Assembly: GCA_964648435.1 (NCBI GenBank) | Contig: CAZYLA010000001.1 | Location: 1-39,995, forward strand | Direction of reading: 5' to 3' | DNA length: 39,995 bases | Source: an uncultured Candidatus Saccharibacteria bacterium | Lineage (GTDB): Bacteria; Patescibacteriota; Andersenbacteria; CAZYLA01 | Part shown: piece after piece, positions 1 through 39,995 of the stretch | Position numbering within the stretch: position 1 is the first letter of the stretch | How the letters are laid out: each line of letters begins with the position of its first letter | Position numbers and translations under genes: made by a program | The notes under the pieces: generated by a model | Database searches by the model: none | What the model was told of the DNA's origin: nothing | What the model saw: only the letters and a program-made list of their open reading frames with translations

Positions 1-242
1 AAGATTAATATTCTAAAAATAATTAGCTTTAAAAATATAAGGCAAACTTAAAAAATATTCTTGGCGGGATTTAAAGAAGATTCAAAATAATCAATTTATT
101 AAAATTAAAGAAAGCGTTTTTAATTACGAGAAAGATTTACAGAAATTAGTAAAATGAAGGATTGACTTGGGTTTTGAGTTGGGGTTAGGATGAGAATAGT
201 TCTTTTTGAGATGCTTGTTTTAAGAAAAGGAGGATGTAAAAA

Positions 243-1262
243 ATGAAGGACTCAAGAAAAAAGCCGCAGGGGAGTTCGGAAGAAAGGACTTCAAAGAAGG
301 CGTCTTTGGGGCGTTTTTTGCCGTGGGTGATTATCTTAATCTTATTGGGAGTTTTGATAGGAAAAGTGGGGGAGAAAAGTAAACTTTCTGAGAAAGAGGC
401 AAGAATTGAAGTATTGGAAAAGCAGGTTCAGGAGCTGACAGACCGCCCTAAAGGAATAGCGCCGGTCACAGGGAAAGAAGCAAAACCGCCAACCACTGGG
501 CCTGAAGCTAAAGAGAGAGAGGAAGAACAAGGTGTTGCCGGGGCACAAAGAAGAGTGGAAAAAGTTAGATATGTTATTGACGGCGATACAATTGAGCTTG
601 AAAATGGCGAACGGGTGCGCTATCTGGGTATTAATACCCCGGAAAAAGGTCGGCCTTATTCGACTGAAGCAACTAATAAAAACAAGGACTTGGTTTTTGG
701 TCGGGAAGTGGCTTTGGAAACAGATGTTCAGGCAAGAGACCAGTATGGTCGGACTCTGGCTTATGTTTATGTTGGCGACAAAATGGTGAATCTGGAGTTA
801 GTGCGTCAGGGTTATGCAAATACTTACACCCTGTCGCCAAATGTTAAGTATCAGGACAAGTTTTTGGAAGCAGAAAGGGAAGCCCGAGAGGCGGGCCGCG
901 GTCTTTGGGCAAAAAGCGCTGTCTTGAAAGAAGGTTCTCTAAAGATTGTGAATATTAATGCGGATGCGCCTGGCAATGATAATCAGAATAAGAACGGTGA
1001 GTGGGTTGAAATTAAAAATACAGGGAAAGAAGCGCTTAATCTGAAAGGTTATACTCTCAAAGATGAGGCGAACCACTTTTATACTTTTCCTGATTTTACT
1101 CTTCTTCCTGGGAAAAGCGTTTTTATTTATTCTGGGAGCGGCGCTGACACGGACAGCTCTTTGTACTGGAATGCCCAGAAATACGCAATTTGGAATAACA
1201 GCGGCGACACGGCCTTTCTTCGGGACGCCAGCGGCAATTTAGTTGACAGTTACCGGTATTGA
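243..1262 (+). CDS. Membrane-anchored nuclease: staphylococcal-nuclease (SNase/thermonuclease) domain fused to a C-terminal lamin-tail-like domain
   Basis: N-terminal TM helix (FLPWVIILILLGVLIG). SNase-type motif VIDGDTIELENGERVRYLGINTPE ... GRTLAYVY ... LELVRQGYA. C-terminal part (VNINADAPGNDNQNKNGEWVEIKNTG...LKGYTLKD...IWNNSGDTAFLRD) matches the LTD pattern as I remember it. Confidence 0.75.
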   Translation: MKDSRKKPQGSSEERTSKKASLGRFLPWVIILILLGVLIGKVGEKSKLSEKEARIEVLEKQVQELTDRPKGIAPVTGKEAKPPTTGPEAKEREEEQGVAGAQRRVEKVRYVIDGDTIELENGERVRYLGINTPEKGRPYSTEATNKNKDLVFGREVALETDVQARDQYGRTLAYVYVGDKMVNLELVRQGYANTYTLSPNVKYQDKFLEAEREAREAGRGLWAKSAVLKEGSLKIVNINADAPGNDNQNKNGEWVEIKNTGKEALNLKGYTLKDEANHFYTFPDFTLLPGKSVFIYSGSGADTDSSLYWNAQKYAIWNNSGDTAFLRDASGNLVDSYRY

Positions 1263-1299
1263 ATTTGCCGTTGCCTAAAAAAGGGCTATGATTTGTAAA

Positions 1300-1343
1300 C
1301 CCCCACTTTAATTTTTGCAAAAACGCAAAAATTAAAGTGGGGG
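1300..1343 (+). terminator. Hairpin terminator after the nuclease gene
   Basis: 19-bp perfect stem CCCCCACTTTAATTTTTGC / GCAAAAATTAAAGTGGGGG with a 6-nt loop, 38 nt after the stop codon, followed by a T-rich run. Confidence 0.6.
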
Positions 1344-1466
1344 TGAATTTGTTTTTAGTTCTAGAACCTGCTATTATTAAGCCAGGATTTTTTATTTTAT
1401 TTATAGACAATACAAATGGCAAGATTTAAAGAAGGCGGGAAATAAAAAATAATTTTTTATATTTTA

Positions 1467-1498
1467 TTACGTAATTAGTTACGTAACAAATTACGTAA
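1467..1498. promoter_or_regulatory. Array of three palindromic TTACGTAA octamers in 12-bp phase (operator-like, function unknown)
   Basis: TTACGTAA at 1467-1474, 1479-1486 and 1491-1498. The same motif pair recurs at 2395-2414. Confidence 0.5.
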
Positions 1499-1524
1499 CT
1501 AATTAAAAAAGGGGGATTGAAAGA

Positions 1525-1570
1525 GCGCCCCATCCCCTCCCGCGAGTACTCGCGGGAGGGGATGGGGCGC
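1525..1570. repeat. 46-nt perfect GC-rich palindrome
   Basis: GCGCCCCATCCCCTCCCGCGAGT / ACTCGCGGGAGGGGATGGGGCGC is fully self-complementary. It lies in AT-rich surroundings between the TTACGTAA array and the next start codon. Confidence 0.9.
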
Positions 1571-1637
1571 CGCAGTTCAAAGCTTGCTTAGAATATTAAA
1601 ATGTGATATAATAAAATTAAGATATGAGACCAAAAAA

Positions 1638-1835
1638 ATGAGAAAAGATTTTTCTAAAATTTACGCCCAATATAAAGGGTTGTGGGTAGCCCTTGACAAA
1701 GACGGAAAGAAGGTATTATCTTCAGGAAAAAATGCCAAGATTGTCTTTAAAGAAGCAAAAAACAAAGGGATAAAAACACCCTTTTTACTGAAAGTGCCTC
1801 GAGAAATAATCGGTTATGTAGGTTCCAATATATGA
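1638..1835 (+). CDS. Small DUF5678-like protein (65 aa from ATG 1638; the ORF track starts at TTG 1584)
   Basis: YKGLWVALDKDGKKVLSSGKNAKIVFKEAKNKGIKTPFLLKVPRE fits the remembered DUF5678 pattern (y-G-k-W-V-A ... v-P). Its stop overlaps the next start (ATGA at 1832-1835). Confidence 0.5.
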   Translation: MRKDFSKIYAQYKGLWVALDKDGKKVLSSGKNAKIVFKEAKNKGIKTPFLLKVPREIIGYVGSNI

Positions 1836-2260
1836 AATTTCCTTATGAGAAAGTTACTTTAAAAAAGCTGGTCTTCCCGCAGGGGAAGACCATTTTTCGG
1901 CCGATTTTGCCAATTAAAATTGAGTATCATCAAAGAGAAATTGGCTATTTTACCATGGTTGATTCAGGGGCCGACTTTTGCATTTTTCATGCAATAATAG
2001 GCGAGATTTTAGGTATTCCTGTGAAAAAAGGAATGAAAGCTGAATTTGGAGGAATTACTGGCGGAAAATCACTTGCTTATTTTCATAAGGTCAAAATTTT
2101 CGTGGGCGGCTGGCCTTACGAGACAATGGCCAGTTTCTCTTATAACATACCTCCAAATGGCATTGGTGTCTTGGGCCAATTTGGATTTTTTGATAAATTT
2201 GTTGTAAAATTTGATTTTCAAAAGAAAATTTTTGAACTAAAACCAAAAAATAAGGCGTGA
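1832..2260 (+). CDS. Retropepsin-like (clan AA) aspartic protease
   Basis: Catalytic-type motif MVDSGADFCIF (D-S-G-A). Size of 142 aa fits. Translationally coupled to the upstream small gene. Confidence 0.6.
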   Translation: MKFPYEKVTLKKLVFPQGKTIFRPILPIKIEYHQREIGYFTMVDSGADFCIFHAIIGEILGIPVKKGMKAEFGGITGGKSLAYFHKVKIFVGGWPYETMASFSYNIPPNGIGVLGQFGFFDKFVVKFDFQKKIFELKPKNKA

Positions 2261-2394
2261 AACTTAATTATTTGGTGATTCCGCTTATTTTATTTAAAAA
2301 ATAATAATCTATTTTTTTTATTACATACCTTGCCCTGTTAAATGGCCTGTTTGGGCCAATTTCAGAAAATTCTGAAATTATTTAACAGGGTATG

Positions 2395-2414
2395 TTACGT
2401 AACAAGTTACGTAA
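2395..2414. promoter_or_regulatory. Second TTACGTAA array (two copies, 12-bp phase)
   Basis: TTACGTAA at 2395-2402 and 2407-2414. GTTACGTAACAAGTTACGTAA matches units 2-3 of the first array with one mismatch. Confidence 0.5.
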
Positions 2415-2444
2415 TAATATAGATATTTAAAAAAGCGGCGGCTC

Positions 2445-2467
2445 GGAGAGCCGCCGCTTTTGTTTTT
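2445..2467. terminator. Bidirectional hairpin terminator (thrS / protease cassette)
   Basis: GCGGCGGCT-CGGAG-AGCCGCCGC flanked by an A-run and a T-run, between convergent genes. Confidence 0.7.
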
Positions 2468-2476
2468 TTAATTTGG

Positions 2477-4207
2477 CTATTTTTTCTCTTTAATTTCCTT
2501 CTTCGCCCGGCCAATGAAGTATTTTAAGGTTTTTGGGCCAAGGTCGCCTTTTTCTCTCGTGCGGAGGGCGACTTTTTTTTCTTTTTTCTCACGGTCGCCA
2601 ACAACAAGCATATAAGGGATTTTTTCTTTTTCCGCTTTTCTGATTTTGTAATTTACAGATTCTGCTTCTCCGTCGATTTCAACGCGGAGGCCGTTTTCTT
2701 TTAAATCCTCGGCAACTTTGCGGGCGTAGGTAAGATGTTTTTTATCGGAAACAGGAATTATTTTTGCTTGGACCGGCGAGAGCCAGAGAGGCAGAGCGCC
2801 TCCATAATGCTCCAAGAGGACTCCGATAAATCTTTCAAAGCTTCCTAAAATTGTTCGGTGAATCATAATTGGTGTGTGCTTTTTGCCGTCAGCGCCGATA
2901 TATTCAAGTCCAAAGCGCTCGGGAATATTAAAGTCAAGCTGAATCGTGGTGCATTGCCATTCCCGACCCAAACTGTCTTTTATTTTAATATCAATTGAAG
3001 GACCATAGAATTTTGCCTCGCCTCTGTCAAGCCGAAATTCCATTTTTTCTTTTTTAAGCGCTTTTGCAAGAACTTTTTCTGACTTTTTCCAAATTTTTTC
3101 GTCTCCCAAGTACTTATCTTTGTGGGCTTCATCGCGGACGCTTATTGTGACAACATAATCTTTAAACCCAAAAGTGCCAAGAACTTCTTTAGAAAGACGG
3201 ATAACCTCAATAATTTCATCCTCAACTTGATCTTCAGTGCAGTAAATATGAGCATCATCTTGAGTGAAAGCGCGAACCCGGAAAAGTCCGGTCAAGACGC
3301 CAGAAAGCTCATGCCGATGGACAAGCCCAAGCTCCGCAATCCTAAGGGGGAATTCGCGGTAAGAGTGAATCCTTTCTTTATAATAAAGCGCGCCGCCAGA
3401 ACAGTTCATTGGTTTAATTCCAAAATCCTCGTTGTCAATTTTAGTAATATACATATTGTCTTTGTAAAGTTTCCAGTGGCCAGATTGCTCCCAAAGATTT
3501 TTGTTAAGAAGAAGGGGGGTGGAGATTTCCCTGTAGCCCTCCCTTGTGTGAACTTCCCGCCAATACTTTTTGATTTCCTCAAGGATGGCGAGTCCTTTAG
3601 GGTGCCAAAAGGGAAAACCCGGGCCTTCTTCATGGAAAGAGAAGAGACCAAGCTCTTTGCCGATTTTGCGATGGTCGCGCTTTTTTGCCTCAGCCATCAT
3701 TACAAGGTGTTTTTGAAGCGCTTTTTGGCTTTCAAAAGCAGTTCCGTAAATCCGCTGGAGCATCGGATTTCTTTCATTGCCCCGCCAGTAAGCTCCTGCA
3801 AGGTGAGTGAGTTTAAATGCTTTGATTTCGCGCGTATTTTTAATATGCGGGCCCTTGCAGAGGTCAACAAAATCGCCTGTTTCATAAATCGTTGGTTTTT
3901 CTTCAAGTTCTTTTATAAGTTCAAGCTTGTAGGGCTGCTTAGAAAAAAGTTTTAAAGCAGTGCCTTTAGAAATTATTTTCTTTTTAAACACCAAATTTTT
4001 GGCGATTATTTTTGCCATTTTCTTCTCAAGTTCGACGAGGTCAGCCGGCGTCAGAGTTCGGGGCAAGTCAAAATCATAATAAAACCCGTTTTCAATTACG
4101 GGTCCAATTCCAAGCTTAGCATTCGGAAACATTTCCAAAACCGCCATTGCAAGGACGTGGGAAGCGGAGTGGCGGATTTTTTCAAGATTGTTGTTTTGTT
4201 TGGACAT
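2477..4207 (-). CDS. thrS: Threonine--tRNA ligase lacking the N-terminal TGS domain
   Basis: 576 aa. Starts directly in the editing-type domain (HSASHVLA, CKGPH), followed by a class II catalytic core and a C-terminal anticodon-binding domain (YMLVVGDRE). Confidence 0.93.
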   Translation of the reverse strand: MSKQNNNLEKIRHSASHVLAMAVLEMFPNAKLGIGPVIENGFYYDFDLPRTLTPADLVELEKKMAKIIAKNLVFKKKIISKGTALKLFSKQPYKLELIKELEEKPTIYETGDFVDLCKGPHIKNTREIKAFKLTHLAGAYWRGNERNPMLQRIYGTAFESQKALQKHLVMMAEAKKRDHRKIGKELGLFSFHEEGPGFPFWHPKGLAILEEIKKYWREVHTREGYREISTPLLLNKNLWEQSGHWKLYKDNMYITKIDNEDFGIKPMNCSGGALYYKERIHSYREFPLRIAELGLVHRHELSGVLTGLFRVRAFTQDDAHIYCTEDQVEDEIIEVIRLSKEVLGTFGFKDYVVTISVRDEAHKDKYLGDEKIWKKSEKVLAKALKKEKMEFRLDRGEAKFYGPSIDIKIKDSLGREWQCTTIQLDFNIPERFGLEYIGADGKKHTPIMIHRTILGSFERFIGVLLEHYGGALPLWLSPVQAKIIPVSDKKHLTYARKVAEDLKENGLRVEIDGEAESVNYKIRKAEKEKIPYMLVVGDREKKEKKVALRTREKGDLGPKTLKYFIGRAKKEIKEKK

Positions 4208-4312
4208 AGTAATTTAAATTTAAGCGTTTGGCTTGACAATCAGCATGACGGTCTTTAGACCGTTATTTTATAGCAAACTAAAGTTTGTCAGGCCACCTCG
4301 GTTTGCCGTTTA

Positions 4313-5458
4313 CTATTTTCCAACTTGTATTGTGATATTATTTTTAAACGAGGGCACTGTTTTTACCCAAAAAGGCCAGAATTCAACTCTGACATCTTTA
4401 ATGCCGCTCATTGTGCTAAAATAGTTTTTAACCTCTTCTTCATTTAGGCCAACGAGGCGCGACTTGTCAAAGGCCTTGGCGCTGATCTTGTAGGCAATCT
4501 CGCCTTCAGTGTGGACCCGAATTTCGGCTTTGCCATCAGCAAGATAAATATTTTTAATTTCTTTTGTTAAAGCTTCTTCTCGGGCTTTTATAAATTCGCG
4601 ATTTTCCGGGACATTTTGCGAAAGTTTAAGCTCGCCCAAGTCAAAGAGAGCTTTTGAATTAATAATAAAGGCAGAAAATTTGACCTTTGTTTCGATTTCA
4701 AATTCGCTTGCTTCGGTGCCCGGCTCGACACTTTTCTTTTCTTCTAAAATTTCTTTATGAATGGGCTCGCTTGCAATTTCTTCCCCTTCGGAAAGTCCTT
4801 CTAAAATTTCATTTTTAAATTTTTCCTCAAGTTCGTTTTGAAGTTCTGAAAAAGCATTTCTAATATCTTCTTCAGTCACAATTTGAACTTCCCGAAAACC
4901 GCCAGTCATTGGTGCGGTACTTTCAGCATAAACCAACTTTTGCAGAGAAGGGGAGAGCCGGTCAATTGCAAAACGGCTTGGGGGAATATTTCCCTGCTCA
5001 CCGGGCTCTTCAGCAGTGACTGTGACTTCAATCGAGCCCTTTGCCGGGATAACCGCTCTTTCGTCAGTTAGGAAATAAACCCCGCCTTCTGAAAGAAGAT
5101 GACTTTTTGCAACCAAAGACTGACTTTTTGCTTGATTATTGTAAAGAGTAACTTTGCCTTTGGCAAATTCCGGAATCTTTTTAGTGCTGACGCTCTCAAT
5201 TTTTTTCTTTCCTGTAATTTCTTTTGTTAAGATTTCGCCGGGAAGAATATTGTGTTCAAAATCAACACCGCCAGCATTTTTGTCAATAATAACTGTAAAA
5301 TCAACCATTTTTGTTTCTGTTTTGGGGATAAGGGTAATGCGGGCTTTTGAGAAAGTAAAATAAACAACAACGCCAATAACAGAAATTGCCAAAATTATAA
5401 AAATGGCAATCCCGCGGCGATAACTTCTTTTAGGAGAAACTGTGCCTAAGTGAATCAT
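4313..5458 (-). CDS. Hypothetical single-pass membrane protein
   Basis: Long ORF with one N-terminal TM helix (IAIFIILAISVIGVVVYFTF). No family recognised with certainty. Confidence 0.5.
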   Translation of the reverse strand: MIHLGTVSPKRSYRRGIAIFIILAISVIGVVVYFTFSKARITLIPKTETKMVDFTVIIDKNAGGVDFEHNILPGEILTKEITGKKKIESVSTKKIPEFAKGKVTLYNNQAKSQSLVAKSHLLSEGGVYFLTDERAVIPAKGSIEVTVTAEEPGEQGNIPPSRFAIDRLSPSLQKLVYAESTAPMTGGFREVQIVTEEDIRNAFSELQNELEEKFKNEILEGLSEGEEIASEPIHKEILEEKKSVEPGTEASEFEIETKVKFSAFIINSKALFDLGELKLSQNVPENREFIKAREEALTKEIKNIYLADGKAEIRVHTEGEIAYKISAKAFDKSRLVGLNEEEVKNYFSTMSGIKDVRVEFWPFWVKTVPSFKNNITIQVGK

Positions 5459-5514
5459 AGATACAATTGAAAATTAGCTTAAGTGTATATTTTAGTATAA
5501 CTCTTTTTCTTGGG

Positions 5515-8500
5515 TTATGCAACTATCACTTCTTTGCCAAGCAATTTTTTTATTTCTTTTTTAAAGAGCGGGGTAATTTTAACTTTAAAGGAAGTTTTTA
5601 TTTTTTTCTCTTTTCCGGGTATTTTGAGAAAAACTTCGGCTTTGCCTGGAGAGTTTTTTTCTAAAATTTCTTTAAGTTTAAAGAAAACCTCTTTTTTTAA
5701 AGTTGCAGGCACAGGGATAGTTACTTTTGGGGTTTTCTTTACCTCCGCTTCCAGAGCGACAAGAGACGGCAGTTCTTCAACTTTATCACAGAGAATTTTA
5801 GGGGTGCCGTCTTTGTCGCTAACGCGGCCGGTAATTATCACCTTTTTCTCTTCCTGAAAAATTTCGTATTTTCTTTCTAAAACATTTGGGAAGACGAGTG
5901 CTTCAATGCTGCCGCTTGGGTCTTCAATTTGAACAAAAAGCATGGGTTTGTTGCTTCGCGTAATGATTTTTTTGATCTTATTAATAATTCCAGCAACTGT
6001 AACTATTTGATTGCTTTGAGAGGTGTTGATTTTTATAAGGGGCATTGCTTTATCAGCTAGATATTCTTCATATTCAGAAAGCGGGTGTTCAGTGACATAA
6101 AGTCCGAGAAGCTCTTTTTCCCAAGAAAGTTTTTGTTCTCTTGTTGCCTCGGCTGCACTTTGAAGTTTTAAAGTTGGCCCAGAATCAAGTCCTTTTTCAC
6201 TAAAGAGGTCTTTTTGAGATGCTGACTTTTTCTTGGAAAAGCACTTGTTAAAGGCAAGGATTTCATCCATATTTTCTAAGATGCAGTTTCTTTCCTCGAG
6301 AGAATCAAAAGCGCCGCATTTTGCTAATGACTCAACACTTTTTTTGTTAAGAATCATCATGGGCCTTTGATTTTCTGTTCCCATTACCGCTTCTTTAGTT
6401 TGAATTCTTTCCAAGAAGTTTGCCAGAGATGTGAATGTCCCATTTTTCTTTCTTTCTTCAATAATTGCCCGAGTAACATCGCGGCCGACATTTTTAATCG
6501 CGTTTAAGCCAAAGCGGATTGCCTTACCATCGTCTCTCTCCACAATCGTGAAATTTTCAAAACTTTCATTGACGTCTGGTGGCAATATGGGTATACCTCT
6601 CTTTTCACACTCCGCAACCTCAACGGCAATGCGGTCAATATCATTTTGATCTGAAGTTAAAAGTGCGGCCATGAATTCTTCTTTAAAATTAGCTTTCAGG
6701 TAAGCGGTCTGATAAGCAATCATTGCATAGCAAGTTGCATGCGCCTTGTTAAAGCCATAACTTGCAAAGGGCTCAATAAAAGAAAATACTTTTTCGGCGA
6801 TTTCCTTTCTGATGCCGTTTTTCACTGCGCCGTCAATAAACTTTTCTTTTTGTTCTTCAAGAAGAGAACGGATTTTTTTGCCAACTGCCTTTCTAAGAAT
6901 ATCCGCCTCTCCAAGAGTAAAGCCGGCCAGCTCGCGAGCAATTTGTAAAATCTGTTCTTGATAAACCGCGATCCCATATGTTTTTTCTAGAATCGGTTTT
7001 AATTTTGGGTGAAGATAAGTTGGCTTTTTAAAACCGTGCTTTCCTGCAATGTAATCAGGAATAAGCTTCATTGGCCCGGGTCGATAAAGCGCAATCATCG
7101 CGATAATATCTTCCAGATTAGTCGGCTTAAGTTGTCGAAGGTATCTTCGCATCCCGCTTGACTCAAGCTGAAAAACACCGGTGGTCTGGGCTTTTTGGAG
7201 AAGTTCAAAAGTTTTTTTATCGTTTAAGGGAATATTATTAATGTCAATTTTAATCCCGCGAGTTTTTTCGACAATTTTAATTGTGTTTTCAATGATCGTT
7301 AAGTTTTTTAGGCCAAGAAGGTCTATTTTAAGAAGACCCAGATCTTCTATCGAGTTAAGAGAGTATTGAGTGACGATTGTTTCATCATCTTGGGAAGGGT
7401 GTTGCCGGGGCACATATTTATTAATTTTGTTTTTGGTAATTACTACGCCGCAAGCATGGGTTGAGGCGTGCCGGGCGACACCTTCAAGCTTTCTTGCCAT
7501 ATCGATTAATCTTTTTACCTGTGGGTCTTCTTTGTACGCTTTTGCAAGGTCAGAACTTTCTAGAAGGGCGTTTTCAAGTGACGAGAAAAAAGGTACCATT
7601 TTAGCAACTTTATCGCAGAAAGCATAGGGAAGTCCGAGAGCCCGGCCAGTATCCCGGACTGCCGCTCTGGCAGCCATTGTCCCAAAGGTAATTATTTGAG
7701 CAACGTGGTCATGGCCATATTTTTCGGCAATATATTTAATGACTTCATTGCGCCGGACATCAGTAAAATCAAGGTCAATATCCGGCATGCTAATTCTTTC
7801 AGGGTTTAGAAAGCGTTCAAAAATAAGGCCGTATTTTAGAGGGTCAACATTGGTGATGTTTAAAACATAAGAAACCAAACTGCCCGCAGCAGAGCCTCGG
7901 CCCGGACCAACAACAATTTTATTTTCTTTAGCAAAGTTAACAAAATCCTGGACAATTAAGAAATAGGAGGCAAACCCGGTTTTTTTAATTACTGAAAGTT
8001 CAAGATTAAGACGTTTAATAATTTCAGGCGTGATTTTTTCTTTAGGATAGCGGGCGTTTAAGCCCTTAAAGCAGAGTTTTTTAAGATAGGAATGAGGGGT
8101 TTCTCCTTTTGGCACTTCAAAATGGGGGAGTTCGATTTTACCAAGCTCAATTTCCAAATTACACATCTTGGCAATGCGGACTGTATTTTCAATTGCTTCA
8201 GGGACATCTTTAAAAGCTTGAGTCATTTCTTCTTGCGAACGAAAACTTAAATCCGTACCTTCGTAACTTAAACGATTCTTGTCTTGAAGCGTGTTGCCAG
8301 TCTGGACACACAAGAGAATTTCTTGGGCTTGAGAGTCCTCTTTGTTTAAATAATGAATATCGTTGGTCGCCACCAGAGGGATACCATATTTTTTAGAAAT
8401 TTTTTTAAGACCTTCGTTTACAGTTTTTTGCTCTGGGACATTAGGATGGTGCTGGAGTTCTAGATAAAAATTTCCCTCCCCAAAAAGTTTATTATAAAAA

Positions 8501-8982
8501 AGGGCTTTGCGAGCTGCTTTTTCAAAGTTCCCTTTAAGGATTTCTTCTGCAATATAGCCATGGAGACAAGCAGAGAGTCCGATGAGACCTTTTGAGTGTT
8601 CTTTTAAAACTTTGTCATCGATTCTGGGTTTGTAATAAAATCCTTGAAGCCAGGAAATAGTAACAAGATCAATTAAATTTTGATAGCCTTCCTTATTTTT
8701 TGCAAGTAAGACAAGATGGTTAGGCTTATCATCAATCTTTGTTCTTTTTAAGTCGATGCTTTCCCGGGCAACATAGGCCTCAACTCCAATAATTGGTTTA
8801 ACCCCTGCTTTCTTTGCTTTTTGATAAAATTCAATTGCTCCGTACATAACGCCGTGGTCTGTGATTGCCAAAGCATCCATTCCAAAACTGGCAGCTTTTT
8901 CAACTAAAGCATCAATTTTTGGCAGGCCATCAAGCAGGCTGTAGTGTGAATGCGTGTGAAGATGGACAAAATTATTTTTCAT
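5515..8982 (-). CDS. dnaE: DNA polymerase III alpha subunit
   Basis: 1155 aa. PHP domain start FVHLHTHSHYSLLDG, polymerase core, and a C-terminal OB-fold region. Confidence 0.95.
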   Translation of the reverse strand: MKNNFVHLHTHSHYSLLDGLPKIDALVEKAASFGMDALAITDHGVMYGAIEFYQKAKKAGVKPIIGVEAYVARESIDLKRTKIDDKPNHLVLLAKNKEGYQNLIDLVTISWLQGFYYKPRIDDKVLKEHSKGLIGLSACLHGYIAEEILKGNFEKAARKALFYNKLFGEGNFYLELQHHPNVPEQKTVNEGLKKISKKYGIPLVATNDIHYLNKEDSQAQEILLCVQTGNTLQDKNRLSYEGTDLSFRSQEEMTQAFKDVPEAIENTVRIAKMCNLEIELGKIELPHFEVPKGETPHSYLKKLCFKGLNARYPKEKITPEIIKRLNLELSVIKKTGFASYFLIVQDFVNFAKENKIVVGPGRGSAAGSLVSYVLNITNVDPLKYGLIFERFLNPERISMPDIDLDFTDVRRNEVIKYIAEKYGHDHVAQIITFGTMAARAAVRDTGRALGLPYAFCDKVAKMVPFFSSLENALLESSDLAKAYKEDPQVKRLIDMARKLEGVARHASTHACGVVITKNKINKYVPRQHPSQDDETIVTQYSLNSIEDLGLLKIDLLGLKNLTIIENTIKIVEKTRGIKIDINNIPLNDKKTFELLQKAQTTGVFQLESSGMRRYLRQLKPTNLEDIIAMIALYRPGPMKLIPDYIAGKHGFKKPTYLHPKLKPILEKTYGIAVYQEQILQIARELAGFTLGEADILRKAVGKKIRSLLEEQKEKFIDGAVKNGIRKEIAEKVFSFIEPFASYGFNKAHATCYAMIAYQTAYLKANFKEEFMAALLTSDQNDIDRIAVEVAECEKRGIPILPPDVNESFENFTIVERDDGKAIRFGLNAIKNVGRDVTRAIIEERKKNGTFTSLANFLERIQTKEAVMGTENQRPMMILNKKSVESLAKCGAFDSLEERNCILENMDEILAFNKCFSKKKSASQKDLFSEKGLDSGPTLKLQSAAEATREQKLSWEKELLGLYVTEHPLSEYEEYLADKAMPLIKINTSQSNQIVTVAGIINKIKKIITRSNKPMLFVQIEDPSGSIEALVFPNVLERKYEIFQEEKKVIITGRVSDKDGTPKILCDKVEELPSLVALEAEVKKTPKVTIPVPATLKKEVFFKLKEILEKNSPGKAEVFLKIPGKEKKIKTSFKVKITPLFKKEIKKLLGKEVIVA

Positions 8983-9179
8983 AGATCTTAAAATTGTTAT
9001 ATTATCCCTCGGGAACTTCCCCTTAAGAGCACGCAGTTGACTTAAGCTTTATTAGTATAAAACGTTCTTCTAATAAGCCAACTGCTCAGAGTTTCGGCAC
9101 ATCCGTTCTCTCATTCTAAAATAAACGTTTGCCGATGTGCCTCAACTATGGCCTTGAGTGAAAATTCCCTCGGGATTAA

Positions 9180-9818
9180 TTACTCTACGTGTTTCTCTTT
9201 TTTAAGAAGTCGGCGGCCTGCTTTTTTACGACTTTCTAAGTAAAAAAGCGTGCCTAGAACGATTATAAAAAGCGCGATAATAATTAAAATAAGAGGGACA
9301 ATGCGCTTAAAGAAAAAATGGGTGACATTAACAGTAATTTCAGTGATACGGTTGCCAGCAGAGGTGTCTGCTAAGAAAAGAACAACCAAAAAAAAGGCAA
9401 TGATAAAAATCACACCCCTTTTTAGAATTTTCTTTAAATTTATTTTTGAACGCTTTTTAAAGAAATTTTTTAGAGTAGTAAATTTTCGGGGCTTGATTTC
9501 TTTTAAATCAAGAGTTGCTTGATAATAAGTGGTTAAAACCTCTTTTGTTTTTTCAGGAGAAGGAGTGTAGCCGATTCTTTTAATAATTTTTAAAAAAGTA
9601 TTGCGGGCCTTTCTGACTTTTTCAAAGTCATCAAAAATCTCTTTTATATTTAAAAGTTTTTCTTTTATATTTTTCCCAGGCAGGTTTTTGGAGAGAAGAG
9701 CTTCTTCAAAAACTTTGTTTGCTTCAATGATAGCGGTCATAAACCCTGCTTCTGTGTTTTCTTTAAGATATTCGTCAATTTTCTGCCAAGGATTTGTATT
9801 TCTATTTTTTTGTTTCAT
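9180..9818 (-). CDS. Hypothetical membrane protein
   Basis: 212-aa ORF with two C-terminal TM helices. No recognised family. Confidence 0.45.
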   Translation of the reverse strand: MKQKNRNTNPWQKIDEYLKENTEAGFMTAIIEANKVFEEALLSKNLPGKNIKEKLLNIKEIFDDFEKVRKARNTFLKIIKRIGYTPSPEKTKEVLTTYYQATLDLKEIKPRKFTTLKNFFKKRSKINLKKILKRGVIFIIAFFLVVLFLADTSAGNRITEITVNVTHFFFKRIVPLILIIIALFIIVLGTLFYLESRKKAGRRLLKKEKHVE

Positions 9819-9934
9819 TTCTTTTTATTATACAACATAATTTATGAAACTCAAAACTAAATCAGTCCCGAAATTCTTTCGGGACTTTTTGTTTATTGTT
9901 TCTTATTTATAGAAGTAGTATAATAGAAATTGAT

Positions 9935-10753
9935 ATGGACAGGCGTGTCTTAAAACAAATATTTGTCTTTTCTTTTTATTTTTCTATTTTTGTAATTATT
10001 ATTTTCGGCATTTGGTTTCTTTTTATTCGCGAGAGAGCGGTTGATGTTTGTGGGGATGGCATTTGCGGACCGAGTGAGTCATTTTCAACTTGCCCAGCTG
10101 ATTGCCCAGCTCCTCAAATTTGGGAAAATCTGGAAACCCTGGAGACAATTATTATACCCACCAGAGAAAATATTTATGACACTGCTATTAAAATTAAAAA
10201 TCCAAATGGAGCCGGCGGGGTGAAAGATCTTGAATATAGAATTGAGTTTCTAGACGAGGGAGGCGGTGAGGTTGCTTTTCGCAAGGGCAAGACCTTTATT
10301 CTCCCTGGAGATGTAAAATATGTTTTTGAATTAAATGTTGAAAGCGCCATCCCCATTAAAGGAGCTCGTATTTCCTTTGGAGACATTTCTTGGCAAAAAC
10401 TAGAAAGGGGGATTTATCGCGAACCTGAAATTAAGATTAAAAACAAGATTTTTACGTTTGATGCTGAAAAGAACGAATACCGCTTGATTGGCCGGGTTGA
10501 AAATTCAAGCTCTTTTGACTTTAAAAAAGTCTTTATACAGGCACTTCTTTTGGATGGAAGCGGCAAAATCATTGGTTTAAATTCAACTGTTCAAGGAGCC
10601 CTTCTTAGTGGAGAAGAGAGGGAGTTTGAACTTCTTTGGCCTGGAGATGAGATAAAGGATGAAGTTAAAAGTCAAACAGTTAAGGCAGAAGTCAATGTTT
10701 TTGATTCAGAAACATTTATGCGTCGCTATGGGGAGGTACAACCACTCTATTAA
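9935..10753 (+). CDS. Hypothetical membrane-anchored extracytoplasmic protein with a Cys-rich CGDGICG...CPADCP motif
   Basis: ORF track starts at TTG 9896; the first ATG is at 9935. TM helix followed by CGDGICGPSESFSTCPADCP. Start is uncertain. Confidence 0.5.
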   Translation: MDRRVLKQIFVFSFYFSIFVIIIFGIWFLFIRERAVDVCGDGICGPSESFSTCPADCPAPQIWENLETLETIIIPTRENIYDTAIKIKNPNGAGGVKDLEYRIEFLDEGGGEVAFRKGKTFILPGDVKYVFELNVESAIPIKGARISFGDISWQKLERGIYREPEIKIKNKIFTFDAEKNEYRLIGRVENSSSFDFKKVFIQALLLDGSGKIIGLNSTVQGALLSGEEREFELLWPGDEIKDEVKSQTVKAEVNVFDSETFMRRYGEVQPLY

Positions 10754-10881
10754 TATTAATAAAAATTTATCTATATCAAAATCTCTAATTTCAAAAGCCG
10801 TATTATAAAATCCAAAATCCAAAATCCAAATTTCAAAAAAATAAATATTTTTTTGGATTTTGAGTTTTGAGCTTGATTTTA

Positions 10882-10956
10882 GGGGTGTCAGAAAACAGTC
10901 GAACTTCCCTACAGAAATCAAAAAAGAGTTCTTGCGTTGTAAAGGAACGAGTAGCT
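10882..10956 (+). repeat. Dispersed conserved ~75-nt upstream element, copy A
   Basis: 5' box GGGGTGTCAGAAAACAG and 3' box GGAACGAGTAGCT. Ends 66 nt before ATG 11023 and abuts a TTGACA-16-TATTTT promoter-like site (10962-10989). Confidence 0.7.
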
Positions 10957-11022
10957 GGATTTTGACATAAAGAGGAGCTTACTTATTTTTAAATAGCAAG
11001 TTTTTATATAGAGATATTTTCA

Positions 11023-12120
11023 ATGAGATTAACTAATCTTTTCAAGAATTACAACTGGCCTCTTTTTTTATCGGCTTTTTTTCTGGTGCTGTTTGGCATA
11101 ATGATGATTTACAGCACCACTTTTAATTTGAGAGCGCCTTTTTTAAAAAGTTTCACCTTTCGTCAGATTATCTTTGCCTTAATTGGCTTTGGAGTGATGT
11201 TAATTGTTAGTCAAGTTCATTACCGTGCTCTTTCTAATTATACCCTTCACTTATACCTTTTAATTTTGGTCCTTTTAATTTTAGTGATTATTTTTGGTCG
11301 GGTGACGCGAGGAGCTGTAAGCTGGCTCCGACTCGGGCCATTTAATATTGAACCTTCTGAAATTGCCAAATTAGTGATGATTATTGTTCTTGCAAAACAC
11401 TTTGCAAAAAGAATTAGTTTAGTTCTTGGATTTAAAGAAATTATTCTTTCGTTTATCTATATAGTCATCCCTGTATTTTTAGTAGCTATCCAGCCAGATT
11501 TTGGTTCAGCATTTATTATTTTTCTTATCTATTTGGGGATGCTTTTAATGGTTCGAGTTAGTAAGACCCAACTTCTTGTAACTTTTTCTGTTCTTCTTAT
11601 TGCAAGTATTCTTGTATGGTCGTTTGTTTTATTAGATTATCAAAAAGAACGACTTTTAAATTTTCTAAACCCTTTTAAAGAACCTCTTGGTACGGGATAT
11701 AGCACGATCCAGTCAATGATTGCAGTTGGTTCAGGAAATATTCTTGGTCAAGGGCTTGGGAGGGGCTTTCAGAGCCAACTTAATTTTTTACCAGAGAAAC
11801 ACACAGATTTTATTTTCGCAGCAATTGCCGAGGAGCTTGGACTTGTAGGAGCAAGTGTAATTATTATTCTTTTTGGAATTTTTCTTTTTAGTATTATTCG
11901 AGTTATCAGAAATTGCTCAGATAATTTTGGAAAATTAATCGGTGTTGGCAGTATAATAATGGTTTTATCCCAAGCCCTGATTTATATTGGCATGAATACA
12001 GGGATTATGCCGGTAACTGGGATTCCATTACCCTTTGTCAGTTATGGCGGAAGCAGCTTAGTTGTTAATTTACTGCTTGTAGGTATTTTGCAAAGTATTT
12101 GGGTGAGGAATAGACTATAA
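11023..12120 (+). CDS. FtsW/RodA/SpoVE-family peptidoglycan glycosyltransferase
   Basis: 365 aa, polytopic. Conserved stretches LQPSE-like (FNIEPSEIAKL), QPDFGSA, PEKHTDFIFA and PLPFVSYGGSS. Confidence 0.9.
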   Translation: MRLTNLFKNYNWPLFLSAFFLVLFGIMMIYSTTFNLRAPFLKSFTFRQIIFALIGFGVMLIVSQVHYRALSNYTLHLYLLILVLLILVIIFGRVTRGAVSWLRLGPFNIEPSEIAKLVMIIVLAKHFAKRISLVLGFKEIILSFIYIVIPVFLVAIQPDFGSAFIIFLIYLGMLLMVRVSKTQLLVTFSVLLIASILVWSFVLLDYQKERLLNFLNPFKEPLGTGYSTIQSMIAVGSGNILGQGLGRGFQSQLNFLPEKHTDFIFAAIAEELGLVGASVIIILFGIFLFSIIRVIRNCSDNFGKLIGVGSIIMVLSQALIYIGMNTGIMPVTGIPLPFVSYGGSSLVVNLLLVGILQSIWVRNRL

Positions 12121-12144
12121 TAAAATTGAAAATCAAAATCAAGG

Positions 12145-12163
12145 TATCGCGCTTCGCGCGATA
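12145..12163. terminator. GC hairpin after the FtsW/RodA-family gene, embedded in A/T heptad arms
   Basis: TATCGCGC-TTC-GCGCGATA, flanked by AAAATCAAAATCAA upstream and TTTGATTTTTG downstream. Confidence 0.5.
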
Positions 12164-12208
12164 ATTATAAAAAATCTTTGATTTTTGCTATTTGATATTA
12201 TTTCTTGG

Positions 12209-12237
12209 TTGACTTTTTCTTCGCCTTGGGTTATAAT
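12209..12237 (+). promoter_or_regulatory. Consensus sigma-70-type promoter
   Basis: TTGACT, 17-nt spacer, TATAAT; 35 nt upstream of ATG 12273. Confidence 0.65.
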
Positions 12238-12272
12238 AATAGTATAGGAGAATTAGAATAAAAATTTTTATT

Positions 12273-12623
12273 ATGCCAAATCATTCGTCAAAATTTCCCT
12301 TAGATAGAGATGAAAAAATGCAATTTGTCTTGAAATGCCCGTTTTGCAATACTTCTTATCGGGCAGAAAGCGCAGAGATTATTGATGAAGAAGACGACTC
12401 TCTGCTTGTGTATTTAAGTTGCCCTAAATGTTTGAGCTCAATTATTGCGGTGGTTAATATTGGCAGTATGGGCGTAACTTCCCTTGGTCTTGTTACTGAT
12501 ATGACTAAGGATGATATTATTCGTTTTAAAAGAGGCAAGAAAGTTTCTGGAAACGACATTTTAAATATTTACGAGACCCTTCACAAAAAAGAAGGTAATT
12601 TCATAAAGGAGATTACGAGGTAG
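12273..12623 (+). CDS. Hypothetical zinc-ribbon protein
   Basis: CPFC...CPKC cysteine pairs, with a consensus promoter upstream. No recognised family. Confidence 0.5.
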   Translation: MPNHSSKFPLDRDEKMQFVLKCPFCNTSYRAESAEIIDEEDDSLLVYLSCPKCLSSIIAVVNIGSMGVTSLGLVTDMTKDDIIRFKRGKKVSGNDILNIYETLHKKEGNFIKEITR

Positions 12624-12790
12624 AGGCATATTTGTTCAAATATAAACTCCTGTTTTATTAATAACTTCCTTTTCGCTAGTGGGGATACGTTCATAGAAAA
12701 TAGAAAATAGTTATATAGAAAATAGAAATTGGTATAGAAATTAGAGAATAGAAAATAGAAAAGCGGAGCGAAGCTCCACTTAAAACCGTC

Positions 12791-12860
12791 GGGGACGTCA
12801 GAAAATAGATGATTTATAATTAAAGGGGAAGAACCTTACTTGGCAGAGGAACGAGTAGCT
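12791..12860 (+). repeat. Dispersed conserved upstream element, copy B
   Basis: GGGGACGTCAGAAAATAG ... GGAACGAGTAGCT. Ends 70 nt before ATG 12931. A partial extra copy of the 5' box (GGGGATACGTTCATAGAAAATAG) lies at about 12681-12703. Confidence 0.7.
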
Positions 12861-12930
12861 CCATTTTCCATTTTCTATTACCATTTTCCAATTTCCATAT
12901 AACCAATTTCTAATTTCTTTAGAAATAATT

Positions 12931-13695
12931 ATGGCTGAAGAGTTAAAGCTTCGGGCAGAGAAGAGGCCTGAAGGCAAGAAAGCAAGCAAGATTCGGCGGG
13001 AAGACAAGATTCCCGCGATTTTATATGGGCGCAGGGTTAAAAATGTGCCTCTTCAAGTTGATTACAAGGATTTTGCTGATGTTTACGAGCGAGGCGGGGG
13101 AACTTCTTTGGTTTCATTGTGCTTAGGCAAAGGCGAAGAGCGCAAAGTTTTAATTCACGAAGTTCAAAAAGACCCGCTTTCGGGTAAATTTATTCACGCT
13201 GATTTTTATCAGGTGAAAATGACTGAGAAGTTAGTTGCCGAAGTGCCTCTTCGTTTCACCGGCAAATCAAAAGCCGTTAAAGATAAAGGCGGGATTTTAG
13301 TTAAAAACATTAGCGAAGTTGAAGTTGAGGCCTTGCCCCAAGATTTGCCCAAAGAAATTAAGGTTGATATTTCACCCCTTAAGGAGATTGATGATGTTAT
13401 TAAGATAAAAGATCTGAAAGTTTCTCCTAAGGTCGCGATTTTGGCGGATAAAGACGAAGTTGTTGCTGTGGTAACGCCGCCAAGAACAGAAGAAGAGCTG
13501 AAGGAGCTTGAGGAAAAACCTGAGGAAGCAGTGGAAGAAGTTGAAGGCATTAAAGAAGAAAAAGCCAAAGAAGGAAAAGAAGTCAAGGGCGCAGAAGAGG
13601 CAAAAGAAGGTGAAGAAGTTAAAGAAGGCGAAGAAAAGAAAGAAGCCGAAGCTGCTAAAGAAGGAAAGTCAGAAGAAGAGAAAGAAGGTAAATAG
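12931..13695 (+). CDS. rplY: Ribosomal protein L25/Ctc with a long Glu/Lys-rich C-terminal tail
   Basis: RREDKIPAILYG, VLIHEVQKDPLSGKFIHADF and VPLRFTGKSKAVK are typical of L25/Ctc. The tail is a low-complexity EEKAKEGKE repeat. Confidence 0.88.
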   Translation: MAEELKLRAEKRPEGKKASKIRREDKIPAILYGRRVKNVPLQVDYKDFADVYERGGGTSLVSLCLGKGEERKVLIHEVQKDPLSGKFIHADFYQVKMTEKLVAEVPLRFTGKSKAVKDKGGILVKNISEVEVEALPQDLPKEIKVDISPLKEIDDVIKIKDLKVSPKVAILADKDEVVAVVTPPRTEEELKELEEKPEEAVEEVEGIKEEKAKEGKEVKGAEEAKEGEEVKEGEEKKEAEAAKEGKSEEEKEGK

Positions 13696-13715
13696 AGTAT
13701 ATCGTAAATCGTTAC

Positions 13716-13761
13716 TATAGCGCCAAAAATCCGCCCCTGAAGGCGGATTTTTGGCGCTATA
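13716..13761. terminator. 20-bp hairpin terminator after rplY
   Basis: TATAGCGCCAAAAATCCGCC / GGCGGATTTTTGGCGCTATA with a 6-nt loop. It shares the core CCAAAAATCCGCC...GGCGGATTTTTGG with the hairpin at 21231-21277. Confidence 0.65.
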
Positions 13762-13836
13762 AAGGTTCCTTTCTGTTTTCCTCTTGACGAAATTACTACA
13801 TGTTAAGATAAATTTGTTACGGAAACGCAATGAAAT

Positions 13837-13971
13837 GTGTATTTTGCTAAAGTACTTCTCAGAGTTCTTGATAAAATGGTTGTGCCGGAAAAGGAACGTG
13901 CCAAAATCGCTAATAAACTTAGAACCTTAAAAGGAAAATTCAACGCTTTCCCGCAAACGCAATTTGACTGA
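13837..13971 (+). CDS. Candidate small ORF (44 aa from GTG, or 31 aa from ATG 13876)
   Basis: VYFAKVLLRVLDKMVVPEKERAKIANKLRTLKGKFNAFPQTQFD. A weak hairpin plus T-run follows (CCCGC-N6-GCGGG, 14008-14023, then GCGTTTTT). No recognisable family or clear SD. Confidence 0.2.
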   Translation: MYFAKVLLRVLDKMVVPEKERAKIANKLRTLKGKFNAFPQTQFD

Positions 13972-14064
13972 GTAATCCAGTTCTTGTCTTGAAGTTTCCG
14001 TTTTTGTCCCGCAATTTAGCGGGGCGTTTTTATTGCCCTGACCCCGAGCGCTAGCGAAAAAACA

Positions 14065-14097
14065 AAGACAGGCGGAGGACAGTCCTCCGCCTGTCTT
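14065..14097. terminator. Hairpin terminator after prmC
   Basis: AAAGACAGGCGGAGGA-CAG-TCCTCCGCCTGTCTTT. The core GCGGAGGACAGTCCTCCGC recurs at 37733-37757. Confidence 0.65.
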
Positions 14098-14109
14098 TAA
14101 AAAAGAGCT

Positions 14110-15009
14110 CTATTTTTGTTTTAAATGTAATATTCTTATTTTGCCGGACAAATCTTTTTTAAGTTCTGCTTTCATTTTTGGCAGGTTTTTCTTTGCCTCT
14201 AGAATTAACTCCAGAGATTGTTCAGGAGATGTCTCCAAGAAAATCTCACCGTTGGGTTTGAGGTATTTTGGTGCGGCCCTGAGGAGTTTTTTAATATAGA
14301 AAGATCCGTTTCTGCCGCCAAAAAGCGCTTTTCTGGGTTCAAACTTTAAATTTTTAAAATATTTCTGATAATCTTTATCGGAAATATAAGGAAGATTGGC
14401 GATTATTACATCGACTTTTTCTGATAGACAAGATAGAAGATTGCCTTTTAAAAATTTTATCCCGCACCTTTTTGCCGCTTTACGGCAAAAAGGTGCGGGG
14501 TTTATTCTTTTTGAGACGTGGTGGCGTCTGGCATTTGCGTGGGCGACTTTAAGAGCACTTTGAGAAATATCAGTTGCATAAATTTTGGCAGTTGGAAGCT
14601 TTTTGGCGATAGTGATGGCAATACAGCCGCACCCTGTGCCGATGTCTGCAATTTTAAGATTTTTCTTTTTAGCAATTTTAGATTTTAAAAAATATTCTAC
14701 AAGTTCTTCGGTTTCTGGTCTGGGAATTAAAACATTTTGATTAATTTTAAACCCAAGGCCGAAAAATTCTTTTTTTCCTAAAATATAAGCAAGGGGGAAT
14801 CTGGTAAGCCGTTTTTTAACAAGATGCTTAAATTTATTTTCAGTATTTTTGGAAATCTTTTTTTCTAAATTCTGAAAAAGATACTCTTTTGGCTTTTTAA
14901 TGGTATGGCACAAAAGAAGCTCGCTTTCTATTCGAGCTTCTTTGCTTATTTTTTGAAGTTTTTGTTCTCCTTTTTGGAGGAGACATTTGATATTTTTAGG
15001 CGATTTCAT
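14110..15009 (-). CDS. prmC: Release-factor glutamine N5-methyltransferase (HemK/PrmC)
   Basis: IPRPETE, DIGTGCGCIAI, IIANLPYI (NPPY variant). The true start is most likely MKSPKNIK (ATG at 15009); the longer track ORF runs into repeat copy C. Confidence 0.88.
   Translation of the reverse strand: MKSPKNIKCLLQKGEQKLQKISKEARIESELLLCHTIKKPKEYLFQNLEKKISKNTENKFKHLVKKRLTRFPLAYILGKKEFFGLGFKINQNVLIPRPETEELVEYFLKSKIAKKKNLKIADIGTGCGCIAITIAKKLPTAKIYATDISQSALKVAHANARRHHVSKRINPAPFCRKAAKRCGIKFLKGNLLSCLSEKVDVIIANLPYISDKDYQKYFKNLKFEPRKALFGGRNGSFYIKKLLRAAPKYLKPNGEIFLETSPEQSLELILEAKKNLPKMKAELKKDLSGKIRILHLKQK
14461..14499. repeat. 39-nt palindromic element inserted in-frame in prmC
   Basis: CCCGCACCTTTTTGCCG-CTTTA-CGGCAAAAAGGTGCGGG (17-bp arms). 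It equals exactly 13 codons (PAPFCRKAAKRCG) starting on a codon boundary. Confidence 0.8.
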
Positions 15010-15063
15010 AATCGGGGTGACAAAAAAGAAAATAGTTTTATAGAAAATCGAAATTCGTAATGG

Positions 15064-15139
15064 AGCTACTCGTTCCATAGAGACGTTAAGATTCATCCAT
15101 GATTTCCGTAGGAAAGCTTATCTATCTTCTGATATCCCC
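15064..15139 (-). repeat. Dispersed conserved upstream element, copy C
   Basis: Minus strand reads GGGGATATCAGAAGATAG ... GGAACGAGTAGCT. Ends 54 nt before the prmC ATG (15009). Confidence 0.7.
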
Positions 15140-15226
15140 AAGTCGAAACTCGAAACGAGTTTCGACTTTCCATTTTCGATAACGATTTTCCAGTTTTGAC
15201 ACAACGAATTTCTAACTTTAAGCAGT

Positions 15227-16267
15227 TTAGAATTTAGTGTTTTTTAAACTGCTTACTATTGGTTCAATATTCCCTGCCAAAATTCCTTCAAGATTGTGCC
15301 AGCTTTTTTTAATCCGGTGGTCAGTAAGCCGGTCCTGGGGAAAGTTGTAAGTCCGCACTTTTTCAGCGCGTTTAGCTGCGCCAATTTGGGTTCGTCTTTC
15401 TTTACCGCGTTTTTCGGCTTCTTGTTCTTGCATAATTTGATAAAGCCGGGAGCGCAGGATTTTAAGTGCTTTTTCTTTATTTCTACTTTGTGATTTTTCA
15501 TCTTGGCAGGAAACAGTAATTTTTGTTGGGAGATGGGTAACTCTGACCGCTGTTTCCACTTTGTTAACATGTTGGCCCCCAGGGCCACCAGCCCGAAAAA
15601 CTTCGACTTTCAGGTCCTCCTCCTTAATTTCAAAGTCAATTTTCTCAACTTGAGGCAAAACCGCTACTGTTGCTGTTGAAGTATGAATCCGTCCGCCTTT
15701 TTCTGTTTTTGGAATTCGTTGAACTCGGTGGACTCCGCTTTCTTGCATGAGAGTTTTATAGGCGTTTGGACCATTGATTTCAAAAATTATTTCCTTGAAG
15801 CCACCGATAGAAGTTCGGTTTGAATTTAAAATTTTAACGCTCCAGTTCTGATTCTCTGCAAATTTTGAGTACATCTTAAAAAGGTCCGCTGCAAAGAGAG
15901 CCGCTTCTTCGCCGCCAGTGCCAGCTCTAATTTCCATAATTAGATTGTCTGGAATTTTTTCTTTTCCTTCTTCCAAGAGTTTTTTAATTTCTTTTTCTAT
16001 TTTTTTCTTCTGGGAAGTTAGAGAGCTTACTTCTTCTTGGGCAAGAACACTAAGTTCACCCTTTTCAGTGTCGAGCATGTCCTGAGCTTCTCCTAAATTT
16101 TTTTCTATGCTTTCAAGTTCAATAATCTTTTCAGCAACCTCTTTAATTTCTCCGTATTTTGCAGCAAGACGAGCGGATTTTTTTCGGTCTTTAAAAATAT
16201 CTGGCTCTGCCAATTCTTTTTTTAGTTTTTCATACTCTTCTTTAATTTTAACAAGTTTTTTATCCAT
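15227..16267 (-). CDS. prfA: Peptide chain release factor 1
   Basis: PXT-type region RIPKTEKGGRIHTS, GGQ motif (RAGGPGGQHVNK). Start most likely MDKKLVKIKE (ATG at 16267). Confidence 0.93.
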   Translation of the reverse strand: MDKKLVKIKEEYEKLKKELAEPDIFKDRKKSARLAAKYGEIKEVAEKIIELESIEKNLGEAQDMLDTEKGELSVLAQEEVSSLTSQKKKIEKEIKKLLEEGKEKIPDNLIMEIRAGTGGEEAALFAADLFKMYSKFAENQNWSVKILNSNRTSIGGFKEIIFEINGPNAYKTLMQESGVHRVQRIPKTEKGGRIHTSTATVAVLPQVEKIDFEIKEEDLKVEVFRAGGPGGQHVNKVETAVRVTHLPTKITVSCQDEKSQSRNKEKALKILRSRLYQIMQEQEAEKRGKERRTQIGAAKRAEKVRTYNFPQDRLTDHRIKKSWHNLEGILAGNIEPIVSSLKNTKF

Positions 16268-16274
16268 AAAATTA

Positions 16275-16344
16275 CCCCTCATTTGAAAAGTCCTGACTCC
16301 ATCAACTCTGACACTATAAGTGCCAGGACTTTTCAAGCGAGGGG
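16275..16344 (-). other. Long imperfect hairpin filling the rpmE-prfA spacer
   Basis: 23-nt arms (16275-16297 and 16322-16344) pair at 20 of 23 positions (19 Watson-Crick plus one T-G on the plus strand), around a 24-nt loop. Confidence 0.6.
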
Positions 16345-16345
16345 G

Positions 16346-16603
16346 TTAAGTTTTTGATTTTTTGCCTTTTTTCTTTTTTGTCTTTTCTTTAGCGAGGCGT
16401 TCTTTTTTCTTCTTAAGAATTTCTTTAAAGCGGTCAACCCGGCCGGCGGTGTCAACCAGTTTTTTGTCACCAGTATAAAAAGGATGGCAGGCAGAGCAAA
16501 TCTCCACGTGCATTTTAGGAACCGTGGACTTGGTTTTGATTACATTACCGCAGGAGCAAGTAATCGTGGCTGGTCCGTATTTAGGGTGAATGCCTTTTTT
16601 CAT
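16346..16603 (-). CDS. rpmE: Ribosomal protein L31 with a Lys-rich C-terminal extension
   Basis: MKKGIHPKY ... CSCG ... [10 protein letters not shown] is typical of Zn-binding type A L31. Confidence 0.9.
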
Positions 16604-16779
16604 AGTAATTTAATTGTAACATATCTAGGGACTTTTTTCAAGTTTAAAAAGTAGTTACAAGATTCTAAAATTTAACCTCTAAATTCTAAATAAATCCAAA
16701 ACTCAGAAATTCAAAGCTCAAAATCCAAAAATATTTTCAGAGTTTAGAATTTAGATTTTTTGAATTTAGGTAAAAAAGA

Positions 16780-16812
16780 GCCCTGTTTCAAAATTTTCTT
16801 TCAAAACAGGGC
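16780..16812 (-). terminator. Rho-independent terminator of the orphan gene
   Basis: Minus strand reads GCCCTGTTT-N15-AAACAGGGC followed by TCTTTTTT. Confidence 0.7.
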
Positions 16813-16838
16813 ATGGAGATGTTCCTGCCTAGCTATCG

Positions 16839-17381
16839 CTAGGCAGAGACGATCACGTTGCCGGTTGGGGTGGTCTTGACTTTGACCGGCCCTTTGGTGT
16901 TGCTGGTACTGGAGCCCTTGTCCGTGACTGGCGGGATTTCGGCAGGCTCATTGTCTGTCGTGTCCTTCGTGTCCGTGCGGATCCTTGCGACCGCGAACAG
17001 ACGGGGCAGGGTCACCTCTTTGTCTTCCTCATCGCGGCCTTTGTACCGCAACCGGATCAGGTTTCCGCAACGGTCCTCCAGTCGGGCACCCGGCTTTACA
17101 ACAACGATGTTTTCGCCGATCCACAGAAACAAACCATCCATTTGCAGGGGGTCTGCTCCCGGAACCAGGTTGATGATGAGGAGCTTACTCTCGTTGTCCG
17201 CCAGAAATTCGGCGGAGTACGGTTTCCACTGACCACGGTAGCGGTCATGCGTGAGCACGGGCACGCTGTGCACCCATGACCTGATTGTGTTCTTCGCGTT
17301 GGGGAACCGAAAATACACCTCACTACCCGGCCTTACATAGGGGGCATTGCTGTTCTTCTCCGTCACGTTGACAACTGGCAT
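16839..17381 (-). CDS. Orphan 180-aa protein encoded by a compositionally foreign (high-GC) segment
   Basis: ATG preceded by GGAGGAGG SD. Three hand-counted 60-nt blocks give 60, 62 and 53 % G+C, versus 25 % for block 16621-16680. No TM helix and no motif I recognise. The C-terminal third is a low-complexity T/K/D/P-rich stretch. Confidence 0.75.
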   Translation of the reverse strand: MPVVNVTEKNSNAPYVRPGSEVYFRFPNAKNTIRSWVHSVPVLTHDRYRGQWKPYSAEFLADNESKLLIINLVPGADPLQMDGLFLWIGENIVVVKPGARLEDRCGNLIRLRYKGRDEEDKEVTLPRLFAVARIRTDTKDTTDNEPAEIPPVTDKGSSTSNTKGPVKVKTTPTGNVIVSA

Positions 17382-17475
17382 GATACCTCCTCCTTTTCCC
17401 TCTTTTCTTTTTTAGAGGGAAGTTATAGAGTGTAGTGTTCACGTCAGGATTTATACTATTCTATCCTGACATTAC

Positions 17476-17504
17476 ATCTTAGCATATTTAAAAAAATTTG
17501 TCAA
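17476..17504 (-). promoter_or_regulatory. Near-consensus promoter driving the orphan gene
   Basis: Minus strand reads TTGACA (17504-17499), 17-nt spacer, TAAGAT (17481-17476); about 95 nt upstream of the ATG. Confidence 0.6.
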
Positions 17505-17612
17505 GGAGGAATTTATAAAAAATGCCATTTTGTAGCTAAGATTAGCTAAAAATTGCGAAAGACAGCATTGCGGCTTAGAGTGTTTTGAGTCGCAATTTTA
17601 GAATAAAGAGAA

Positions 17613-17654
17613 AGCGCTGAAAAATCACGCGGCGCCGCGTGATTTTTCAGCGCT
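17613..17654. repeat. 42-nt perfect palindrome between the orphan-gene promoter and the rpsB promoter
   Basis: AGCGCTGAAAAATCACGCGGC / GCCGCGTGATTTTTCAGCGCT. Confidence 0.9.
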
Positions 17655-17698
17655 AAGTCAACAGTCTCAATTGTTAACCGTCAATCGTTATCATTCTC

Positions 17699-17727
17699 TT
17701 GCCAAAATCTTGTGCATCTGCTATATT
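17699..17727 (+). promoter_or_regulatory. rpsB promoter with an extended -10
   Basis: TTGCCA, 17-nt spacer ending in TGC, TATATT; 40 nt upstream of ATG 17768. Confidence 0.6.
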
Positions 17728-17767
17728 AAAATTAGAAAATTATTAGTCCATATTTCTTTTTTTTATT

Positions 17768-18514
17768 ATGACTACCACCAAAGAAAAAACAGCTTCTGAA
17801 ATTTCAATAACAGACCTCCTTAGAGCTGGAGCTCATTTTGGTCACAAGCGTTCGCGCTCTCATCCAAAAATGGGAGTATATGTTTACACTACTCGCGACA
17901 GTATTCAGATTTTGGATCTTAATAAAACCCTCAAGAAACTCAATGAGGCACTTTCTTTTGTTTCTAAAGTTGCAAAAAGGGGCGGCATTATTCTTTTTGT
18001 GGGTACAAAGCGCCAGGCAAAAAATATCGTTAAAGAAGGCGCTCTTTCTTGCAAAATGCCCTATGTTACTGAACGCTGGCTTGGAGGGACATTAACAAAT
18101 TTTGAAACAATCAAAAAAAGCATTTCTAAACTGGAAGAATTAGAAGGAAAAAAGATGAGTAAGGCATGGAAAGAATATACTAAAAAAGAAAGGCTTCTTG
18201 TTGAGCGGGAGATTAAGAAATTAAATCAAAATTTGGAAGGGATTCGCAAAATGGATAAATTGCCAGACGCAGTTTTTATAGTTGGTGCAAGTAGTGACAA
18301 GACGGCAATTAGAGAGGCAAACCGCAAGGAAATTCCAATTATTGCTTTAGCAGACACTGACTGTGATCCTACCAATATTGACTATTTAATTCCAGCCAAT
18401 GATGACGCGGTAAAAATAATTAAAATGATAGTGAAATTAGTGGCTGAAAAAATTAAAGAGTCGAAAGGATTACCTGAAGAAAAAAAGAAAATTAAAAAAG
18501 AAGATGAGAAGTAA
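17768..18514 (+). CDS. rpsB: Ribosomal protein S2
   Basis: LLRAGAHFGH, ILFVGTKRQA, ERWLGGTLTNF, DAVFIV...ALADTDCDP. Confidence 0.95.
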   Translation: MTTTKEKTASEISITDLLRAGAHFGHKRSRSHPKMGVYVYTTRDSIQILDLNKTLKKLNEALSFVSKVAKRGGIILFVGTKRQAKNIVKEGALSCKMPYVTERWLGGTLTNFETIKKSISKLEELEGKKMSKAWKEYTKKERLLVEREIKKLNQNLEGIRKMDKLPDAVFIVGASSDKTAIREANRKEIPIIALADTDCDPTNIDYLIPANDDAVKIIKMIVKLVAEKIKESKGLPEEKKKIKKEDEK

Positions 18515-18518
18515 AAAG

Positions 18519-19016
18519 ATGACTAACAAAGAAGACATTAAAAAATTGCGAGAAAAAACTGGTCTTGGTATTCTTGAATGTCAGAAACTTTTAAAGGAAG
18601 CCGGTAATGATTTTGGCAAGGCCTTAGAAGCAGCTCAAAAAGCCCTAAAAGAAACTGCTTTGAAAAGAGGAGAAAAAGAGACCAAGGAAGGCGTTATTGT
18701 TTCCTATATTCACCCGAATAGAAAAATCGGAGTTCTTTTAGAACTTCTTTGCGAGACAGATTTTGTTGCTAAAAACAAAGAATTTTTAGAGCTTGCCAAT
18801 AACTTGGCAGTCCATGTTGCGGCTCTTGCCCCAGAATTTTTAAGTGTCGAGGACATGCCCAAAAATTTGTCAAAAGAAGAAAAAGAGGCAAAAGCGCTTC
18901 TTTCCCAGGATTATTTCAAAGAGCCGAGAAAAAAAGTGAATCAGCTAATTGCTGAAAAAATTCAGAAACTTGGTGAAAATATTCGGGTAGGCAGATTTGT
19001 GAGATATCAGTTATAA
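18519..19016 (+). CDS. tsf: Elongation factor Ts, short form (alternative start 18504)
   Basis: IKKLREKTGLGILECQKLLKEAGNDFGKA (UBA-like N-terminus), SYIHPNRKIGVLLEL. Only about 165 aa. Confidence 0.88.
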   Translation: MTNKEDIKKLREKTGLGILECQKLLKEAGNDFGKALEAAQKALKETALKRGEKETKEGVIVSYIHPNRKIGVLLELLCETDFVAKNKEFLELANNLAVHVAALAPEFLSVEDMPKNLSKEEKEAKALLSQDYFKEPRKKVNQLIAEKIQKLGENIRVGRFVRYQL

Positions 19017-19206
19017 GCTAACTCGGGAGGGGAAAACCTGAAAGAGGGGTTTTTCTTCCCGATCCTCCCAACATTTGTGCTTTGCACAAATGTTGGGGCT
19101 GTCTCCCCCTTTTAAGGGGTCTTCGTACCAAAATAAATTCGAGGGCTTAGGCAGATTTTTCCCAACACCTTATGTCGGAAAAAATCTCATTTATATTTCA
19201 TTACTT

Positions 19207-20004
19207 ATGTCTAAAATTGCTGAAGTTAAAATTCATTTTTGGGATAAACCGCGTTTTTATAGAGTGGAGGGTATAGAAAAGTTAGTTAAAGGAGACACAG
19301 TTATTGTTAAAACTGAGCATGGTCTTGAAGCTGGTGAGGTTCTAACAGTTCATAAGCGCTCCAAAGGTTTTACTGTAGAAAAGGAAAAAATTTCTCGCAA
19401 AGCAACCCAGAAAGATTTAGAGGTTATTACTTGCCACAGCGCAAAAGAGGCAGAAATCCTTGAGAAAGCCCGGAAGAGGACGCGCGAACTTAAGTTGCCC
19501 ATTAAAATCATTGATGTCTCTTTTACTGTTTCAGGCAATAAACTAATTTTTGCTTTTATTGCCGAAGGCCGGGTTGATTTTCGGGAGCTTGTTAAACGCC
19601 TTTCAAAAGACTTTCAGCGATTAATTCGGATGCAGCAAATTGGCTCTCGAGACGAAGCCAAAGAGAGTGGCGGTATTGGTATCTGCGGCCGCTCGCTTTG
19701 TTGCGCATCTTTCTTAAAAAATATTGAGAGTATTACTACTGATATGGCCCGGACTCAGCAGATTATTAGACAGGGCAACCAGCGGATTACTGGCGTTTGC
19801 GGCCGGCTAATGTGCTGTCTTGCTTTTGAAGAAGAGCAGTACTTGGAGCTTGCAAAAAACATGCCCGGAATTGGTGAAGAAGTAAAAACTCGCGAAGGAA
19901 GAGGAGAAGTTGTCGACCGTAATATTTTAAAACAAACTGTCACTGTCGAGATTCCAAAGAAAGACGAAAAAATAAAAATTGAAATCCCGGTTTTAGAGTT
20001 ATAA
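19207..20004 (+). CDS. PSP1 domain protein (YaaT/RicT-like)
   Basis: FAFIAEGRVDFRELVKRL, IGICGRSLCCASFL, GVCGRLMCCLAFE. Start most likely MSKIAEV (ATG 19207); the track extension covers intergenic hairpins. Confidence 0.8.
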   Translation: MSKIAEVKIHFWDKPRFYRVEGIEKLVKGDTVIVKTEHGLEAGEVLTVHKRSKGFTVEKEKISRKATQKDLEVITCHSAKEAEILEKARKRTRELKLPIKIIDVSFTVSGNKLIFAFIAEGRVDFRELVKRLSKDFQRLIRMQQIGSRDEAKESGGIGICGRSLCCASFLKNIESITTDMARTQQIIRQGNQRITGVCGRLMCCLAFEEEQYLELAKNMPGIGEEVKTREGRGEVVDRNILKQTVTVEIPKKDEKIKIEIPVLEL

Positions 20005-20321
20005 AGTTTTATTGCATTATAATAACCCTTGAAGTTCTAAAAACAAATTTCCTTAAAACCACTTATTATAAAATCCCAAATCCAAAGCTCAAATATCAAA
20101 TCAAATCCAAATGGCTAAATGTCAAAAATATAAATAATAAATATTTTGGATTTTGAGCTTTGAGCTTGATTTGAAATTCTTGCCCGCCTAAATTTTGCGA
20201 AGCAAAACTTTGGCGGGTGAAGATTTTGACATTTGGATTTAATAATACTATTTTTACCCATAAAACTTTCTTTGAGAGAAAATTCTTCTTTATAACGATA
20301 ATACTATCAAACTAAACATAA

Positions 20322-21212
20322 ATGATGTATAACCTAATCCCAGTGTTAATAATCATTGCCTCACTTTTTTTAATTATTTTTTTGGTGCTCCGGCGAATGC
20401 CTGAAGCTAAAGGGAAAGTCGAGAAAGAAAAAGAAGAGGTAAAAGAGATGCCAAAAGAAAGCGAGGAAGAACTTCTTAAAGCTCAAGAGAAAAGAATTCA
20501 GCTTAAAAAACCCTTTCTTTGGCGTCTCAAAAAAAGAATCTTGCAAGTAAAAGCAGGAAAAGAGAAGAAAAAAAGGTGGTTTCGTTCGCTTACGCCGCCG
20601 CGAAAGCCGCGGTCGTACCCCCAACCATCTTTAAAGGAGAGGGAGAAAGTAGAAAAAAAAGAGGTGATTGTTGCGTCACAAAAGACCGCGGCGGCAAGAC
20701 CCGCCTTTACTAAAAGAAAAATGGTTAAGATGGAGAAAGTCGTTGCTCCTCTTAAAAAAGGGGTTTATTTAGGAAGTCAGCTTTTTAAAAAGAAACGGCT
20801 TGCCAAACAAGAAATTGAGCTTCTTGAACAACTTGATCTTCGACCGGACGATTACCAAATTTTAAAGGAGTTAAGCCAAGTTTATATTAAAAGAAAAAAA
20901 TATGAAAAAGCCGCTGAGATGCTAAAGCGGTTGATTGAGGTTAAACCAACTGATTTTTATACTTACGGCGATCTTGGATTTGTAAGTTTAAAACTTGGTA
21001 ATTACACTGAGGCGGTTGAAGCATATAAAATGGCGGTTGACCATGATCCCAAAAACGTGGAATATTTGAAAAATTTAGCGATGATTGCAGAAAAACTTGA
21101 TAATATGCCCATGCTGAAAGCAACTCTCGAACGTCTTTTAGAGATTGAGCCAGATAATAAAAAAATAAAAGTTCAATTAAAAGAACTTGAAAAACAATCA
21201 AAATTATTGTAA
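20322..21212 (+). CDS. Membrane-anchored TPR-repeat protein
   Basis: N-terminal TM helix, a Lys-rich linker, and C-terminal TPR-like repeats (YEKAAEMLKRLIEVKP, YTEAVEAYKMAVDHDP). Confidence 0.6.
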   Translation: MMYNLIPVLIIIASLFLIIFLVLRRMPEAKGKVEKEKEEVKEMPKESEEELLKAQEKRIQLKKPFLWRLKKRILQVKAGKEKKKRWFRSLTPPRKPRSYPQPSLKEREKVEKKEVIVASQKTAAARPAFTKRKMVKMEKVVAPLKKGVYLGSQLFKKKRLAKQEIELLEQLDLRPDDYQILKELSQVYIKRKKYEKAAEMLKRLIEVKPTDFYTYGDLGFVSLKLGNYTEAVEAYKMAVDHDPKNVEYLKNLAMIAEKLDNMPMLKATLERLLEIEPDNKKIKVQLKELEKQSKLL

Positions 21213-21230
21213 ATAGAACCTTCTATGCCA

Positions 21231-21277
21231 CTGCCCACCAAAAAATCCGCCTTTTTGGCGGATTTTTTGGTGGGCAG
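21231..21277. terminator. 21-bp perfect hairpin built from an inverted copy of the tRNA-Tyr 3' end
   Basis: CTGCCCACCAAAAAATCCGCC-TTTTT-GGCGGATTTTTTGGTGGGCAG, 19 nt after the stop of the TPR gene. Confidence 0.65.
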
Positions 21278-21287
21278 GGAGGGATTC
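21263..21287 (-). repeat. 25-nt direct duplicate of the tRNA-Tyr 3' end plus trailer
   Basis: TTTTTTGGTGGGCAGGGAGGGATTC is identical to 21410-21434. Confidence 0.9.
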
Positions 21288-21414
21288 CTCCTCGCTCCAA
21301 CTCGGAGCCGGGGCGCTACACCCAAAAGCTCCTTTGGGTCGCTTTTTTCTCGCGCCCTTCGAATCCCTCTATCTTTCAATAACCAAAAAAAGATTACTTA
21401 AAAGCAATCTTTTT

Positions 21415-21500
21415 TGGTGGGCAGGGAGGGATTCGAACCCCCGAAGGCGTAAGCCACGTGGTTTACAGCCACGCCCGTTTGACCACTTCGGTACCTACCC
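21415..21500 (-). tRNA. tRNA-Tyr (GUA), class II long variable arm, CCA encoded
   Basis: Minus strand: GGGTAGG TA CCGAAGTGGTCAAACGG G CGTGG CTGTAAA CCACG TGGCTTACGCCTTC GGGGG TTCGAAT CCCTC CCTGCCC A CCA. Confidence 0.9.
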
Positions 21501-21560
21501 TTTAGGTAATTTACAGAATACCAGATTTTTTAGCTTTTTTCAAGCTCCGCATCTTTTTCA

Positions 21561-21584
21561 GTCGGGGGCGGGATTTGAACCCGC
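21561..21584 (-). pseudogene. Orphan tRNA 3' fragment (T arm plus acceptor 3' strand)
   Basis: Minus strand: GCGGG TTCAAAT CCCGC CCCCGAC. No matching 5' half, D arm or anticodon arm lies upstream. Confidence 0.6.
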
Positions 21585-21611
21585 GTCCTTAAGTTGCTGG
21601 TCAAATTTGTA

Positions 21612-21687
21612 TGGAGCCCAAGAGCGGATTCGAACCGCTGACCTACTCCTTACCATGGAGTTGCTCTACCGACTGAGCTACTTGGGC
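21612..21687 (-). tRNA. tRNA-Thr (GGU), CCA encoded
   Basis: Minus strand: GCCCAAG TA GCTC AGTCGGTA GAGC A ACTCC ATGGTAA GGAGT AGGTC AGCGG TTCGAAT CCGCT CTTGGGC T CCA. Confidence 0.92.
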
Positions 21688-21761
21688 GCGAGAGGGTTTG
21701 ACTGTTTACAGTCTATCATTATTTTAGGTGACTTTTCAAGTTGTTTTTCTTGAAAAATAAC

Positions 21762-21790
21762 TTGAAAAATGCGTTCAGAGATGTTAGAAT
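21762..21790 (+). promoter_or_regulatory. Promoter for the plus-strand composite tRNA transcript
   Basis: TTGAAA, 17-nt spacer, TAGAAT; ends 12 nt before 21803. Confidence 0.55.
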
Positions 21791-21802
21791 AAATGTCATA
21801 AG

Positions 21803-21826
21803 GCCGGCGTAGCTCAATGGTAGAGT
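21803..21826 (+). pseudogene. tRNA 5' third (acceptor 5' strand plus D arm) with no contiguous anticodon arm
   Basis: GCCGGCG TA GCTC AATGGTA GAGT. The D arm is near-identical to that of the nested tRNA-Thr. Confidence 0.65.
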
Positions 21827-21835
21827 CCCGACAGA

Positions 21836-21908
21836 GCCCGCCTAGCTCAATTGGTAGAGCAACGCTCTTGTAAAGCGTAGGTTGTCAGTTCGATCCTGAC
21901 GGCGGGCT
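21836..21908 (+). tRNA. tRNA-Thr (UGU), no encoded CCA, nested between tRNA fragments
   Basis: GCCCGCC TA GCTC AATTGGTA GAGC A ACGCT CTTGTAA AGCGT AGGTT GTCAG TTCGATC CTGAC GGCGGGC T. Confidence 0.9.
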
Positions 21909-21925
21909 CTGTCGGGATAAACAGT

Positions 21926-21955
21926 AGGTTGTGGGTTCGAATCCCTCCCCCGGCT
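21926..21955 (+). pseudogene. tRNA 3' fragment (variable loop, T arm, acceptor 3' strand)
   Basis: AGGTT GTGGG TTCGAAT CCCTC CCCCGGC T. One T-stem mismatch; 6 of 7 complementary to 21803-21809. Confidence 0.6.
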
Positions 21956-21975
21956 GAAAAAGGTGTGGGGTAAAT

Positions 21976-22041
21976 AGGTCGTCAGCTTGTCCCGCACCCT
22001 AGCGAAGCTAGTGGTGCGGGGTTTGATCCTGACCGCCGGCT
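21976..22041 (+). pseudogene. tRNA 3' fragment with a 36-nt segment inserted in the T loop
   Basis: AGGTC GTCAG [21986-22021, containing hairpin 21991-22020] TTTGATC CTGAC CGCCGGC T. The acceptor strand is 7 of 7 complementary to 21803-21809. Confidence 0.6.
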
Positions 22042-22062
22042 CCGCTATAAAAGAAAATTACA

Positions 22063-23781
22063 ATGTCTCGAGATTTTATTTTTAGTATGCTTTTGGGAAT
22101 ATTTGTGGGGCTCCTTTTGGGTGTGCTCGGATTTGCTCTTTTTCAAAATTTATACAAAAGCGAGATATCGGAGGGTTTAGAAGCAGAACTTGCAGAAGTG
22201 GCTCAGGAGGCAGAAAAAATTGCTTTTAAGGAAAAAACCCAAGAAGAACCTCAAGAAAATACTAATGAAGGATCTCCTGCGGTTTTATACGCTGAAGTTG
22301 AAGAGCGCCAAGGGAAAGAATATTGGCAAAGAATTTTCCTAAAAAAATCGCCCGAGGAAGAAGTTAGGGAAATTGATTTACCTGACAATGCTTTTCATTT
22401 TGAAATGCCAATTCTGTCGCATAATGAGATATTTTTTTATGCCGCCGATGGTAATACTGAGAGTCCGGAAAATGACCAGCTTTTTCTTTTTCGAATGGGG
22501 CTTGATGGCAGAGAGGCAGAAGAAGTTTTGCCGTATACGCCCGGCGTTTCGCCATCAGGTTTTTTGCCCTCACCTGACCGCAAAAAAATTGCTTACTTTC
22601 TAGACTCGCGAGTTAATGAAGGCAGTGAAATATGGGTTTACGACACTGAAAATGGAATAAATTTTGTAGCAGTTGAACTCCTTGACAAGCAAGTTAATAA
22701 AAATATTGTCTCCTGGAGCGCAGATTCGAGCCGCCTTTACTTTTTAAAGAAAATGAAACCCTATTTGTACATTCTTCACTGGGTTGATATTAAGGCAGCT
22801 CCCAAAATTCAAACTCAAGAATTTCAAAATATTTATTGGGAGAGCATAAATTGGCAAAATCTTCTTAAAGGTGAACTCTCATTTTTTACTCTTTCGCCCG
22901 ATAAAAAATATATTGCCTATCTTCCGCCTCTTAAAAATCAAATTAATTTCATTAGAACAAGTGATGGCGTTATTACCAGCTTTACGCCCACATCTTCTAT
23001 TAAGGAGATTCTTTGGCATCCGAATTCAGCTGAGCTAATTTATACTCAAAAAGAAAATCCTGGAATTTTTAAAATGAATTTAGCTCTTCGACGCGAAGAG
23101 AAGTTTATTGATCCTGGACCACTCACTGGCACTCGGGCGCAGGGCAGCGTTTCCGTACCTCTTACCCACACTCAGGTGCAGGACAGCGCTAAAGATGTTG
23201 AAATAAAAAATATTCAAATCACGCCAGACGGCAGTTTTTTAGGGTATATTAAAGAGAAAGAAGATTTTTCCGAAATTATCTTGAATGATCTAGAAAGTGG
23301 CGAGAGATATACAATTGCCCGCGAAGAAGAAGCTTCGGAAAAATTGCGTCTTCTTTCTCTTTCCTATTTGTCAAGGGAAAGACCTTTTCAAAAAGAGATT
23401 GTCTCTGAACTTCAAGTAAGGCGTGTTGAAGAAGGCACTTTGGAAGAGGATGAGATAAGACAAGTTATTGGTTATATCACTGCTAATATTAATGCGATTG
23501 CTCCAGAAAAAAGAGAGAGTGGTTGGGAAGTCAAAAGATTCTGGTTTATTGATTCTCGGAATCTTTATGTTGATTTTGAGAGTGGGTCTGATTTAAGGCG
23601 CGTTTTTCTTTCTTTTGACATCTTGACAGAAGAAGAAGCAGGATATAGAATAAAGGCCTATTTTGAAGCTGTGGGTGATAAGTGGGTTTTAAGAAAGGGT
23701 CAGGTGCTTCAAGAAGAGCAAAGTTTGATACTCTATACTTTTAATAAAAACACAAATAGTTGGGAACGAAACAATAATTAA
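22063..23781 (+). CDS. Membrane-anchored hypothetical protein, probably beta-propeller (TolB/PD40-like)
   Basis: N-terminal TM helix. Recurrent motifs of the type SPD-K-IAY / -PDG-FLGY, as in PD40/WD40-like propellers. Confidence 0.5.
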   Translation: MSRDFIFSMLLGIFVGLLLGVLGFALFQNLYKSEISEGLEAELAEVAQEAEKIAFKEKTQEEPQENTNEGSPAVLYAEVEERQGKEYWQRIFLKKSPEEEVREIDLPDNAFHFEMPILSHNEIFFYAADGNTESPENDQLFLFRMGLDGREAEEVLPYTPGVSPSGFLPSPDRKKIAYFLDSRVNEGSEIWVYDTENGINFVAVELLDKQVNKNIVSWSADSSRLYFLKKMKPYLYILHWVDIKAAPKIQTQEFQNIYWESINWQNLLKGELSFFTLSPDKKYIAYLPPLKNQINFIRTSDGVITSFTPTSSIKEILWHPNSAELIYTQKENPGIFKMNLALRREEKFIDPGPLTGTRAQGSVSVPLTHTQVQDSAKDVEIKNIQITPDGSFLGYIKEKEDFSEIILNDLESGERYTIAREEEASEKLRLLSLSYLSRERPFQKEIVSELQVRRVEEGTLEEDEIRQVIGYITANINAIAPEKRESGWEVKRFWFIDSRNLYVDFESGSDLRRVFLSFDILTEEEAGYRIKAYFEAVGDKWVLRKGQVLQEEQSLILYTFNKNTNSWERNNN

Positions 23782-23793
23782 CTATTAATTGTC

Positions 23794-23949
23794 GTGAGTC
23801 AAGAAAATTTGGTAAAATTAAGGTGTAGCGAGTGTGGGGAGATTAATTATTATACCACGCGGAATAAAAAACTTATCAAAGAAAAGTTGGAGCTAAAAAA
23901 ATTCTGCCCTCGCTGCCGCAAGCACACGCTTCACAAAGAAGCAAAATAG
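23794..23949 (+). CDS. rpmG: Ribosomal protein L33 (GTG start, 51 aa; not in the ORF track)
   Basis: Hand translation: [51 protein letters not shown]. This is the classical L33 CxxC...CxxC pattern with a KHTLHKE ending. Confidence 0.85.
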
Positions 23950-23975
23950 CGGTTTTACTGTCTTAAAGATAAAGC

Positions 23976-24022
23976 CGCGCCCAGTTAGAAATTTTTCAAT
24001 GAAAAATTTCTAACTGGGCGCG
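23976..24022 (+). other. 22-bp perfect leader hairpin overlapping tRNA-Trp positions 1-7
   Basis: CGCGCCCAGTTAGAAATTTTTC-AAT-GAAAAATTTCTAACTGGGCGCG. The right arm ends with GGGCGCG, which is the tRNA-Trp 5' acceptor strand. Confidence 0.85.
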
Positions 24023-24089
24023 TAGTTAAATGGTATAATAACGGTCTCCAAAACCGTTGTTGGGGGTTCGATTCCCTCCGCGCCTGCCA
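24016..24089 (+). tRNA. tRNA-Trp (CCA), CCA end encoded
   Basis: GGGCGCG TA GTTA AATGGTAT AATA ACGGT CTCCAAA ACCGT TGTTG GGGGT TCGATT CCCTC CGCGCCT G CCA (G1-U72 wobble). Confidence 0.88.
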
Positions 24090-24117
24090 ATGAATTATAA
24101 TACCCTGGATTTGCCTG

Positions 24118-24154
24118 CCCCGCACTTTTGAGCGGTAGTGAAAATAGTGCGGGG
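24118..24154. repeat. GC-ended small palindrome of the CCCGCAC...GTGCGGG family
   Basis: CCCCGCAC-N21-GTGCGGGG, 29 nt after tRNA-Trp. Confidence 0.7.
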
Positions 24155-24169
24155 AATCCTAGCGCCCCT

Positions 24170-24217
24170 GCCAAGAAGAGCCCAGTTTTTGCACGCAAAA
24201 ACTGGGCTCTTCTTGGC
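24170..24217. terminator. 21-bp perfect hairpin downstream of tRNA-Trp
   Basis: GCCAAGAAGAGCCCAGTTTTT-GCACGC-AAAAACTGGGCTCTTCTTGGC. It is preceded by GCGCCCCTGCCA, which resembles the tRNA-Trp 3' end GCGCCTGCCA. Confidence 0.6.
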
Positions 24218-24424
24218 CAGTCATAGCTTTAGATGAAGGTGGGTCAAAAAGCAGAGATTTTGTAAATCTTCGCTTTTTTGCTTGGCAAAAATGAATTCGT
24301 TAGTATTTTTGCGGAACTTGCTATTTTAGTAAGTTCTTTTTTTGAGAATAATCTTTTGATATAATAAGATGTAGAAAACAACAGCGTTGTTTACAGTTCT
24401 TCAGGGTAAAAATAATAGAGACAA

Positions 24425-24952
24425 ATGCGTAAAAAATGTTCTATAGATGAGATGAGTTTTAAAAAGTGCTTTTGGATTGTTGGGGTTGTGACAGTTGTCT
24501 TTTTTATTCTGATTTTTTGGCAGCTCCAAAAAGCGCCGTTTGAAAAAGAAAGTATAAGCGGTTTTTTGTCCGAGGGGCGAAAATTTTATATTACTGACGT
24601 GGTTGACGGTGATACTGTAATGATTAAGGGCGATGTTTTGGTAAGATTAATAGGTATTGATACTCCGGAAAAAGGAGAGGCCTGCTATAGCGAAGCAAAA
24701 GAAAGATTAGAAGAACTTATTTTAAATCAGTATGTTTTTCTTGTGAAGGATAAGACTAATGCTGATTCTCACGGCCGGTTGCTTCGCTATGTCTTCTTAG
24801 GGAATAAAAATATTAATTTAAAAATGGTCGAGGAAGGATATGCTCAGCCAATGCCCATTCAGCCGGATTTAAAATATGCTCGGGAAATAAAAGAAGCTGC
24901 GGATAGAGCAAAAGCAGAAAAAAAGGGTTGTTTGTATAAAGAAGAGGATTAA
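24425..24952 (+). CDS. Membrane-anchored SNase/thermonuclease homologue (second paralogue)
   Basis: TM helix, then VVDGDTVMIKGDVLVRLIGIDTPE ... GRLLRYVF ... MVEEGYA. Confidence 0.8.
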   Translation: MRKKCSIDEMSFKKCFWIVGVVTVVFFILIFWQLQKAPFEKESISGFLSEGRKFYITDVVDGDTVMIKGDVLVRLIGIDTPEKGEACYSEAKERLEELILNQYVFLVKDKTNADSHGRLLRYVFLGNKNINLKMVEEGYAQPMPIQPDLKYAREIKEAADRAKAEKKGCLYKEED

Positions 24953-25093
24953 TTTTTTTGAGATTTTTTGGGTGCGGGCGGCACCGACTTAAAGTCGGCG
25001 CCGCCCACGCTTTTTTAGGATTTGACGCTTCTTTTCTTTTTTGCTACGCTAGTTTTGTAAGAACTTTTCGTTTTAAGAAGGAGGGAAACGCTC

Positions 25094-26017
25094 ATGAATA
25101 TCGACATTTTCAGAGCATTGTCAGATAAAATTGATTTCCGTGAGGTAATTGCTATTATTCGTTACGGCAACTGCCGAGAAGAGGCCTTTGATATTAATCT
25201 TTTGATTATTCTTAAAAACACAGCCGTGCCAAGGCCGCGTAGTCTAGAAAGCCCCCTTGATGTTAGAGAAGCCACTGAGAGTCATTTCTTAGAGAGATTG
25301 TTTCTTCTTGATCCTATTTTTACAGAAGCTGTCCTTGGAGGTTCCTTAATTTTTGGTGATCCTTACTATTTAGACAGCCCCTCTTTTGATGAAGCGACGC
25401 TCGCCCAGATAGCTTCTAAAGCGAAAACTCGCGAAATTCAAATTACCCTTGCTCTTCTTCAGGGGCTTGAGGAAAGCATCCGGCTCTATGGAGGGGGATC
25501 TTTAGTTAGTGCCCTTGTAGAAAAAGAGGAGGAGGAAAAAAATAGGAAACGAATAGACGAGATAGGAGGACCCCTTAACTATTGTCTAATTCAGGTCAAA
25601 AAAGCGATAGATGATTTTAAGAGAACTGAGAGAAAAGATGGTGCAAGGACAAAACTACTTCGGACTGATCCTTCAGAGGAAACGATAGGACTTTGCCGCA
25701 AAATGAGTGAAGAGATGCTTAAAAACGCACACGATAAAATCGAAGATTATGGCGCGTCACACGATAAATCAGTTCTTCTTCAAGCTCTTGTAGATTTGTC
25801 CTATTCTATTAGTTGTTACTATTTTGCCAGGTACTATAGAGAAGAGAAAGGACGCAAGATAGTCACCCTTTCGGAGCTTATTGAGAAAAACCCTGAAACA
25901 ATGCTTGGGCCAATAATTTCCGCGGTTAGAAGATATAAGAGAGCGCGGGGAGAGCTTGAAGAATCCTTTGTAAGGAGAAAACTTGAGGATTGGCAAAAAG
26001 TCATTAAGGCAACTTAA
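25094..26017 (+). CDS. Hypothetical protein with a minimal nucleotidyltransferase-like N-terminus and a helical C-terminal domain
   Basis: RYGNCREEAFDINLLIIL resembles the G-[SN]-x(6-10)-D-x-[DE] Pol-beta-type NTase motif, but with N in place of the second acidic residue. GGAGG SD upstream. Confidence 0.4.
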   Translation: MNIDIFRALSDKIDFREVIAIIRYGNCREEAFDINLLIILKNTAVPRPRSLESPLDVREATESHFLERLFLLDPIFTEAVLGGSLIFGDPYYLDSPSFDEATLAQIASKAKTREIQITLALLQGLEESIRLYGGGSLVSALVEKEEEEKNRKRIDEIGGPLNYCLIQVKKAIDDFKRTERKDGARTKLLRTDPSEETIGLCRKMSEEMLKNAHDKIEDYGASHDKSVLLQALVDLSYSISCYYFARYYREEKGRKIVTLSELIEKNPETMLGPIISAVRRYKRARGELEESFVRRKLEDWQKVIKAT

Positions 26018-26123
26018 AATTAAAGTTGCCTTTTTCTTCCCCTGCCCTTGCCTGTGGAATTTTAAAATTCCTCAGGCAGGGGCAGGGGATTTCTTTTTGC
26101 TCCTTTTTTATGGTAAAATAAGA

Positions 26124-27293
26124 ATGATGCTTCGATTTCCAAAAAATTTCTTGTGGGGGACAGCAATGGCTGCTCACCAGGTTGAGGGAAATAATACTCA
26201 CAATGACTGGTGGTATTTAGAGCAGAAAGGATTAACGGAAAAATCAGGTGAGGCGTGCGACTATTATCACCGCTTTAAAGAGGACCACTGCCTTATTGAA
26301 GATTTAAATAATAATGCTTTTCGCTTTTCAATTGAATGGTCGCGGATTGAGCCAGAGGAGGGGAGTTGGAACGAAAAAGAAATAGAACACTATCGCGCTT
26401 TAATTCAGGATTTAAAAAAACGCAATTTGGAAGTTTTTATTGGGTTGCATCATTTTACAACCCCTCTTTGGCTTTATAAAAAAGGGGGGATGGCCGTGCA
26501 AAAAGCGCCATTTTATTTTGCTAGATTTGCTGAGAAAGTCGCCAAAGAGTACGGCGGGTTGGTTGATTTTTGGATAACAATTAATGAGCCCTTAATTTAT
26601 GCTCATATTTTAGGCAAGGAACCCTTTCATCAGAACCTATTAAAGAGATTGCTTGTTATTTTTCGCCTTATAAAAGCCCATAAGCTTGCTTATATAAAAA
26701 TTAAAGAAACTTTAGGCATAAAAACAAAGGTCGGTCTTGTAAAGAACAATATTTATTTTGAACCTACAAGAAAGTTTTTTTTAGACAAGGCTCTTGTAAG
26801 AGTAGTTGACTATTTTTTTAATAAGTGGTTCTTAAACCAAATTAAAAATTATTTAGATTTTATTGGCTTAAATTATTACTTTCACAATTTAGTTAGTTTT
26901 CCCTTTAGAAAAACTTACAAAATTGAGCGGGATACTTATCAAGCAACCAGTGATATGGGATGGGAAATATATCCAGAGGGAATTTATCATGTTTTAAAAG
27001 GGCTTAAGAGATATAAAAAACCAATTTATGTGACAGAAAACGGTTTGGCAGATGCTTTTGATAAAAAACGGATTAAATTTATTAAAGATCACTTGCGGTT
27101 TGTTCATCAAGCTATTCAAGAAGGTGTTGATGTCCGCGGCTATTTTCACTGGTCTTTAATGGACAATTTTGAATGGCGAAACGGCTTTGGTCCCCGTTTT
27201 GGTTTATACGAAGTTGATTATGCCACTCAAGAGCGAAAACCGAGGCCCTCTTCCTATGTTTATGCCAAGATCTGCCATGACAATGGCGTTTAA
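26124..27293 (+). CDS. GH1 beta-glucosidase
   Basis: FPKNFLWGTAMAAHQVEG, ITINEP (acid/base), YVTENG (nucleophile). Start taken at ATG 26124; the track extension covers the upstream terminator hairpin. Confidence 0.88.
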   Translation: MMLRFPKNFLWGTAMAAHQVEGNNTHNDWWYLEQKGLTEKSGEACDYYHRFKEDHCLIEDLNNNAFRFSIEWSRIEPEEGSWNEKEIEHYRALIQDLKKRNLEVFIGLHHFTTPLWLYKKGGMAVQKAPFYFARFAEKVAKEYGGLVDFWITINEPLIYAHILGKEPFHQNLLKRLLVIFRLIKAHKLAYIKIKETLGIKTKVGLVKNNIYFEPTRKFFLDKALVRVVDYFFNKWFLNQIKNYLDFIGLNYYFHNLVSFPFRKTYKIERDTYQATSDMGWEIYPEGIYHVLKGLKRYKKPIYVTENGLADAFDKKRIKFIKDHLRFVHQAIQEGVDVRGYFHWSLMDNFEWRNGFGPRFGLYEVDYATQERKPRPSSYVYAKICHDNGV

Positions 27294-27377
27294 TAGCAAA
27301 TCGCTCTTTTTTGAGCCAACAGGCCGGAGCTCCTTAAAAATCTTGTCGAAAACACCTTATTTAATGTTAGCCAAAAT

Positions 27378-27405
27378 AAATGGCTCACAAGCTTGTGAGC
27401 CATTT
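27378..27405. terminator. Perfect 28-nt palindrome after the GH1 gene
   Basis: AAATGGCTCACAAGCTTGTGAGCCATTT. Confidence 0.55.
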
Positions 27406-27677
27406 AAAAGAAAAACTGCCAGGGACATTTTTTGGAAAAGGCCTAGCGGTTAAAAATGACTTATTCTTTTTTATTTTTCTAAACCATTATCTTTTAATAA
27501 GATACTATATTCTTAATTCTTAAAATCTTGCCAAGAGTCTGCATAGTTAGCATTAGGTGGTAACACTTTGGTAGACTAAGGGTAACAAATGTTAACTGTT
27601 AAGAGTTTTTCGAGTTTTAAGGATGGCAGCTTTTGGCGCTGGGTTTTGGAACATTTGAATTTTAATATTTGAATTTG

Positions 27678-27708
27678 TTTCGGATTTCGTGCTTCGAATT
27701 TAGGATTT
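27678..27708 (+). repeat. 31-nt start-proximal repeat, copy 1
   Basis: TTTCGGATTTCGTGCTTCGAATTTAGGATTT ends 7 nt before ATG 27716. It matches 34456-34486 at 29 of 31 positions. Confidence 0.85.
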
Positions 27709-27715
27709 TATAAAT

Positions 27716-28624
27716 ATGTGGCTTTTAATCGTCATCATCGCTCATTTTTTTAACTCACTTGTTTTTGTAATTGACAAGGTTATTTTATCAAAAGCGGTTT
27801 TGAAGCCGATTTCTTACGCTTTTTTTATTGGCTCTTTAAGTATTTTAGCTCTTTTCTTAATTCCTTTTGGGGCGGTCCTGCCAGACATAAAAATAATTTT
27901 AGTTGGCCTTGCGACTGGAGCTTCGCTTATGACGGCAATTTTTTTGTTTTTAAGGGCGCTGTCCCGAAATGAGGCCTCGCGGATTGTGCCAGTTGTTGGC
28001 GGTCTGGTTCCAATTTTTACTTTTACTTTTAGTTATTTGTTTTTGGGAGAGCGGCTTACAGGTCTGCAAGTTCTTGCTATTTTCTTTTTGGTGATTGGCG
28101 GGGTGCTGATTTCTATTATGAAAAGAAGAGAAAAGTATATTGCTAAAGGTTTTTTGGATGGTCTTATTGCGGCTTTATTTTTTTCTACTGGTTACACCTT
28201 AACAAAATACATCTTTTTAAATGTTGCTTTTTTAAGTGGTTTTATCACTATTAGGGTAGGGAGTTTTTTGTTTGTTCTTTTATTTCTTTTGGTTCCCACG
28301 GTGAGGAAAACAATTTTTAAAAGCGCTCGGGAGATTCTACGCTTTCGCGGGAAAAGGCCGGAAGTGACCCTGCCGCTTTTTATTTTGAGTAAATCTTTTG
28401 CGGCGATCGCTGCCGTGGGAATCGATTTTTCAATTTATTTAGCCAGTGCCACGCTCGTAAATTCTCTCCAAGGAGTTCAATATGTTTTCCTTCTTTTCTT
28501 AGCGGCTCTTTTTTCAAAAAGATATCGATTTTTCCCCGCGGAGGGCTTTCGGGGAATAATGCTCGTTCAAAAAATTATCGCCATAGTTCTAATTAGCGGC
28601 GGATTAGTATTGTTGAGCATTTAA
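27716..28624 (+). CDS. EamA/DMT-family transporter
   Basis: About 10 TM helices in a two-fold repeat. EamA-like stretch VPVVGGLVPIFTFTFSYLFLGERLTGLQVLAIFFLVIGGVLIS. Confidence 0.75.
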   Translation: MWLLIVIIAHFFNSLVFVIDKVILSKAVLKPISYAFFIGSLSILALFLIPFGAVLPDIKIILVGLATGASLMTAIFLFLRALSRNEASRIVPVVGGLVPIFTFTFSYLFLGERLTGLQVLAIFFLVIGGVLISIMKRREKYIAKGFLDGLIAALFFSTGYTLTKYIFLNVAFLSGFITIRVGSFLFVLLFLLVPTVRKTIFKSAREILRFRGKRPEVTLPLFILSKSFAAIAAVGIDFSIYLASATLVNSLQGVQYVFLLFLAALFSKRYRFFPAEGFRGIMLVQKIIAIVLISGGLVLLSI

Positions 28625-28717
28625 ATTTAATGCAAAATGCAAAATGCAAAGATCAAAATGTAATTCAAAATGCAAAAAGAATTACATCTTTAATTTTTAT
28701 TTCTTTTTGAATTTTGA

Positions 28718-28837
28718 CCCCGAACCAATCCTTCACTTCGTTCAGAATGGTACGGGGCGAGCGGTAGATGAAAGTGCTTTCTTAATTTAGCATACTCGCC
28801 CCGTAGTTAACGAACGAAGTGAGTTATACTACTGGGG
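28718..28837. repeat. 120-nt three-tier imperfect hairpin between the EamA and GH genes
   Basis: CCCC/GGGG (28718-21 / 28834-37), TCACTTCGTTC/GAACGAAGTGA (28733-43 / 28812-22), TACGGGGCGAG/CTCGCCCCGTA (28751-61 / 28795-805). Flanked by (AAAATGC)n arms and the complementary T-rich arms. Confidence 0.8.
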
Positions 28838-28879
28838 TTTGTCATTTTGCATTTTGATTTTTGATTTTTGAATTTCTAT

Positions 28880-29887
28880 ATGGTTGGTAAAAAAATCCTA
28901 AAAACATTATTTATAATTGTTATTCTAGTTGTTATTGTTATTGGCGGCTTTTCTCTTTATTATGGCTTAAAGCCCGCGCCACTCCCAGAAGAAATGGAGT
29001 GGGGGGTTACTTTTGCGCCAAAATACTGCCGCGAGCTTGGTCTTCAAAATTGGCAGGAAGTTTATTTGGCAGCGCTTGACGAGCTTGGATTTCGAAAGTT
29101 CCGTCTCATTGCCTATTGGGACGAAATTGAAAAAGAAGAGGGTAAATTAGATTTTTCCGAACTTGATTTTCAAATTAAGGAAGCAGAGAAACGCAACGCC
29201 ACGATTATCTTAGCTGTTGGTCGTAAGCTTCCCCGCTGGCCAGAGTGCTTTGTGCCTGCTTGGATGGCGCACTATCCAGAGAAAGAAGTTCAAAGAAGAT
29301 TTTTAGGATTTTTGCCAAAAGTAATTGAGCGCTACAAAAACCATGAGAGCATTGCCTTTTGGCAAATCGAAAATGAATTTTTCTTTAAATATTTTGGGGA
29401 GTGCCCTTTGCCGAATGAGCGCTTTTTAGAACAAGAAATTGAGATTGTTCGCAGCATTGACCCTTCAAGAAAGATTATTTTAACAGATAGTGGCGAACTT
29501 TCTTCTTGGGTCCCAACAGCCAGGCGGGCGGATATTTTAGGAACGAGTTTGTATAAGACGGTTTGGAATAAATACACGGGCTATGTTCATTATAAAATCC
29601 CGGCAACTTTTTATCGTTTAAAGACCGTGTTTATTAAACTCTGGGTCGAAGATGTTTTTGTTTCTGAAATGCAGGCAGAGCCTTGGGGACCAAAGGTTAC
29701 TTACGAGATTTCCATTGAAGAGCAGAAAAAATCGATGAATCCCGAAGCGCTTCGCGAGATTGTTGATTTTACGCGGCGCTCTGGCTTTAAAAATGTCTAT
29801 ATGTGGGGCATTGAATGGTGGTACTGGCTGAAAGAACAGGGAGATGATTCGATGTGGGAAACCGTGAAAGAGATAACAAATCCCTAG
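28880..29887 (+). CDS. Membrane-anchored clan GH-A (TIM-barrel) glycoside hydrolase-like protein
   Basis: N-terminal TM helix. WQIENEF (NE acid/base-type motif) and a later SEMQAEPWG. Family assignment is uncertain. Start taken at ATG 28880. Confidence 0.5.
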   Translation: MVGKKILKTLFIIVILVVIVIGGFSLYYGLKPAPLPEEMEWGVTFAPKYCRELGLQNWQEVYLAALDELGFRKFRLIAYWDEIEKEEGKLDFSELDFQIKEAEKRNATIILAVGRKLPRWPECFVPAWMAHYPEKEVQRRFLGFLPKVIERYKNHESIAFWQIENEFFFKYFGECPLPNERFLEQEIEIVRSIDPSRKIILTDSGELSSWVPTARRADILGTSLYKTVWNKYTGYVHYKIPATFYRLKTVFIKLWVEDVFVSEMQAEPWGPKVTYEISIEEQKKSMNPEALREIVDFTRRSGFKNVYMWGIEWWYWLKEQGDDSMWETVKEITNP

Positions 29888-29913
29888 GTGAAAATTAATA
29901 CGAGGTTAAAAAT

Positions 29914-30774
29914 ATGGGTAATAAAAAAAGAATAATCGGTTTAGATATAGGAGGTAGTAAGATGTTAGGGGTTTTATTTGATGGCGAAAAGCCGCTTAAA
30001 AAAATCAAAAAAGAAACTCCCCAAAAAAGAAAAGAGTTTCTTGATGTTTTAAAAAAAGTTATTAAGGAGCTTGCATCTGGCACTCAAGTTGGGGGTGTCA
30101 GCGTGGGAATCGCAGGGATGTTAGATAAATCAGGAAAAATGCTGCGCTCGCCAAATATGGGGTTTTTAGACGGTTTTAATTTAAAAAGAGAGCTGGAAAA
30201 GGAATTTAGCAGTCCCATTTTAATAGAAAATGATGTTAATTGTTTTACTTATGCTGAGGGCAGTTGCGGCGTAGCAAAAGGCGCTAAAAGTGTTGTCGGA
30301 ATTACTTTAGGGACTGGCATTGGCGGGGGAATTGTTTTAAATGGCAATGTTTACAAAGGAGCGGCTGGCAGCGCTGGCGAGATTGGCCATATGATAATCA
30401 ATAATGAAACTAGTTTTGAAGAGCTTGCCTCAGCAAAAGGAGTTGCGCGGCTTTGTGATGAAGATATTTTTGAACTTGAAAAAGAAGCTCGCAAAGGGAA
30501 GGGTGAAGCCATCCGTGTTTTCCAAGAAGTGGGTAAACATTTAGGTATAGGCCTAGCCAATATTATTAATATTCTAAATCCAGAAGTTATTGTGATCGGC
30601 GGTGGTCTTTCAAATTTGGGGGATTTAATTTTAAAGTCAGCTAAAGAAAATTGTCTAAAATTTATTGCCAACCCAGCAGCTCGCGAAACTAAAATTGTTT
30701 TAAGCAAACTTGGCGAGATTGCCATTCCTCTTGGTGCAATATTATTTTTTAAAAAAGAAAAAGAGCCCTCATAG
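29914..30774 (+). CDS. ROK-family sugar kinase (glucokinase-like) lacking the Zn-cysteine motif
   Basis: IGLDIGGSKM, ENDVNCF, GTGIGGGIVLNG, GSAGEIGHM. Confidence 0.8.
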   Translation: MGNKKRIIGLDIGGSKMLGVLFDGEKPLKKIKKETPQKRKEFLDVLKKVIKELASGTQVGGVSVGIAGMLDKSGKMLRSPNMGFLDGFNLKRELEKEFSSPILIENDVNCFTYAEGSCGVAKGAKSVVGITLGTGIGGGIVLNGNVYKGAAGSAGEIGHMIINNETSFEELASAKGVARLCDEDIFELEKEARKGKGEAIRVFQEVGKHLGIGLANIINILNPEVIVIGGGLSNLGDLILKSAKENCLKFIANPAARETKIVLSKLGEIAIPLGAILFFKKEKEPS

Positions 30775-30954
30775 AGGGCTCTTTGGCGCTTGTCTCTTTT
30801 GAGAGCATAGCTAAGAGAGAAAGAACCGACAATTGAGAACAACACGATGGTGCCGATAATATTCCTATGTAGCATATGTTTGTGGAAAATTGCCATTTGA
30901 CGGATTTTTAAAGTTCGTTATAATAGGAATTACCACTATTAAATTTTTATTTTT

Positions 30955-31665
30955 ATGGCTCAAAAACTTCCAAAACATGTAGTGATTATTCCCGATGGCA
31001 ACCGGCGCTGGGCAAGAAAGCGGGGGCTTGCTCCTTGGCTTGGTCACGAAGCGGGCGCCAAGCAATTTGAGAAGATTTTAAAAAAAGCCGGTGATATGGG
31101 GATCAAATGTCTTTCTTTTTGGGGGAGTTCGATTGATAATATCAGAAAGCGGCCAAAACGCGAGGTTGCTTTTCTTTTAAAACTTTTTAGGGATTATTTT
31201 AAAAAAATGGCAGAATCAGAAGAAATTCACAAGAACAAAGTAAAAATTAATGTCCTTGGTCGTTGGGACAAGATGTTTCCTGCTATTGTAAAAAGAGAAA
31301 TCTTTAGAGTAATAAATGTTACTAAGAGCTACGATAGGCATTTCCTTAATTTTTGTCTTGCTTATGATGGTCGCGATGAAATGCTTGAGGCGATTAAGAA
31401 AATTTGTCTCTTGGTGAAAAAGCAGGGAAATAGTATAATAAAAGAAGAAACTGTTAAAAAAAATTTATTTACAAAAGATTTGCCTCCAGTAGATTTCTTA
31501 ATCAGAACTGGTGGCGAGCCCCATCTTTCAGCCGGTTTTATGATGTGGGACATAGCTAATGCCCAGCTTTATTTTTCAAAAAAGTTTTTTCCGGCTTTTG
31601 GTCCGAAGGATTTTGAAAAAGCAATTAAAGATTTTCAAAAAAGAGAAAGACGGTTTGGAAAATAG
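30955..31665 (+). CDS. uppS: Undecaprenyl-diphosphate synthase (cis-prenyltransferase)
   Basis: HVVIIPDGNRRWA, FWGSSIDN, IRTGGE-HLS-F--WD. Confidence 0.9.
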   Translation: MAQKLPKHVVIIPDGNRRWARKRGLAPWLGHEAGAKQFEKILKKAGDMGIKCLSFWGSSIDNIRKRPKREVAFLLKLFRDYFKKMAESEEIHKNKVKINVLGRWDKMFPAIVKREIFRVINVTKSYDRHFLNFCLAYDGRDEMLEAIKKICLLVKKQGNSIIKEETVKKNLFTKDLPPVDFLIRTGGEPHLSAGFMMWDIANAQLYFSKKFFPAFGPKDFEKAIKDFQKRERRFGK

Positions 31666-31687
31666 TTAATTGTGAATTGTTAAATAT

Positions 31688-32128
31688 ATGTCTGCTTATC
31701 AAGAGACAATTAATATTTTAACAAAAACTCAACTGGAATTTGTTGACATTACTGATAAAGTGGCGGAAATTGTAAAGCGATCAAAAATAAAAAACGGTGC
31801 GGTAACCATTTTTGCAAAGCATACCACGGCGGCGGTCCGTCTTACCCAGAATGAAAAACTTCTCTTGCAGGATATTGCTAAAATTTTATACCGGCTGGTG
31901 CCAATGGATGAAAATTATTCTCACGACATTTTTGAACTCCGAGAGACGAAGAAGCTGGATGACCGTAGTAATGCCCACGCGCACATTAAGGCATTTCTTT
32001 TAGGGGCTAGTGAAACTGTTCCTCTCAAGGCAGGAAAGATGATTTTGAGGGAGTGGCAAAGTATTTTCTTAGTCGAACTGGATGGGGGGAGGAAGCGGGA
32101 AGTGGTTGTTGAGGTTGTGGGCGAGTAA
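31688..32128 (+). CDS. YjbQ/UPF0047-family protein
   Basis: HTTAAVRLTQNE ... NAHAHIKAFLLGASETVPL ... REWQSIFLVELDG. Confidence 0.8.
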   Translation: MSAYQETINILTKTQLEFVDITDKVAEIVKRSKIKNGAVTIFAKHTTAAVRLTQNEKLLLQDIAKILYRLVPMDENYSHDIFELRETKKLDDRSNAHAHIKAFLLGASETVPLKAGKMILREWQSIFLVELDGGRKREVVVEVVGE

Positions 32129-32136
32129 AGCGTCCT

Positions 32137-32210
32137 AAACAAAAAAAACGCTGCTTCAAAAAATTTTTTGCAGCTGCAAAAAATTTTTTGAAGCAGCGTT
32201 TTTTTTGTTT
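32137..32210. terminator. 74-nt perfect palindrome between convergent genes
   Basis: The left half 32137-32173 is the exact reverse complement of 32174-32210 (AAACAAAAAAAACGCTGCTTCAAAAAATTTTTTGCAG | CTGCAAAAAATTTTTTGAAGCAGCGTTTTTTTTGTTT). Confidence 0.8.
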
Positions 32211-33653
32211 CTAAACTATAAGTAGCAGACCAACAAACATCAAAAACAAAATAACTTTTAAAATCGTGGGAAAGTGCTGATGCCGGATTCGAATAAAAAT
32301 GTTAATAAAAAGAAGTCCCGAGAAGATTAAAACAAGTGAAAAGGCAAAACGAGTAAATTTATTCTTTAAAGAAAGAGCCGCAAGATAAGAACGAGTTTCT
32401 TTATCAGTTGCGAGAATAAAAGTTGGTGTTGCTAAGGCAAAAACTTCTTCTTCTTGATTGCCTGCTTCATCAATGGCTTTTATAGTGATTTTATCCGGCT
32501 CACTTAATTCTCTCGGCGGGAAGGTAAAAATACTTTCATAAATGTTTTCTTGTTCTGATGATGATTTCAAGGTTTGAAGCCGCTCACCAAAAAAGGCGGT
32601 TACTTTTGAGGGGTCGCCTGTTATTTGCAAAGAAAGATAAAACTTATCTGAAAGAGGCGAGAGAAGGGGTAAAATATAAGAGCTTTCAAGATCAATTTCA
32701 GGTGGCGATAAGTCAAGGTTGATGGTTATTCCTTTTGAAAAGTTGCTTTTATTGCCATTTTTGTCAATAACATAGGCCTTAATTGAGTGAGTTCCTTCTC
32801 TGAGGTTTTGGCAAAATGTGTAAAGATTCCCCTTAAAATATCCTTTCTTGTTAACTTTTATCTCTCCAATCTTATTATTATCAGCAAAGACAAAAATCGT
32901 ACTATCTGCTTTAGCAGTTCCGGAAATTGTTTGATGAAGCATGCTTACATAATCGCCACTTTTTGGGGTGTTAATAACAGGCGCTTTTGGCGGGGCTGGC
33001 GGTGGCGGTATTTCTTTTTTAGATGGCGGTGATGAGATTTCGATTTTTTCTTCAGAATCTTTCTTAATAATTTTATCTAATGACTCTACTCGCGAGCCAA
33101 ACATTTCCACGCAAACTGTGGTCTCCGTTCCTTTATAATCGCCAGTCATTGTGGCAATGCCAATTTCAGTGAAATTTTCGCTCAAGATGTTCTCGCGGTG
33201 TGTTGGACTGTTCATTAAGGCCTCGTGAGCCCCTTCGGCTGTTGTAAAACCAATCGCTAAATTTTCACCAGCATAGATATACTTGTATCCAGCTTCAGTA
33301 ATAAAATCCCAGGGTTCTTTTCCTTCAGGGCTTACATGAGCAAAATAGTCCTTTTTAAGAATATCTCTTGCTTTTGCTTCAGCTGCTTTTTCAAGTAATG
33401 AGTTTGTTGAAAGGGCAGACAAGCCATTTTCCGCTCTTGACGCGTTAGTTAATTGGACCATTCGGCCAGCTGTAATTGTAGAGAGGGACGCCTCAAGAGG
33501 ATATAAAGCAAAAGTAATTAAAAGCCAGATTTTCAGGGCTAAAACAACCCCACCTAAAAAAGTCAAGCTTGGTGTTCTTAAAATATAAGGCCGATGACCG
33601 TTCTCTGGATGTGGGACAAAAGTATTATGTAACTGCCTAGAAAAAGTTCTCAT
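32211..33653 (-). CDS. Surface protein with a CAP/SCP (YkwD-like) domain, Ig-like region and C-terminal TM helices
   Basis: NASRAENGLSAL...YFAHVSPEGKEPWDF...AGENLA...MNSPTHRENIL, a proline-rich linker, then beta-rich repeats. Confidence 0.7.
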   Translation of the reverse strand: MRTFSRQLHNTFVPHPENGHRPYILRTPSLTFLGGVVLALKIWLLITFALYPLEASLSTITAGRMVQLTNASRAENGLSALSTNSLLEKAAEAKARDILKKDYFAHVSPEGKEPWDFITEAGYKYIYAGENLAIGFTTAEGAHEALMNSPTHRENILSENFTEIGIATMTGDYKGTETTVCVEMFGSRVESLDKIIKKDSEEKIEISSPPSKKEIPPPPAPPKAPVINTPKSGDYVSMLHQTISGTAKADSTIFVFADNNKIGEIKVNKKGYFKGNLYTFCQNLREGTHSIKAYVIDKNGNKSNFSKGITINLDLSPPEIDLESSYILPLLSPLSDKFYLSLQITGDPSKVTAFFGERLQTLKSSSEQENIYESIFTFPPRELSEPDKITIKAIDEAGNQEEEVFALATPTFILATDKETRSYLAALSLKNKFTRFAFSLVLIFSGLLFINIFIRIRHQHFPTILKVILFLMFVGLLLIV

Positions 33654-33814
33654 AATTTTATTTTAGCATGAAAATTGGCCTGCGGCCAATTTTCATGCGT
33701 TTTGCTTTTTAAACCCCTGTTTGGGAAATTAGAAATTTTAGCAGGAGCTTGTTTTAGACGAATTTTGCGTTTTATTTTTTTATATGCTAAAATACTAAGT
33801 ACAAGTGTACGAAT

Positions 33815-34432
33815 GTGAACCCATTAATCCATAAACTGATTTCTGAGGGCTATTTAAAAACCGATTCGATTATAGATGCTTTTGATAGAGTTAATCGGGC
33901 TGACTTTTTGCCCCCGGATTTAGAAACTGAAGCCGAGGCAAACGTGCCTCTTCCAATCGGCCATGGTCAGACAATTTCTCAGCCTTTGACCGTTGCCTTT
34001 ATGCTGGAGAAGCTACAACCAGAGAAAGGCGATAAAATTCTTGATGTTGGCGCAGGAAGCGGTTGGCAAACTGCGCTTCTGGCGCACATTGTTGGTCAAA
34101 AAGGGAGAGTTTATGGAATTGAGCGCATCCCAGAATTAGTTGAATTTGCCCGTGACAACCTTAAAAAATATTCTTTTAAAAACATTGAGCTTGTTGAGGG
34201 CGATGGCACCAAGGGTTTGAAGAAAAAAGCACCTTTTGATAAAATTATTGTGGCTGCGTCGGCTAAAGAAATTCCAGAAGCCCTTAAGGAGCAACTTAAG
34301 ATCAACGGTAAACTCCTTATTCCTATGGCTGACAACACTTTGCGTCTTTTAACAAAAAAAGGTAAAAATAAATTTAAAGAAGAAATTTTTCATTCATTTG
34401 TATTCGTCCCCTTAATTGAAGACGAGGAATAA
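33815..34432 (+). CDS. pcm: Protein-L-isoaspartate O-methyltransferase (GTG start)
   Basis: GHGQTISQPLTVAFMLE, LDVGAGSGWQTALLA. Confidence 0.88.
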   Translation: MNPLIHKLISEGYLKTDSIIDAFDRVNRADFLPPDLETEAEANVPLPIGHGQTISQPLTVAFMLEKLQPEKGDKILDVGAGSGWQTALLAHIVGQKGRVYGIERIPELVEFARDNLKKYSFKNIELVEGDGTKGLKKKAPFDKIIVAASAKEIPEALKEQLKINGKLLIPMADNTLRLLTKKGKNKFKEEIFHSFVFVPLIEDEE

Positions 34433-34455
34433 CTTTTAAAATTATAATAATATCA

Positions 34456-34486
34456 TTTCGGATTTCGTGCCTCGAATTTCGGATTT
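34456..34486 (+). repeat. 31-nt start-proximal repeat, copy 2
   Basis: TTTCGGATTTCGTGCCTCGAATTTCGGATTT ends 8 nt before ATG 34495. Confidence 0.85.
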
Positions 34487-34494
34487 AATTAATT

Positions 34495-35571
34495 ATGGAT
34501 TTTTATACTGGTCCAGAGAAAGAGTCAATTATAAGGAATAAAAGGAACCGGACGATTGCCTGGATTTTTTTTATTTTACTTATTTTTTTACTTATTTTAG
34601 GCGGGGCAATTGTTTTTATTGATTATAAAATAAAGACACCCGCAGGCGATGGCGGCGAGCGGAGGGTCATTAGTATTGAAAGGGGAGAACGGGCAATTGA
34701 AATTGCTAAAAAACTGGAAAAAGAAGGAATTATTGATGATGATAAATATTTTTTAATTTATATTTTCATAAAAAAGGCCTACCCTTATCTTCAAGCCGGC
34801 TCTTATAATTTAAGCTCTCGTCTGGCGATTCCAGAAATTGTTGATATTTTGACAATGGGCAAGGTGATTCCATTTGAAAGACAAATTACTATTCCTGAAG
34901 GTTGGAACAACGACCAAATTGATAAATATCTTCTTTCTCGCCAGATTATTGAGGATAAGGGTGATTTTGTTAAAGGCGCCCGGAAAAAAGCAGGGTATTA
35001 TCGCTATAATTTCTTACGGGATTTAGACCAAGGAGATACCCTCCAAGGATTTCTTTTTCCTGACACTTATCAGGTTTTTAGGGATGCGACTCCAGACGAA
35101 GTAATTACAAAAATGCTGGATAACTTTGAGCGAAAATTGTCGCCTGAACTCCAAAAAGAAATTGAAAATCAAGGAAAAACAATTTTAGATGTTATTAATA
35201 TGGCAAGTATTGTTGAGCTTGAGGTATCTAAAAAAGAAGATAGGAAAATTGTGGCGGGAATTTTGTGGAAGCGACTTGAAAATAACTTACTTCTGCAAGC
35301 AGATGTCACTGTTCGCTACGCCACTCAAAATTGGGATGATCCTCTAACTCAAGAAGATCTTCTTTATAATTCTCCTTACAATACCCGGCTCAAAAAAGGA
35401 CTTCCTCCAACTCCAATTTGCAACCCTGGTCTTGAGGCGATTGAGGCAACTATATATCCTACAGAGACAGAGTACTGGTATTATTTATCTACCCCGGACG
35501 GTGAAACGATTTACAGTAAAACTTATTTAGAGCACAGAAAAGCAAAGAAACAATATTTAGACAACAGGTAA
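34495..35571 (+). CDS. mltG: Endolytic murein transglycosylase MltG/YceG
   Basis: TM helix, LQAGSY, ITIPEG, ASIVELE, LLQADVTVRYA, YNTRLKKGLPPTPICNPG. Confidence 0.88.
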   Translation: MDFYTGPEKESIIRNKRNRTIAWIFFILLIFLLILGGAIVFIDYKIKTPAGDGGERRVISIERGERAIEIAKKLEKEGIIDDDKYFLIYIFIKKAYPYLQAGSYNLSSRLAIPEIVDILTMGKVIPFERQITIPEGWNNDQIDKYLLSRQIIEDKGDFVKGARKKAGYYRYNFLRDLDQGDTLQGFLFPDTYQVFRDATPDEVITKMLDNFERKLSPELQKEIENQGKTILDVINMASIVELEVSKKEDRKIVAGILWKRLENNLLLQADVTVRYATQNWDDPLTQEDLLYNSPYNTRLKKGLPPTPICNPGLEAIEATIYPTETEYWYYLSTPDGETIYSKTYLEHRKAKKQYLDNR

Positions 35572-35627
35572 CAGGTAATACACACCAGAAAGAACGCAGT
35601 CTGAATTCTGTTTTTGTTGTCTGGTTA

Positions 35628-35656
35628 TTGACTTATTTTTAAAAGCGTAATATAAT
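35628..35656 (+). promoter_or_regulatory. Consensus promoter of the rplJL operon
   Basis: TTGACT, 17-nt spacer, TATAAT. Confidence 0.65.
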
Positions 35657-35666
35657 AAAATCAGAG

Positions 35667-35743
35667 TTTTCCAAAGACCATTGGCGCGAGAAAAAGCTTA
35701 ATTTCCAGTGCAGGAAAGCGGGATAGCTTTTTGTCTTTGGAAA
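35667..35743 (+). promoter_or_regulatory. Structured rplJ 5' leader (L10-leader-like autoregulatory element)
   Basis: Nested helices CCAAAGAC/GTCTTTGG, AAAAAGCT/AGCTTTTT and TTCC-AGTGCA-GGAA, between the promoter and the rplJ ATG. Confidence 0.5.
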
Positions 35744-35764
35744 CAAAAAGCTAATTTTATTTTT

Positions 35765-36292
35765 ATGGCTATTTCACGCGCAAAAAAGGAGAAAATTCTT
35801 AAAGATTTAACCAAAAAGCTTAAAAAAGCAAAACTTTTAATTTTATTGGACTTTCAAAAAGTGACTGTTCCTGAAGTGCAGATTTTAAGAAAGGTGCTTA
35901 AAAAAGAAGGCATTGACTATTTAGTTGCTAAGAAAACCTTAGTTCAAAAGGCACTTCAAAAAAACAAAATTAAAGATTTAGTTTTGAAAGATCTTAAGGT
36001 CCCAGTTTCTTTAATTATTTCTAAAGAAGCGGATCCTGCGGCCGCCCGTATAATTAAAGATTTTCAAAATAAGACTAAAAAGACAGAATTTTTAAAAGGT
36101 TTTTTAGAAGGTAAAATGTTAGAAAAAAATGATTTGATAATGCTGGCAGGTATTCCTTCTAGAGAAGAACTCCTTGCGAAGCTTATTAGCAGTATTGCCT
36201 CGCCGATTTCTGGACTCACTTATGCTCTTAAGGGCAATTTGACATCTCTTGTTTCTGTATTATCTCAAGTATCGAAAAAAAAGACAAGATAG
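35765..36292 (+). CDS. rplJ: Ribosomal protein L10
   Basis: MAISRAKKEKILKDL...LLILLDFQKVTVPEVQILRKVLKKEG...LVAKKTL. Start at ATG 35765. Confidence 0.9.
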   Translation: MAISRAKKEKILKDLTKKLKKAKLLILLDFQKVTVPEVQILRKVLKKEGIDYLVAKKTLVQKALQKNKIKDLVLKDLKVPVSLIISKEADPAAARIIKDFQNKTKKTEFLKGFLEGKMLEKNDLIMLAGIPSREELLAKLISSIASPISGLTYALKGNLTSLVSVLSQVSKKKTR

Positions 36293-36467
36293 TCGTTTAG
36301 TATATTAAGCGCGATTATTGAGACCCGTATCGTGAGGTGTTTAAGGATTACGTGCAATATAGAAAAGACGCTAAGCGTGACGGAGAGACAAAACGGGTTT
36401 TGTAGCCGTAACCTCCCTCGACGTAACCTTTATTTATAAATTAACAATTAAACAAGGAGTTAAATAA

Positions 36468-36890
36468 ATGGCAAAGGAAAAACCCGAAAAAGAAGAAAAA
36501 ATTGAAGTACCAGAAAAGTTCAAAGGGCTCGTTGATGAGATTGAGAAGCTCTCGGTTTTGGAATTGGCTGAACTTGTTAAAATTCTGGAAAAAAAATTTG
36601 GCGTGAGCGCTGCGGCGCCAGTTGCCACGTCTGCAACCGCTGGAGCAGCTCCAGCTGAAGGTGCTTCAGAGGAAGAAAAAACAGAATTTGATGTTGAGCT
36701 TAAAGAAAGTGGCCCTAATAAGATTGCGGTGATTAAGCTTGTTCGGGAAATCACCGGCAAGGGCTTAAAAGAATCTAAAGATTTAGTTGACGCGGCACCA
36801 AAAGTAATTAAAGAAAAGGTTAAAAAAGAAGAAGCTGACGAGCTCAAGAAAAAACTGGAAGAGGCAGGGGCGAAAGTAGAGCTCAAATAG
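36468..36890 (+). CDS. rplL: Ribosomal protein L7/L12
   Basis: [24 protein letters not shown], Ala-rich hinge, [24 protein letters not shown]...EAGAKVELK. Confidence 0.95.
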
Positions 36891-36916
36891 ACGGCAAATG
36901 GTAAATGGTAAATGGA

Positions 36917-36958
36917 AAAGCGGCTCGCAGAAATTTATAAATTTCTGCGAGCCGCTTT
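36917..36958. terminator. Hairpin terminator after rplL
   Basis: AAAGCGGCTCGCAGAAATTT / AAATTTCTGCGAGCCGCTTT, preceded by a (TAAATGG)x3 heptad array at 36895-36915. Confidence 0.7.
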
Positions 36959-36971
36959 ATAATATAGATAT

Positions 36972-37559
36972 ATGCGTAGAATTATAAATTTTGTTTTATA
37001 CGCGATAATTCTTTTTTTGTTTCTTTTTTATTTTCAAAACCGGGAGGCCTTATGGCAGCAATTTAAATATCGTTATTTAAAAAATGGTTTTAAGGCCGAG
37101 GTTGAAGAATTCAAAAAAGAGCCAGAAGAAAAGCCAAAAGAAGATTTAATTATTATTCCTAAGATTGCCATAGAAGCACCGCTTGTTCTTGCGAAGAGCG
37201 AGGACGAAAAAGATATTTTAAAATCTCTTAAAAATGGCGCTGTTATGTATCCAAATTTTTCTTTGCCTGCTAAAAAAGGCAGAGTAGTAATTACGGCTCA
37301 TAGCTCCGGCGGCAGGGAAGCAGGGGATTATAAGTCTCTTTTTTCACTTTTAGACAAGCTCCAAAAAGGCAACAAAATTCTTATCTATTTTAAAGGCCAG
37401 GAGTATAAATACAAGGTTTTTGAAACAAAAATAATCAATGCTTCTGATTATGAAGAGGTATTTAAAGAGAGAGAAGGATCAACCCTAGTTCTTTTTACCT
37501 GCTGGCCGCTGGGTACCACTTTTAAACGCCTCGTTATTAAAGCAAGATTAGTAAAGTAG
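36972..37559 (+). CDS. Sortase-family transpeptidase
   Basis: N-terminal TM helix, VVITAHSS (His), TLVLFTCWP (TLxTC-type Cys), KRLVIKA (Arg). Confidence 0.7.
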   Translation: MRRIINFVLYAIILFLFLFYFQNREALWQQFKYRYLKNGFKAEVEEFKKEPEEKPKEDLIIIPKIAIEAPLVLAKSEDEKDILKSLKNGAVMYPNFSLPAKKGRVVITAHSSGGREAGDYKSLFSLLDKLQKGNKILIYFKGQEYKYKVFETKIINASDYEEVFKEREGSTLVLFTCWPLGTTFKRLVIKARLVK

Positions 37560-37838
37560 TTTTGCGTAGAGTATTCTTAGTCAAATGGCACAAGCTTTAA
37601 TGTTTTTTTGTGCTCTTTTCCCTTACTCCGTAATATAACTGCCATAGCAGTTATATTACGGGGATTACCAAAGAACAGTTTTTTTGGTAATTACTGTTTT
37701 TTTTTATTTCTCTAATTCGCGCAAATAGTAGAATAGCGGAGGACAGTCCTCCGCTATTTTTACAATTTTCAGGTAGGATATTCTCTACCTTTTCTGTCGT
37801 CTCCAAAACGTCCCTATTTCTCCTAGGGAAAAATTCAA

Positions 37839-37886
37839 GAGCCGCGAAAAAACGACGTCGCTAGCGACGTCGTTTTTTCGCGGCTC
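37839..37886. terminator. 23-bp perfect hairpin after the large minus-strand gene
   Basis: GAGCCGCGAAAAAACGACGTCGC-TA-GCGACGTCGTTTTTTCGCGGCTC. Confidence 0.7.
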
Positions 37887-37922
37887 GGCTCGTTTGTTAT
37901 CTGTCTTCTGTTATCTCTTGTC

Positions 37923-39995
37923 TTATTGTTCAATCTCTATCTCCAACACTTTCCCATCATCTAATAAATACATTTTATCTTCTTTGTTGTTTACAAAGAT
38001 ATCGCGCAAGTTGCTCGCGCCCTCAATTATGTATTGATTTTTAAGATTACCAACAGTGTCTAAAACAACCACGCGTTTCCCTTTTGGTTCTAAGATATAC
38101 ATATGTTTAATGTTTTCGTTCAAAAAGAGACGCGTTGGGTTTTTAAGTGGATCGCTCAGATTCGGCATATTAAATTCTTTTTTCTTGCCTTTTAAGTATT
38201 TCTCAATCCGTCCATCATCAAAAAGAAAATAAACATAGCCATCAATTGCAAGATCTTTGACTTTGCTTATATCAACATCTTCCTTTAGCCAGTTGTATCC
38301 TTCAATATATCCACTTAAAGTTTTGGCAAAAGAAAGAAGCTCATTATTTTTCTTATCCAAGAGATAAAGCCGGTTGCTGAAAAGGGCGAGCGAGACAATC
38401 TCGCGTTCTTTCTCGCCGAAGTCAATTTCAAGCGGTAAGAGGTCATTATTTTTGGTGTCTAAAAGAGCTAGTCCTGGCGAGTCAGTAAAGAAGAGAATCA
38501 TTTTGTCAGCTGGTAGAGCCAGTGCGGCTTTAAAGTAACCAATGCCTGATGAGGTTTGAGAAACAGTTTCAAATTCTTTGTTTTCAGTGTCAAACCGGTA
38601 AATAGCGTTATTCGTGGGGTTAAAAGTATAAATTTTGCTATTCAAGACCGCAATGTAGCTAAAATCAATTCCTGGAAAGTTCTCTGAAAAATTACCCAAG
38701 ACATTTGGCTCAGATATCCTGACAACATGGTTAACAAGATCTTGTTTTTCCTGAACTTTTTCAGAAAGTTTTTCAATTTCTTCCTTGAAGCGTTCTGCTT
38801 TGGTTGCTTCTTCTAGATAAGAGGAGGCCTCGTTCAGGAGATTTCGTGCTTTTTCCTCATCATCGTAGATAAGGGCGGTTTCTGCTTTTTCAAGTTTCGA
38901 TTCTGATAAGCTCATCAAATCTATTACCCGGGATTCCTCGGCTTCACTTTTTTTCTTGTGGAAGAGAAGAGCCAAACTTACAGCAAAAAGAATTGCCAAA
39001 ACAAGCGAGGTTAAAAGAAAAATCTTTGATGAAGGCGGGACTTTTTTCCAAAAACCAAGTAAAACCAGTTTTAGGGGCCTTTTCTCTTTTTCTTCTTTAA
39101 TAAAAATTTCATGTGGCCCGATTTTCGGTGGCGGCGGAGCAGCGCCTTCAATAATTTTTTCCTCTGGGGACTTTTCTGGCTTTACCTCTTTAAGTTTCTT
39201 TTTCCGCGATTTGATTTTAATGATGAGCACTTTAACGCCCAAAGCAATTTCTTGAGAGGCAAATTTTATTCCTTTGAAGAAAAGGCGCAGGGCTTTTAAA
39301 AGAAGCAATCCTAAAAGAGAAAGAACAGTTAAAAATATATTTTTCGGTTCTAGTTTTTCGCTAACTTCTTCAGGAGTAAGCTTTGGTTTTCTAAGAGGTG
39401 TTTTGGTGACAGGGACTTTAACTGGAGTAGGGGCTTCTCCTTTTCCTTCTTCAATTTCAATAATAAGAGTGCCTAGATTAACATTTCCAACGCCTGATTT
39501 ATCAATTAGTTCCTGAAGCGAGGAAGTAGCTTCACGCGGCTTCTTCCGGCCAACTATCCGGTGGATTCTTTCTTCTGGCAGAATTTCAAAAAGAGAAGGG
39601 GTTGAAAATATAAATTTATCACCTTGCAAGATCTCGCCACTAGTTAGGTCAGTAAAAGTTTTAAGAGGATTTGTAGCCGCAAGAGATGAAGCAAGGTCAA
39701 TAGAAATTTCTGTTGCCTGGCCGTTTCTAATTAAAAAAGCCCGCGCCTTGCCAGTTGCTGTTAAATGAATTTCGTTTCCTCTTTGGGCAGCAATGATAGC
39801 GTGGAGATTGCCAATCCAACTAACATTTCCTTTTTCTGCTAGCGACGCAAGAGCTTCGTTTGTTTTGTGGGAGGCAGCTTTAAAACTTTCAAAAATATCC
39901 CGGTCTTCTTCCCGGTAATACTCATTTCTAAAAGTAGTGATTAAGGTTTCAATAACAGGCGCGGCTAAGGCAGTATTGTCGCTTACTTCAACGGT
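37923..39995 (-). CDS. Large membrane protein, 5'-partial: PP2C/SpoIIE-like phosphatase-type N-terminal region, TM segments, coiled coil, beta-propeller-like C-terminus
   Basis: The frame stays open upstream of the track start (TTG 39629) to the window edge. Hand translation gives ...GNLHAIIAAQRGNEIHLTATGKARAFLIRNGQATEISID...LTSGEILQGDKFIFSTPSLFEIL, which resembles PPM-type phosphatase blocks. Confidence 0.6.
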   Translation of the reverse strand, partial: TVEVSDNTALAAPVIETLITTFRNEYYREEDRDIFESFKAASHKTNEALASLAEKGNVSWIGNLHAIIAAQRGNEIHLTATGKARAFLIRNGQATEISIDLASSLAATNPLKTFTDLTSGEILQGDKFIFSTPSLFEILPEERIHRIVGRKKPREATSSLQELIDKSGVGNVNLGTLIIEIEEGKGEAPTPVKVPVTKTPLRKPKLTPEEVSEKLEPKNIFLTVLSLLGLLLLKALRLFFKGIKFASQEIALGVKVLIIKIKSRKKKLKEVKPEKSPEEKIIEGAAPPPPKIGPHEIFIKEEKEKRPLKLVLLGFWKKVPPSSKIFLLTSLVLAILFAVSLALLFHKKKSEAEESRVIDLMSLSESKLEKAETALIYDDEEKARNLLNEASSYLEEATKAERFKEEIEKLSEKVQEKQDLVNHVVRISEPNVLGNFSENFPGIDFSYIAVLNSKIYTFNPTNNAIYRFDTENKEFETVSQTSSGIGYFKAALALPADKMILFFTDSPGLALLDTKNNDLLPLEIDFGEKEREIVSLALFSNRLYLLDKKNNELLSFAKTLSGYIEGYNWLKEDVDISKVKDLAIDGYVYFLFDDGRIEKYLKGKKKEFNMPNLSDPLKNPTRLFLNENIKHMYILEPKGKRVVVLDTVGNLKNQYIIEGASNLRDIFVNNKEDKMYLLDDGKVLEIEIEQ

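Follow-up and report, generated by a model that had tools for sequence, protein, structure and literature searches.

Positions 1467–2414 of the window (the whole 40-kb stretch of DNA analysed here, from a genome of 820 kb) contain two overlapping genes, one for a DUF5678 protein and one for a retropepsin-like aspartic protease, flanked on either side by phased TTACGTAA arrays. As a joint explanation, which we consider likely to be correct, the two genes would form an accessory module with its own promoter, bounded by the terminator of a nuclease gene on one side and that of thrS on the other, and the arrays would lie outside that module as binding sites of a regulator of 58 residues with an AbrB/MazE fold, whose gene is located on a different contig, C68.

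The block and its boundaries

A sequence-only reading of this DNA had described the block as a two-gene cassette bracketed by arrays and delimited by strong terminators, and all of the sequence features that it reported were found where it had placed them. The features, in their order along the window, are as follows:

1299–1344, plus strand: intrinsic terminator hairpin (20-bp stem, then a T-rich tail; terminator scan)
1467–1498, no strand assigned: left array, three TTACGTAA boxes with a 12-bp period (boxes at 1467, 1479 and 1491)
1525–1570, no strand assigned: 46-nt perfect palindrome (23-bp arms, 78% GC)
1584–1612, plus strand: putative promoter of the pair, read by eye (TTGCTT, 17 nt, TGaTATAAT, with an extended -10 box)
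1638–1835, plus strand: gene for the 65-aa DUF5678 protein (Pfam PF18929; homolog alignment)
1832–2260, plus strand: gene for the 142-aa retropepsin-like aspartic protease (alignment, AlphaFold, Foldseek)
2333–2390, plus strand: dispersed structured repeat in the 3' region of the pair, with an outer stem CCCTGTTAAAT/ATTTAACAGGG enclosing two variable hairpins
2395–2414, no strand assigned: right array, two TTACGTAA boxes with a 12-bp period (boxes at 2395 and 2407)
2431–2461, no strand assigned: bidirectional intrinsic terminator (14-bp stem with 9 GC pairs, flanked by an A-run and a T-run; terminator scan)

The terminator scan bore out the strong terminators on both sides of the block, each a hairpin with a T-run. 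The left one closes an SNase/LTD nuclease gene (243–1262; Pfam SNase and LTD on the ORF), and the right one serves thrS (2477–4207, minus strand) and probably the gene pair too. Two ORFs are the only ones in the block, neither of them encoding a recombinase, and the GC3 of the module is 32–33%, compared with 42–43% in the flanking genes. A metagenome scan with ThrS found its closest relative at 55% identity, and the two-unit TTACGTAA array was absent from all of the 60 nearest genomes searched, which belong to the same class or are more distant. A permissive Rfam scan of positions 1200–2600 returned sub-threshold hairpin look-alikes only.

The 46-nt perfect GC palindrome, confirmed at 1525–1570, is one of approximately 21 long GC-rich perfect hairpins in the genome, several of which have the core CCGC(A/G)GTAC(T/C)GCGG in common (related cores occur at C6:10351, C12:458, C14:6023 and C69:2241). 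Because it has no T-run, it is likely a transcript-boundary or stability hairpin, and one that is not specific to the cassette. The inverted repeat at 2333–2390 was likewise found as described; in the predicted fold (-40.3 kcal/mol, z = -7.8) it closes a three-way junction as the outer stem, and the genome has five copies of this structure, whose inner hairpins show compensatory changes. This repeat has no match in Rfam, and a pattern search of 41 further genomes in the class did not find it; it is a lineage-specific, dispersed element and, like the GC palindrome, belongs to a genome-wide hairpin family of its own.

The DUF5678/protease gene pair

The 65-aa protein had been called DUF5678-like, and it is indeed a member of that family, matching PF18929 over residues 11–56 at 35.8 bits against a cut-off of 23.2 (E = 7e-9). 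Its gene starts with the ATG at 1638, a TTG start at 1584 being unsupported by the homolog alignment. The AlphaFold model (pLDDT 85) has an alpha-beta-beta-alpha-beta core and a low-confidence but conserved C-terminal tail (P54 ... Y60-V-G62); it contains no HTH, RHH or AbrB fold, and neither its structure nor its sequence finds a match in the PDB. A literature search returned nothing on the function of DUF5678.

The 142-aa protein carries the catalytic motif M-V-D44-S-G-A-D48, whose DSGAD residues do not vary among 30 homologs. Its AlphaFold model (pLDDT 84, pTM 0.76) has a retropepsin fold: the top Foldseek matches in the PDB are HIV-1 protease, Rickettsia APRc, XMRV protease and the Ddi1 RVP, and the 36 PDB matches at E <= 0.001 are almost all retropepsins (HIV-1 and EIAV proteases, APRc), joined by one pepsin-type enzyme, plasmepsin II. 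No solved structure matches the protein by sequence, and its scores lie below the Pfam cut-offs for both PF13650 (Asp_protease_2; 14.3 vs 24.3 bits) and PF00077 (12.8 vs 20.7 bits). The earlier designation as a retropepsin-like protein therefore stands on its DSGAD motif, its fold and its homologs, 24 of 30 of which match PF13650 at E <= 0.01 (best 6e-11), but not on the protein's own Asp_protease_2 score. A further suggestion, that it belongs to TIGR03698 (clan AA protease, AF_0612 family), was ruled out, as no NCBIfam family matches either this protein or the DUF5678 protein at E <= 1. The protease would be cytosolic and presumably homodimeric. Its family is large, with 1379 clusters (50% identity) at E <= 1e-10.

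The stop codon of the DUF5678 ORF and the start codon of the protease ORF overlap in the tetranucleotide ATGA (1832–1835). Across the phylum, the protease ORF lies directly downstream of DUF5678 at 27 of 30 sampled loci, and the same order was found in all of eight further contexts, the neighbours being different each time, so that this neighbourhood survey upholds the earlier description of a conserved, coupled pair. The distribution is patchy: PF18929 was found in 32 of 301 genomes of the phylum (29 of which pass the cut-off), nearly always as a single copy. Taken together, gene order and overlap indicate that the pair is a real, conserved accessory module, predicted to be translationally coupled. 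Its putative promoter sits downstream of both the left array and the GC hairpin, without overlap with the left array; it was missed by a consensus scan because its -35 hexamer matches only three of six bases. An identical TTGCTT-17-TATAAT layout is present upstream of a DUF3800 gene on C68.

Our best guess as to the role of the pair is that of a guarded protease, similar to a toxin-antitoxin system, in which DUF5678 would restrain the protease via its conserved C-terminal tail; this idea rests on the gene order, the ATGA overlap and the conserved disordered tail. A literature search found no aspartic-protease toxin and no retropepsin-like antitoxin partner.

The phased arrays and their predicted reader

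The phased TTACGTAA boxes, three on the left and two on the right in strict 12-bp phase, were confirmed, as was the single mismatch between the right array (GTTACGTAACAAGTTACGTAA) and units 2–3 of the left array. The consensus of the array unit is a 12-bp palindrome, W-R-TTACGTAA-Y-W. All five copies of TTACGTAA in the 40-kb window fall within the two arrays, compared with a chance expectation of 0.48, and none of 100 shuffles reached five. The protease gene and thrS converge on the right array, which lies between their 3' ends, and over 21–23 nt this array is 100% identical to the arrays at C68:1904, C6:4066 and C2:19847, compared with 95% identity to the left array. Neither window array has a T-run, both of these AT-rich hairpins are absent from the list produced by the terminator scan, and the arrays thus lack the GC-rich stem and U-run of an intrinsic terminator. 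TATATT boxes adjoin both arrays; we give them no weight because -10-like boxes are not enriched beside arrays overall (strong ones occur at 10 of 80, equal to control offsets). Placement of arrays just after a -10 box, which is striking at regulator and tRNA genes, was rejected as a general rule on the same count.

Genome-wide, TTACGTAA occurs in 19 copies, 14 of them in phased arrays at six array loci, and the array pattern yields 10 matches per strand compared with none for a reversed-pattern control. Of the four array loci outside the window, two lie in front of a gene (one for a DUF3800 protein, one for an M16 peptidase) and two behind one (YibE/F and recA), and none of them has a copy of either cassette gene (tblastn). 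The sequence-only reading had named the commonness of such arrays in the genome as evidence that would speak against a cassette: the arrays do recur at other loci, but with only six loci in total they are not ubiquitous. Conversely, TACGTA arrays, or phased arrays of any kind, were absent from all of 37 other DUF5678/protease loci, and none of 16 array-bearing genomes tested encodes DUF5678 above the Pfam cut-off. The 24-base three-unit pattern was found in 99 stretches in other genomes, mostly of Patescibacteria and with several per genome.

The arrays are linked to a family of small regulator genes. Among 80 foreign array loci, seven have a gene of approximately 58 codons that starts 9–43 nt after the array, and the encoded proteins match PF04014 at 20–34 bits. 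Additionally, 11 of 19 regulator genes that were fetched have TTACGTAA-type 12-bp arrays at most 110 nt upstream, the other genes having different phased arrays. A profile of the family has a strong match (E < 1e-17) in 13 of 22 array-bearing genomes; a strong match is absent from nine (e.g. Collimonas, Mycolicibacterium and two Chloroflexota), and therefore some arrays elsewhere may be plain tandem repeats or the sites of another protein.

The window's own genome encodes at least seven paralogs of this regulator. The one at C68:2946–3122 (PF04014 at 25.1 bits, cut-off 24.7) is the paralog most similar to the proteins linked to TTACGTAA (48% identity, E = 2.5e-15), and each of the other six is preceded by a distinct array with 11–12-bp phasing (TTATATAA, CCATATGG, CATATG, CTATAG and similar), the TTATATAA-type array belonging to the C23 paralog. 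The C68 protein groups with the TTACGTAA-type proteins (support 85/95) in a tree whose 58 residues resolve few forks and in which the clustering of TTACGTAA labels is modest, being as low in 5 of 200 shuffles. Proteins linked to TTACGTAA share RK[LI]TK-G, and those linked to arrays with an ATAT core have RKIQQ or RKIQH. The C68 gene itself has one TTACGTAA box approximately 100 nt upstream and a three-unit array 1 kb upstream, before the DUF3800 gene.

Because the arrays recur without the cassette, stand before AbrB/MazE-type genes and differ from paralog to paralog, the window arrays are most likely sites for a regulator encoded elsewhere, and the C68 58-aa AbrB/MazE-type protein is their predicted reader. 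This regulator appears to be autoregulatory, since arrays precede its own gene in other genomes. The earlier proposal that the arrays are operators is thus retained in part: protein-binding sites are what they most likely are, but not sites of the cassette's own, given four loci without the pair and 37 pair loci without arrays. A dimer of the 58-residue regulator would bind each 12-bp unit, here and at the four other array loci, and occupancy at both flanks may repress or insulate the module. The left array would do so from upstream of the module promoter and hairpin; for the right array, at a convergent gene end, only a roadblock role or an action on antisense transcription is conceivable. 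A literature search found no paper that mentions TTACGTAA together with AbrB.

Alternative explanations and known systems

A possible, though doubtful, alternative is that the arrays are regulator sites whose flanking position is coincidental, and which serve the neighbouring transcription units, where the nuclease gene and thrS end, and not the control of the pair. Arrays are common at gene ends and beside terminators in this and other genomes, the promoter candidate of the pair lies beyond an array and a large hairpin, and other pair loci need no arrays. Set against this is the fact that two of only six arrays flank a single 0.9-kb accessory module; two of six falling within 1 kb has a chance of approximately 4% under random placement, which is suggestive and still compatible with coincidence. 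Another array heads the DUF3800 gene in an accessory-looking neighbourhood on C68 that also includes an NYN-domain gene, which hints that accessory genes are preferred array targets. A more elaborate version of regulator binding, which we regard as unlikely, has the 58-aa AbrB-type protein enclosing a potentially toxic protease module by occupying the arrays at its two ends, and gives such arrays the general task of marking and insulating accessory genes, DUF3800 and the protease pair among them. Read-through, or transcription from a promoter further upstream, would be stopped at the left array, the right array would be a roadblock or control antisense entry, and the regulator encoded elsewhere would supply the DNA binding missing from the head-less DUF5678 partner.

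Explanations that dispense with a separate regulator fare worse. Arrays acting protein-free, as RNA or DNA hairpins formed by pairing of adjacent palindromic units (weak terminators or stability elements), would fit with the 10–15-bp hairpins into which adjacent units fold, the many arrays that are perfect 32-bp palindromes, the 18 of 86 arrays between convergent gene ends and the C2 array, which alone is flanked by A8 and T9 in the manner of a bidirectional terminator. However, the window arrays have no such T-run, each adjoins a much stronger GC hairpin sufficient for the job, and the strict conservation of TTACGTAA across phyla, the placement before one regulator family and the paralog-specific boxes at the same 12-bp period are left unexplained, which makes this account quite unlikely. 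We consider very unlikely the suggestion of the sequence-only reading that the arrays are the ends (att sites or terminal repeats) of a small mobile cassette, as well as the variant in which a cassette was inserted into a pre-existing array and partly duplicated it. The patchy distribution of the pair among ever-different neighbours, the higher AT content of the module and the bracketing of approximately 930 bp at that low random chance are in its favour, but the right array is identical to the unlinked C68, C6 and C2 arrays and less like the left one, so that the left/right likeness carries no signal of duplication and was rejected as a target-site duplication; furthermore, the block encodes no recombinase, the homologous cassettes at 37 loci lack flanking arrays, and the repeats, present at four cassette-free loci, are not specific to cassette ends. 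Extremely improbable, and already largely refuted, is the autoregulated toxin-antitoxin-like module in which DUF5678 itself binds the flanking TTACGTAA arrays. It draws on the resemblance of a small upstream gene, a stop/start overlap and nearby palindromic arrays to a type II toxin-antitoxin layout, and it is contradicted by the four array loci without a DUF5678 copy, the array-free pair loci, the 16 array-bearing genomes without DUF5678 above the Pfam cut-off and the absence of a DNA-binding fold or PDB match from the DUF5678 model.

If the preferred reading of the regulator family is true, a regulatory code would be legible from sequence alone, consisting of 58-residue AbrB-fold proteins and their own 12-bp-phased boxes; to our knowledge, recognisable transcription factors are very scarce in Patescibacteria, and gene control in this group is almost wholly unexplored. 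The window, with two arrays around an accessory module, distant from the regulator gene and one of them at a convergent end, bears on the question of operators versus boundary elements. With about 1400 clusters at 50% identity, the DUF5678/retropepsin pair represents a large family, for which the literature search found no describing paper, and if the protease is a guarded toxin, it would be of an effector class for which we found no earlier description among toxin-antitoxin or defence systems.

Among known systems, the predicted reader shares its PF04014 match with AbrB/MazE/SpoVT proteins (the N-domain of Bacillus AbrB; Escherichia coli MazE, with the mazEF operator) and is likewise small and presumably dimeric. 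Unlike them, it consists of the domain only (58 aa) and has no part at the C-terminus for oligomerisation or toxin binding; its paralogs are numerous in a genome and differ in the box that goes with each, and its predicted sites also occur at convergent gene ends. No toxin gene adjoins its gene, and whereas AbrB sites are loosely defined, its boxes are sharp 8-bp palindromes with a strict 12-bp period.

The gene pair has the layout of type II toxin-antitoxin modules (MazEF, Phd-Doc, VapBC), in which a small gene comes first and overlaps the enzyme gene that follows; as with those modules, it is patchy, usually single-copy and independent of context, and the DUF5678 partner has a conserved flexible C-terminal tail, as antitoxins do. 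It differs in that this partner has no recognisable DNA-binding domain, and the pair thus shares the gene layout of these modules and lacks their DNA-binding, autoregulating antitoxin. Among the PADLOC models, the B component of PDC-M52 is matched by 25 of 30 protease homologs (best E = 9e-9) and by the window protease over its full length (E = 5.7e-4), and that of PDC-M08 is matched by 18 of 30 homologs. Because the DUF5678 partners match no PADLOC model, the pair falls outside the two-gene definitions of PDC-M52 and PDC-M08, which are themselves predicted candidate defence systems.

The closest parallel for the protease itself is with APRc of Rickettsia conorii (PDB 5c9b, 5c9d and 5c9f), which has a single retropepsin-type lobe with a D-S/T-G-A motif, as does the window protease; its structures align with the model at TM 0.58/0.62, and HIV-1 protease, with TM taken relative to the target, reaches 0.68 at most. 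APRc is described as membrane-embedded, whereas we noticed, by reading alone, no N-terminal hydrophobic stretch in the 142-aa sequence. Unlike APRc and the PF13650 proteins, the window protease is encoded directly after a DUF5678 partner.

Phased palindromes beside the pair and elsewhere in the genome

The phased TTACGTAA boxes described in the sequence-only reading are present, with starts at 1467, 1479 and 1491 (left array) and at 2395 and 2407 (right array). These five copies are all that the window contains, against 0.48 expected by chance, and a count of five is never reached in 100 shuffles. With two further bases at either end, the 16 units found genome-wide yield the consensus W-R-TTACGTAA-Y-W, a 12-bp palindrome, and adjacent units therefore abut directly. 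The right array is 95% identical to the left one and, over 21-23 nt, identical to arrays on contigs C68, C6 and C2 of the same genome. Besides the pair locus, two- or three-unit arrays occur at four sites in this genome:

C2:19847, flanked by the recA 3' end and a gap without coding sequence
C6:4054, 15 nt ahead of the ATG of an M16 peptidase gene
C8:11054, across the stop codon of a YibE/F gene
C68:1904, with a TTGCTT-17-TATAAT promoter on one side and a DUF3800 gene on the other

Across the genome collection, the three-unit pattern (24 fixed bases) recurs in 99 stretches, mostly in Patescibacteria and more than once in several genomes, and many of these arrays are perfect 32-bp palindromes.

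The arrays had been proposed to be either operators of the cassette itself or its mobile ends. That two of only six arrays flank one 0.9-kb accessory module, an arrangement with a chance of ~4% under random placement, is suggestive of control of the pair by the arrays, not decisive. We reject the reading as ends, given the four sites without a cassette and a right array that is closer to unlinked arrays than to its partner. The reading as the cassette's own operators is likewise abandoned: TACGTA arrays, or any array phased at 11-13 bp, are found at 0 of 37 other pair loci, and DUF5678 scores above the Pfam cut-off in 0 of 16 array-bearing genomes tested. Most likely, the arrays are sites for a regulator whose gene lies elsewhere in the genome.

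The best promoter candidate of the pair (TTGCTT-17-TGaTATAAT, 1584-1612) lies downstream of both the left array and a GC-rich hairpin, and the right array is enclosed by convergent gene ends. Among 86 arrays, 32 are situated between tandem genes, 18 at convergent ends and 9 at divergent starts (median distance to the downstream start codon, 47 nt), which makes a role at gene boundaries, besides that of classic operators, plausible; overall, -10-like boxes show no enrichment next to arrays. The C2 array is flanked by A8 and T9, resembling a bidirectional terminator, and the ~390 nt between it and efp (C2:19458-19846) contain no convincing open reading frame and match no Rfam family at gathering score. 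At two foreign loci (L026 and L093), three-unit TTACGTAA arrays have a TAGAGT -10-like box on one side and, on the other, what appears by eye to be a tRNA gene; if these neighbours truly are tRNA genes, the targets of the regulator may in some Patescibacteria include stable-RNA genes as well.

A predicted array reader of the AbrB type

ORFs flanking 80 array loci were clustered, and the only recurrent family is a gene of ~58 codons that starts 9-43 nt past the array at seven loci. Its products score 20-34 bits against MazE_antitoxin/AbrB (PF04014), and of 22 array-bearing genomes searched with a profile, 13 contain the family (E < 1e-17). Arrays of the TTACGTAA 12-bp type lie at most 110 nt upstream of 11 of the 19 members fetched; the remaining members carry phased arrays of different sequence (ATTTAAAT-N4, TTATACAA, CCCTGGG at 11 bp, or six copies of AAAAGACTCCTT). 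In the window's own genome the family has at least seven paralogous members, six of them with arrays of their own:

C23, ~3320-3358, three TTATATAA-N4 units just before the start codon
C4, ~12700-12750, three CCATATGG-N4 units just before the start codon
C20, ~7965-8010, CATATG-based palindrome in a 12-bp array just before the start codon
C28, ~2065-2105, three AAATCTATAATT units in a 12-bp array just before the start codon
C44 and C5 (minus strand), three TTCTATAG units at 12 bp and CTCCGAG with an 11-bp period, respectively, just before the start codon

These six look like self-regulating mini-regulators with distinct specificities. The C68 paralog (2946-3122) is the one in this genome that most resembles the TTACGTAA-linked proteins (48% identity, E = 2.5e-15), with which it clusters in a tree (support 85/95). 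Its gene, with one TTACGTAA box ~100 nt upstream, comes after the DUF3800 gene that has the three-unit array at its head. The motif RK[LI]TK-G is common to the TTACGTAA-linked proteins, whereas ATAT-core types have RKIQQ or RKIQH instead. Our literature search found no paper naming both TTACGTAA and AbrB. An Rfam DUF3800-V RNA motif (RF02964; 82.9 bits, E = 2e-18) is present on the minus strand of the fetched C68 locus (L007, 2237-2333), at about C68:2640-2736 if that locus starts near C68:404; it lies between the TTACGTAA-headed DUF3800 gene and the AbrB-like gene, on the opposite strand, with an NYN-domain gene next.

Hairpins and dispersed repeats

The terminators, the 46-nt palindrome and the inverted repeat reported earlier around the block were all recovered, the latter two exactly:

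1299-1344, terminator-like hairpin with T-run
1525-1570, GC-rich perfect palindrome; other examples at C2:7147, C6:10351, C12:458, C14:6023 and C69:2241
2333-2390, CCCTGTTAAAT repeat, a three-way-junction element; other copies at C49:1156-1221, C15:5303-5358, C30:4519-4575 and C9:7193-7246
2431-2461, terminator-like hairpin with T-run

The palindrome is one of ~21 long GC-rich perfect hairpins (34-50 nt) in this AT-rich genome, several of which have the core CCGC(A/G)GTAC(T/C)GCGG in common. Several directly adjoin regulator box arrays; on C12, a C20-type operator stands directly ahead of such a hairpin, a composite arrangement shared with the window.

The five copies of the three-way-junction element share a conserved outer stem (CCTGTTAAAT/ATTTAACAGG) and differ in two inner hairpins, with compensatory changes. 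Relative to genes, both orientations of the element are found: the C49 copy lies within the leader of a corA-like gene, following a TGtgaTATAAT promoter, and the others are antisense to neighbouring genes. This REP-like, lineage-specific, dispersed element matches nothing in Rfam, and 41 other genomes of the class lack it.

The DUF5678/protease pair

The coupled pair is present with its ATGA overlap:

1638-1835, DUF5678 gene, 65 aa, matching PF18929
1832-2260, protease gene, 142 aa

Homolog alignment places the start of the DUF5678 gene at the ATG at 1638, not the TTG at 1584, and its product scores 35.8 bits, above the Pfam cut-off. The 142-aa protein by itself scores 14.3 bits against Asp_protease_2, below the cut-off of 24.3; the suggested TIGR03698 fell away, the protein matching no NCBIfam model. 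Despite this score, the family picture is clear, because D44-S-G-A-D48 is invariant across 30 homologs, 24 of these match PF13650, and the confident AlphaFold model (pLDDT 84) has PDB matches that are mainly retropepsins (HIV-1 protease, Rickettsia APRc, XMRV protease and the Ddi1 RVP domain). Both assignments hold at family level. Within the protease gene (1869-1892, codons 13-21) lies a 10-bp GC-rich hairpin with a T-run after it on both strands, coinciding with the sole protein stretch that is variable and indel-prone among homologs; this may be an attenuator or a chance feature.

In the DUF5678 model (pLDDT 85), a small alpha-beta-beta-alpha-beta core is followed by a C-terminal tail (P54 ... 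Y60-V-G62) that is conserved but modelled at low confidence. The protein lacks any PDB match by fold or sequence, and nothing suggests DNA binding. Lone TACGTA hexamers recur at the DUF5678/protease junction of six loci (L232, L234, L236, L238, L248 and L012); we read them as the conserved Tyr-Val codons of this tail, in which case they would reflect the coding sequence by coincidence, not boxes for the regulator.

Neither protein has a second copy in this genome, and the module has a higher AT content than its surroundings (GC3 32-33% vs 42-43%). The protease family comprises 1379 clusters (50% identity) at E <= 1e-10. Eight further distinct protease contexts have, directly upstream and co-oriented, a gene of ~62-66 residues alignable to the DUF5678 protein of the window (precomputed PF18929 hit in seven), and the neighbouring genes differ in each. 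Within the phylum, PF18929 occurs in 32 of 301 genomes, nearly always in single copy, and 27 of 30 loci sampled from these have a same-strand protease ORF of this family after it. PADLOC has no model matching the DUF5678 partners; its candidate PDC-M52B is matched by 25 of the 30 protease homologs. Our best guess for the pair is a guarded-protease role resembling that of a toxin-antitoxin system.

Follow-up and report, generated by a model that had tools for sequence, protein, structure and literature searches.

A lineage-restricted, probably mobile insert of about 80 bp in the heptad foldbacks of a Patescibacteria genome

A conserved element of about 75 nt occurs three times in a 39,995-nucleotide stretch of DNA from an uncultured Patescibacteria bacterium (contig C1 of its assembly, hereafter the window), each time on the strand of the next gene and 54–70 nt upstream of its start codon. 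A first description, made from the letters alone (hereafter the sequence-only reading), listed three options: a regulatory module (protein-binding or UP-like) common to the copies, a leader RNA, and a small mobile repeat with an outward signal. The question is whether these three copies are a device common to three genes, or whether they are there for another reason.

The element is recognised by its ends. Its 3' box, GGAACGAGTAGCT, is found exactly three times in the window, at 10944–10956 and 12848–12860 on the forward strand and at 15076–15064 on the reverse strand; the chance expectation is 0.44 even when two mismatches are allowed, and three matches were obtained in none of 100 shuffles. 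The 5' boxes are GGGGTGTCAGAAAACAG from 10882 (copy A), GGGGACGTCAGAAAATAG from 12791 (copy B) and, on the minus strand, GGGGATATCAGAAGATAG from 15139 (copy C). A middle box is common to copies A and C and is absent from copy B. The core ends 66 nt before the start codon of the RodA/FtsW-family gene (copy A), 70 nt before that of rplY (copy B) and 54 nt before that of prmC (copy C). The boxes and their coordinates, the restriction of the middle box to A and C and the three distances all agree with the sequence-only reading, and the locus-specific A/T heptad arms that it described around each copy are real.

Copy A, a member of the young group that we call family 1 below, is the inserted core unit TAGGGGTG...GAGTAGCT at 10880–10956 (+); the match of our covariance model (CM) covers 10880–10956 (E=8e-18), and the limits are those given by the comparison of filled and empty family-1 hairpins. 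According to the sequence and the family-1 alignment, the unit interrupts a host foldback, whose AAAATCC-type left arm and loop, together with the beginning of the GGATTTT-type right arm as far as ...GAGCTTGATTT, occupy 10800–10879 (+), while the remainder of the right arm, GGATTTTGACAT, stands directly 3' of the insert at 10957–10968 (+). Downstream of that, copy A departs from the other family-1 copies. The promoter-like site TTGACA-16-TATTTT that had been noticed beside copy A is present at 10962–10989 (+), with 10 of 12 consensus positions in a consensus scan, but it is part of the locus-specific flank and not of the repeated element: the alignment shows that the other family-1 copies lack it.

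Copy B (12790–12860, +; CM match 12790–12861, E=6e-6) is a divergent variant of the core, which has both terminal boxes and a different interior. On its left, a (TAGAAAA)n heptad arm and a small GC hairpin (12761–12781) are read in the sequence at 12692–12781 (+); on its right, the CCATTTT-type heptad arm at 12861–12925 (+) is complementary to the left one, as seen from the fold and from the arm score (57, z=13). Copy C lies between prfA and prmC, at 15064–15140 (−) (CM match 15063–15140, E=4e-20). Upstream of it on its own strand, the sequence and the arm test identify the hairpin GTCGAAACTCG/CGAGTTTCGAC and a left arm of the GAAAATCG type (15140–15215, −); its right arm (CCATTACGAATTTCGATTTTC...) is at 15030–15063 (−), and the complementarity of its arms, like that of copy B, is significant (score 32, z=6.7).

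The genome to which the window belongs is a 96%-complete assembly of 820,660 bp in 89 contigs (C1 and so on), with 38% GC. A count and alignment of all the genomic copies had been suggested as a check, and it gives far more than three: a regular-expression search of the contigs detects dozens, and profile searches detect 68–79, spread over 46 of the 89 contigs. The nhmmer profile has 68 matches at E≤1e-3 on 46 contigs (by type, 52 complete copies, 13 that run into a contig end and 5 internal partials), and the sequence-only CM has 72–79 matches. A core is present in 60 of the 490 gaps of at least 60 nt between genes (~12%). The three copies of the window are members of a much larger repeat family, and they are not special to three genes.

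The consensus of the core is nTGGGGAYGTCAGAAAAYAG..GARCTTTCCTAYRGAAATCA(about 25 variable nt)RGGAAACGAGTAGCY; it is purine-rich on the strand as written, it is conserved in sequence rather than in structure, and the boxes at its two ends do not resemble each other. The median pairwise identity among copies is 63%, with boxes that are nearly invariant. Clustering at 85% identity gives 35 clusters, the largest of which is family 1, with 10 members including copy A. The B-type copies (copy B, C17:385, C81:1867 and C41:5326) have only the two terminal boxes in common, as one would expect of an element in which the ends are the part that counts.

Does the core control the next gene, as a cis-regulatory module (upstream activator site or promoter) or as a leader RNA at the 5' end of its transcript? 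The three window copies, which all aim at a start codon 54–70 nt away, and the promoter-like site that adjoins copy A point in this direction. On a simple ORF map of the genome (84% coding), cores between same-strand gene pairs are co-oriented with the genes in 22 cases and opposite in 13, which is a mild excess in favour of this reading. However, the same figures mean that 13 cores are antisense between same-strand genes, and further cores face gene 3' ends or lie between divergent or convergent genes. Relative to the local gene-majority strand, the ratio is 32:22 (p=0.22), and anything between 6 and over 800 nt separates the core from the next gene. The orientation of the core relative to neighbouring genes is close to random, so that it is a small-sample coincidence that all three window copies are co-oriented. 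The rule stated in the sequence-only reading, that the element always precedes a start codon in the orientation of the gene, applies to the window alone; near-random orientation with widely varying distances is precisely the outcome which that reading had itself set against a regulatory module. In addition, the promoter-like site lies outside the repeated unit, and the hairpin just upstream of copy C leaves no room for a promoter.

The search for RNA structure leads to the same side. Both the absence of a common secondary structure to the eye and the absence of resemblance to a named riboswitch, ribozyme or leader, which the sequence-only reading had reported, are borne out. At gathering thresholds, Rfam finds only four tRNAs in the whole window and no match to a core; at E≤10 over 10600–15400, nothing overlaps any core. 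RNAalifold predicts 0 pairs from 33 and from 50 core sequences, whichever strand is used. When covariation was sought by APC-corrected mutual information, a single local pair in the variable region was the only Watson-Crick pair to emerge. In the duplex energies of all 28 core-segment pairs, the segments of one copy pair no better with each other than with those of other copies, and the folding energy of the whole core shows no excess over shuffles (z=0.02). A weak TTTCC-N3-GGAAA hairpin is present in the core (mean about −0.9 kcal/mol, z=−2.3), and there is none at the 3' region (z=−0.4, no covariation). A helix between GGGGA and CUUUCC looks attractive by eye; we discarded it because it is equally good between non-cognate copies. 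The leader-RNA option is thus left with neither a consensus structure nor covariation, and the core is absent from two orthologous gaps of the closest relative, upstream of RodA and rplY (see below). Taken with the orientation data, this makes cis-regulation by the core very unlikely.

It may also be asked whether each core is a transcribed small RNA gene, whose product would act in trans by base pairing or protein sequestration. The 5' G-run would suit a transcription start, and the GGA-rich, unstructured sequence may recall protein-sponge RNAs, although this is a resemblance only. Yet no promoter or terminator is common to the copies, every match to the 3' box in the genome belongs to an element, with no complementarity to a unique site, about 70 paralogues in 820 kb are implausible, and no core was found in the sequences of relatives that were searched. 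We consider this explanation barely credible. As for a 'master' RNA gene, the GC-rich regions beside C39:4190 and at C6:1–404 were considered and rejected, since they have only short similarity and no Rfam match. A coding reading was likewise abandoned: family 1 is open in one frame, but on inspection the other subfamilies have stops and indels.

What the core is becomes clearer when sites that contain it are compared with sites that do not. Family-1 cores sit in a long foldback of AAAATCC and GGATTTT heptads. At two paralogous empty sites, C7:1893–2030 and C18:4575–4710, ...GAGCTTGATT is followed immediately by TGGATTTTGA...; in nine filled family-1 copies, TTAGGGG...GAGTAGC stands between the same two sequences. 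The foldback of copy A is also present without a core, at C18:4575–4710, at C7:1893–2030 and in the orthologous gap of the closest relative. A second comparison is provided by C61:2888–2948, which is empty (...CCATTTT, then directly CCATATAAC...), and by an element of C12, which is filled (...CCTTTTT, then AGGGG...GTAGCT, then TCCATATAAC...). The inserted unit that results from the comparison of filled and empty sites is T(A/G)GGGG...GAGTAGC(T), of 77–80 bp. Its ends, T(A/G)GGGGAYGTCAGAAAAYAG on the 5' side and RGGAAACGAGTAGCY on the 3' side, are asymmetric and conserved. No terminal inverted repeats were found in the unit and no target-site duplication at the filled/empty junctions, where at most one T is ambiguous; the insertion point is inside a T-run, at a heptad boundary. 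These comparisons show that the core is a discrete, inserted and dispensable unit.

The relative ages of the two partners can be estimated in family 1, where minor-allele rates are 0.02–0.09 in the core versus 0.08–0.26 in the arms. The lower divergence suggests that the hairpin was there before the core, and it fits the entry of near-identical cores, at one and the same position, into older foldbacks that had already diverged. The small mobile repeat with an outward signal, which the sequence-only reading had listed as an option, is supported for its first half and sharpened to a discrete insert by the filled and empty sites; as to the signal, the promoter-like site beside copy A belongs to the flank of that locus and not to the element.

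Relatives of this organism provide orthologous empty sites. L147, a 3.35-kb Logan contig of the closest relative that was found by protein searches, has the gene order of the window and encodes proteins 82% (RodA), 73% (the upstream ORF) and 71% (RplY) identical to those of the window. Its RodA upstream gap (172 nt) contains an AAATCC/GGATTT foldback and no core, and its ORF–rplY gap is only 12 nt long, versus 307 nt in the window, where copy B and its arms are found. In L137, from a second relative (PrfA 74% identical), the prfA–prmC gap has a family-1-like foldback and no core, while the window has copy C there. The relatives are sampled as 2–3-kb contigs with few gaps each, so that the absence concerns orthologous sites rather than whole genomes. 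At these gaps, the relatives evidently manage the same genes without the core.

A CM search of 41 other genomes of the class gives no true match to the core, and nothing was found in IMG/VR viral contigs and phage records. The pattern GAAATCA-N22-30-AACGAGTAGC, which we tried on species-representative genomes, proved too loose, and its 108 matches were all attributed to chance on CM rescoring. In metagenomes, a specific pattern detects 13 contigs, which come from two related samples; the one that was checked (L121) is 99.99% identical to C42, hence from the same organism and not independent. Judging from these searches, the core family is lineage-restricted, to this one Patescibacteria lineage.

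The sites in which the core is found show a preference in their flanks. Of 50 copies, 27 have TTT immediately before the 5' end of the core, versus a background of 19% (~45% of the copies have no T-run), and 24 have ATTT or ATTA, the start of a heptad, 4–11 nt 3' of AGTAG, versus a background of 14%. The junction is identical across all family-1 copies. Most frequently, the core has landed at ...ATTT^T(G/C)(G/C)ATTTT, where one 7-base repeat of a T-rich arm meets the next; the arm belongs to one of the foldback hairpins that occupy the gene gaps of this lineage. These observations support an insertion that would be orientation-specific and directed to the T-runs of heptad foldbacks. Both strands of a foldback offer a T-rich arm, so that such a targeting would leave copies pointing either way with respect to genes, and pairs that meet head-to-head around the hairpin. 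Among neighbouring copies less than 100 nt apart, four pairs are indeed head-to-head, one is tandem and none is tail-to-tail. A 294-bp head-to-head composite is found at C12:2277–2570 and C12:13332–13624 (97.6% identical), and again on C77.

The repetition of this composite as a block raises the possibility that the mobile unit is larger than the core. In an ordinary MITE, a DDE transposase would move the whole foldback, arms and core together, with the core as mere cargo. Inverted arms close ~18 of 50 copies (36%), and the genome does contain two ORFs with an rve domain (on C9 and C48), which might encode such an enzyme, as well as a DDE_Tnp_1 pseudogene. However, about 60% of the cores have no closing arms, which also led us to reject the arms as a universal closing helix. 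Both this genome and the relatives contain foldbacks of the same family that have no core, divergence is greater in the arms than in the cores, and the rve ORFs are not multi-copy and adjoin no copy of the core, nor does the pseudogene. DDE enzymes would leave target duplications, and none is seen at the core or at the ends of the foldbacks. We judge the MITE hypothesis to be improbable, if slightly less so than cis-regulation. Long hairpins are equally common in gaps without a core; as the arms close only ~18 of 50 copies, this indicates that they are the context of the core and not the conserved unit.

The explanation that we favour, and which we consider probable on the basis of these sequence comparisons, is that the core is a lineage-specific, non-coding and non-autonomous insertion element, with asymmetric conserved ends, which lands in the T-runs of heptad foldbacks. 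It has spread to roughly 70 intergenic sites of this one lineage, and it would insert in one orientation inside a T-run. The conserved end boxes would be the sites that are read by the mobilising machinery, whose enzyme would act in trans, and any effect on neighbouring genes, such as read-through, termination or a fortuitous promoter, would be incidental.

The main rival of this explanation is that the core has a function for the host and is read as a sequence: it would be a platform, or a 'punctuation' mark, for a lineage-specific protein or RNA factor involved in RNA processing, nucleoid organisation or transcription, and it would be maintained by selection at each site, its spread being secondary. 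The boxes are nearly invariant in copies that are otherwise ~63% identical, which could mean that each copy is under selection. Even in the young family 1, the 3' box has the fewest changes (2 of 117 cells). A purine-rich and unstructured core would suit single-strand binding, and the core is present in ~12% of the intergenic gaps of at least 60 nt. On the contrary, the near-random orientation to genes and the existence of a close relative that has the same genes without the core at two orthologous gaps are not what this hypothesis would lead one to expect. In family 1, moreover, the 'variable' region does not evolve faster than the middle box (minor-allele rates of 0.048 versus 0.052), which fits neutral decay after insertion, and no cognate factor was found. 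A host function is thus unlikely, although it is less so than the MITE hypothesis.

If the core is an insertion element, which enzyme moves it? No multi-copy ORF is present in the genome, and neither TnpB nor IS110-type genes were found. The opposite-strand end beside an A-run made us think of a SINE-like retro-element; this candidate was rejected because the genome has no reverse transcriptase (no PF00078 match in the 96%-complete assembly). There is one intact HUH/Y1 ORF, at C6:899–1603, which matches Pfam Y1_Tnp with 37.8 bits (above the cut-off) and NCBIfam REP_Tyr_transpos with 37 bits (below it). Y1 enzymes move elements that have neither inverted repeats nor target duplications, they insert them beside a short motif and they work on single-stranded DNA (PMC6006769). 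The anatomy of the core's junctions matches this description. The Y1 ORF is flanked, and interrupted in frame, by another palindrome, GCGGAGGAC(A/T)GTCCTCCGC, which has 15 copies genome-wide, and no core is found there. Homologues of the Y1 ORF exist in 22 of 42 genomes of the class, whereas the core is in this genome only. This single-copy, IS200/RAYT-like enzyme, acting in trans on single-stranded DNA, is the only candidate that we have for the mobilisation of the core; the link is weak, and we propose it tentatively, as a possibility that has more chances of being wrong than right.

The comparison with known systems goes in the same direction up to a point. The non-autonomous derivatives of IS200/IS605 and the repeats mobilised by Y1/HUH enzymes (IS608, ISDra2, 'TIRtrons'; PMC6006769, PMC3733652) are like the core in that they have asymmetric ends without terminal inverted repeats, and no target duplication. 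Their insertion is orientation-specific and depends on a short target motif, the counterpart of which would be the T-run found at 27 of 50 cores. A Y1/HUH transposase gene is present in this genome too, but it is not bounded by core ends. In IS200/IS605, TnpA binds subterminal hairpins at both ends; the core has no convincing ones. The replication-strand bias of this family has no clear equivalent: the core is distributed 28:22 relative to local GC skew, which is a weak test in a fragmented assembly where the skew follows the coding strand (591 versus 131 genes). With a size of only ~80 bp, the core may be compared with the IS200/IS605 family rather than assigned to it. The 5' end of the core, GGGG(A/T)(C/G).., agrees at 6 of 8 positions with the GGGGWSAS motif at the flanks of TIRYT genes (PMC3733652), which we regard as a lead only.

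REP sequences are imperfect palindromes of 20–40 nt with a GT[AG]G tag 0–2 nt 5' of the stem (PMC6006769, PMC3733652). With the REP/BIME/REPIN systems and their single-copy RAYT (PMC2817692, PMC3116915, PMC3479197, PMC5581495), the core shares high-copy intergenic mosaics with hairpins, head-to-head pairs, GTAG at one end and the presence of a single-copy RAYT-like gene in the genome. In contrast to REP, the core is not palindromic and, at 75–80 nt, it is 2–4 times longer. A hairpin begins within 4 nt after AGTAG in 20 of 50 cores, which is not above chance (33% of random intergenic positions). Six copies have GTAG followed by a short hairpin, in which AAACGA of the 3' box pairs with a downstream TCGTTT; identity with REP was rejected, as this arrangement is not general. 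RAYT genes are flanked by their cognate repeats, whereas the RAYT-like gene of this genome is flanked by GCGGAGGAC(A/T)GTCCTCCGC.

Other elements, too, have entered one position of a dispersed hairpin family again and again. IS1397 and ISKpn1 target the loops of REP/BIME, and elements of the IS1111/IS110 type target palindromes; all of these are autonomous and protein-coding. The core is like them in its choice of sites and differs from them in being non-coding, in a genome that has no IS110-type gene. MITE-like elements such as Correia/NEMIS, BOX and RUP end in inverted repeats and duplicate their target (TA for Correia), neither of which is seen with the core. What the core has in common with Correia/NEMIS of Neisseria and with the pneumococcal BOX and RUP is that they are small, abundant, modular and intergenic, with possible side effects on the transcription of neighbouring genes (PMC10969869, PMC3184786). 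Last, the heptamer repeats of other bacteria, the cyanobacterial STRR, GGGAATC/GGGGAYT in Xanthomonas and Nostoc (PMC4692102) and TAACTGA in Beggiatoaceae (PMC4679880), resemble the arms only: they are intergenic arrays of 7-nt units, the spelling of which differs by locus and by lineage. The arrays described here differ from them in that they form long foldbacks, which are the landing site of the core and not the conserved element itself.

It may be, as a more speculative extension of the insertion-element reading to which we give rather low odds, that the core represents an undescribed kind of miniature mobile element. Such an element, of ~80 bp, would have neither inverted ends nor target duplication nor folded ends, and it would be defined by two unrelated terminal boxes that are conserved in sequence. 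It would home into the T-runs of heptad foldbacks, and its movement would depend on a trans-acting factor, either a single-copy HUH/Y1 enzyme that has been domesticated or one of a kind not yet recognised. In this sense it would live as a second-order parasite on the hairpin elements found between the genes of Patescibacteria. If it is the Y1 enzyme that moves the core, RAYT/IS200-type enzymes would have a wider substrate range, which includes ends that have no hairpin.

Whatever the enzyme, a streamlined CPR genome of 820 kb still has ~70 sites that are occupied by a selfish-looking insert. The position of this insert within a layer of heptad foldbacks provides a system of filled and empty sites, in which one may ask by what means foldbacks and their guests move in a genome that has no ordinary multi-copy transposase. 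For annotation, the three co-oriented 'upstream elements' of the window are a false lead, with no signal of a regulon, and the core can give spurious N-terminal extensions of proteins, for example in prmC. We also note that 13 contig ends lie inside core copies, which makes the element one cause of the fragmentation of the assembly.

Besides the core, the non-coding insert of about 77–80 bp with its 5', middle and 3' boxes, the assembly contains a second repeat family, a perfect 19-nt palindrome, GCGGAGGAC(A/T)GTCCTCCGC, present in 15 copies. Two of these lie in the window (14072–14090 and 37736–37754), three on contig C6 (C6:866, 1086 and 1628) and two on C28 (C28:7897 and 7922, both enclosed by a long reading frame on a rough ORF map), and further copies are found on C3, C9, C20, C40 and C89. 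The three C6 copies either flank the only Y1/RAYT-like transposase gene of the assembly (C6:899–1603) or lie in frame within it, and the real partner of the enzyme may be this palindrome family.

The first 404 nt of C6 (locus L136/L139) are unannotated and about 60% GC, against 38% for the genome. This stretch has no match in Rfam; it shares a short similarity with the middle box of the core (GGACTTACCTAACGGGAAATCATG) and may represent a truncated gene for a structured RNA.

Relatives carry long foldbacks (hairpins of heptad repeats) with other heptad spellings, TACGAAT and AAATCC, where the gaps of the window are only about 10 nt, as between rpmE and prfA (L137:351–700 and 1733–1893, and L147:1333–1504, on two contigs of relatives). 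This shows that the foldbacks themselves are gained or lost among close relatives.

A GC-rich hairpin, CCCGCCCGCCATGCGAGCAAGGCGAGGCGGGCGGG, is inserted in the right arm of the foldback directly 3' of two cores of the family-1 type, the largest and young cluster (C46:2806–2850 and C41:6875–6920), and is a third layer of nesting. Strings similar to this hairpin, GCCCGACGGGC, occur beside the core copy on C39 and at the beginning of C6. In the window (28640–28880), heptad arms of the AAAATGC/GCATTTT type surround a roughly 130-nt GC-rich insert (CCCCGAACC...ACTGGGG), which looks like another foldback guest, unrelated to the core.

In the window, at 12680–12703, a solo string resembling the 5' box, GGGGATACGTTCATAGAAAATAG, stands directly upstream of the left arm of copy B. 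The TAGAAAA heptads of that arm echo the AGAAAATAG found in the 5' box, a hint that slippage from a box gave rise to some arms.

Immediately after six cores, on C30, C27, C3, C7, C50 and C22, comes a short palindrome patterned as CTCACAA..TTGTGAG or CTCAGAGCGC..TGAG; three of the six cores also have an intact longer version of it, AAACGGCTCACAA..TTGTGAGCCGTTT, about 50 nt upstream. In this subfamily, a downstream TCGTTT pairs with AAACGA of the 3' box.

Last, the longest prmC ORF of the window (14110–15096) extends through copy C. The gene likely starts at the ATG at 15009, so that naive gene calls acquire from copy C a spurious extension of the N-terminus (15010–15096); another seven core copies similarly overlap naive ORFs.

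Follow-up and report, generated by a model that had tools for sequence, protein, structure and literature searches.

Phage 'morons', the Hendrix/Juhala concept summarised in PMC2920897, are among the closest described counterparts of the orphan gene reported here, which lies on the minus strand between the housekeeping genes rpmE and rpsB. Like a moron, the orphan stands alone as one additional gene between neighbours that adjoin each other in relatives, carries its own promoter and terminator and deviates in GC content, and its slot appears to be a hotspot that holds different extra genes on two other contigs (L038 and L005). It differs from morons in being located in a cellular chromosome amid ribosomal-protein genes, in having no phage relatives and in its apparently long vertical inheritance. 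ORFans have been described as AT-richer than their genomes (e.g. E. coli ORFans, PMC3514957). The orphan is ORFan-like in being short, restricted to one lineage and fast-evolving, whereas it is nearly 20 points GC-richer than its genome and has stayed so through saturating divergence. Given that most ORFans are AT-rich, the orphan is unusual among them.

Stem-loops at the 5' terminus serve as mRNA stabilisers in the ompA leader of E. coli and in the aprE and ermC leaders of B. subtilis. The orphan leader may resemble them: it bears a stable hairpin only a few nucleotides from its predicted 5' end and another one before a strong Shine-Dalgarno (SD) sequence, both conserved with compensatory changes. 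Unlike in the known stabilisers, the inverted repeat that forms the first hairpin could equally be a DNA operator. At the protein level, the only remote similarity outside the orphan family was to P0003, a 1477-aa Wzy_C (O-antigen-ligase-like) membrane protein encoded in a polysaccharide gene cluster of a bacterium with 63% GC. Residues 39-100 of the orphan product, P0001, were matched over about 60 residues to the C-terminal half of a ~150-aa repeat of P0003 (phmmer E 2e-6 library-wide; hhalign 85%, E 6e-6), and searches of Pfam and PDB gave no assignment for this repeat. GC3 is about 73% in both the orphan and the P0003 gene. On the other hand, the homologue of the orphan product (P0002) alone has no significant match to P0003, and membrane or signal segments are absent from the orphan.

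The window, that is, the whole stretch of 39,995 nt that was analysed, contains the following features at the orphan locus.

17437..17560, minus strand: conserved regulatory block that takes in a palindrome at its upstream side, an A/T tract, the promoter and hairpin 1 of the 5'UTR (79% identity to contig L002)
17526..17555, minus strand: 14-nt inverted repeat I9 (CAATTTTTAGCTAA / TTAGCTACAAAATG), ~20-50 nt upstream of the -35 hexamer
17476..17504, minus strand: predicted sigma-70-type promoter TTGACA-17-TAAGAT with a TG-extended -10 (consensus scan)
17441..17472, minus strand: 5'UTR hairpin 1, 10-bp stem (AUGUCAGGAU/AUCCUGACGU) (MFE fold, and RNAalifold with L002)
17398..17419, minus strand: 5'UTR hairpin 2 (CCCUCU...AGAGGG), directly upstream of AAAAGGAGG
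17386..17393, minus strand: Shine-Dalgarno sequence GGAGGAGG, 4 nt ahead of the ATG
16839..17381, minus strand: protein-coding ORF of 180 aa (P0001), assigned from the homologue P0002, the codon-position pattern and dN/dS
16980..17381, minus strand: globular part, residues 1 to ~134, predicted all-beta with ~10 strands and one short helix
16842..16979, minus strand: T/K/D/P-rich, predicted disordered tail, residues ~135-180, not alignable to P0002 except for the last residues
16825..16846, minus strand: 9-bp hairpin holding the stop codon (fold)
16772..16812, minus strand: predicted intrinsic terminator (scan), a 14-bp stem at 16812-16780 and then a T-run

The composition of the ORF sets it apart from its surroundings. 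Its GC content is 57.3%, versus 37.9% across the remaining window, with GC1/2/3 of 56/43/73%, and it is the most GC-rich 543-nt stretch of the window, followed by one of 49% over the tRNA cluster. Compared with 32 other window ORFs, its GC gave z=6.5 and its GC3 of 0.729 (mean of the others, 0.336) gave z=8.9, and its tetranucleotide distance was ~7 sd over the mean. A first-pass annotation of this DNA had called the gene far richer in GC than the rest of the window and foreign in composition, and both the codon-position and the tetranucleotide check bear this out; its four hand counts of G+C (36/60, 37/60, 32/60 and 15/60) were reproduced exactly. The abrupt shift that it placed at the ORF ends is also present, with the rise and fall confined to ~20-30 nt rather than to the ~15 nt proposed. 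An assembly chimera or contamination, the check recommended at that time, is excluded, for several assemblies and a second species share the junctions: a second assembly crosses both of them with one SNP, at 15205, the 3' junction is also crossed by JGI and Logan contigs, and the same arrangement recurs in another species. Two short-read assemblies end near the locus, one at 17335 and one at a palindrome at 17625. A replication-origin or skew artefact was likewise rejected, as the skew tracks the coding strand without a switch across the window.

Exhaustive searches of ~15 billion proteins returned a single homologue, P0002, encoded on L002, a contig of only 1.1 kb from a different, likewise AT-rich relative that is present in SRR22388041. 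The P0002 gene is GC-rich, divergent from rpsB and located behind the same promoter and hairpins as the window copy. Another candidate, P0004, was discarded as repetitive and, judged by its sequence, as a likely out-of-frame translation artefact. P0001 and P0002 share 43% identity over 141 aa aligned without gaps, and the nucleotide identity at codon positions 1/2/3 is.54/.64/.40, position 2 being the best kept and position 3 the least. The pair gave dN = 0.53 and dS ~1.6, corresponding to dN/dS ~0.3, and the two copies have open frames of 180 and 188 codons with strong SDs. Judged by the gapless alignment, the better conservation of position 2 than of position 3 and the dN/dS value, the ORF 16839-17381(-) is a genuine protein gene. 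Antisense ORFs at 16858-17232(+) and L002 546-1007(-) differ in register and were treated as by-products of high GC. P0001 and P0002 make up a new protein family of two members whose expression architecture is conserved.

The flanks of the ORF are AT-rich and, as the annotation had described, bear a complete set of putative expression signals. The regulatory block is 79% identical to L002 352-476 over 125 nt, which exceeds the identity of the rpsB coding DNA (74.7%), whereas the DNA of the orphan ORF is barely alignable between the two contigs. The promoter annotated at 17504-17476 was recovered by the scan; it agrees with the consensus at 10/12 positions, is TG-extended and belongs, together with the rpmE and rpsB promoters, to the three best matches in 16300-18000. 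Its counterpart in L002, TTGACA-17-TATCAT, has the same -35 hexamer and a 17-nt spacer, and both the TG and the position of the -10 are kept. Upstream of it, the 14-nt inverted repeat is a candidate regulator-binding site, and the matching place in L002 is partly palindromic. Both annotated 5'UTR hairpins are present. Hairpin 1 would begin a few nucleotides from the predicted transcription start, and RNAalifold with L002 gave 10 pairs, including one compensatory change from C-G to U-A and one change from G-U to A-U; it may stabilise the mRNA at its 5' end or serve as an operator, and its motif did not recur above chance elsewhere in the window. For hairpin 2 the structure is kept and the sequence changed, since L002 has CCCGC...GCGGG at the same place before AAAAGGAGG. 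The SD at 17386-17393 likewise has an equivalent in L002 (GGAGGGAG). At the other end of the gene, the stop-codon hairpin and the T-run terminator both lie where they had been annotated, and the L002 stop codon is also within a small hairpin (GGAGC-CUAAA-GCUCC). Taken from these signals, the orphan is probably a monocistronic unit with strong expression.

Comparison of the flanking genes showed where the unit was inserted. The gap between rpmE and rpsB spans 1164 nt in the window, whereas in six more distant relatives (L004, L014, L039, L040, L049 and L050) it is empty, 136-372 nt long, and the two genes are directly divergent, which supports the earlier description of the orphan as an insertion at this junction. 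The neighbours are core housekeeping genes, and no integrase, transposase, tRNA target or flanking direct repeats were found at the locus. L002 represents the closest known relative, with 75% identity to the window at the N-terminus of S2 against 58% for the next best sequence in the database, and it has the orphan at the same locus. The Patescibacteria lineage concerned is barely sampled: among complete S2 sequences in public data the nearest reaches only 54-55% identity, an S2 scan of genome contigs for a close sister genome found none (best match 54% identity), and a word-index S2 search gave the same picture. The locus is shown to be orthologous in the window and L002 by its divergent orientation from rpsB in both, by the S2 identity and by the regulatory block with its compensatory changes.

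The proposal that the orphan was acquired recently did not hold up. The only public homologue occupies the same locus in an AT-rich relative, and the dS of ~1.6 is saturated. The orphan product has diverged faster than S2 (43% versus 75% identity, the latter for the N-terminus). The dS of rpsB is ~2.2 against ~1.6 for the orphan, and within conserved codons the third positions are identical in 25/60 cases for the orphan and 23/43 for rpsB. Since a distant relative has the orphan at the same spot and the gene is oddly GC-rich in both, the orphan would not be a recent import. Among the marks of a recent islet, it shows the atypical composition; it is neither absent from the closest relative nor low in synonymous divergence. 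The annotation had also held that homologues widespread at this locus in low-GC relatives would rule out recent acquisition, and a homologue in one such relative (L002) was found, though not a widespread set. Its suggestion of a high-GC donor fits weakly with the remote repeat match to P0003 of the 63% GC bacterium, while the word 'recent' is unsupported. These observations point to a single old insertion that has since been inherited vertically, an argument that rests on one relative because the homologue contig is only 1.1 kb long.

Although synonymous sites are saturated, GC3 is 73% in the window and 63% in L002, and the unalignable tails of both copies have 60-64% GC; in the window tail the values are 60% GC and 78% GC3. 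A saturated, stationary model with GC-rich composition fits the 39 four-fold sites (p=.32), which include 7 G<->C differences against 1.1-3.0 predicted by neutral decay toward the host (P=.03 to 8e-5), in a test that involves only these 39 sites and an assumed mutation model. The saturated dS, the GC3 of 63-73%, the GC-rich unalignable tails and the high G<->C turnover together suggest that the GC content of the orphan is being maintained. That the orphan was acquired long ago from a donor of very high GC, the present GC being a historical residue of slow amelioration with no maintaining force, is an unlikely alternative. It would agree with the absence of the orphan from more distant relatives and with the remote similarity to a gene of a 63% GC organism, and the GC3 of the L002 copy could be reached from a GC3 of >=90% if dS were near its lower bound. 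The saturation of dS, the excess of G<->C differences and the high GC3 of the window copy, above all in its unconstrained tail, all speak against such a residue. Under the Muto-Osawa and Lawrence-Ochman relations, ameliorating genes are expected to have low GC3 relative to GC1 and GC2; the GC3 of the orphan is not below the prediction from its GC1 and GC2, which is the opposite of an ameliorating gene. The G<->C turnover would also be accounted for if the copies had diverged within GC-rich genomes and each lineage had independently acquired the orphan from related high-GC donors, and each copy does resemble a native gene of a ~57% GC genome. Such repeated recent transfer, which extends the view of the annotation to both copies, is nevertheless improbable, for the two copies share the insertion point, the ORF boundaries and the AT-rich promoter, hairpins and SD (79%), with homology continuing into the rpsB flanks; moreover, no donor-side homologue was found among the ~15 billion proteins or in phages, plasmids and viral contigs, and the locus has none of the integration features searched for.

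GC islands in AT-rich genomes are often RNA genes, and the second GC peak of the window is a tRNA cluster, which raises the possibility that the GC content reflects RNA structure as in the rRNA and tRNA genes of such genomes. The L002 ORF indeed folds far better than codon-shuffled controls (z=-5.3), but the window copy reached a z of only -1.6, a result inconsistent between orthologues, and the local hairpins within the ORF are out of register between the two copies. Rfam covariance models gave no match at gathering or relaxed thresholds, and the substitution pattern and the two long frames with strong SDs are those of a protein gene; a structured or dual-function RNA as the source of the GC content is accordingly rated as quite improbable. 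Least probable of all, and very much so, is a mobile cassette with the rpsB neighbourhood as its target, be it a moron of phage origin, a cassette like those of integrons or a free-standing homing gene. The anatomy of the unit is moron-like and the slot is variable: in L038 it is occupied by an unrelated gene for a 131-aa membrane protein, and in L005 a different, unrelated orphan that is GC-enriched and has a promoter and terminator of its own lies between rpsB and tsf. Against mobility, tblastn against phages and plasmids and scans of viral contigs with the protein profile and the promoter pattern returned nothing, neither a recombinase or nuclease motif nor an integrase was found in the window, and terminal repeats are missing from the cassette. 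Integron features were not apparent either, with no tyrosine recombinase in the window, rpsB as the divergent neighbour and 3' hairpins that are terminator-like. The same gene with the same boundaries is also present in both lineages at saturated dS.

We therefore lean, at slightly better than even confidence, toward a genuine monocistronic, lineage-specific protein gene that was inserted once, has been inherited vertically and has its GC content held by a gene-specific force. According to this model, the unit would have entered between rpmE and rpsB in a common ancestor of two or more AT-rich Patescibacteria lineages that are deeply diverged, and been passed down vertically ever since; it may have originated as part of a gene for a repeat-domain envelope protein in a GC-rich bacterium. 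The near-consensus promoter with its extended -10 would fire to give a transcript of about 700 nt, from ~17472 to ~16775, starting at the conserved 10-bp stem-loop, with the second stem-loop just ahead of the strong SD, and translation would stop inside a hairpin followed by the intrinsic terminator. The GC content is probably kept by a force specific to this gene, since it has persisted through saturating synonymous divergence. The leading candidate for this force would be selection on the transcript, for example for a decay-resistant message nearly free of A/U runs. Runs of [AT]6 number 1 and 3 in the two orphan ORFs, compared with 36-69 per 543 nt in host genes. The well-expressed window genes rpsB, tsf and rpmE are not GC-rich, so a selective force would have to act on the orphan alone, and the signs of selected mRNA structure differ between the window copy and L002.

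A bolder and more doubtful version of the preferred reading holds that GC-richness is actively selected in an AT-rich reduced genome, either for a long-lived message that is poor in A/U tracts and escapes AU-targeted RNases or for a dual-function RNA, and that the orphan may be one of a wider set of small, autonomous, GC-rich orphan cassettes that Patescibacteria have beside core genes such as rpsB. Should the composition be selected, the locus would be a case of selection on the nucleotide content of one particular gene in a minimal genome, probably by way of the mRNA. Independently of the cause, the locus warns against reading atypical GC as recent horizontal transfer, as the GC shift has survived saturating divergence in two AT-rich genomes.

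The product of the gene is predicted to be a soluble, basic, all-beta domain of ~134 aa with a fast-evolving disordered tail. Two AlphaFold runs on the two-sequence alignment, each with a different sequence first, gave the same secondary-structure pattern at a pLDDT of only ~35, and the globular part has a pI of 9.1. The disordered-looking tail of the annotation is found at residues ~135-180; its end, where P0001 and P0002 align again, is a conserved hydrophobic motif, V-[IL]-V-[SG]-A. The P0001 sequence shows no sign of a TM helix or signal peptide, and neither the protein nor the two-member profile matched Pfam, NCBIfam, PHROGs, PADLOC or PDB sequences, in agreement with the initial finding of no assignable motif. 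As conserved His or Cys residues and catalytic motifs are lacking, our best guess is that the product works in binding or as a scaffold and not as an enzyme, and the practical importance of the orphan is limited until its function is known.

Small GC-rich orphan cassettes that are unrelated to this gene also lie beside core genes on other contigs, with examples in L005 and L050.

The orphan gene between rpmE and rpsB (ORF 16839-17381, minus strand; 180-aa product, P0001) contains 57.3% GC, against 37.9% for the remainder of the window, and forms its top 543-nt GC stretch, the runner-up being a tRNA cluster with 49%. Relative to the 32 other ORFs of the window it lies 6.5 sd above in GC and 8.9 sd above in GC3 (0.729 versus a mean of 0.336), its tetranucleotide distance is approximately 7 sd out, and codon positions 1/2/3 carry 56/43/73% GC. 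The first-pass annotation had described an ORF far richer in GC than its surroundings from hand counts of four blocks; all four were exact on recount; what the annotation saw is there and was described well. The shift is sharp and bounded by the ORF as claimed, over a computed span of about 20-30 nt instead of about 15 nt. The expression signals that the annotation read in the flanking DNA were each located again.

Expression signals around the orphan ORF
17504-17476, minus strand: promoter TTGACA-17-TAAGAT with TG extension, among the region's three best promoter matches (the other two nearby are the rpmE and rpsB promoters)
Upstream of the ORF, minus strand: two 5' UTR hairpins, from RNA folding
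17386-17393, minus strand: SD GGAGGAGG, read from the sequence
16825-16846, minus strand: 9-bp hairpin over the stop codon, read from the sequence
16812-16772, minus strand: terminator with a 14-pair stem and T-run, from the signal scan
16641-16613: rpmE promoter TTGAAA-17-TACAAT

Two further elements flank the unit. A 42-nt perfect palindrome at 17613-17654 (AGCGCTGAAAAATCACGCGGC/GCCGCGTGATTTTTCAGCGCT) lies between the orphan and rpsB promoters, has a terminator-like score on the minus strand, is absent from the homologous contig L002, and may insulate the two divergent units. Between the orphan terminator and the rpmE promoter there are AT-rich repeats in inverted and direct orientation (TCTAAATTCTAAA / TTTAGAATTTAGA; 16678-16690 / 16743-16755, also 16758-16770).

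The annotation could assign no motif to the product. Pfam, PHROGs, NCBIfam, PADLOC, Rfam and PDB sequences gave no match, and among 5.8 billion clusters searched by word index only the protein itself came up. When 1.84 billion representatives were searched exhaustively with phmmer, one true homologue emerged, the 188-aa P0002 (E 1e-34; 43% identity, gapless across 141 residues); a search by profile and a scan of metagenomes yielded no other. Nucleotide identities between the two genes at codon positions 1/2/3 are 0.54/0.64/0.40, with dN 0.53, dS ~1.6-1.8 and dN/dS ~0.3, a pattern characteristic of a translated gene under purifying selection. Neither a chance ORF nor a gene for RNA would be expected to show it, and the orphan is almost certainly a real protein-coding gene.

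P0002 is encoded on L002, a 1.1-kb Logan contig (SRR22388041) of another AT-rich relative, where its ORF has 56.6% GC versus 24% for the 334 nt upstream. The gene divergent from it is the 5' start of rpsB (74.7% DNA identity to the window), and the first 60 residues of its S2 are 75% identical to the window S2; the next-best S2 among ~15 billion proteins reaches 58% on the same stretch and 54-55% overall. A 125-nt block that covers the -35, the TG-extended -10 and hairpin 1, together with an A/T tract and a palindrome lying upstream (not the 42-nt one), retains 79% identity; the orphan ORFs are barely alignable at the DNA level. In hairpin 1, 10/10 pairs are kept: one C-G pair is replaced by U-A, a compensatory change, and one G-U pair by A-U; hairpin 2 (CCCUCU/AGAGGG in the window, CCCGC/GCGGG in L002) holds the same position immediately 5' of AAAAGGAGG, and in both copies the stop codon sits inside a small hairpin. 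The shared rpsB neighbour, control block and hairpins establish the two loci as orthologous, and their conservation indicates that the expression architecture is under constraint.

This recurrence of the whole arrangement in a different organism is the strongest argument against an assembly chimera, which is ruled out also by contigs of other assemblies across the junctions. An ENA MEGAHIT contig (L001/L045) covers both composition boundaries and reproduces window positions 13551-27381, its lone difference across 13.8 kb being a C/T SNP at 15205, between the prmC and prfA genes. The 3' boundary is crossed, at 100% identity, by contigs from JGI and Logan (L003/L043, L042). The JGI and Logan short-read contigs both stop at 17335 within the ORF and one ENA contig stops at 16729 in the AT-rich repeats past the terminator, breaks that may reflect a coverage drop or strain variation near the cassette; one Logan contig begins at 17625, inside the 42-nt palindrome.

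The annotation had further proposed a recent acquisition, which fails on the presence of the gene at the same locus in L002 and on the saturated dS (~1.6). Distant Patescibacteria keep the surrounding gene order (DnaE, FtsW, L25, PrmC, RF1, L31, then S2, Tsf, TPR) and lack the gene: in six of them (L004, L014, L039, L040, L049 and L050) rpmE is directly divergent from rpsB across an empty gap of 136-372 nt, the window gap being 1164 nt. In a seventh, L038, the slot holds an unrelated gene of near-normal GC for a 131-aa multi-pass membrane protein (4429-4824, minus strand), so that the slot seems to take different small genes. No homology to the orphan promoter block was detected in any of the seven. 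The window contains no integrase, transposase or reverse transcriptase, the cassette borders show neither flanking direct repeats nor a tRNA target, and no phage, plasmid or viral relative of the orphan was found. The orphan is thus an old, vertically inherited, lineage-specific gene, and the simplest history, a single insertion in the common ancestor of window and L002 followed by vertical descent, is very probably the right one.

With recent import dropped, the persistently high GC is the interesting remainder. Synonymous divergence between window and L002 is saturated (dS ~1.6 for the orphan, ~2.2 for rpsB), and third-position identity within conserved codons is 25/60 and 23/43, respectively. 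According to the amelioration argument reportedly made by Lawrence and Ochman, neutral sites of acquired DNA drift toward host composition, and after such turnover those of the orphan should lie near the host GC3 of ~0.30-0.43; the observed GC3 values are 0.73 (window copy) and 0.63 (L002 copy). The predicted disordered tails, which are barely constrained at the protein level since they are unalignable between the two proteins, are the GC-richest parts (60% and 64% GC, GC3 0.78 and 0.69 in window and L002). Runs of at least six A/T number 1 and 3 in the two ORFs, whereas host genes have 36-69 per 543 nt. The difference classes at 39 four-fold sites fit draws made independently from a stationary GC-rich composition (chi-square p=0.32), and seven G<->C differences are observed where neutral decay from an ancestral GC3 of 0.85-0.95, under an assumed host-like mutation model applied to two sequences, predicts 1.1-3.0 (P 0.03 to 8e-5). 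An alternative with the same expected site pattern is that the copies diverged within GC-rich donors and were imported twice, independently; against it stand the AT-rich control region that the two copies share and their identical ORF boundaries. Together, the tails, four-fold sites and A/T-run scarcity tip the balance slightly toward active maintenance of the GC content.

As to the cause of any such maintenance, the case for selection on mRNA secondary structure is inconsistent: codon-shuffle folding gives z-scores of -1.6 (window) and -5.3 (L002), and the hairpins of the two copies are out of register. Selection for translation in general is an unlikely cause, given that rpsB, tsf, rpmE and L25 lack a high GC content. 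The leading guess is selection for a transcript that would be poor in A/U tracts and hence long-lived, which would fit the 5' terminal stem-loop and double 3' hairpin of the unit. The best explanation of the orphan, taken whole, is given a little better than an even chance.

The protein has no visible signal peptide or TM segment, as claimed in the annotation. Residues 1 to ~134 are predicted as all-beta, with ~10 strands and one short helix in both AlphaFold runs (pLDDT ~35, models unusable), and this globular part has a pI of 9.1-9.2 in both orthologues. Residues conserved with P0002 are mainly Pro, Gly, aromatic and charged, and include no His or Cys, which argues for a putative binding or scaffold module over a metal-dependent or Cys/His enzyme. 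The ~45-residue tail is unconserved save for C-terminal V-[IL]-V-[SG]-A, speculatively a docking or turnover signal; specific guesses at function are doubtful at best. Outside the pair, only P0003 shows similarity: residues 39-100 of the orphan product match the C-terminal half of its ~150-aa repeat (phmmer E 2e-6 library-wide; BLAST 36 bits; hhalign 85%, E 6e-6). P0003 is a 1477-aa Wzy_C-like membrane protein encoded in a polysaccharide cluster, in an organism with 63% GC (gene GC3 0.73). P0002 alone has no significant match to P0003, and the repeat has no Pfam or PDB assignment. As a lead and not a finding, the orphan may descend from part of a GC-rich gene for an envelope protein, which would lend weak support to the high-GC donor suggested in the annotation.

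Phage morons are defined as additional genes that lie between adjacent genes, deviate in GC and bring their own promoter and terminator (PMC2920897). The orphan unit shares these features but lies outside any phage and lacks relatives in phages; it is therefore moron-like, not a moron. ORFans are described as AT-richer than their own genomes (PMC3514957); the orphan is an ORFan in the usual sense, yet is biased in the opposite direction. Two unrelated GC-enriched orphans hint at a wider pattern, although so few cases may be coincidence. In L005, another Patescibacteria MAG (S2 50% identical), a 224-aa orphan (6791-7465, minus strand; 49.8% GC versus 36.3% for the locus) lies between rpsB and tsf, encoded on the opposite strand, with its own TTGACA-17-TATGCT promoter, AGGAGGG SD and hairpin plus T8 terminator, and has no Pfam, PDB, phage or viral match. 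In the 218-kb contig L050, a relative with the same gene order, a 122-aa ORF (14358-14726, plus strand) with a lipoprotein-like N-terminus (...LVGC) has 54% GC versus 41% for the locus, and no Pfam family on record or Rfam match.

Elsewhere in the window, the only phage-like hint is a 381-aa ORF adjoining dnaE (4313-5458, minus strand; weak Baseplate_J-like Pfam match, E 9e-7), 11 kb from the orphan. Ribosomal protein L25 (12931-13695, plus strand) has at its C-terminus a long K/E/G-rich extension of low complexity. Two staphylococcal-nuclease-type genes, at 243-1262 (plus strand, fused to a lamin-tail domain) and 24425-24952 (plus strand), fit a DNA-scavenging lifestyle.

Follow-up and report, generated by a model that had tools for sequence, protein, structure and literature searches.

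The tRNA-Thr(UGU) gene of the DNA analysed here (the window, a stretch of 39,995 nt) has in our estimation, with a probability of about 60%, been replaced serially by a small palindromic cassette bearing a new copy of the gene. The resident tRNA-Thr(UGU) of the rpsB-tsf locus would have been replaced twice in the window, each time by insertion and not by substitution. The cassette would enter the resident anticodon loop at positions 35/36 (TTTG^TAA; ^ marks a junction) and would consist of a leader, a complete tRNA-Thr(UGU) and a trailer reverse-complementary to the leader; the cassette ends would read about (T)CCCG...CGGG(A/G). As the inner gene keeps the same target loop, it could be struck again, resulting in a Russian doll of genes. 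A disrupted outer gene could not decode because its anticodon is split, and its halves would persist as relics. The following features were assigned in the window:

21762..21790, forward strand: sigma-70-like promoter TTGAAA-17-(TG)TAGAAT, 12 nt 5' of the outer 5' relic (10 of 12 matches plus the TG extension)
21803..21826, forward strand: outer 5' relic O5, tRNA positions 1-25 (GCCGGCG TA GCTC AATGGTA GAGT); the 5' part of the anticodon arm is absent
21827..21835, forward strand: putative leader of the innermost cassette, CCCGACAGA, together with T21826 fully complementary to the trailer (inverted-repeat search, fold)
21836..21908, forward strand: innermost intact tRNA-Thr(UGU) without encoded CCA, presumed functional (ARAGORN; RF00005, 68.1 bits at a threshold of 29)
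21909..21917, forward strand: putative trailer of the innermost cassette, CTGTCGGGA, ending with CGGGA, as before ^TAA in all relatives
21918..21955, forward strand: relic A, a second tRNA-Thr(UGU) represented by its 3' positions 36-73 (full-length nhmmer match to the 3'-half profile, E = 9e-8)
21956..21970, forward strand: putative trailer relic of an older cassette, GAAAAAGGTGTGGGG, ending with GGGG before ^TAA, leader partner lost (comparison with the trailers of L003, L045 and L080)
21971..22044, forward strand: relic B, derived from the 3' part of the ancestral tRNA-Thr(UGU) of canonical type (comparison with relatives, nhmmer)
21986..22021, forward strand: 36-nt hairpin CCCGCACC ... GGTGCGGG separating the T loop of relic B from the 5' strand of its T stem
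21547..21591, reverse strand: third orphan relic, 22 nt downstream of tRNA-Thr(GGU)-CCA and followed by GAAAAAGATGCGG (inverted repeat, nhmmer)

The innermost gene was recovered by both ARAGORN, which called it tRNA-Thr(tgt), and the Rfam family RF00005, in agreement with a first-pass annotation made from the letters alone, which had proposed a tRNA-Thr(UGU) lacking CCA at this position. The residues read in the sequence are those of a canonical elongator tRNA (cloverleaf, U8, A14, G18G19, U33, G53T54T55C56). Moreover, G1-C72, C2-G71, G35 and U36 are present, which we take from E. coli tRNA-Thr to be the threonine identity elements. The gene ends with GGCGGGCT^CTG and does not encode CCA, unlike the tRNA-Tyr, tRNA-Thr(GGU) and tRNA-Trp genes of the window. 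It is presumed to be the functional tRNA-Thr(UGU) and, according to the serial replacement, would be the only member of the composite that works.

Upstream of it, the assignment of O5 to tRNA positions 1-25, also made by the first-pass annotation, was confirmed by the sequence and by an nhmmer search with a 5'-half profile (E = 1e-4), 22 of 23 positions matching the canonical GCCGGCGTAGCTCAGTGGTAGAG. The acceptor strand of O5 forms 7/7 pairs with 22034-22040 and 6/7 with 21948-21954. Relic A, reading TAA ACAGT AGGTT GTGGG TTCGAAT CCCTC CCCCGGC T, begins by homology at 21918 (formerly given as 21926-21955) and is preceded by the junction ...CGGGA^TAA. The nested gene of locus L045 has the same T arm, and an apparently complete gene related to relic A lies on contig L003, which begins within the D arm. 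Relic B reads TAAAT AGGTC GTCAG (36-nt insert) TTTGATC CTGAC CGCCGGC T CCG. It has lost three nucleotides of the anticodon stem, as have its counterparts in L003, L045 and L080, and ends in the window with CCG, not with the CCA kept in these three loci. No exact or near-exact copy of its 36-nt hairpin was detected elsewhere in the window or in the compared loci, the stem base alone being shared: hairpins with CCGCAC...GTGCGG occur at three sites within 40 kb (0.02 expected), and the older trailer relic matches the 3' arm of one of them (14485-14499) at 13 of 15 positions. Relic B of L003 is free of the hairpin, and L031 has a different hairpin at that position. The third orphan relic (TAA GGAC GCGGG TTCAAAT CCCGC CCCCGAC T) gave a partial tRNA-like 3' match and belongs to an inverted repeat of 43 nt (81%); by its sequence, it is to be regarded as an inverted paralogue of relic A and the old trailer.

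Relics A and B are the remains of two different outer genes, i.e., a gene within a gene within a gene. They had formerly been interpreted as alternative 3' ends of one broken gene. Their positions, the 36-nt insert and the pairing (6/7 and 7/7) proved to be correct and the brokenness is real, but two relic layers exist instead of a single gene. O5 and relic B evidently are what remains of the canonical tRNA-Thr(UGU) at the rpsB-tsf locus of Patescibacteria; this gene (GCCGGCGTAGCTCAGTGGTAGAGCAACTGTTTTGTAAACAGTAGGTCGTCAG...CTGACCGCCGGCT) is intact in about 14-15 Patescibacteria genomes, mostly downstream of rpsB-tsf, as in the window. Removal of the insert did not yield a complete cloverleaf of the outer gene(s) of the window, O5 ending at position 25, and ARAGORN run in intron mode reported the inner genes alone and no interrupted outer gene. 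The outer genes could be called solely with an artificially supplied canonical 5' strand of the anticodon arm. The order of the parts (5' relic, inner gene, 3' relics) is not that of a permuted tRNA gene. The left junction is not preserved in the window, and the innermost insertion point at 35/36 was deduced from the right junction and the relatives. The promoter scan agreed with the TTGAAA-17-TAGAAT promoter noticed before, and no terminator-like site was seen between the composite and 22063, likewise as noticed before. The element at 21762-21790 is probably the ancestral promoter, now driving the entire composite, which would be one transcript.

Outer tRNA-Thr(UGU) genes split at TTTG^TAA (positions 35/36) were identified in L045/L079 (Giovannonibacteria), L080 and L056 (Ryanbacteria), where the insert comprises a leader, a complete tRNA-Thr(UGU) and a trailer. 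The arrangement of a tRNA in anticodon position, mentioned as one possibility in the first-pass annotation, is thus found in related genomes. In L045/L079 the locus reads ...GTTGT TTTG ^ CCCGCCCCGTTAGAAAT ^ tRNA ^ CATCGACATTTCTAACGGGG ^ TAAAC.... The outer gene of L056, joined in silico, was called tRNA-Thr(UGU) by ARAGORN; this locus was predicted to fold into a cloverleaf inside a cloverleaf (z = -6.1) and has an additional 5' relic ending with TTTG upstream of the outer gene. L003 and L076 retain the trailer and the 3' relic alone, the L003 contig being cut at its 5' end; AATAGTGCGGGA is the L003 sequence to which any leader beyond the cut end would be complementary. At levels 1 and 2 of the window as well as in L003, L045, L080, L056 and L076, the right junction is ...GGG(A/G)^TAA or TGGA^TAA. 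RpsB of the nested lineages is just 35-44% identical. Only a handful of nested loci is available, several of which were found by a pattern requiring an intact relic B and hence are subject to ascertainment bias. Differences between inner and outer genes extend over all of the acceptor, anticodon and T stems. The inner gene is not a decayed copy of the outer one, because the canonical type is the outer gene in the window and in L045 and the inner gene in L056 and L076.

The composite of the window may have arisen as follows. The canonical gene (O5 and B) would have taken up an A-type cassette, and the present inner gene would then have entered the A-type gene. Thereafter, recombination between the 5' halves, which were direct repeats, would plausibly have removed one of these halves together with the older leader and the 5' strand of an anticodon arm. 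Finally, relic B would have gained the 36-nt hairpin, and its CCA would have changed to CCG. From the composite transcript, the inner tRNA could be freed by RNase P and RNase Z, its CCA being provided by the CCA-adding enzyme. The cassette may have been introduced by homologous recombination via the conserved tRNA halves or, alternatively, by an enzyme acting in trans. Neither a target-site duplication nor a direct repeat was found at the nested junctions, and no integrase or transposase domain was detected by Pfam in the 20 window ORFs of at least 130 aa. A phage origin of the cassette found no support either: scans of viral contigs for the junction of relic B, the canonical 3' part, the core of the inner gene and CGGGR^TAAAC yielded only ordinary phage tRNA-Thr genes or chance coding matches.

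The distribution of the nested loci, judged from the genomes compared, is patchy and disagrees with the neighbouring gene. A plain GCCGCCC-type gene is present in L081, L098 and L097, whose adjacent small protein is 89%, 66% and 60% identical to that of L045, respectively. At 52% identity, L010 and L084 possess the intact canonical gene, and at 50% L080 is nested. The cassette may be one that moves between genomes. As a tentative extension of the serial replacement, we propose an undescribed selfish or semi-selfish, gene-less palindromic element of ~100 nt, which has tRNA-Thr(UGU) as sole cargo and might insert at 35/36 across Patescibacteria. Such an element would be harmless since it carries the replacement gene, and it could itself become the target of a further insertion, which would lead to nested genes and a rapid turnover of the stems. 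It might spread via the near-universal tRNA halves, which could explain the canonical relic B, or by means of some enzyme in trans.

The inverted-repeat search disclosed that 21826-21842 and 21901-21917 are 100% complementary over 17 nt, corresponding to 10 leader/trailer pairs plus the 7-bp acceptor stem. The perfect pairing reported by the first-pass annotation was thus corroborated, but the helix is 17 bp long and not 16 bp, as there is one leader/trailer pair more. Between two random window stretches of 35 and 40 nt, a perfect complement of at least 10 nt occurs with a frequency of 0.003 and one of at least 13 nt with a frequency of about 5e-5. Among the 170 tRNAs of all loci compared, no non-nested one had a leader/trailer complement above 8. 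The minimum-free-energy structure of 21795-22050 contained the long helix as well as the outer acceptor pairing of 21803-09 with 22034-40 (z = -5.9), in line with the earlier expectation for this region. The trailer CTGT (21909-12) could instead be a former 5' strand of an anticodon stem, which counts against the serial replacement.

In the four complete nested loci the helices have lengths of 10, 13, 14 and 13 bp and are all perfect; those of L045/L079, L080 and L056 (13-14 bp) are unrelated in sequence. This raises the question of a selected pre-tRNA architecture, in which the nesting would be gene design and not debris, and in which the helix, possibly with relic B and its CCA, would be retained for an RNA need, either as an RNase III-type or other processing stem or for the control of RNase P/Z access or transcript stability. 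We regard this as rather unlikely. The leader/trailer stems of rRNA operons are processing sites of RNase III, and they share with the helix described here that a long perfect helix flanks a stable RNA in one transcript. Here, however, the helix flanks one tRNA, runs into the acceptor stem, is missing from most orthologous genes and is predicted only. A role for RNA is favoured by the presence of the helix in all four complete loci, where it abuts the 5' end of the tRNA (0-4 nt), and by three compensatory double changes between L045 and L080, which are not accompanied by a one-sided break. Plain tandem genes combined with a lack of conservation and covariation of the helix, which the first-pass annotation had named as evidence against its view, were not what the relatives displayed. 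The strongly negative folding z-scores of the window and L056 point in the same direction, as does relic B, which is identical at 37/38 positions between L045 and L080 and has kept its CCA there and in L003, whereas the nested gene is identical at just 63/73. The conservation of relic B above that of the nested gene is unexpected of a pure relic and hints at a function or at gene conversion outside the serial replacement. In L045 and L080, the only contact predicted for the 3' acceptor strand of relic B was a 3-bp GCC/GGC pairing, which is not convincing.

On the other hand, all 50 helix pairs (50/50) are Watson-Crick pairs without a single G.U, as would rather be expected of a palindrome in DNA or of repair by template switching (PMC8794818). 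The gap between the helix and the tRNA varies, from 0 to 4 nt at the 5' end and from 0 to 8 nt at the 3' end, and a plain gene lacking any helix is found in the majority of Patescibacteria, the closest relatives among them. A leader is absent in L076, and none lies within the 5'-cut contig of L003. Relic B of the window is broken by the 36-nt hairpin and has CCG in place of CCA. Finally, shuffling of the leader left the probability of the nested cloverleaf as before: equilibrium folding gave values for native and shuffled leaders of 0.76/0.76 (window), 0.20/0.20 (L080) and 0.59/0.63 (L056), the values of L045 being an artefact of an enforced U.U pair. For this reason, the idea that the helix is a folding clamp, which shields the inner cloverleaf from mispairing with the relic halves, was dismissed as unsupported. 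The data decide neither for nor against a deliberate processing-stem architecture, which had also been brought up by the first-pass annotation. The L045 leader CCCGTTAGAAAT resembles the palindrome CCAGTTAGAAAT upstream of the window tRNA-Trp, a similarity that is probably coincidental.

A purely local history, composed of tandem or partial tRNA-Thr duplications followed by decay, with a complementarity that replication template switching (quasi-palindrome correction) would have produced and maintained without mismatch, appears clearly improbable. It could draw on an apparent proneness of this genome to such switching, many near-contiguous perfect palindromes (0-5 nt between the arms) existing in the window, at 1525-1570, 17613-17654, 21231-21277, 23976-24022, 24170-24217, 32137-32210 and 37839-37886. 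One of these palindromes takes in the first 7 nt of tRNA-Trp, relics also lie around tRNA-Tyr, tRNA-Thr(GGU) and tRNA-Trp, and the inner gene and relic B share their T arm in the window. We know of no template-switch hairpin, REP or MITE-like repeat with a tRNA in its loop or with a fixed site in an anticodon loop. The nested loci resemble template-switch hairpins (PMC8794818) and REP/MITE-like repeats in their perfect Watson-Crick arms, the several compensatory changes and a hairpin family with a common stem base, and template switching can produce several compensatory changes at once (PMC8794818). As to DDE-type insertion sequences and MITEs, inverted termini are present, while a target-site duplication is absent at TTTG^...^TAA of L045, L080 and L056. 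However, duplication leaves unexplained the clean split at 35/36 of outer genes whose two halves survive (L045, L056), the same junction in lineages with such divergent RpsB, the stem differences between inner and outer genes with either type inside, and the distribution at odds with the neighbouring gene. A simple local duplication does not fit because inner and outer genes differ in the acceptor and T stems. Of the formerly suggested decayed Thr paralogue invaded by duplication, the decay was substantiated, but the gene is the orthologous ancestral one and not a paralogue, and the duplication was not upheld.

Other known interruptions of tRNA genes were compared with the serial insertion. 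Group I introns occupy anticodon loops of bacterial tRNA genes, e.g., of the cyanobacterial tRNA-Leu(UAA) and tRNA-fMet, and a group-I-like insert of ~200 nt follows T36 of tRNA-Thr(GGU) in the Patescibacteria L006, L034, L040 and L074. The likeness consists in the patchy distribution and in an insert that interrupts a bacterial tRNA gene in its anticodon loop. The nested insert, however, has 82-138 nt, most of which is tRNA; the host gene is decayed and not spliced back, and the cargo would take over its function. Rfam searches of 21350-22150 (to E = 10) and of L056 1500-2400 (E = 1) did not reveal a group I intron, tRNA being the only family found. A group I intron was also rejected since the 5' junction lies after G35 and not after U (TTTG^C in L045, L080 and L056), and since the outer stems are decayed. 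Simple excision would restore the outer anticodon loop. Introns with bulge-helix-bulge (BHB) motifs and split tRNA genes occur in archaea such as Nanoarchaeum equitans and Caldivirga. Here too, halves are joined by a GC-rich leader/trailer helix beside the anticodon loop, and two-piece molecules are possible. Whereas the archaeal motif has a 4-bp helix between two bulges of 3 nt each, an internal loop of 4 x 3 nt forms the junction here; it is located at position 35/36 and not 37/38, the halves lie in cis and are decayed, and the intervening sequence is itself a tRNA. A BHB motif is absent from L045, L080 and L056, in which the TTTG/TAA internal loop is directly followed by the long helix. To our knowledge, bacteria do not possess a splicing endonuclease; no domain of a tRNA splicing endonuclease (EndA) or ligase was detected in the 20 ORFs scanned within 40 kb.

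Integrative elements reportedly target tRNA genes and restore the displaced 3' segment by a carried copy. With the nested loci they have in common that the tRNA is kept despite the (often anticodon-loop) insertion, and that relics and, by repeated hits, arrays of fragments are left behind. The relics could accordingly be integrase scars of islands or prophages in tRNA-Thr, whose 3' part was duplicated as attL/attR before the element was deleted, an explanation which we consider largely refuted. Relics A and B are indeed 3' parts, and in other phyla orphan 3' parts of tRNA-Thr(CGU) in which the entire anticodon loop (ttcgtaatcagcAGGTC...) comes first are frequent (L024, L037, L041, L047, L053 and L071), which indicates that tRNA-Thr is often an att site. 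Yet in five lineages the distance from each gene to the next relic is a mere 9-26 nt, the relics begin at TAA without the duplicated overlap expected of tyrosine recombinases, and they are unlike the adjacent gene in T stem and acceptor. Moreover, 5' halves ending with TTTG exist in L045, L056 and L080, i.e., 5' halves were orphaned too, and the flanks are inverted and not direct repeats. The insert is a whole gene of ~100 nt without further genes and without a duplicated core. No recombinase domain was found by Pfam in the same 20 window ORFs, and the neighbours of the locus encode a TPR protein, a 572-aa beta-propeller-like protein, rpmG and SNase.

An assembly chimera or collapsed repeat in the metagenome-assembled contig is hardly credible: although tRNA repeats break assemblies, and L003, L082, L083, L086 and L087 end in or beside tRNA sequence, the 16.7-kb ENA contig L001 is 100% identical over 21350-22100, though possibly not independent of the window assembly, and the same architecture exists in four other genomes of different projects, among them Hainich groundwater and RIFCS genomes and a GTDB genome with an identical, separately assembled 706-kb JGI contig. 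A protein-anchored contig search with the 572-aa neighbour protein yielded no relatives; homologues of this and the TPR protein are few, and most of their contigs end at tRNAs, L003 alone being informative.

Group I introns are known to interrupt bacterial tRNA genes, and integrating elements use such genes as attachment sites. In the literature on nested tRNA genes and on tRNA introns of CPR/Patescibacteria, we did not find a description of a tRNA-in-tRNA arrangement. The recurrent splitting of a tRNA at a fixed site of its anticodon loop by a complete copy of the same tRNA, in several deep lineages, thus seems to be of a new kind, which we could not find described. Should the cassette be mobile, it would rank with the smallest mobile units known to us that carry a cargo and would open a new route of tRNA gene replacement, which would also account for the divergence of the tRNA-Thr(UGU) stems among close Patescibacteria at fixed identity elements. 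If selection acts on the helix and relic B as RNA, they would constitute a new bacterial design of pre-tRNA processing. Nested loci are invisible in current annotations because tRNA finders report the inner gene alone, and tRNA relics of this type also break short-read assemblies.

Direct reading of the sequence confirmed the first-pass description of the locus. The intact tRNA-Thr(UGU) at 21836-21908 (inner gene) was called by ARAGORN and Rfam (68.1 bits) and, as claimed, does not encode its CCA, unlike the other three tRNA genes of the window:

21415-21500, minus strand, tRNA-Tyr, CCA encoded
21612-21687, minus strand, tRNA-Thr(GGU), CCA encoded
24016-24089, tRNA-Trp, CCA encoded

The upstream fragment 21803-21826 (GCCGGCG TA GCTC AATGGTA GAGT) indeed corresponds to tRNA positions 1-25, a sigma-70-like promoter ends 12 nt in front of it, and the two tRNA 3' parts described downstream of the inner gene are present. 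A repeat search revealed a perfect 17-nt inverted repeat (21826-21842 / 21901-17), which comprises 10 pairs between leader and trailer as well as the acceptor stem. At random flanks of the window genome, a perfect complement of at least 10 nt occurred with a frequency of 0.003, and among the ordinary tRNAs of the fetched loci (about 160), none had a flank complement longer than 8 nt. The predicted fold of the locus, in which the 5' fragment pairs with the distant 3' acceptor strand, was far more stable than that of shuffled sequence (z = -5.9). A second contig, which is possibly not an independent assembly, was 100% identical across the whole tRNA cluster.

The ancestry of the pieces was studied by searching species-representative genomes with a pattern built from the second 3' part (part B), which yielded 75 loci. 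Fourteen Patescibacteria among them contained a complete gene, GCCGGCGTAGCTCAGTGGTAGAGCAACTGTTTTGTAAACAGTAGGTCGTCAG-loop-CTGACCGCCGGCT, which is a canonical tRNA-Thr(UGU). In most of the 14, in further relatives found via neighbour genes and likewise in the window, tRNA-Thr(UGU) is located downstream of rpsB-tsf. From the sequence of the canonical gene and this shared position we concluded that the 5' fragment and part B are the remains of the orthologous gene. The first 3' part (part A, from 21918; TAA ACAGT AGGTT GTGGG TTCGAAT CCCTC CCCCGGC T) matched a 3'-half profile from end to end (E = 9e-8). Its counterpart on contig L003, which was found via the neighbouring 572-aa protein (55% identity) and independently of relic B, is an apparently complete tRNA-Thr(UGU), the contig beginning within the D arm. 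After this gene, a 26-nt spacer ending with GTGCGGGA is followed by TAAAT AGGTCGTCAGTTCGAATCTGACCGCCGGCTCCA, which is relic B lacking the 36-nt insert and possessing CCA.

Nested genes were also detected in other genomes. Locus L045 (Candidatus Giovannonibacteria), identical to the 706-kb JGI contig L079, has the order outer 5' half GCCAGGATAGCTCAGTGGCTAGAGCAGTTGTTTTG / CCCGCCCCGTTAGAAAT / complete tRNA-Thr(UGU) / CATCGACATTTCTAACGGGG / TAAAC with relic B and CCA. The related groundwater contig L080 exhibits the same layout with the helix CCCCGTCACAATTT / AAATTGTGACGGGG and an outer 5' half shortened to GCAACTGTTTTG. In L056 (Candidatus Ryanbacteria), both halves of the outer tRNA-Thr(UGU) are intact (acceptor 7/7, anticodon stem 5/5, CCA) and are split at TTTG|TAA by a leader, a canonical tRNA-Thr(UGU) and a trailer, which form a perfect 13-bp helix. 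Rejoined in silico, this outer gene was called as tRNA-Thr(UGU); folding predicts one cloverleaf inside another (z = -6.1), and a further 5' relic ending with TTTG lies upstream. L076 (Yanofskybacteria) harbors the canonical gene, a trailer ending with GGGCGGGA and a 3' relic that begins with TAA and stems from another tRNA-Thr(UGU). The right junction was (C/T)GG(G)(A/G)|TAA in all nested cases and the left junction TTTG| wherever preserved, which places the interruption between positions 35 and 36 of the anticodon loop. The window shows the right-junction pattern twice, as ...CTGTCGGGA|TAA ACAGT (relic A) and ...GGTGTGGGG|TAAAT (relic B); the locus is thus doubly nested, and one 5' half, the older leader and the 5' strand of an anticodon arm have gone missing from it.

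Apart from CCCG/CGGG ends, the helix sequences are unrelated between lineages, and every helix is perfect. All 50 of 50 pairs at four loci are Watson-Crick, and the differences between L045 and L080 comprise three double (compensatory) changes, with none confined to one arm. Helix and tRNA are separated by 0-4 nt 5' of the gene and by 0-8 nt 3' of it. When the leader was shuffled, the inner cloverleaf was predicted to be no less probable, so that a folding role of the helix has no support. Since the window is rich in perfect palindromes with almost no loop, and since template switching during replication is known to make and repair palindromic stems (PMC8794818), selection at the RNA level and maintenance at the DNA level are both possible. 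Unexpectedly, L045 and L080 share 37/38 positions of relic B, compared to 63/73 for the functional inner gene and 60-74% identity for flanking genes. This similarity is in part an ascertainment bias, as the patterns that led to both loci required B; however, the acceptor strand and CCA of relic B lay outside the pattern that found L080, and L003 was reached without recourse to B.

Relatives were ranked by the identity of the small protein adjoining the locus.

tRNA-Thr(UGU) genes of relatives, with identity of the adjoining protein to that of L045
L081, 89%, plain gene of GCCGCCC type, no relics
L098, 66%, plain gene of GCCGCCC type
L097, 60%, plain gene of GCCGCCC type
L082, 58%, GCCACCT type, contig end within the tRNA
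L010, 52%, canonical gene, complete
L084, 52%, canonical gene, contig end within the tRNA
L080, 50%, nested gene as in L045
L083, 49%, GCCGGAG type, contig end within the tRNA

By these sequence comparisons, the distribution of the nested composite does not track the neighbouring gene. RpsB of the window shares only 35-44% identity with RpsB of the ranked relatives. The alleles at the locus are very different, G1-C72, C2-G71 and C3-G70 being constant while positions 4-7 and the other stems vary, and the canonical type is the outer gene in the window, L045, L080 and L003 and the inner gene in L056 and L076. Taken together, the mismatch with the neighbouring gene, the divergent alleles and the exchange of positions favour recurrent replacement of the allele, with probable horizontal input, over one ancient accident. 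Across the ranked relatives other than L080, the acceptor starts were GCCGGCG, GCCGGAG, GCCACCT, GCCGCCC, GCCGACG and GCCAGCA; T stems differed as well, and GCC/GGC at pairs 1-3 was constant. The gene upstream of tRNA-Thr(UGU) has its stop codon within the tRNA in L081, L097 and L098.

We assign a probability of about 0.6 to the reading that the nested locus results from insertion and contains relics. In such a serial replacement, a small palindromic cassette with a new tRNA-Thr(UGU) would enter the resident gene at 35/36, and the old promoter would transcribe the composite. Standard bacterial tRNA maturation and the missing CCA suggest that the inner tRNA would be freed by RNase P and RNase Z and finished by the CCA-adding enzyme. 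The outer halves would be relics that decay or are deleted, and recombination between directly repeated 5' halves could generate the L003/L076 form and the window form. Entry might occur by DNA uptake and recombination through the highly conserved tRNA halves, which would reproduce the same junction each time without a dedicated enzyme; alternatively, a site-specific enzyme could act in trans. That the cassette is a transferable element is considered possible, but less likely than not.

The locus could not be assigned to any of the known kinds against which it was tested. Integrase scars were rejected because of absent direct repeats, the presence of orphan 5' halves and spacers that are tiny in five lineages; a scan of 20 long window ORFs revealed no recombinase domain. 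A group I intron was dismissed as no core was found and insert size and 5' junction were wrong, a BHB intron for want of bulge-helix-bulge geometry, a MITE for want of a target-site duplication, and a phage-derived origin as scans of viral sequences gave no relevant match. A literature search disclosed no bacterial case in which one tRNA gene lies within the anticodon loop of another. In contrast to the TAA-led relics, ordinary att-type orphan 3' halves of tRNA-Thr(CGU) in other phyla start with the whole anticodon loop. Such halves (L024, L037, L041, L047, L053, L071, L012, L029, L075), from Nitrospirota, Acidobacteriota, Wallbacteria and others, start with ttcgtaatcagc..., often occur in two copies per locus and resemble the usual attachment-site duplicates that accompany integrated elements.

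The window contains further relics, palindromes and a related gene:

1525-1570, 17613-17654, 24170-24217, 32137-32210 and 37839-37886, long perfect intergenic palindromes
2477-4207, minus strand, threonyl-tRNA synthetase gene, 18 kb from the tRNA-Thr cluster
14462-14498, 21992-22019 and 24120-24152, hairpins with the common stem base CCGCAC/GTGCGG and differing tips
21231-21287, perfect 21+21 palindrome enclosing a tRNA-Tyr 3' duplicate, just after the TPR gene
21263-21372, minus strand, apparent truncated tRNA-Tyr pseudogene, upstream of the tRNA-Tyr 3' duplicate on that strand
21547-21591, minus strand, orphan tRNA 3' part, 22 nt after tRNA-Thr(GGU)-CCA
23976-24022, perfect 23+23 palindrome before tRNA-Trp, its right arm covering the first 7 nt of the tRNA
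24108-24169, tRNA-Trp 3' relic downstream of tRNA-Trp (GGATT ... AATCC TAGCGCCCCTGCCA, with CCA)

The orphan 3' part (TAA GGAC GCGGG TTCAAAT CCCGC CCCCGAC T, then GAAAAAGATGCGG) is an inverted paralogue of relic A and the old trailer at 21956-21970 (43 nt, 81%), pointing to a past inversion or inverted duplication within the tRNA cluster. The order of tRNA-Tyr and tRNA-Thr(GGU) is inverted relative to other Patescibacteria. Positions 21263-21287 are an exact 25-nt duplicate of 21410-21434, the tRNA-Tyr 3' end and A-run; the relative L086 shares 41 nt here, at the end of its contig. The tRNA-Trp relic has a CCCCGCAC...GTGCGGGG hairpin in place of the T loop, and tRNA-Trp of L003 exhibits neither the upstream palindrome nor the 3' relic. 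Three CCGCAC/GTGCGG hairpins were found compared to 0.02 expected, two residing in T loops of tRNA relics and one being terminator-like (14462-14498); the 3' arm of the latter matches the old trailer relic GAAAAAGGTGTGGGG at 13/15 positions. In the Saccharibacteria locus L031 (4536-4720, minus strand), the canonical tRNA-Thr(UGU) precedes a 3' relic into which a 20-nt hairpin is inserted at exactly the site of the insert in window relic B (GTCAG|CTTG...), and a 14-nt piece of this hairpin region is repeated upstream of the tRNA. The intergenic palindromes have arms of 21-37 nt separated by 0-2 nt, some with A/T runs like bidirectional terminators, and may reflect frequent template-switch repair in the window genome. 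The threonyl-tRNA synthetase contains SAD, class II core and anticodon-binding domains, its first ~100 residues giving no Pfam match.

Other tRNA-Thr genes showed peculiarities as well. In Saccharibacteria, Yanofskybacteria and Paceibacterota genomes, tRNA-Thr(GGU) carries a structured, group-I-like insert of ~200 nt behind T36, ATGGT|...G|AA (L006 5553-5795, L040 5332-5578, L034 5116-5401, L074 1894-2153 on the minus strand), and ARAGORN did not call these four genes. Three WOR-3-like genomes (L004, L044, L078) have kept an 8-bp leader/trailer complement, CCCGTGCC / GGCACGGG, 18-26 nt from tRNA-Thr(CGU), which may be a processing stem.
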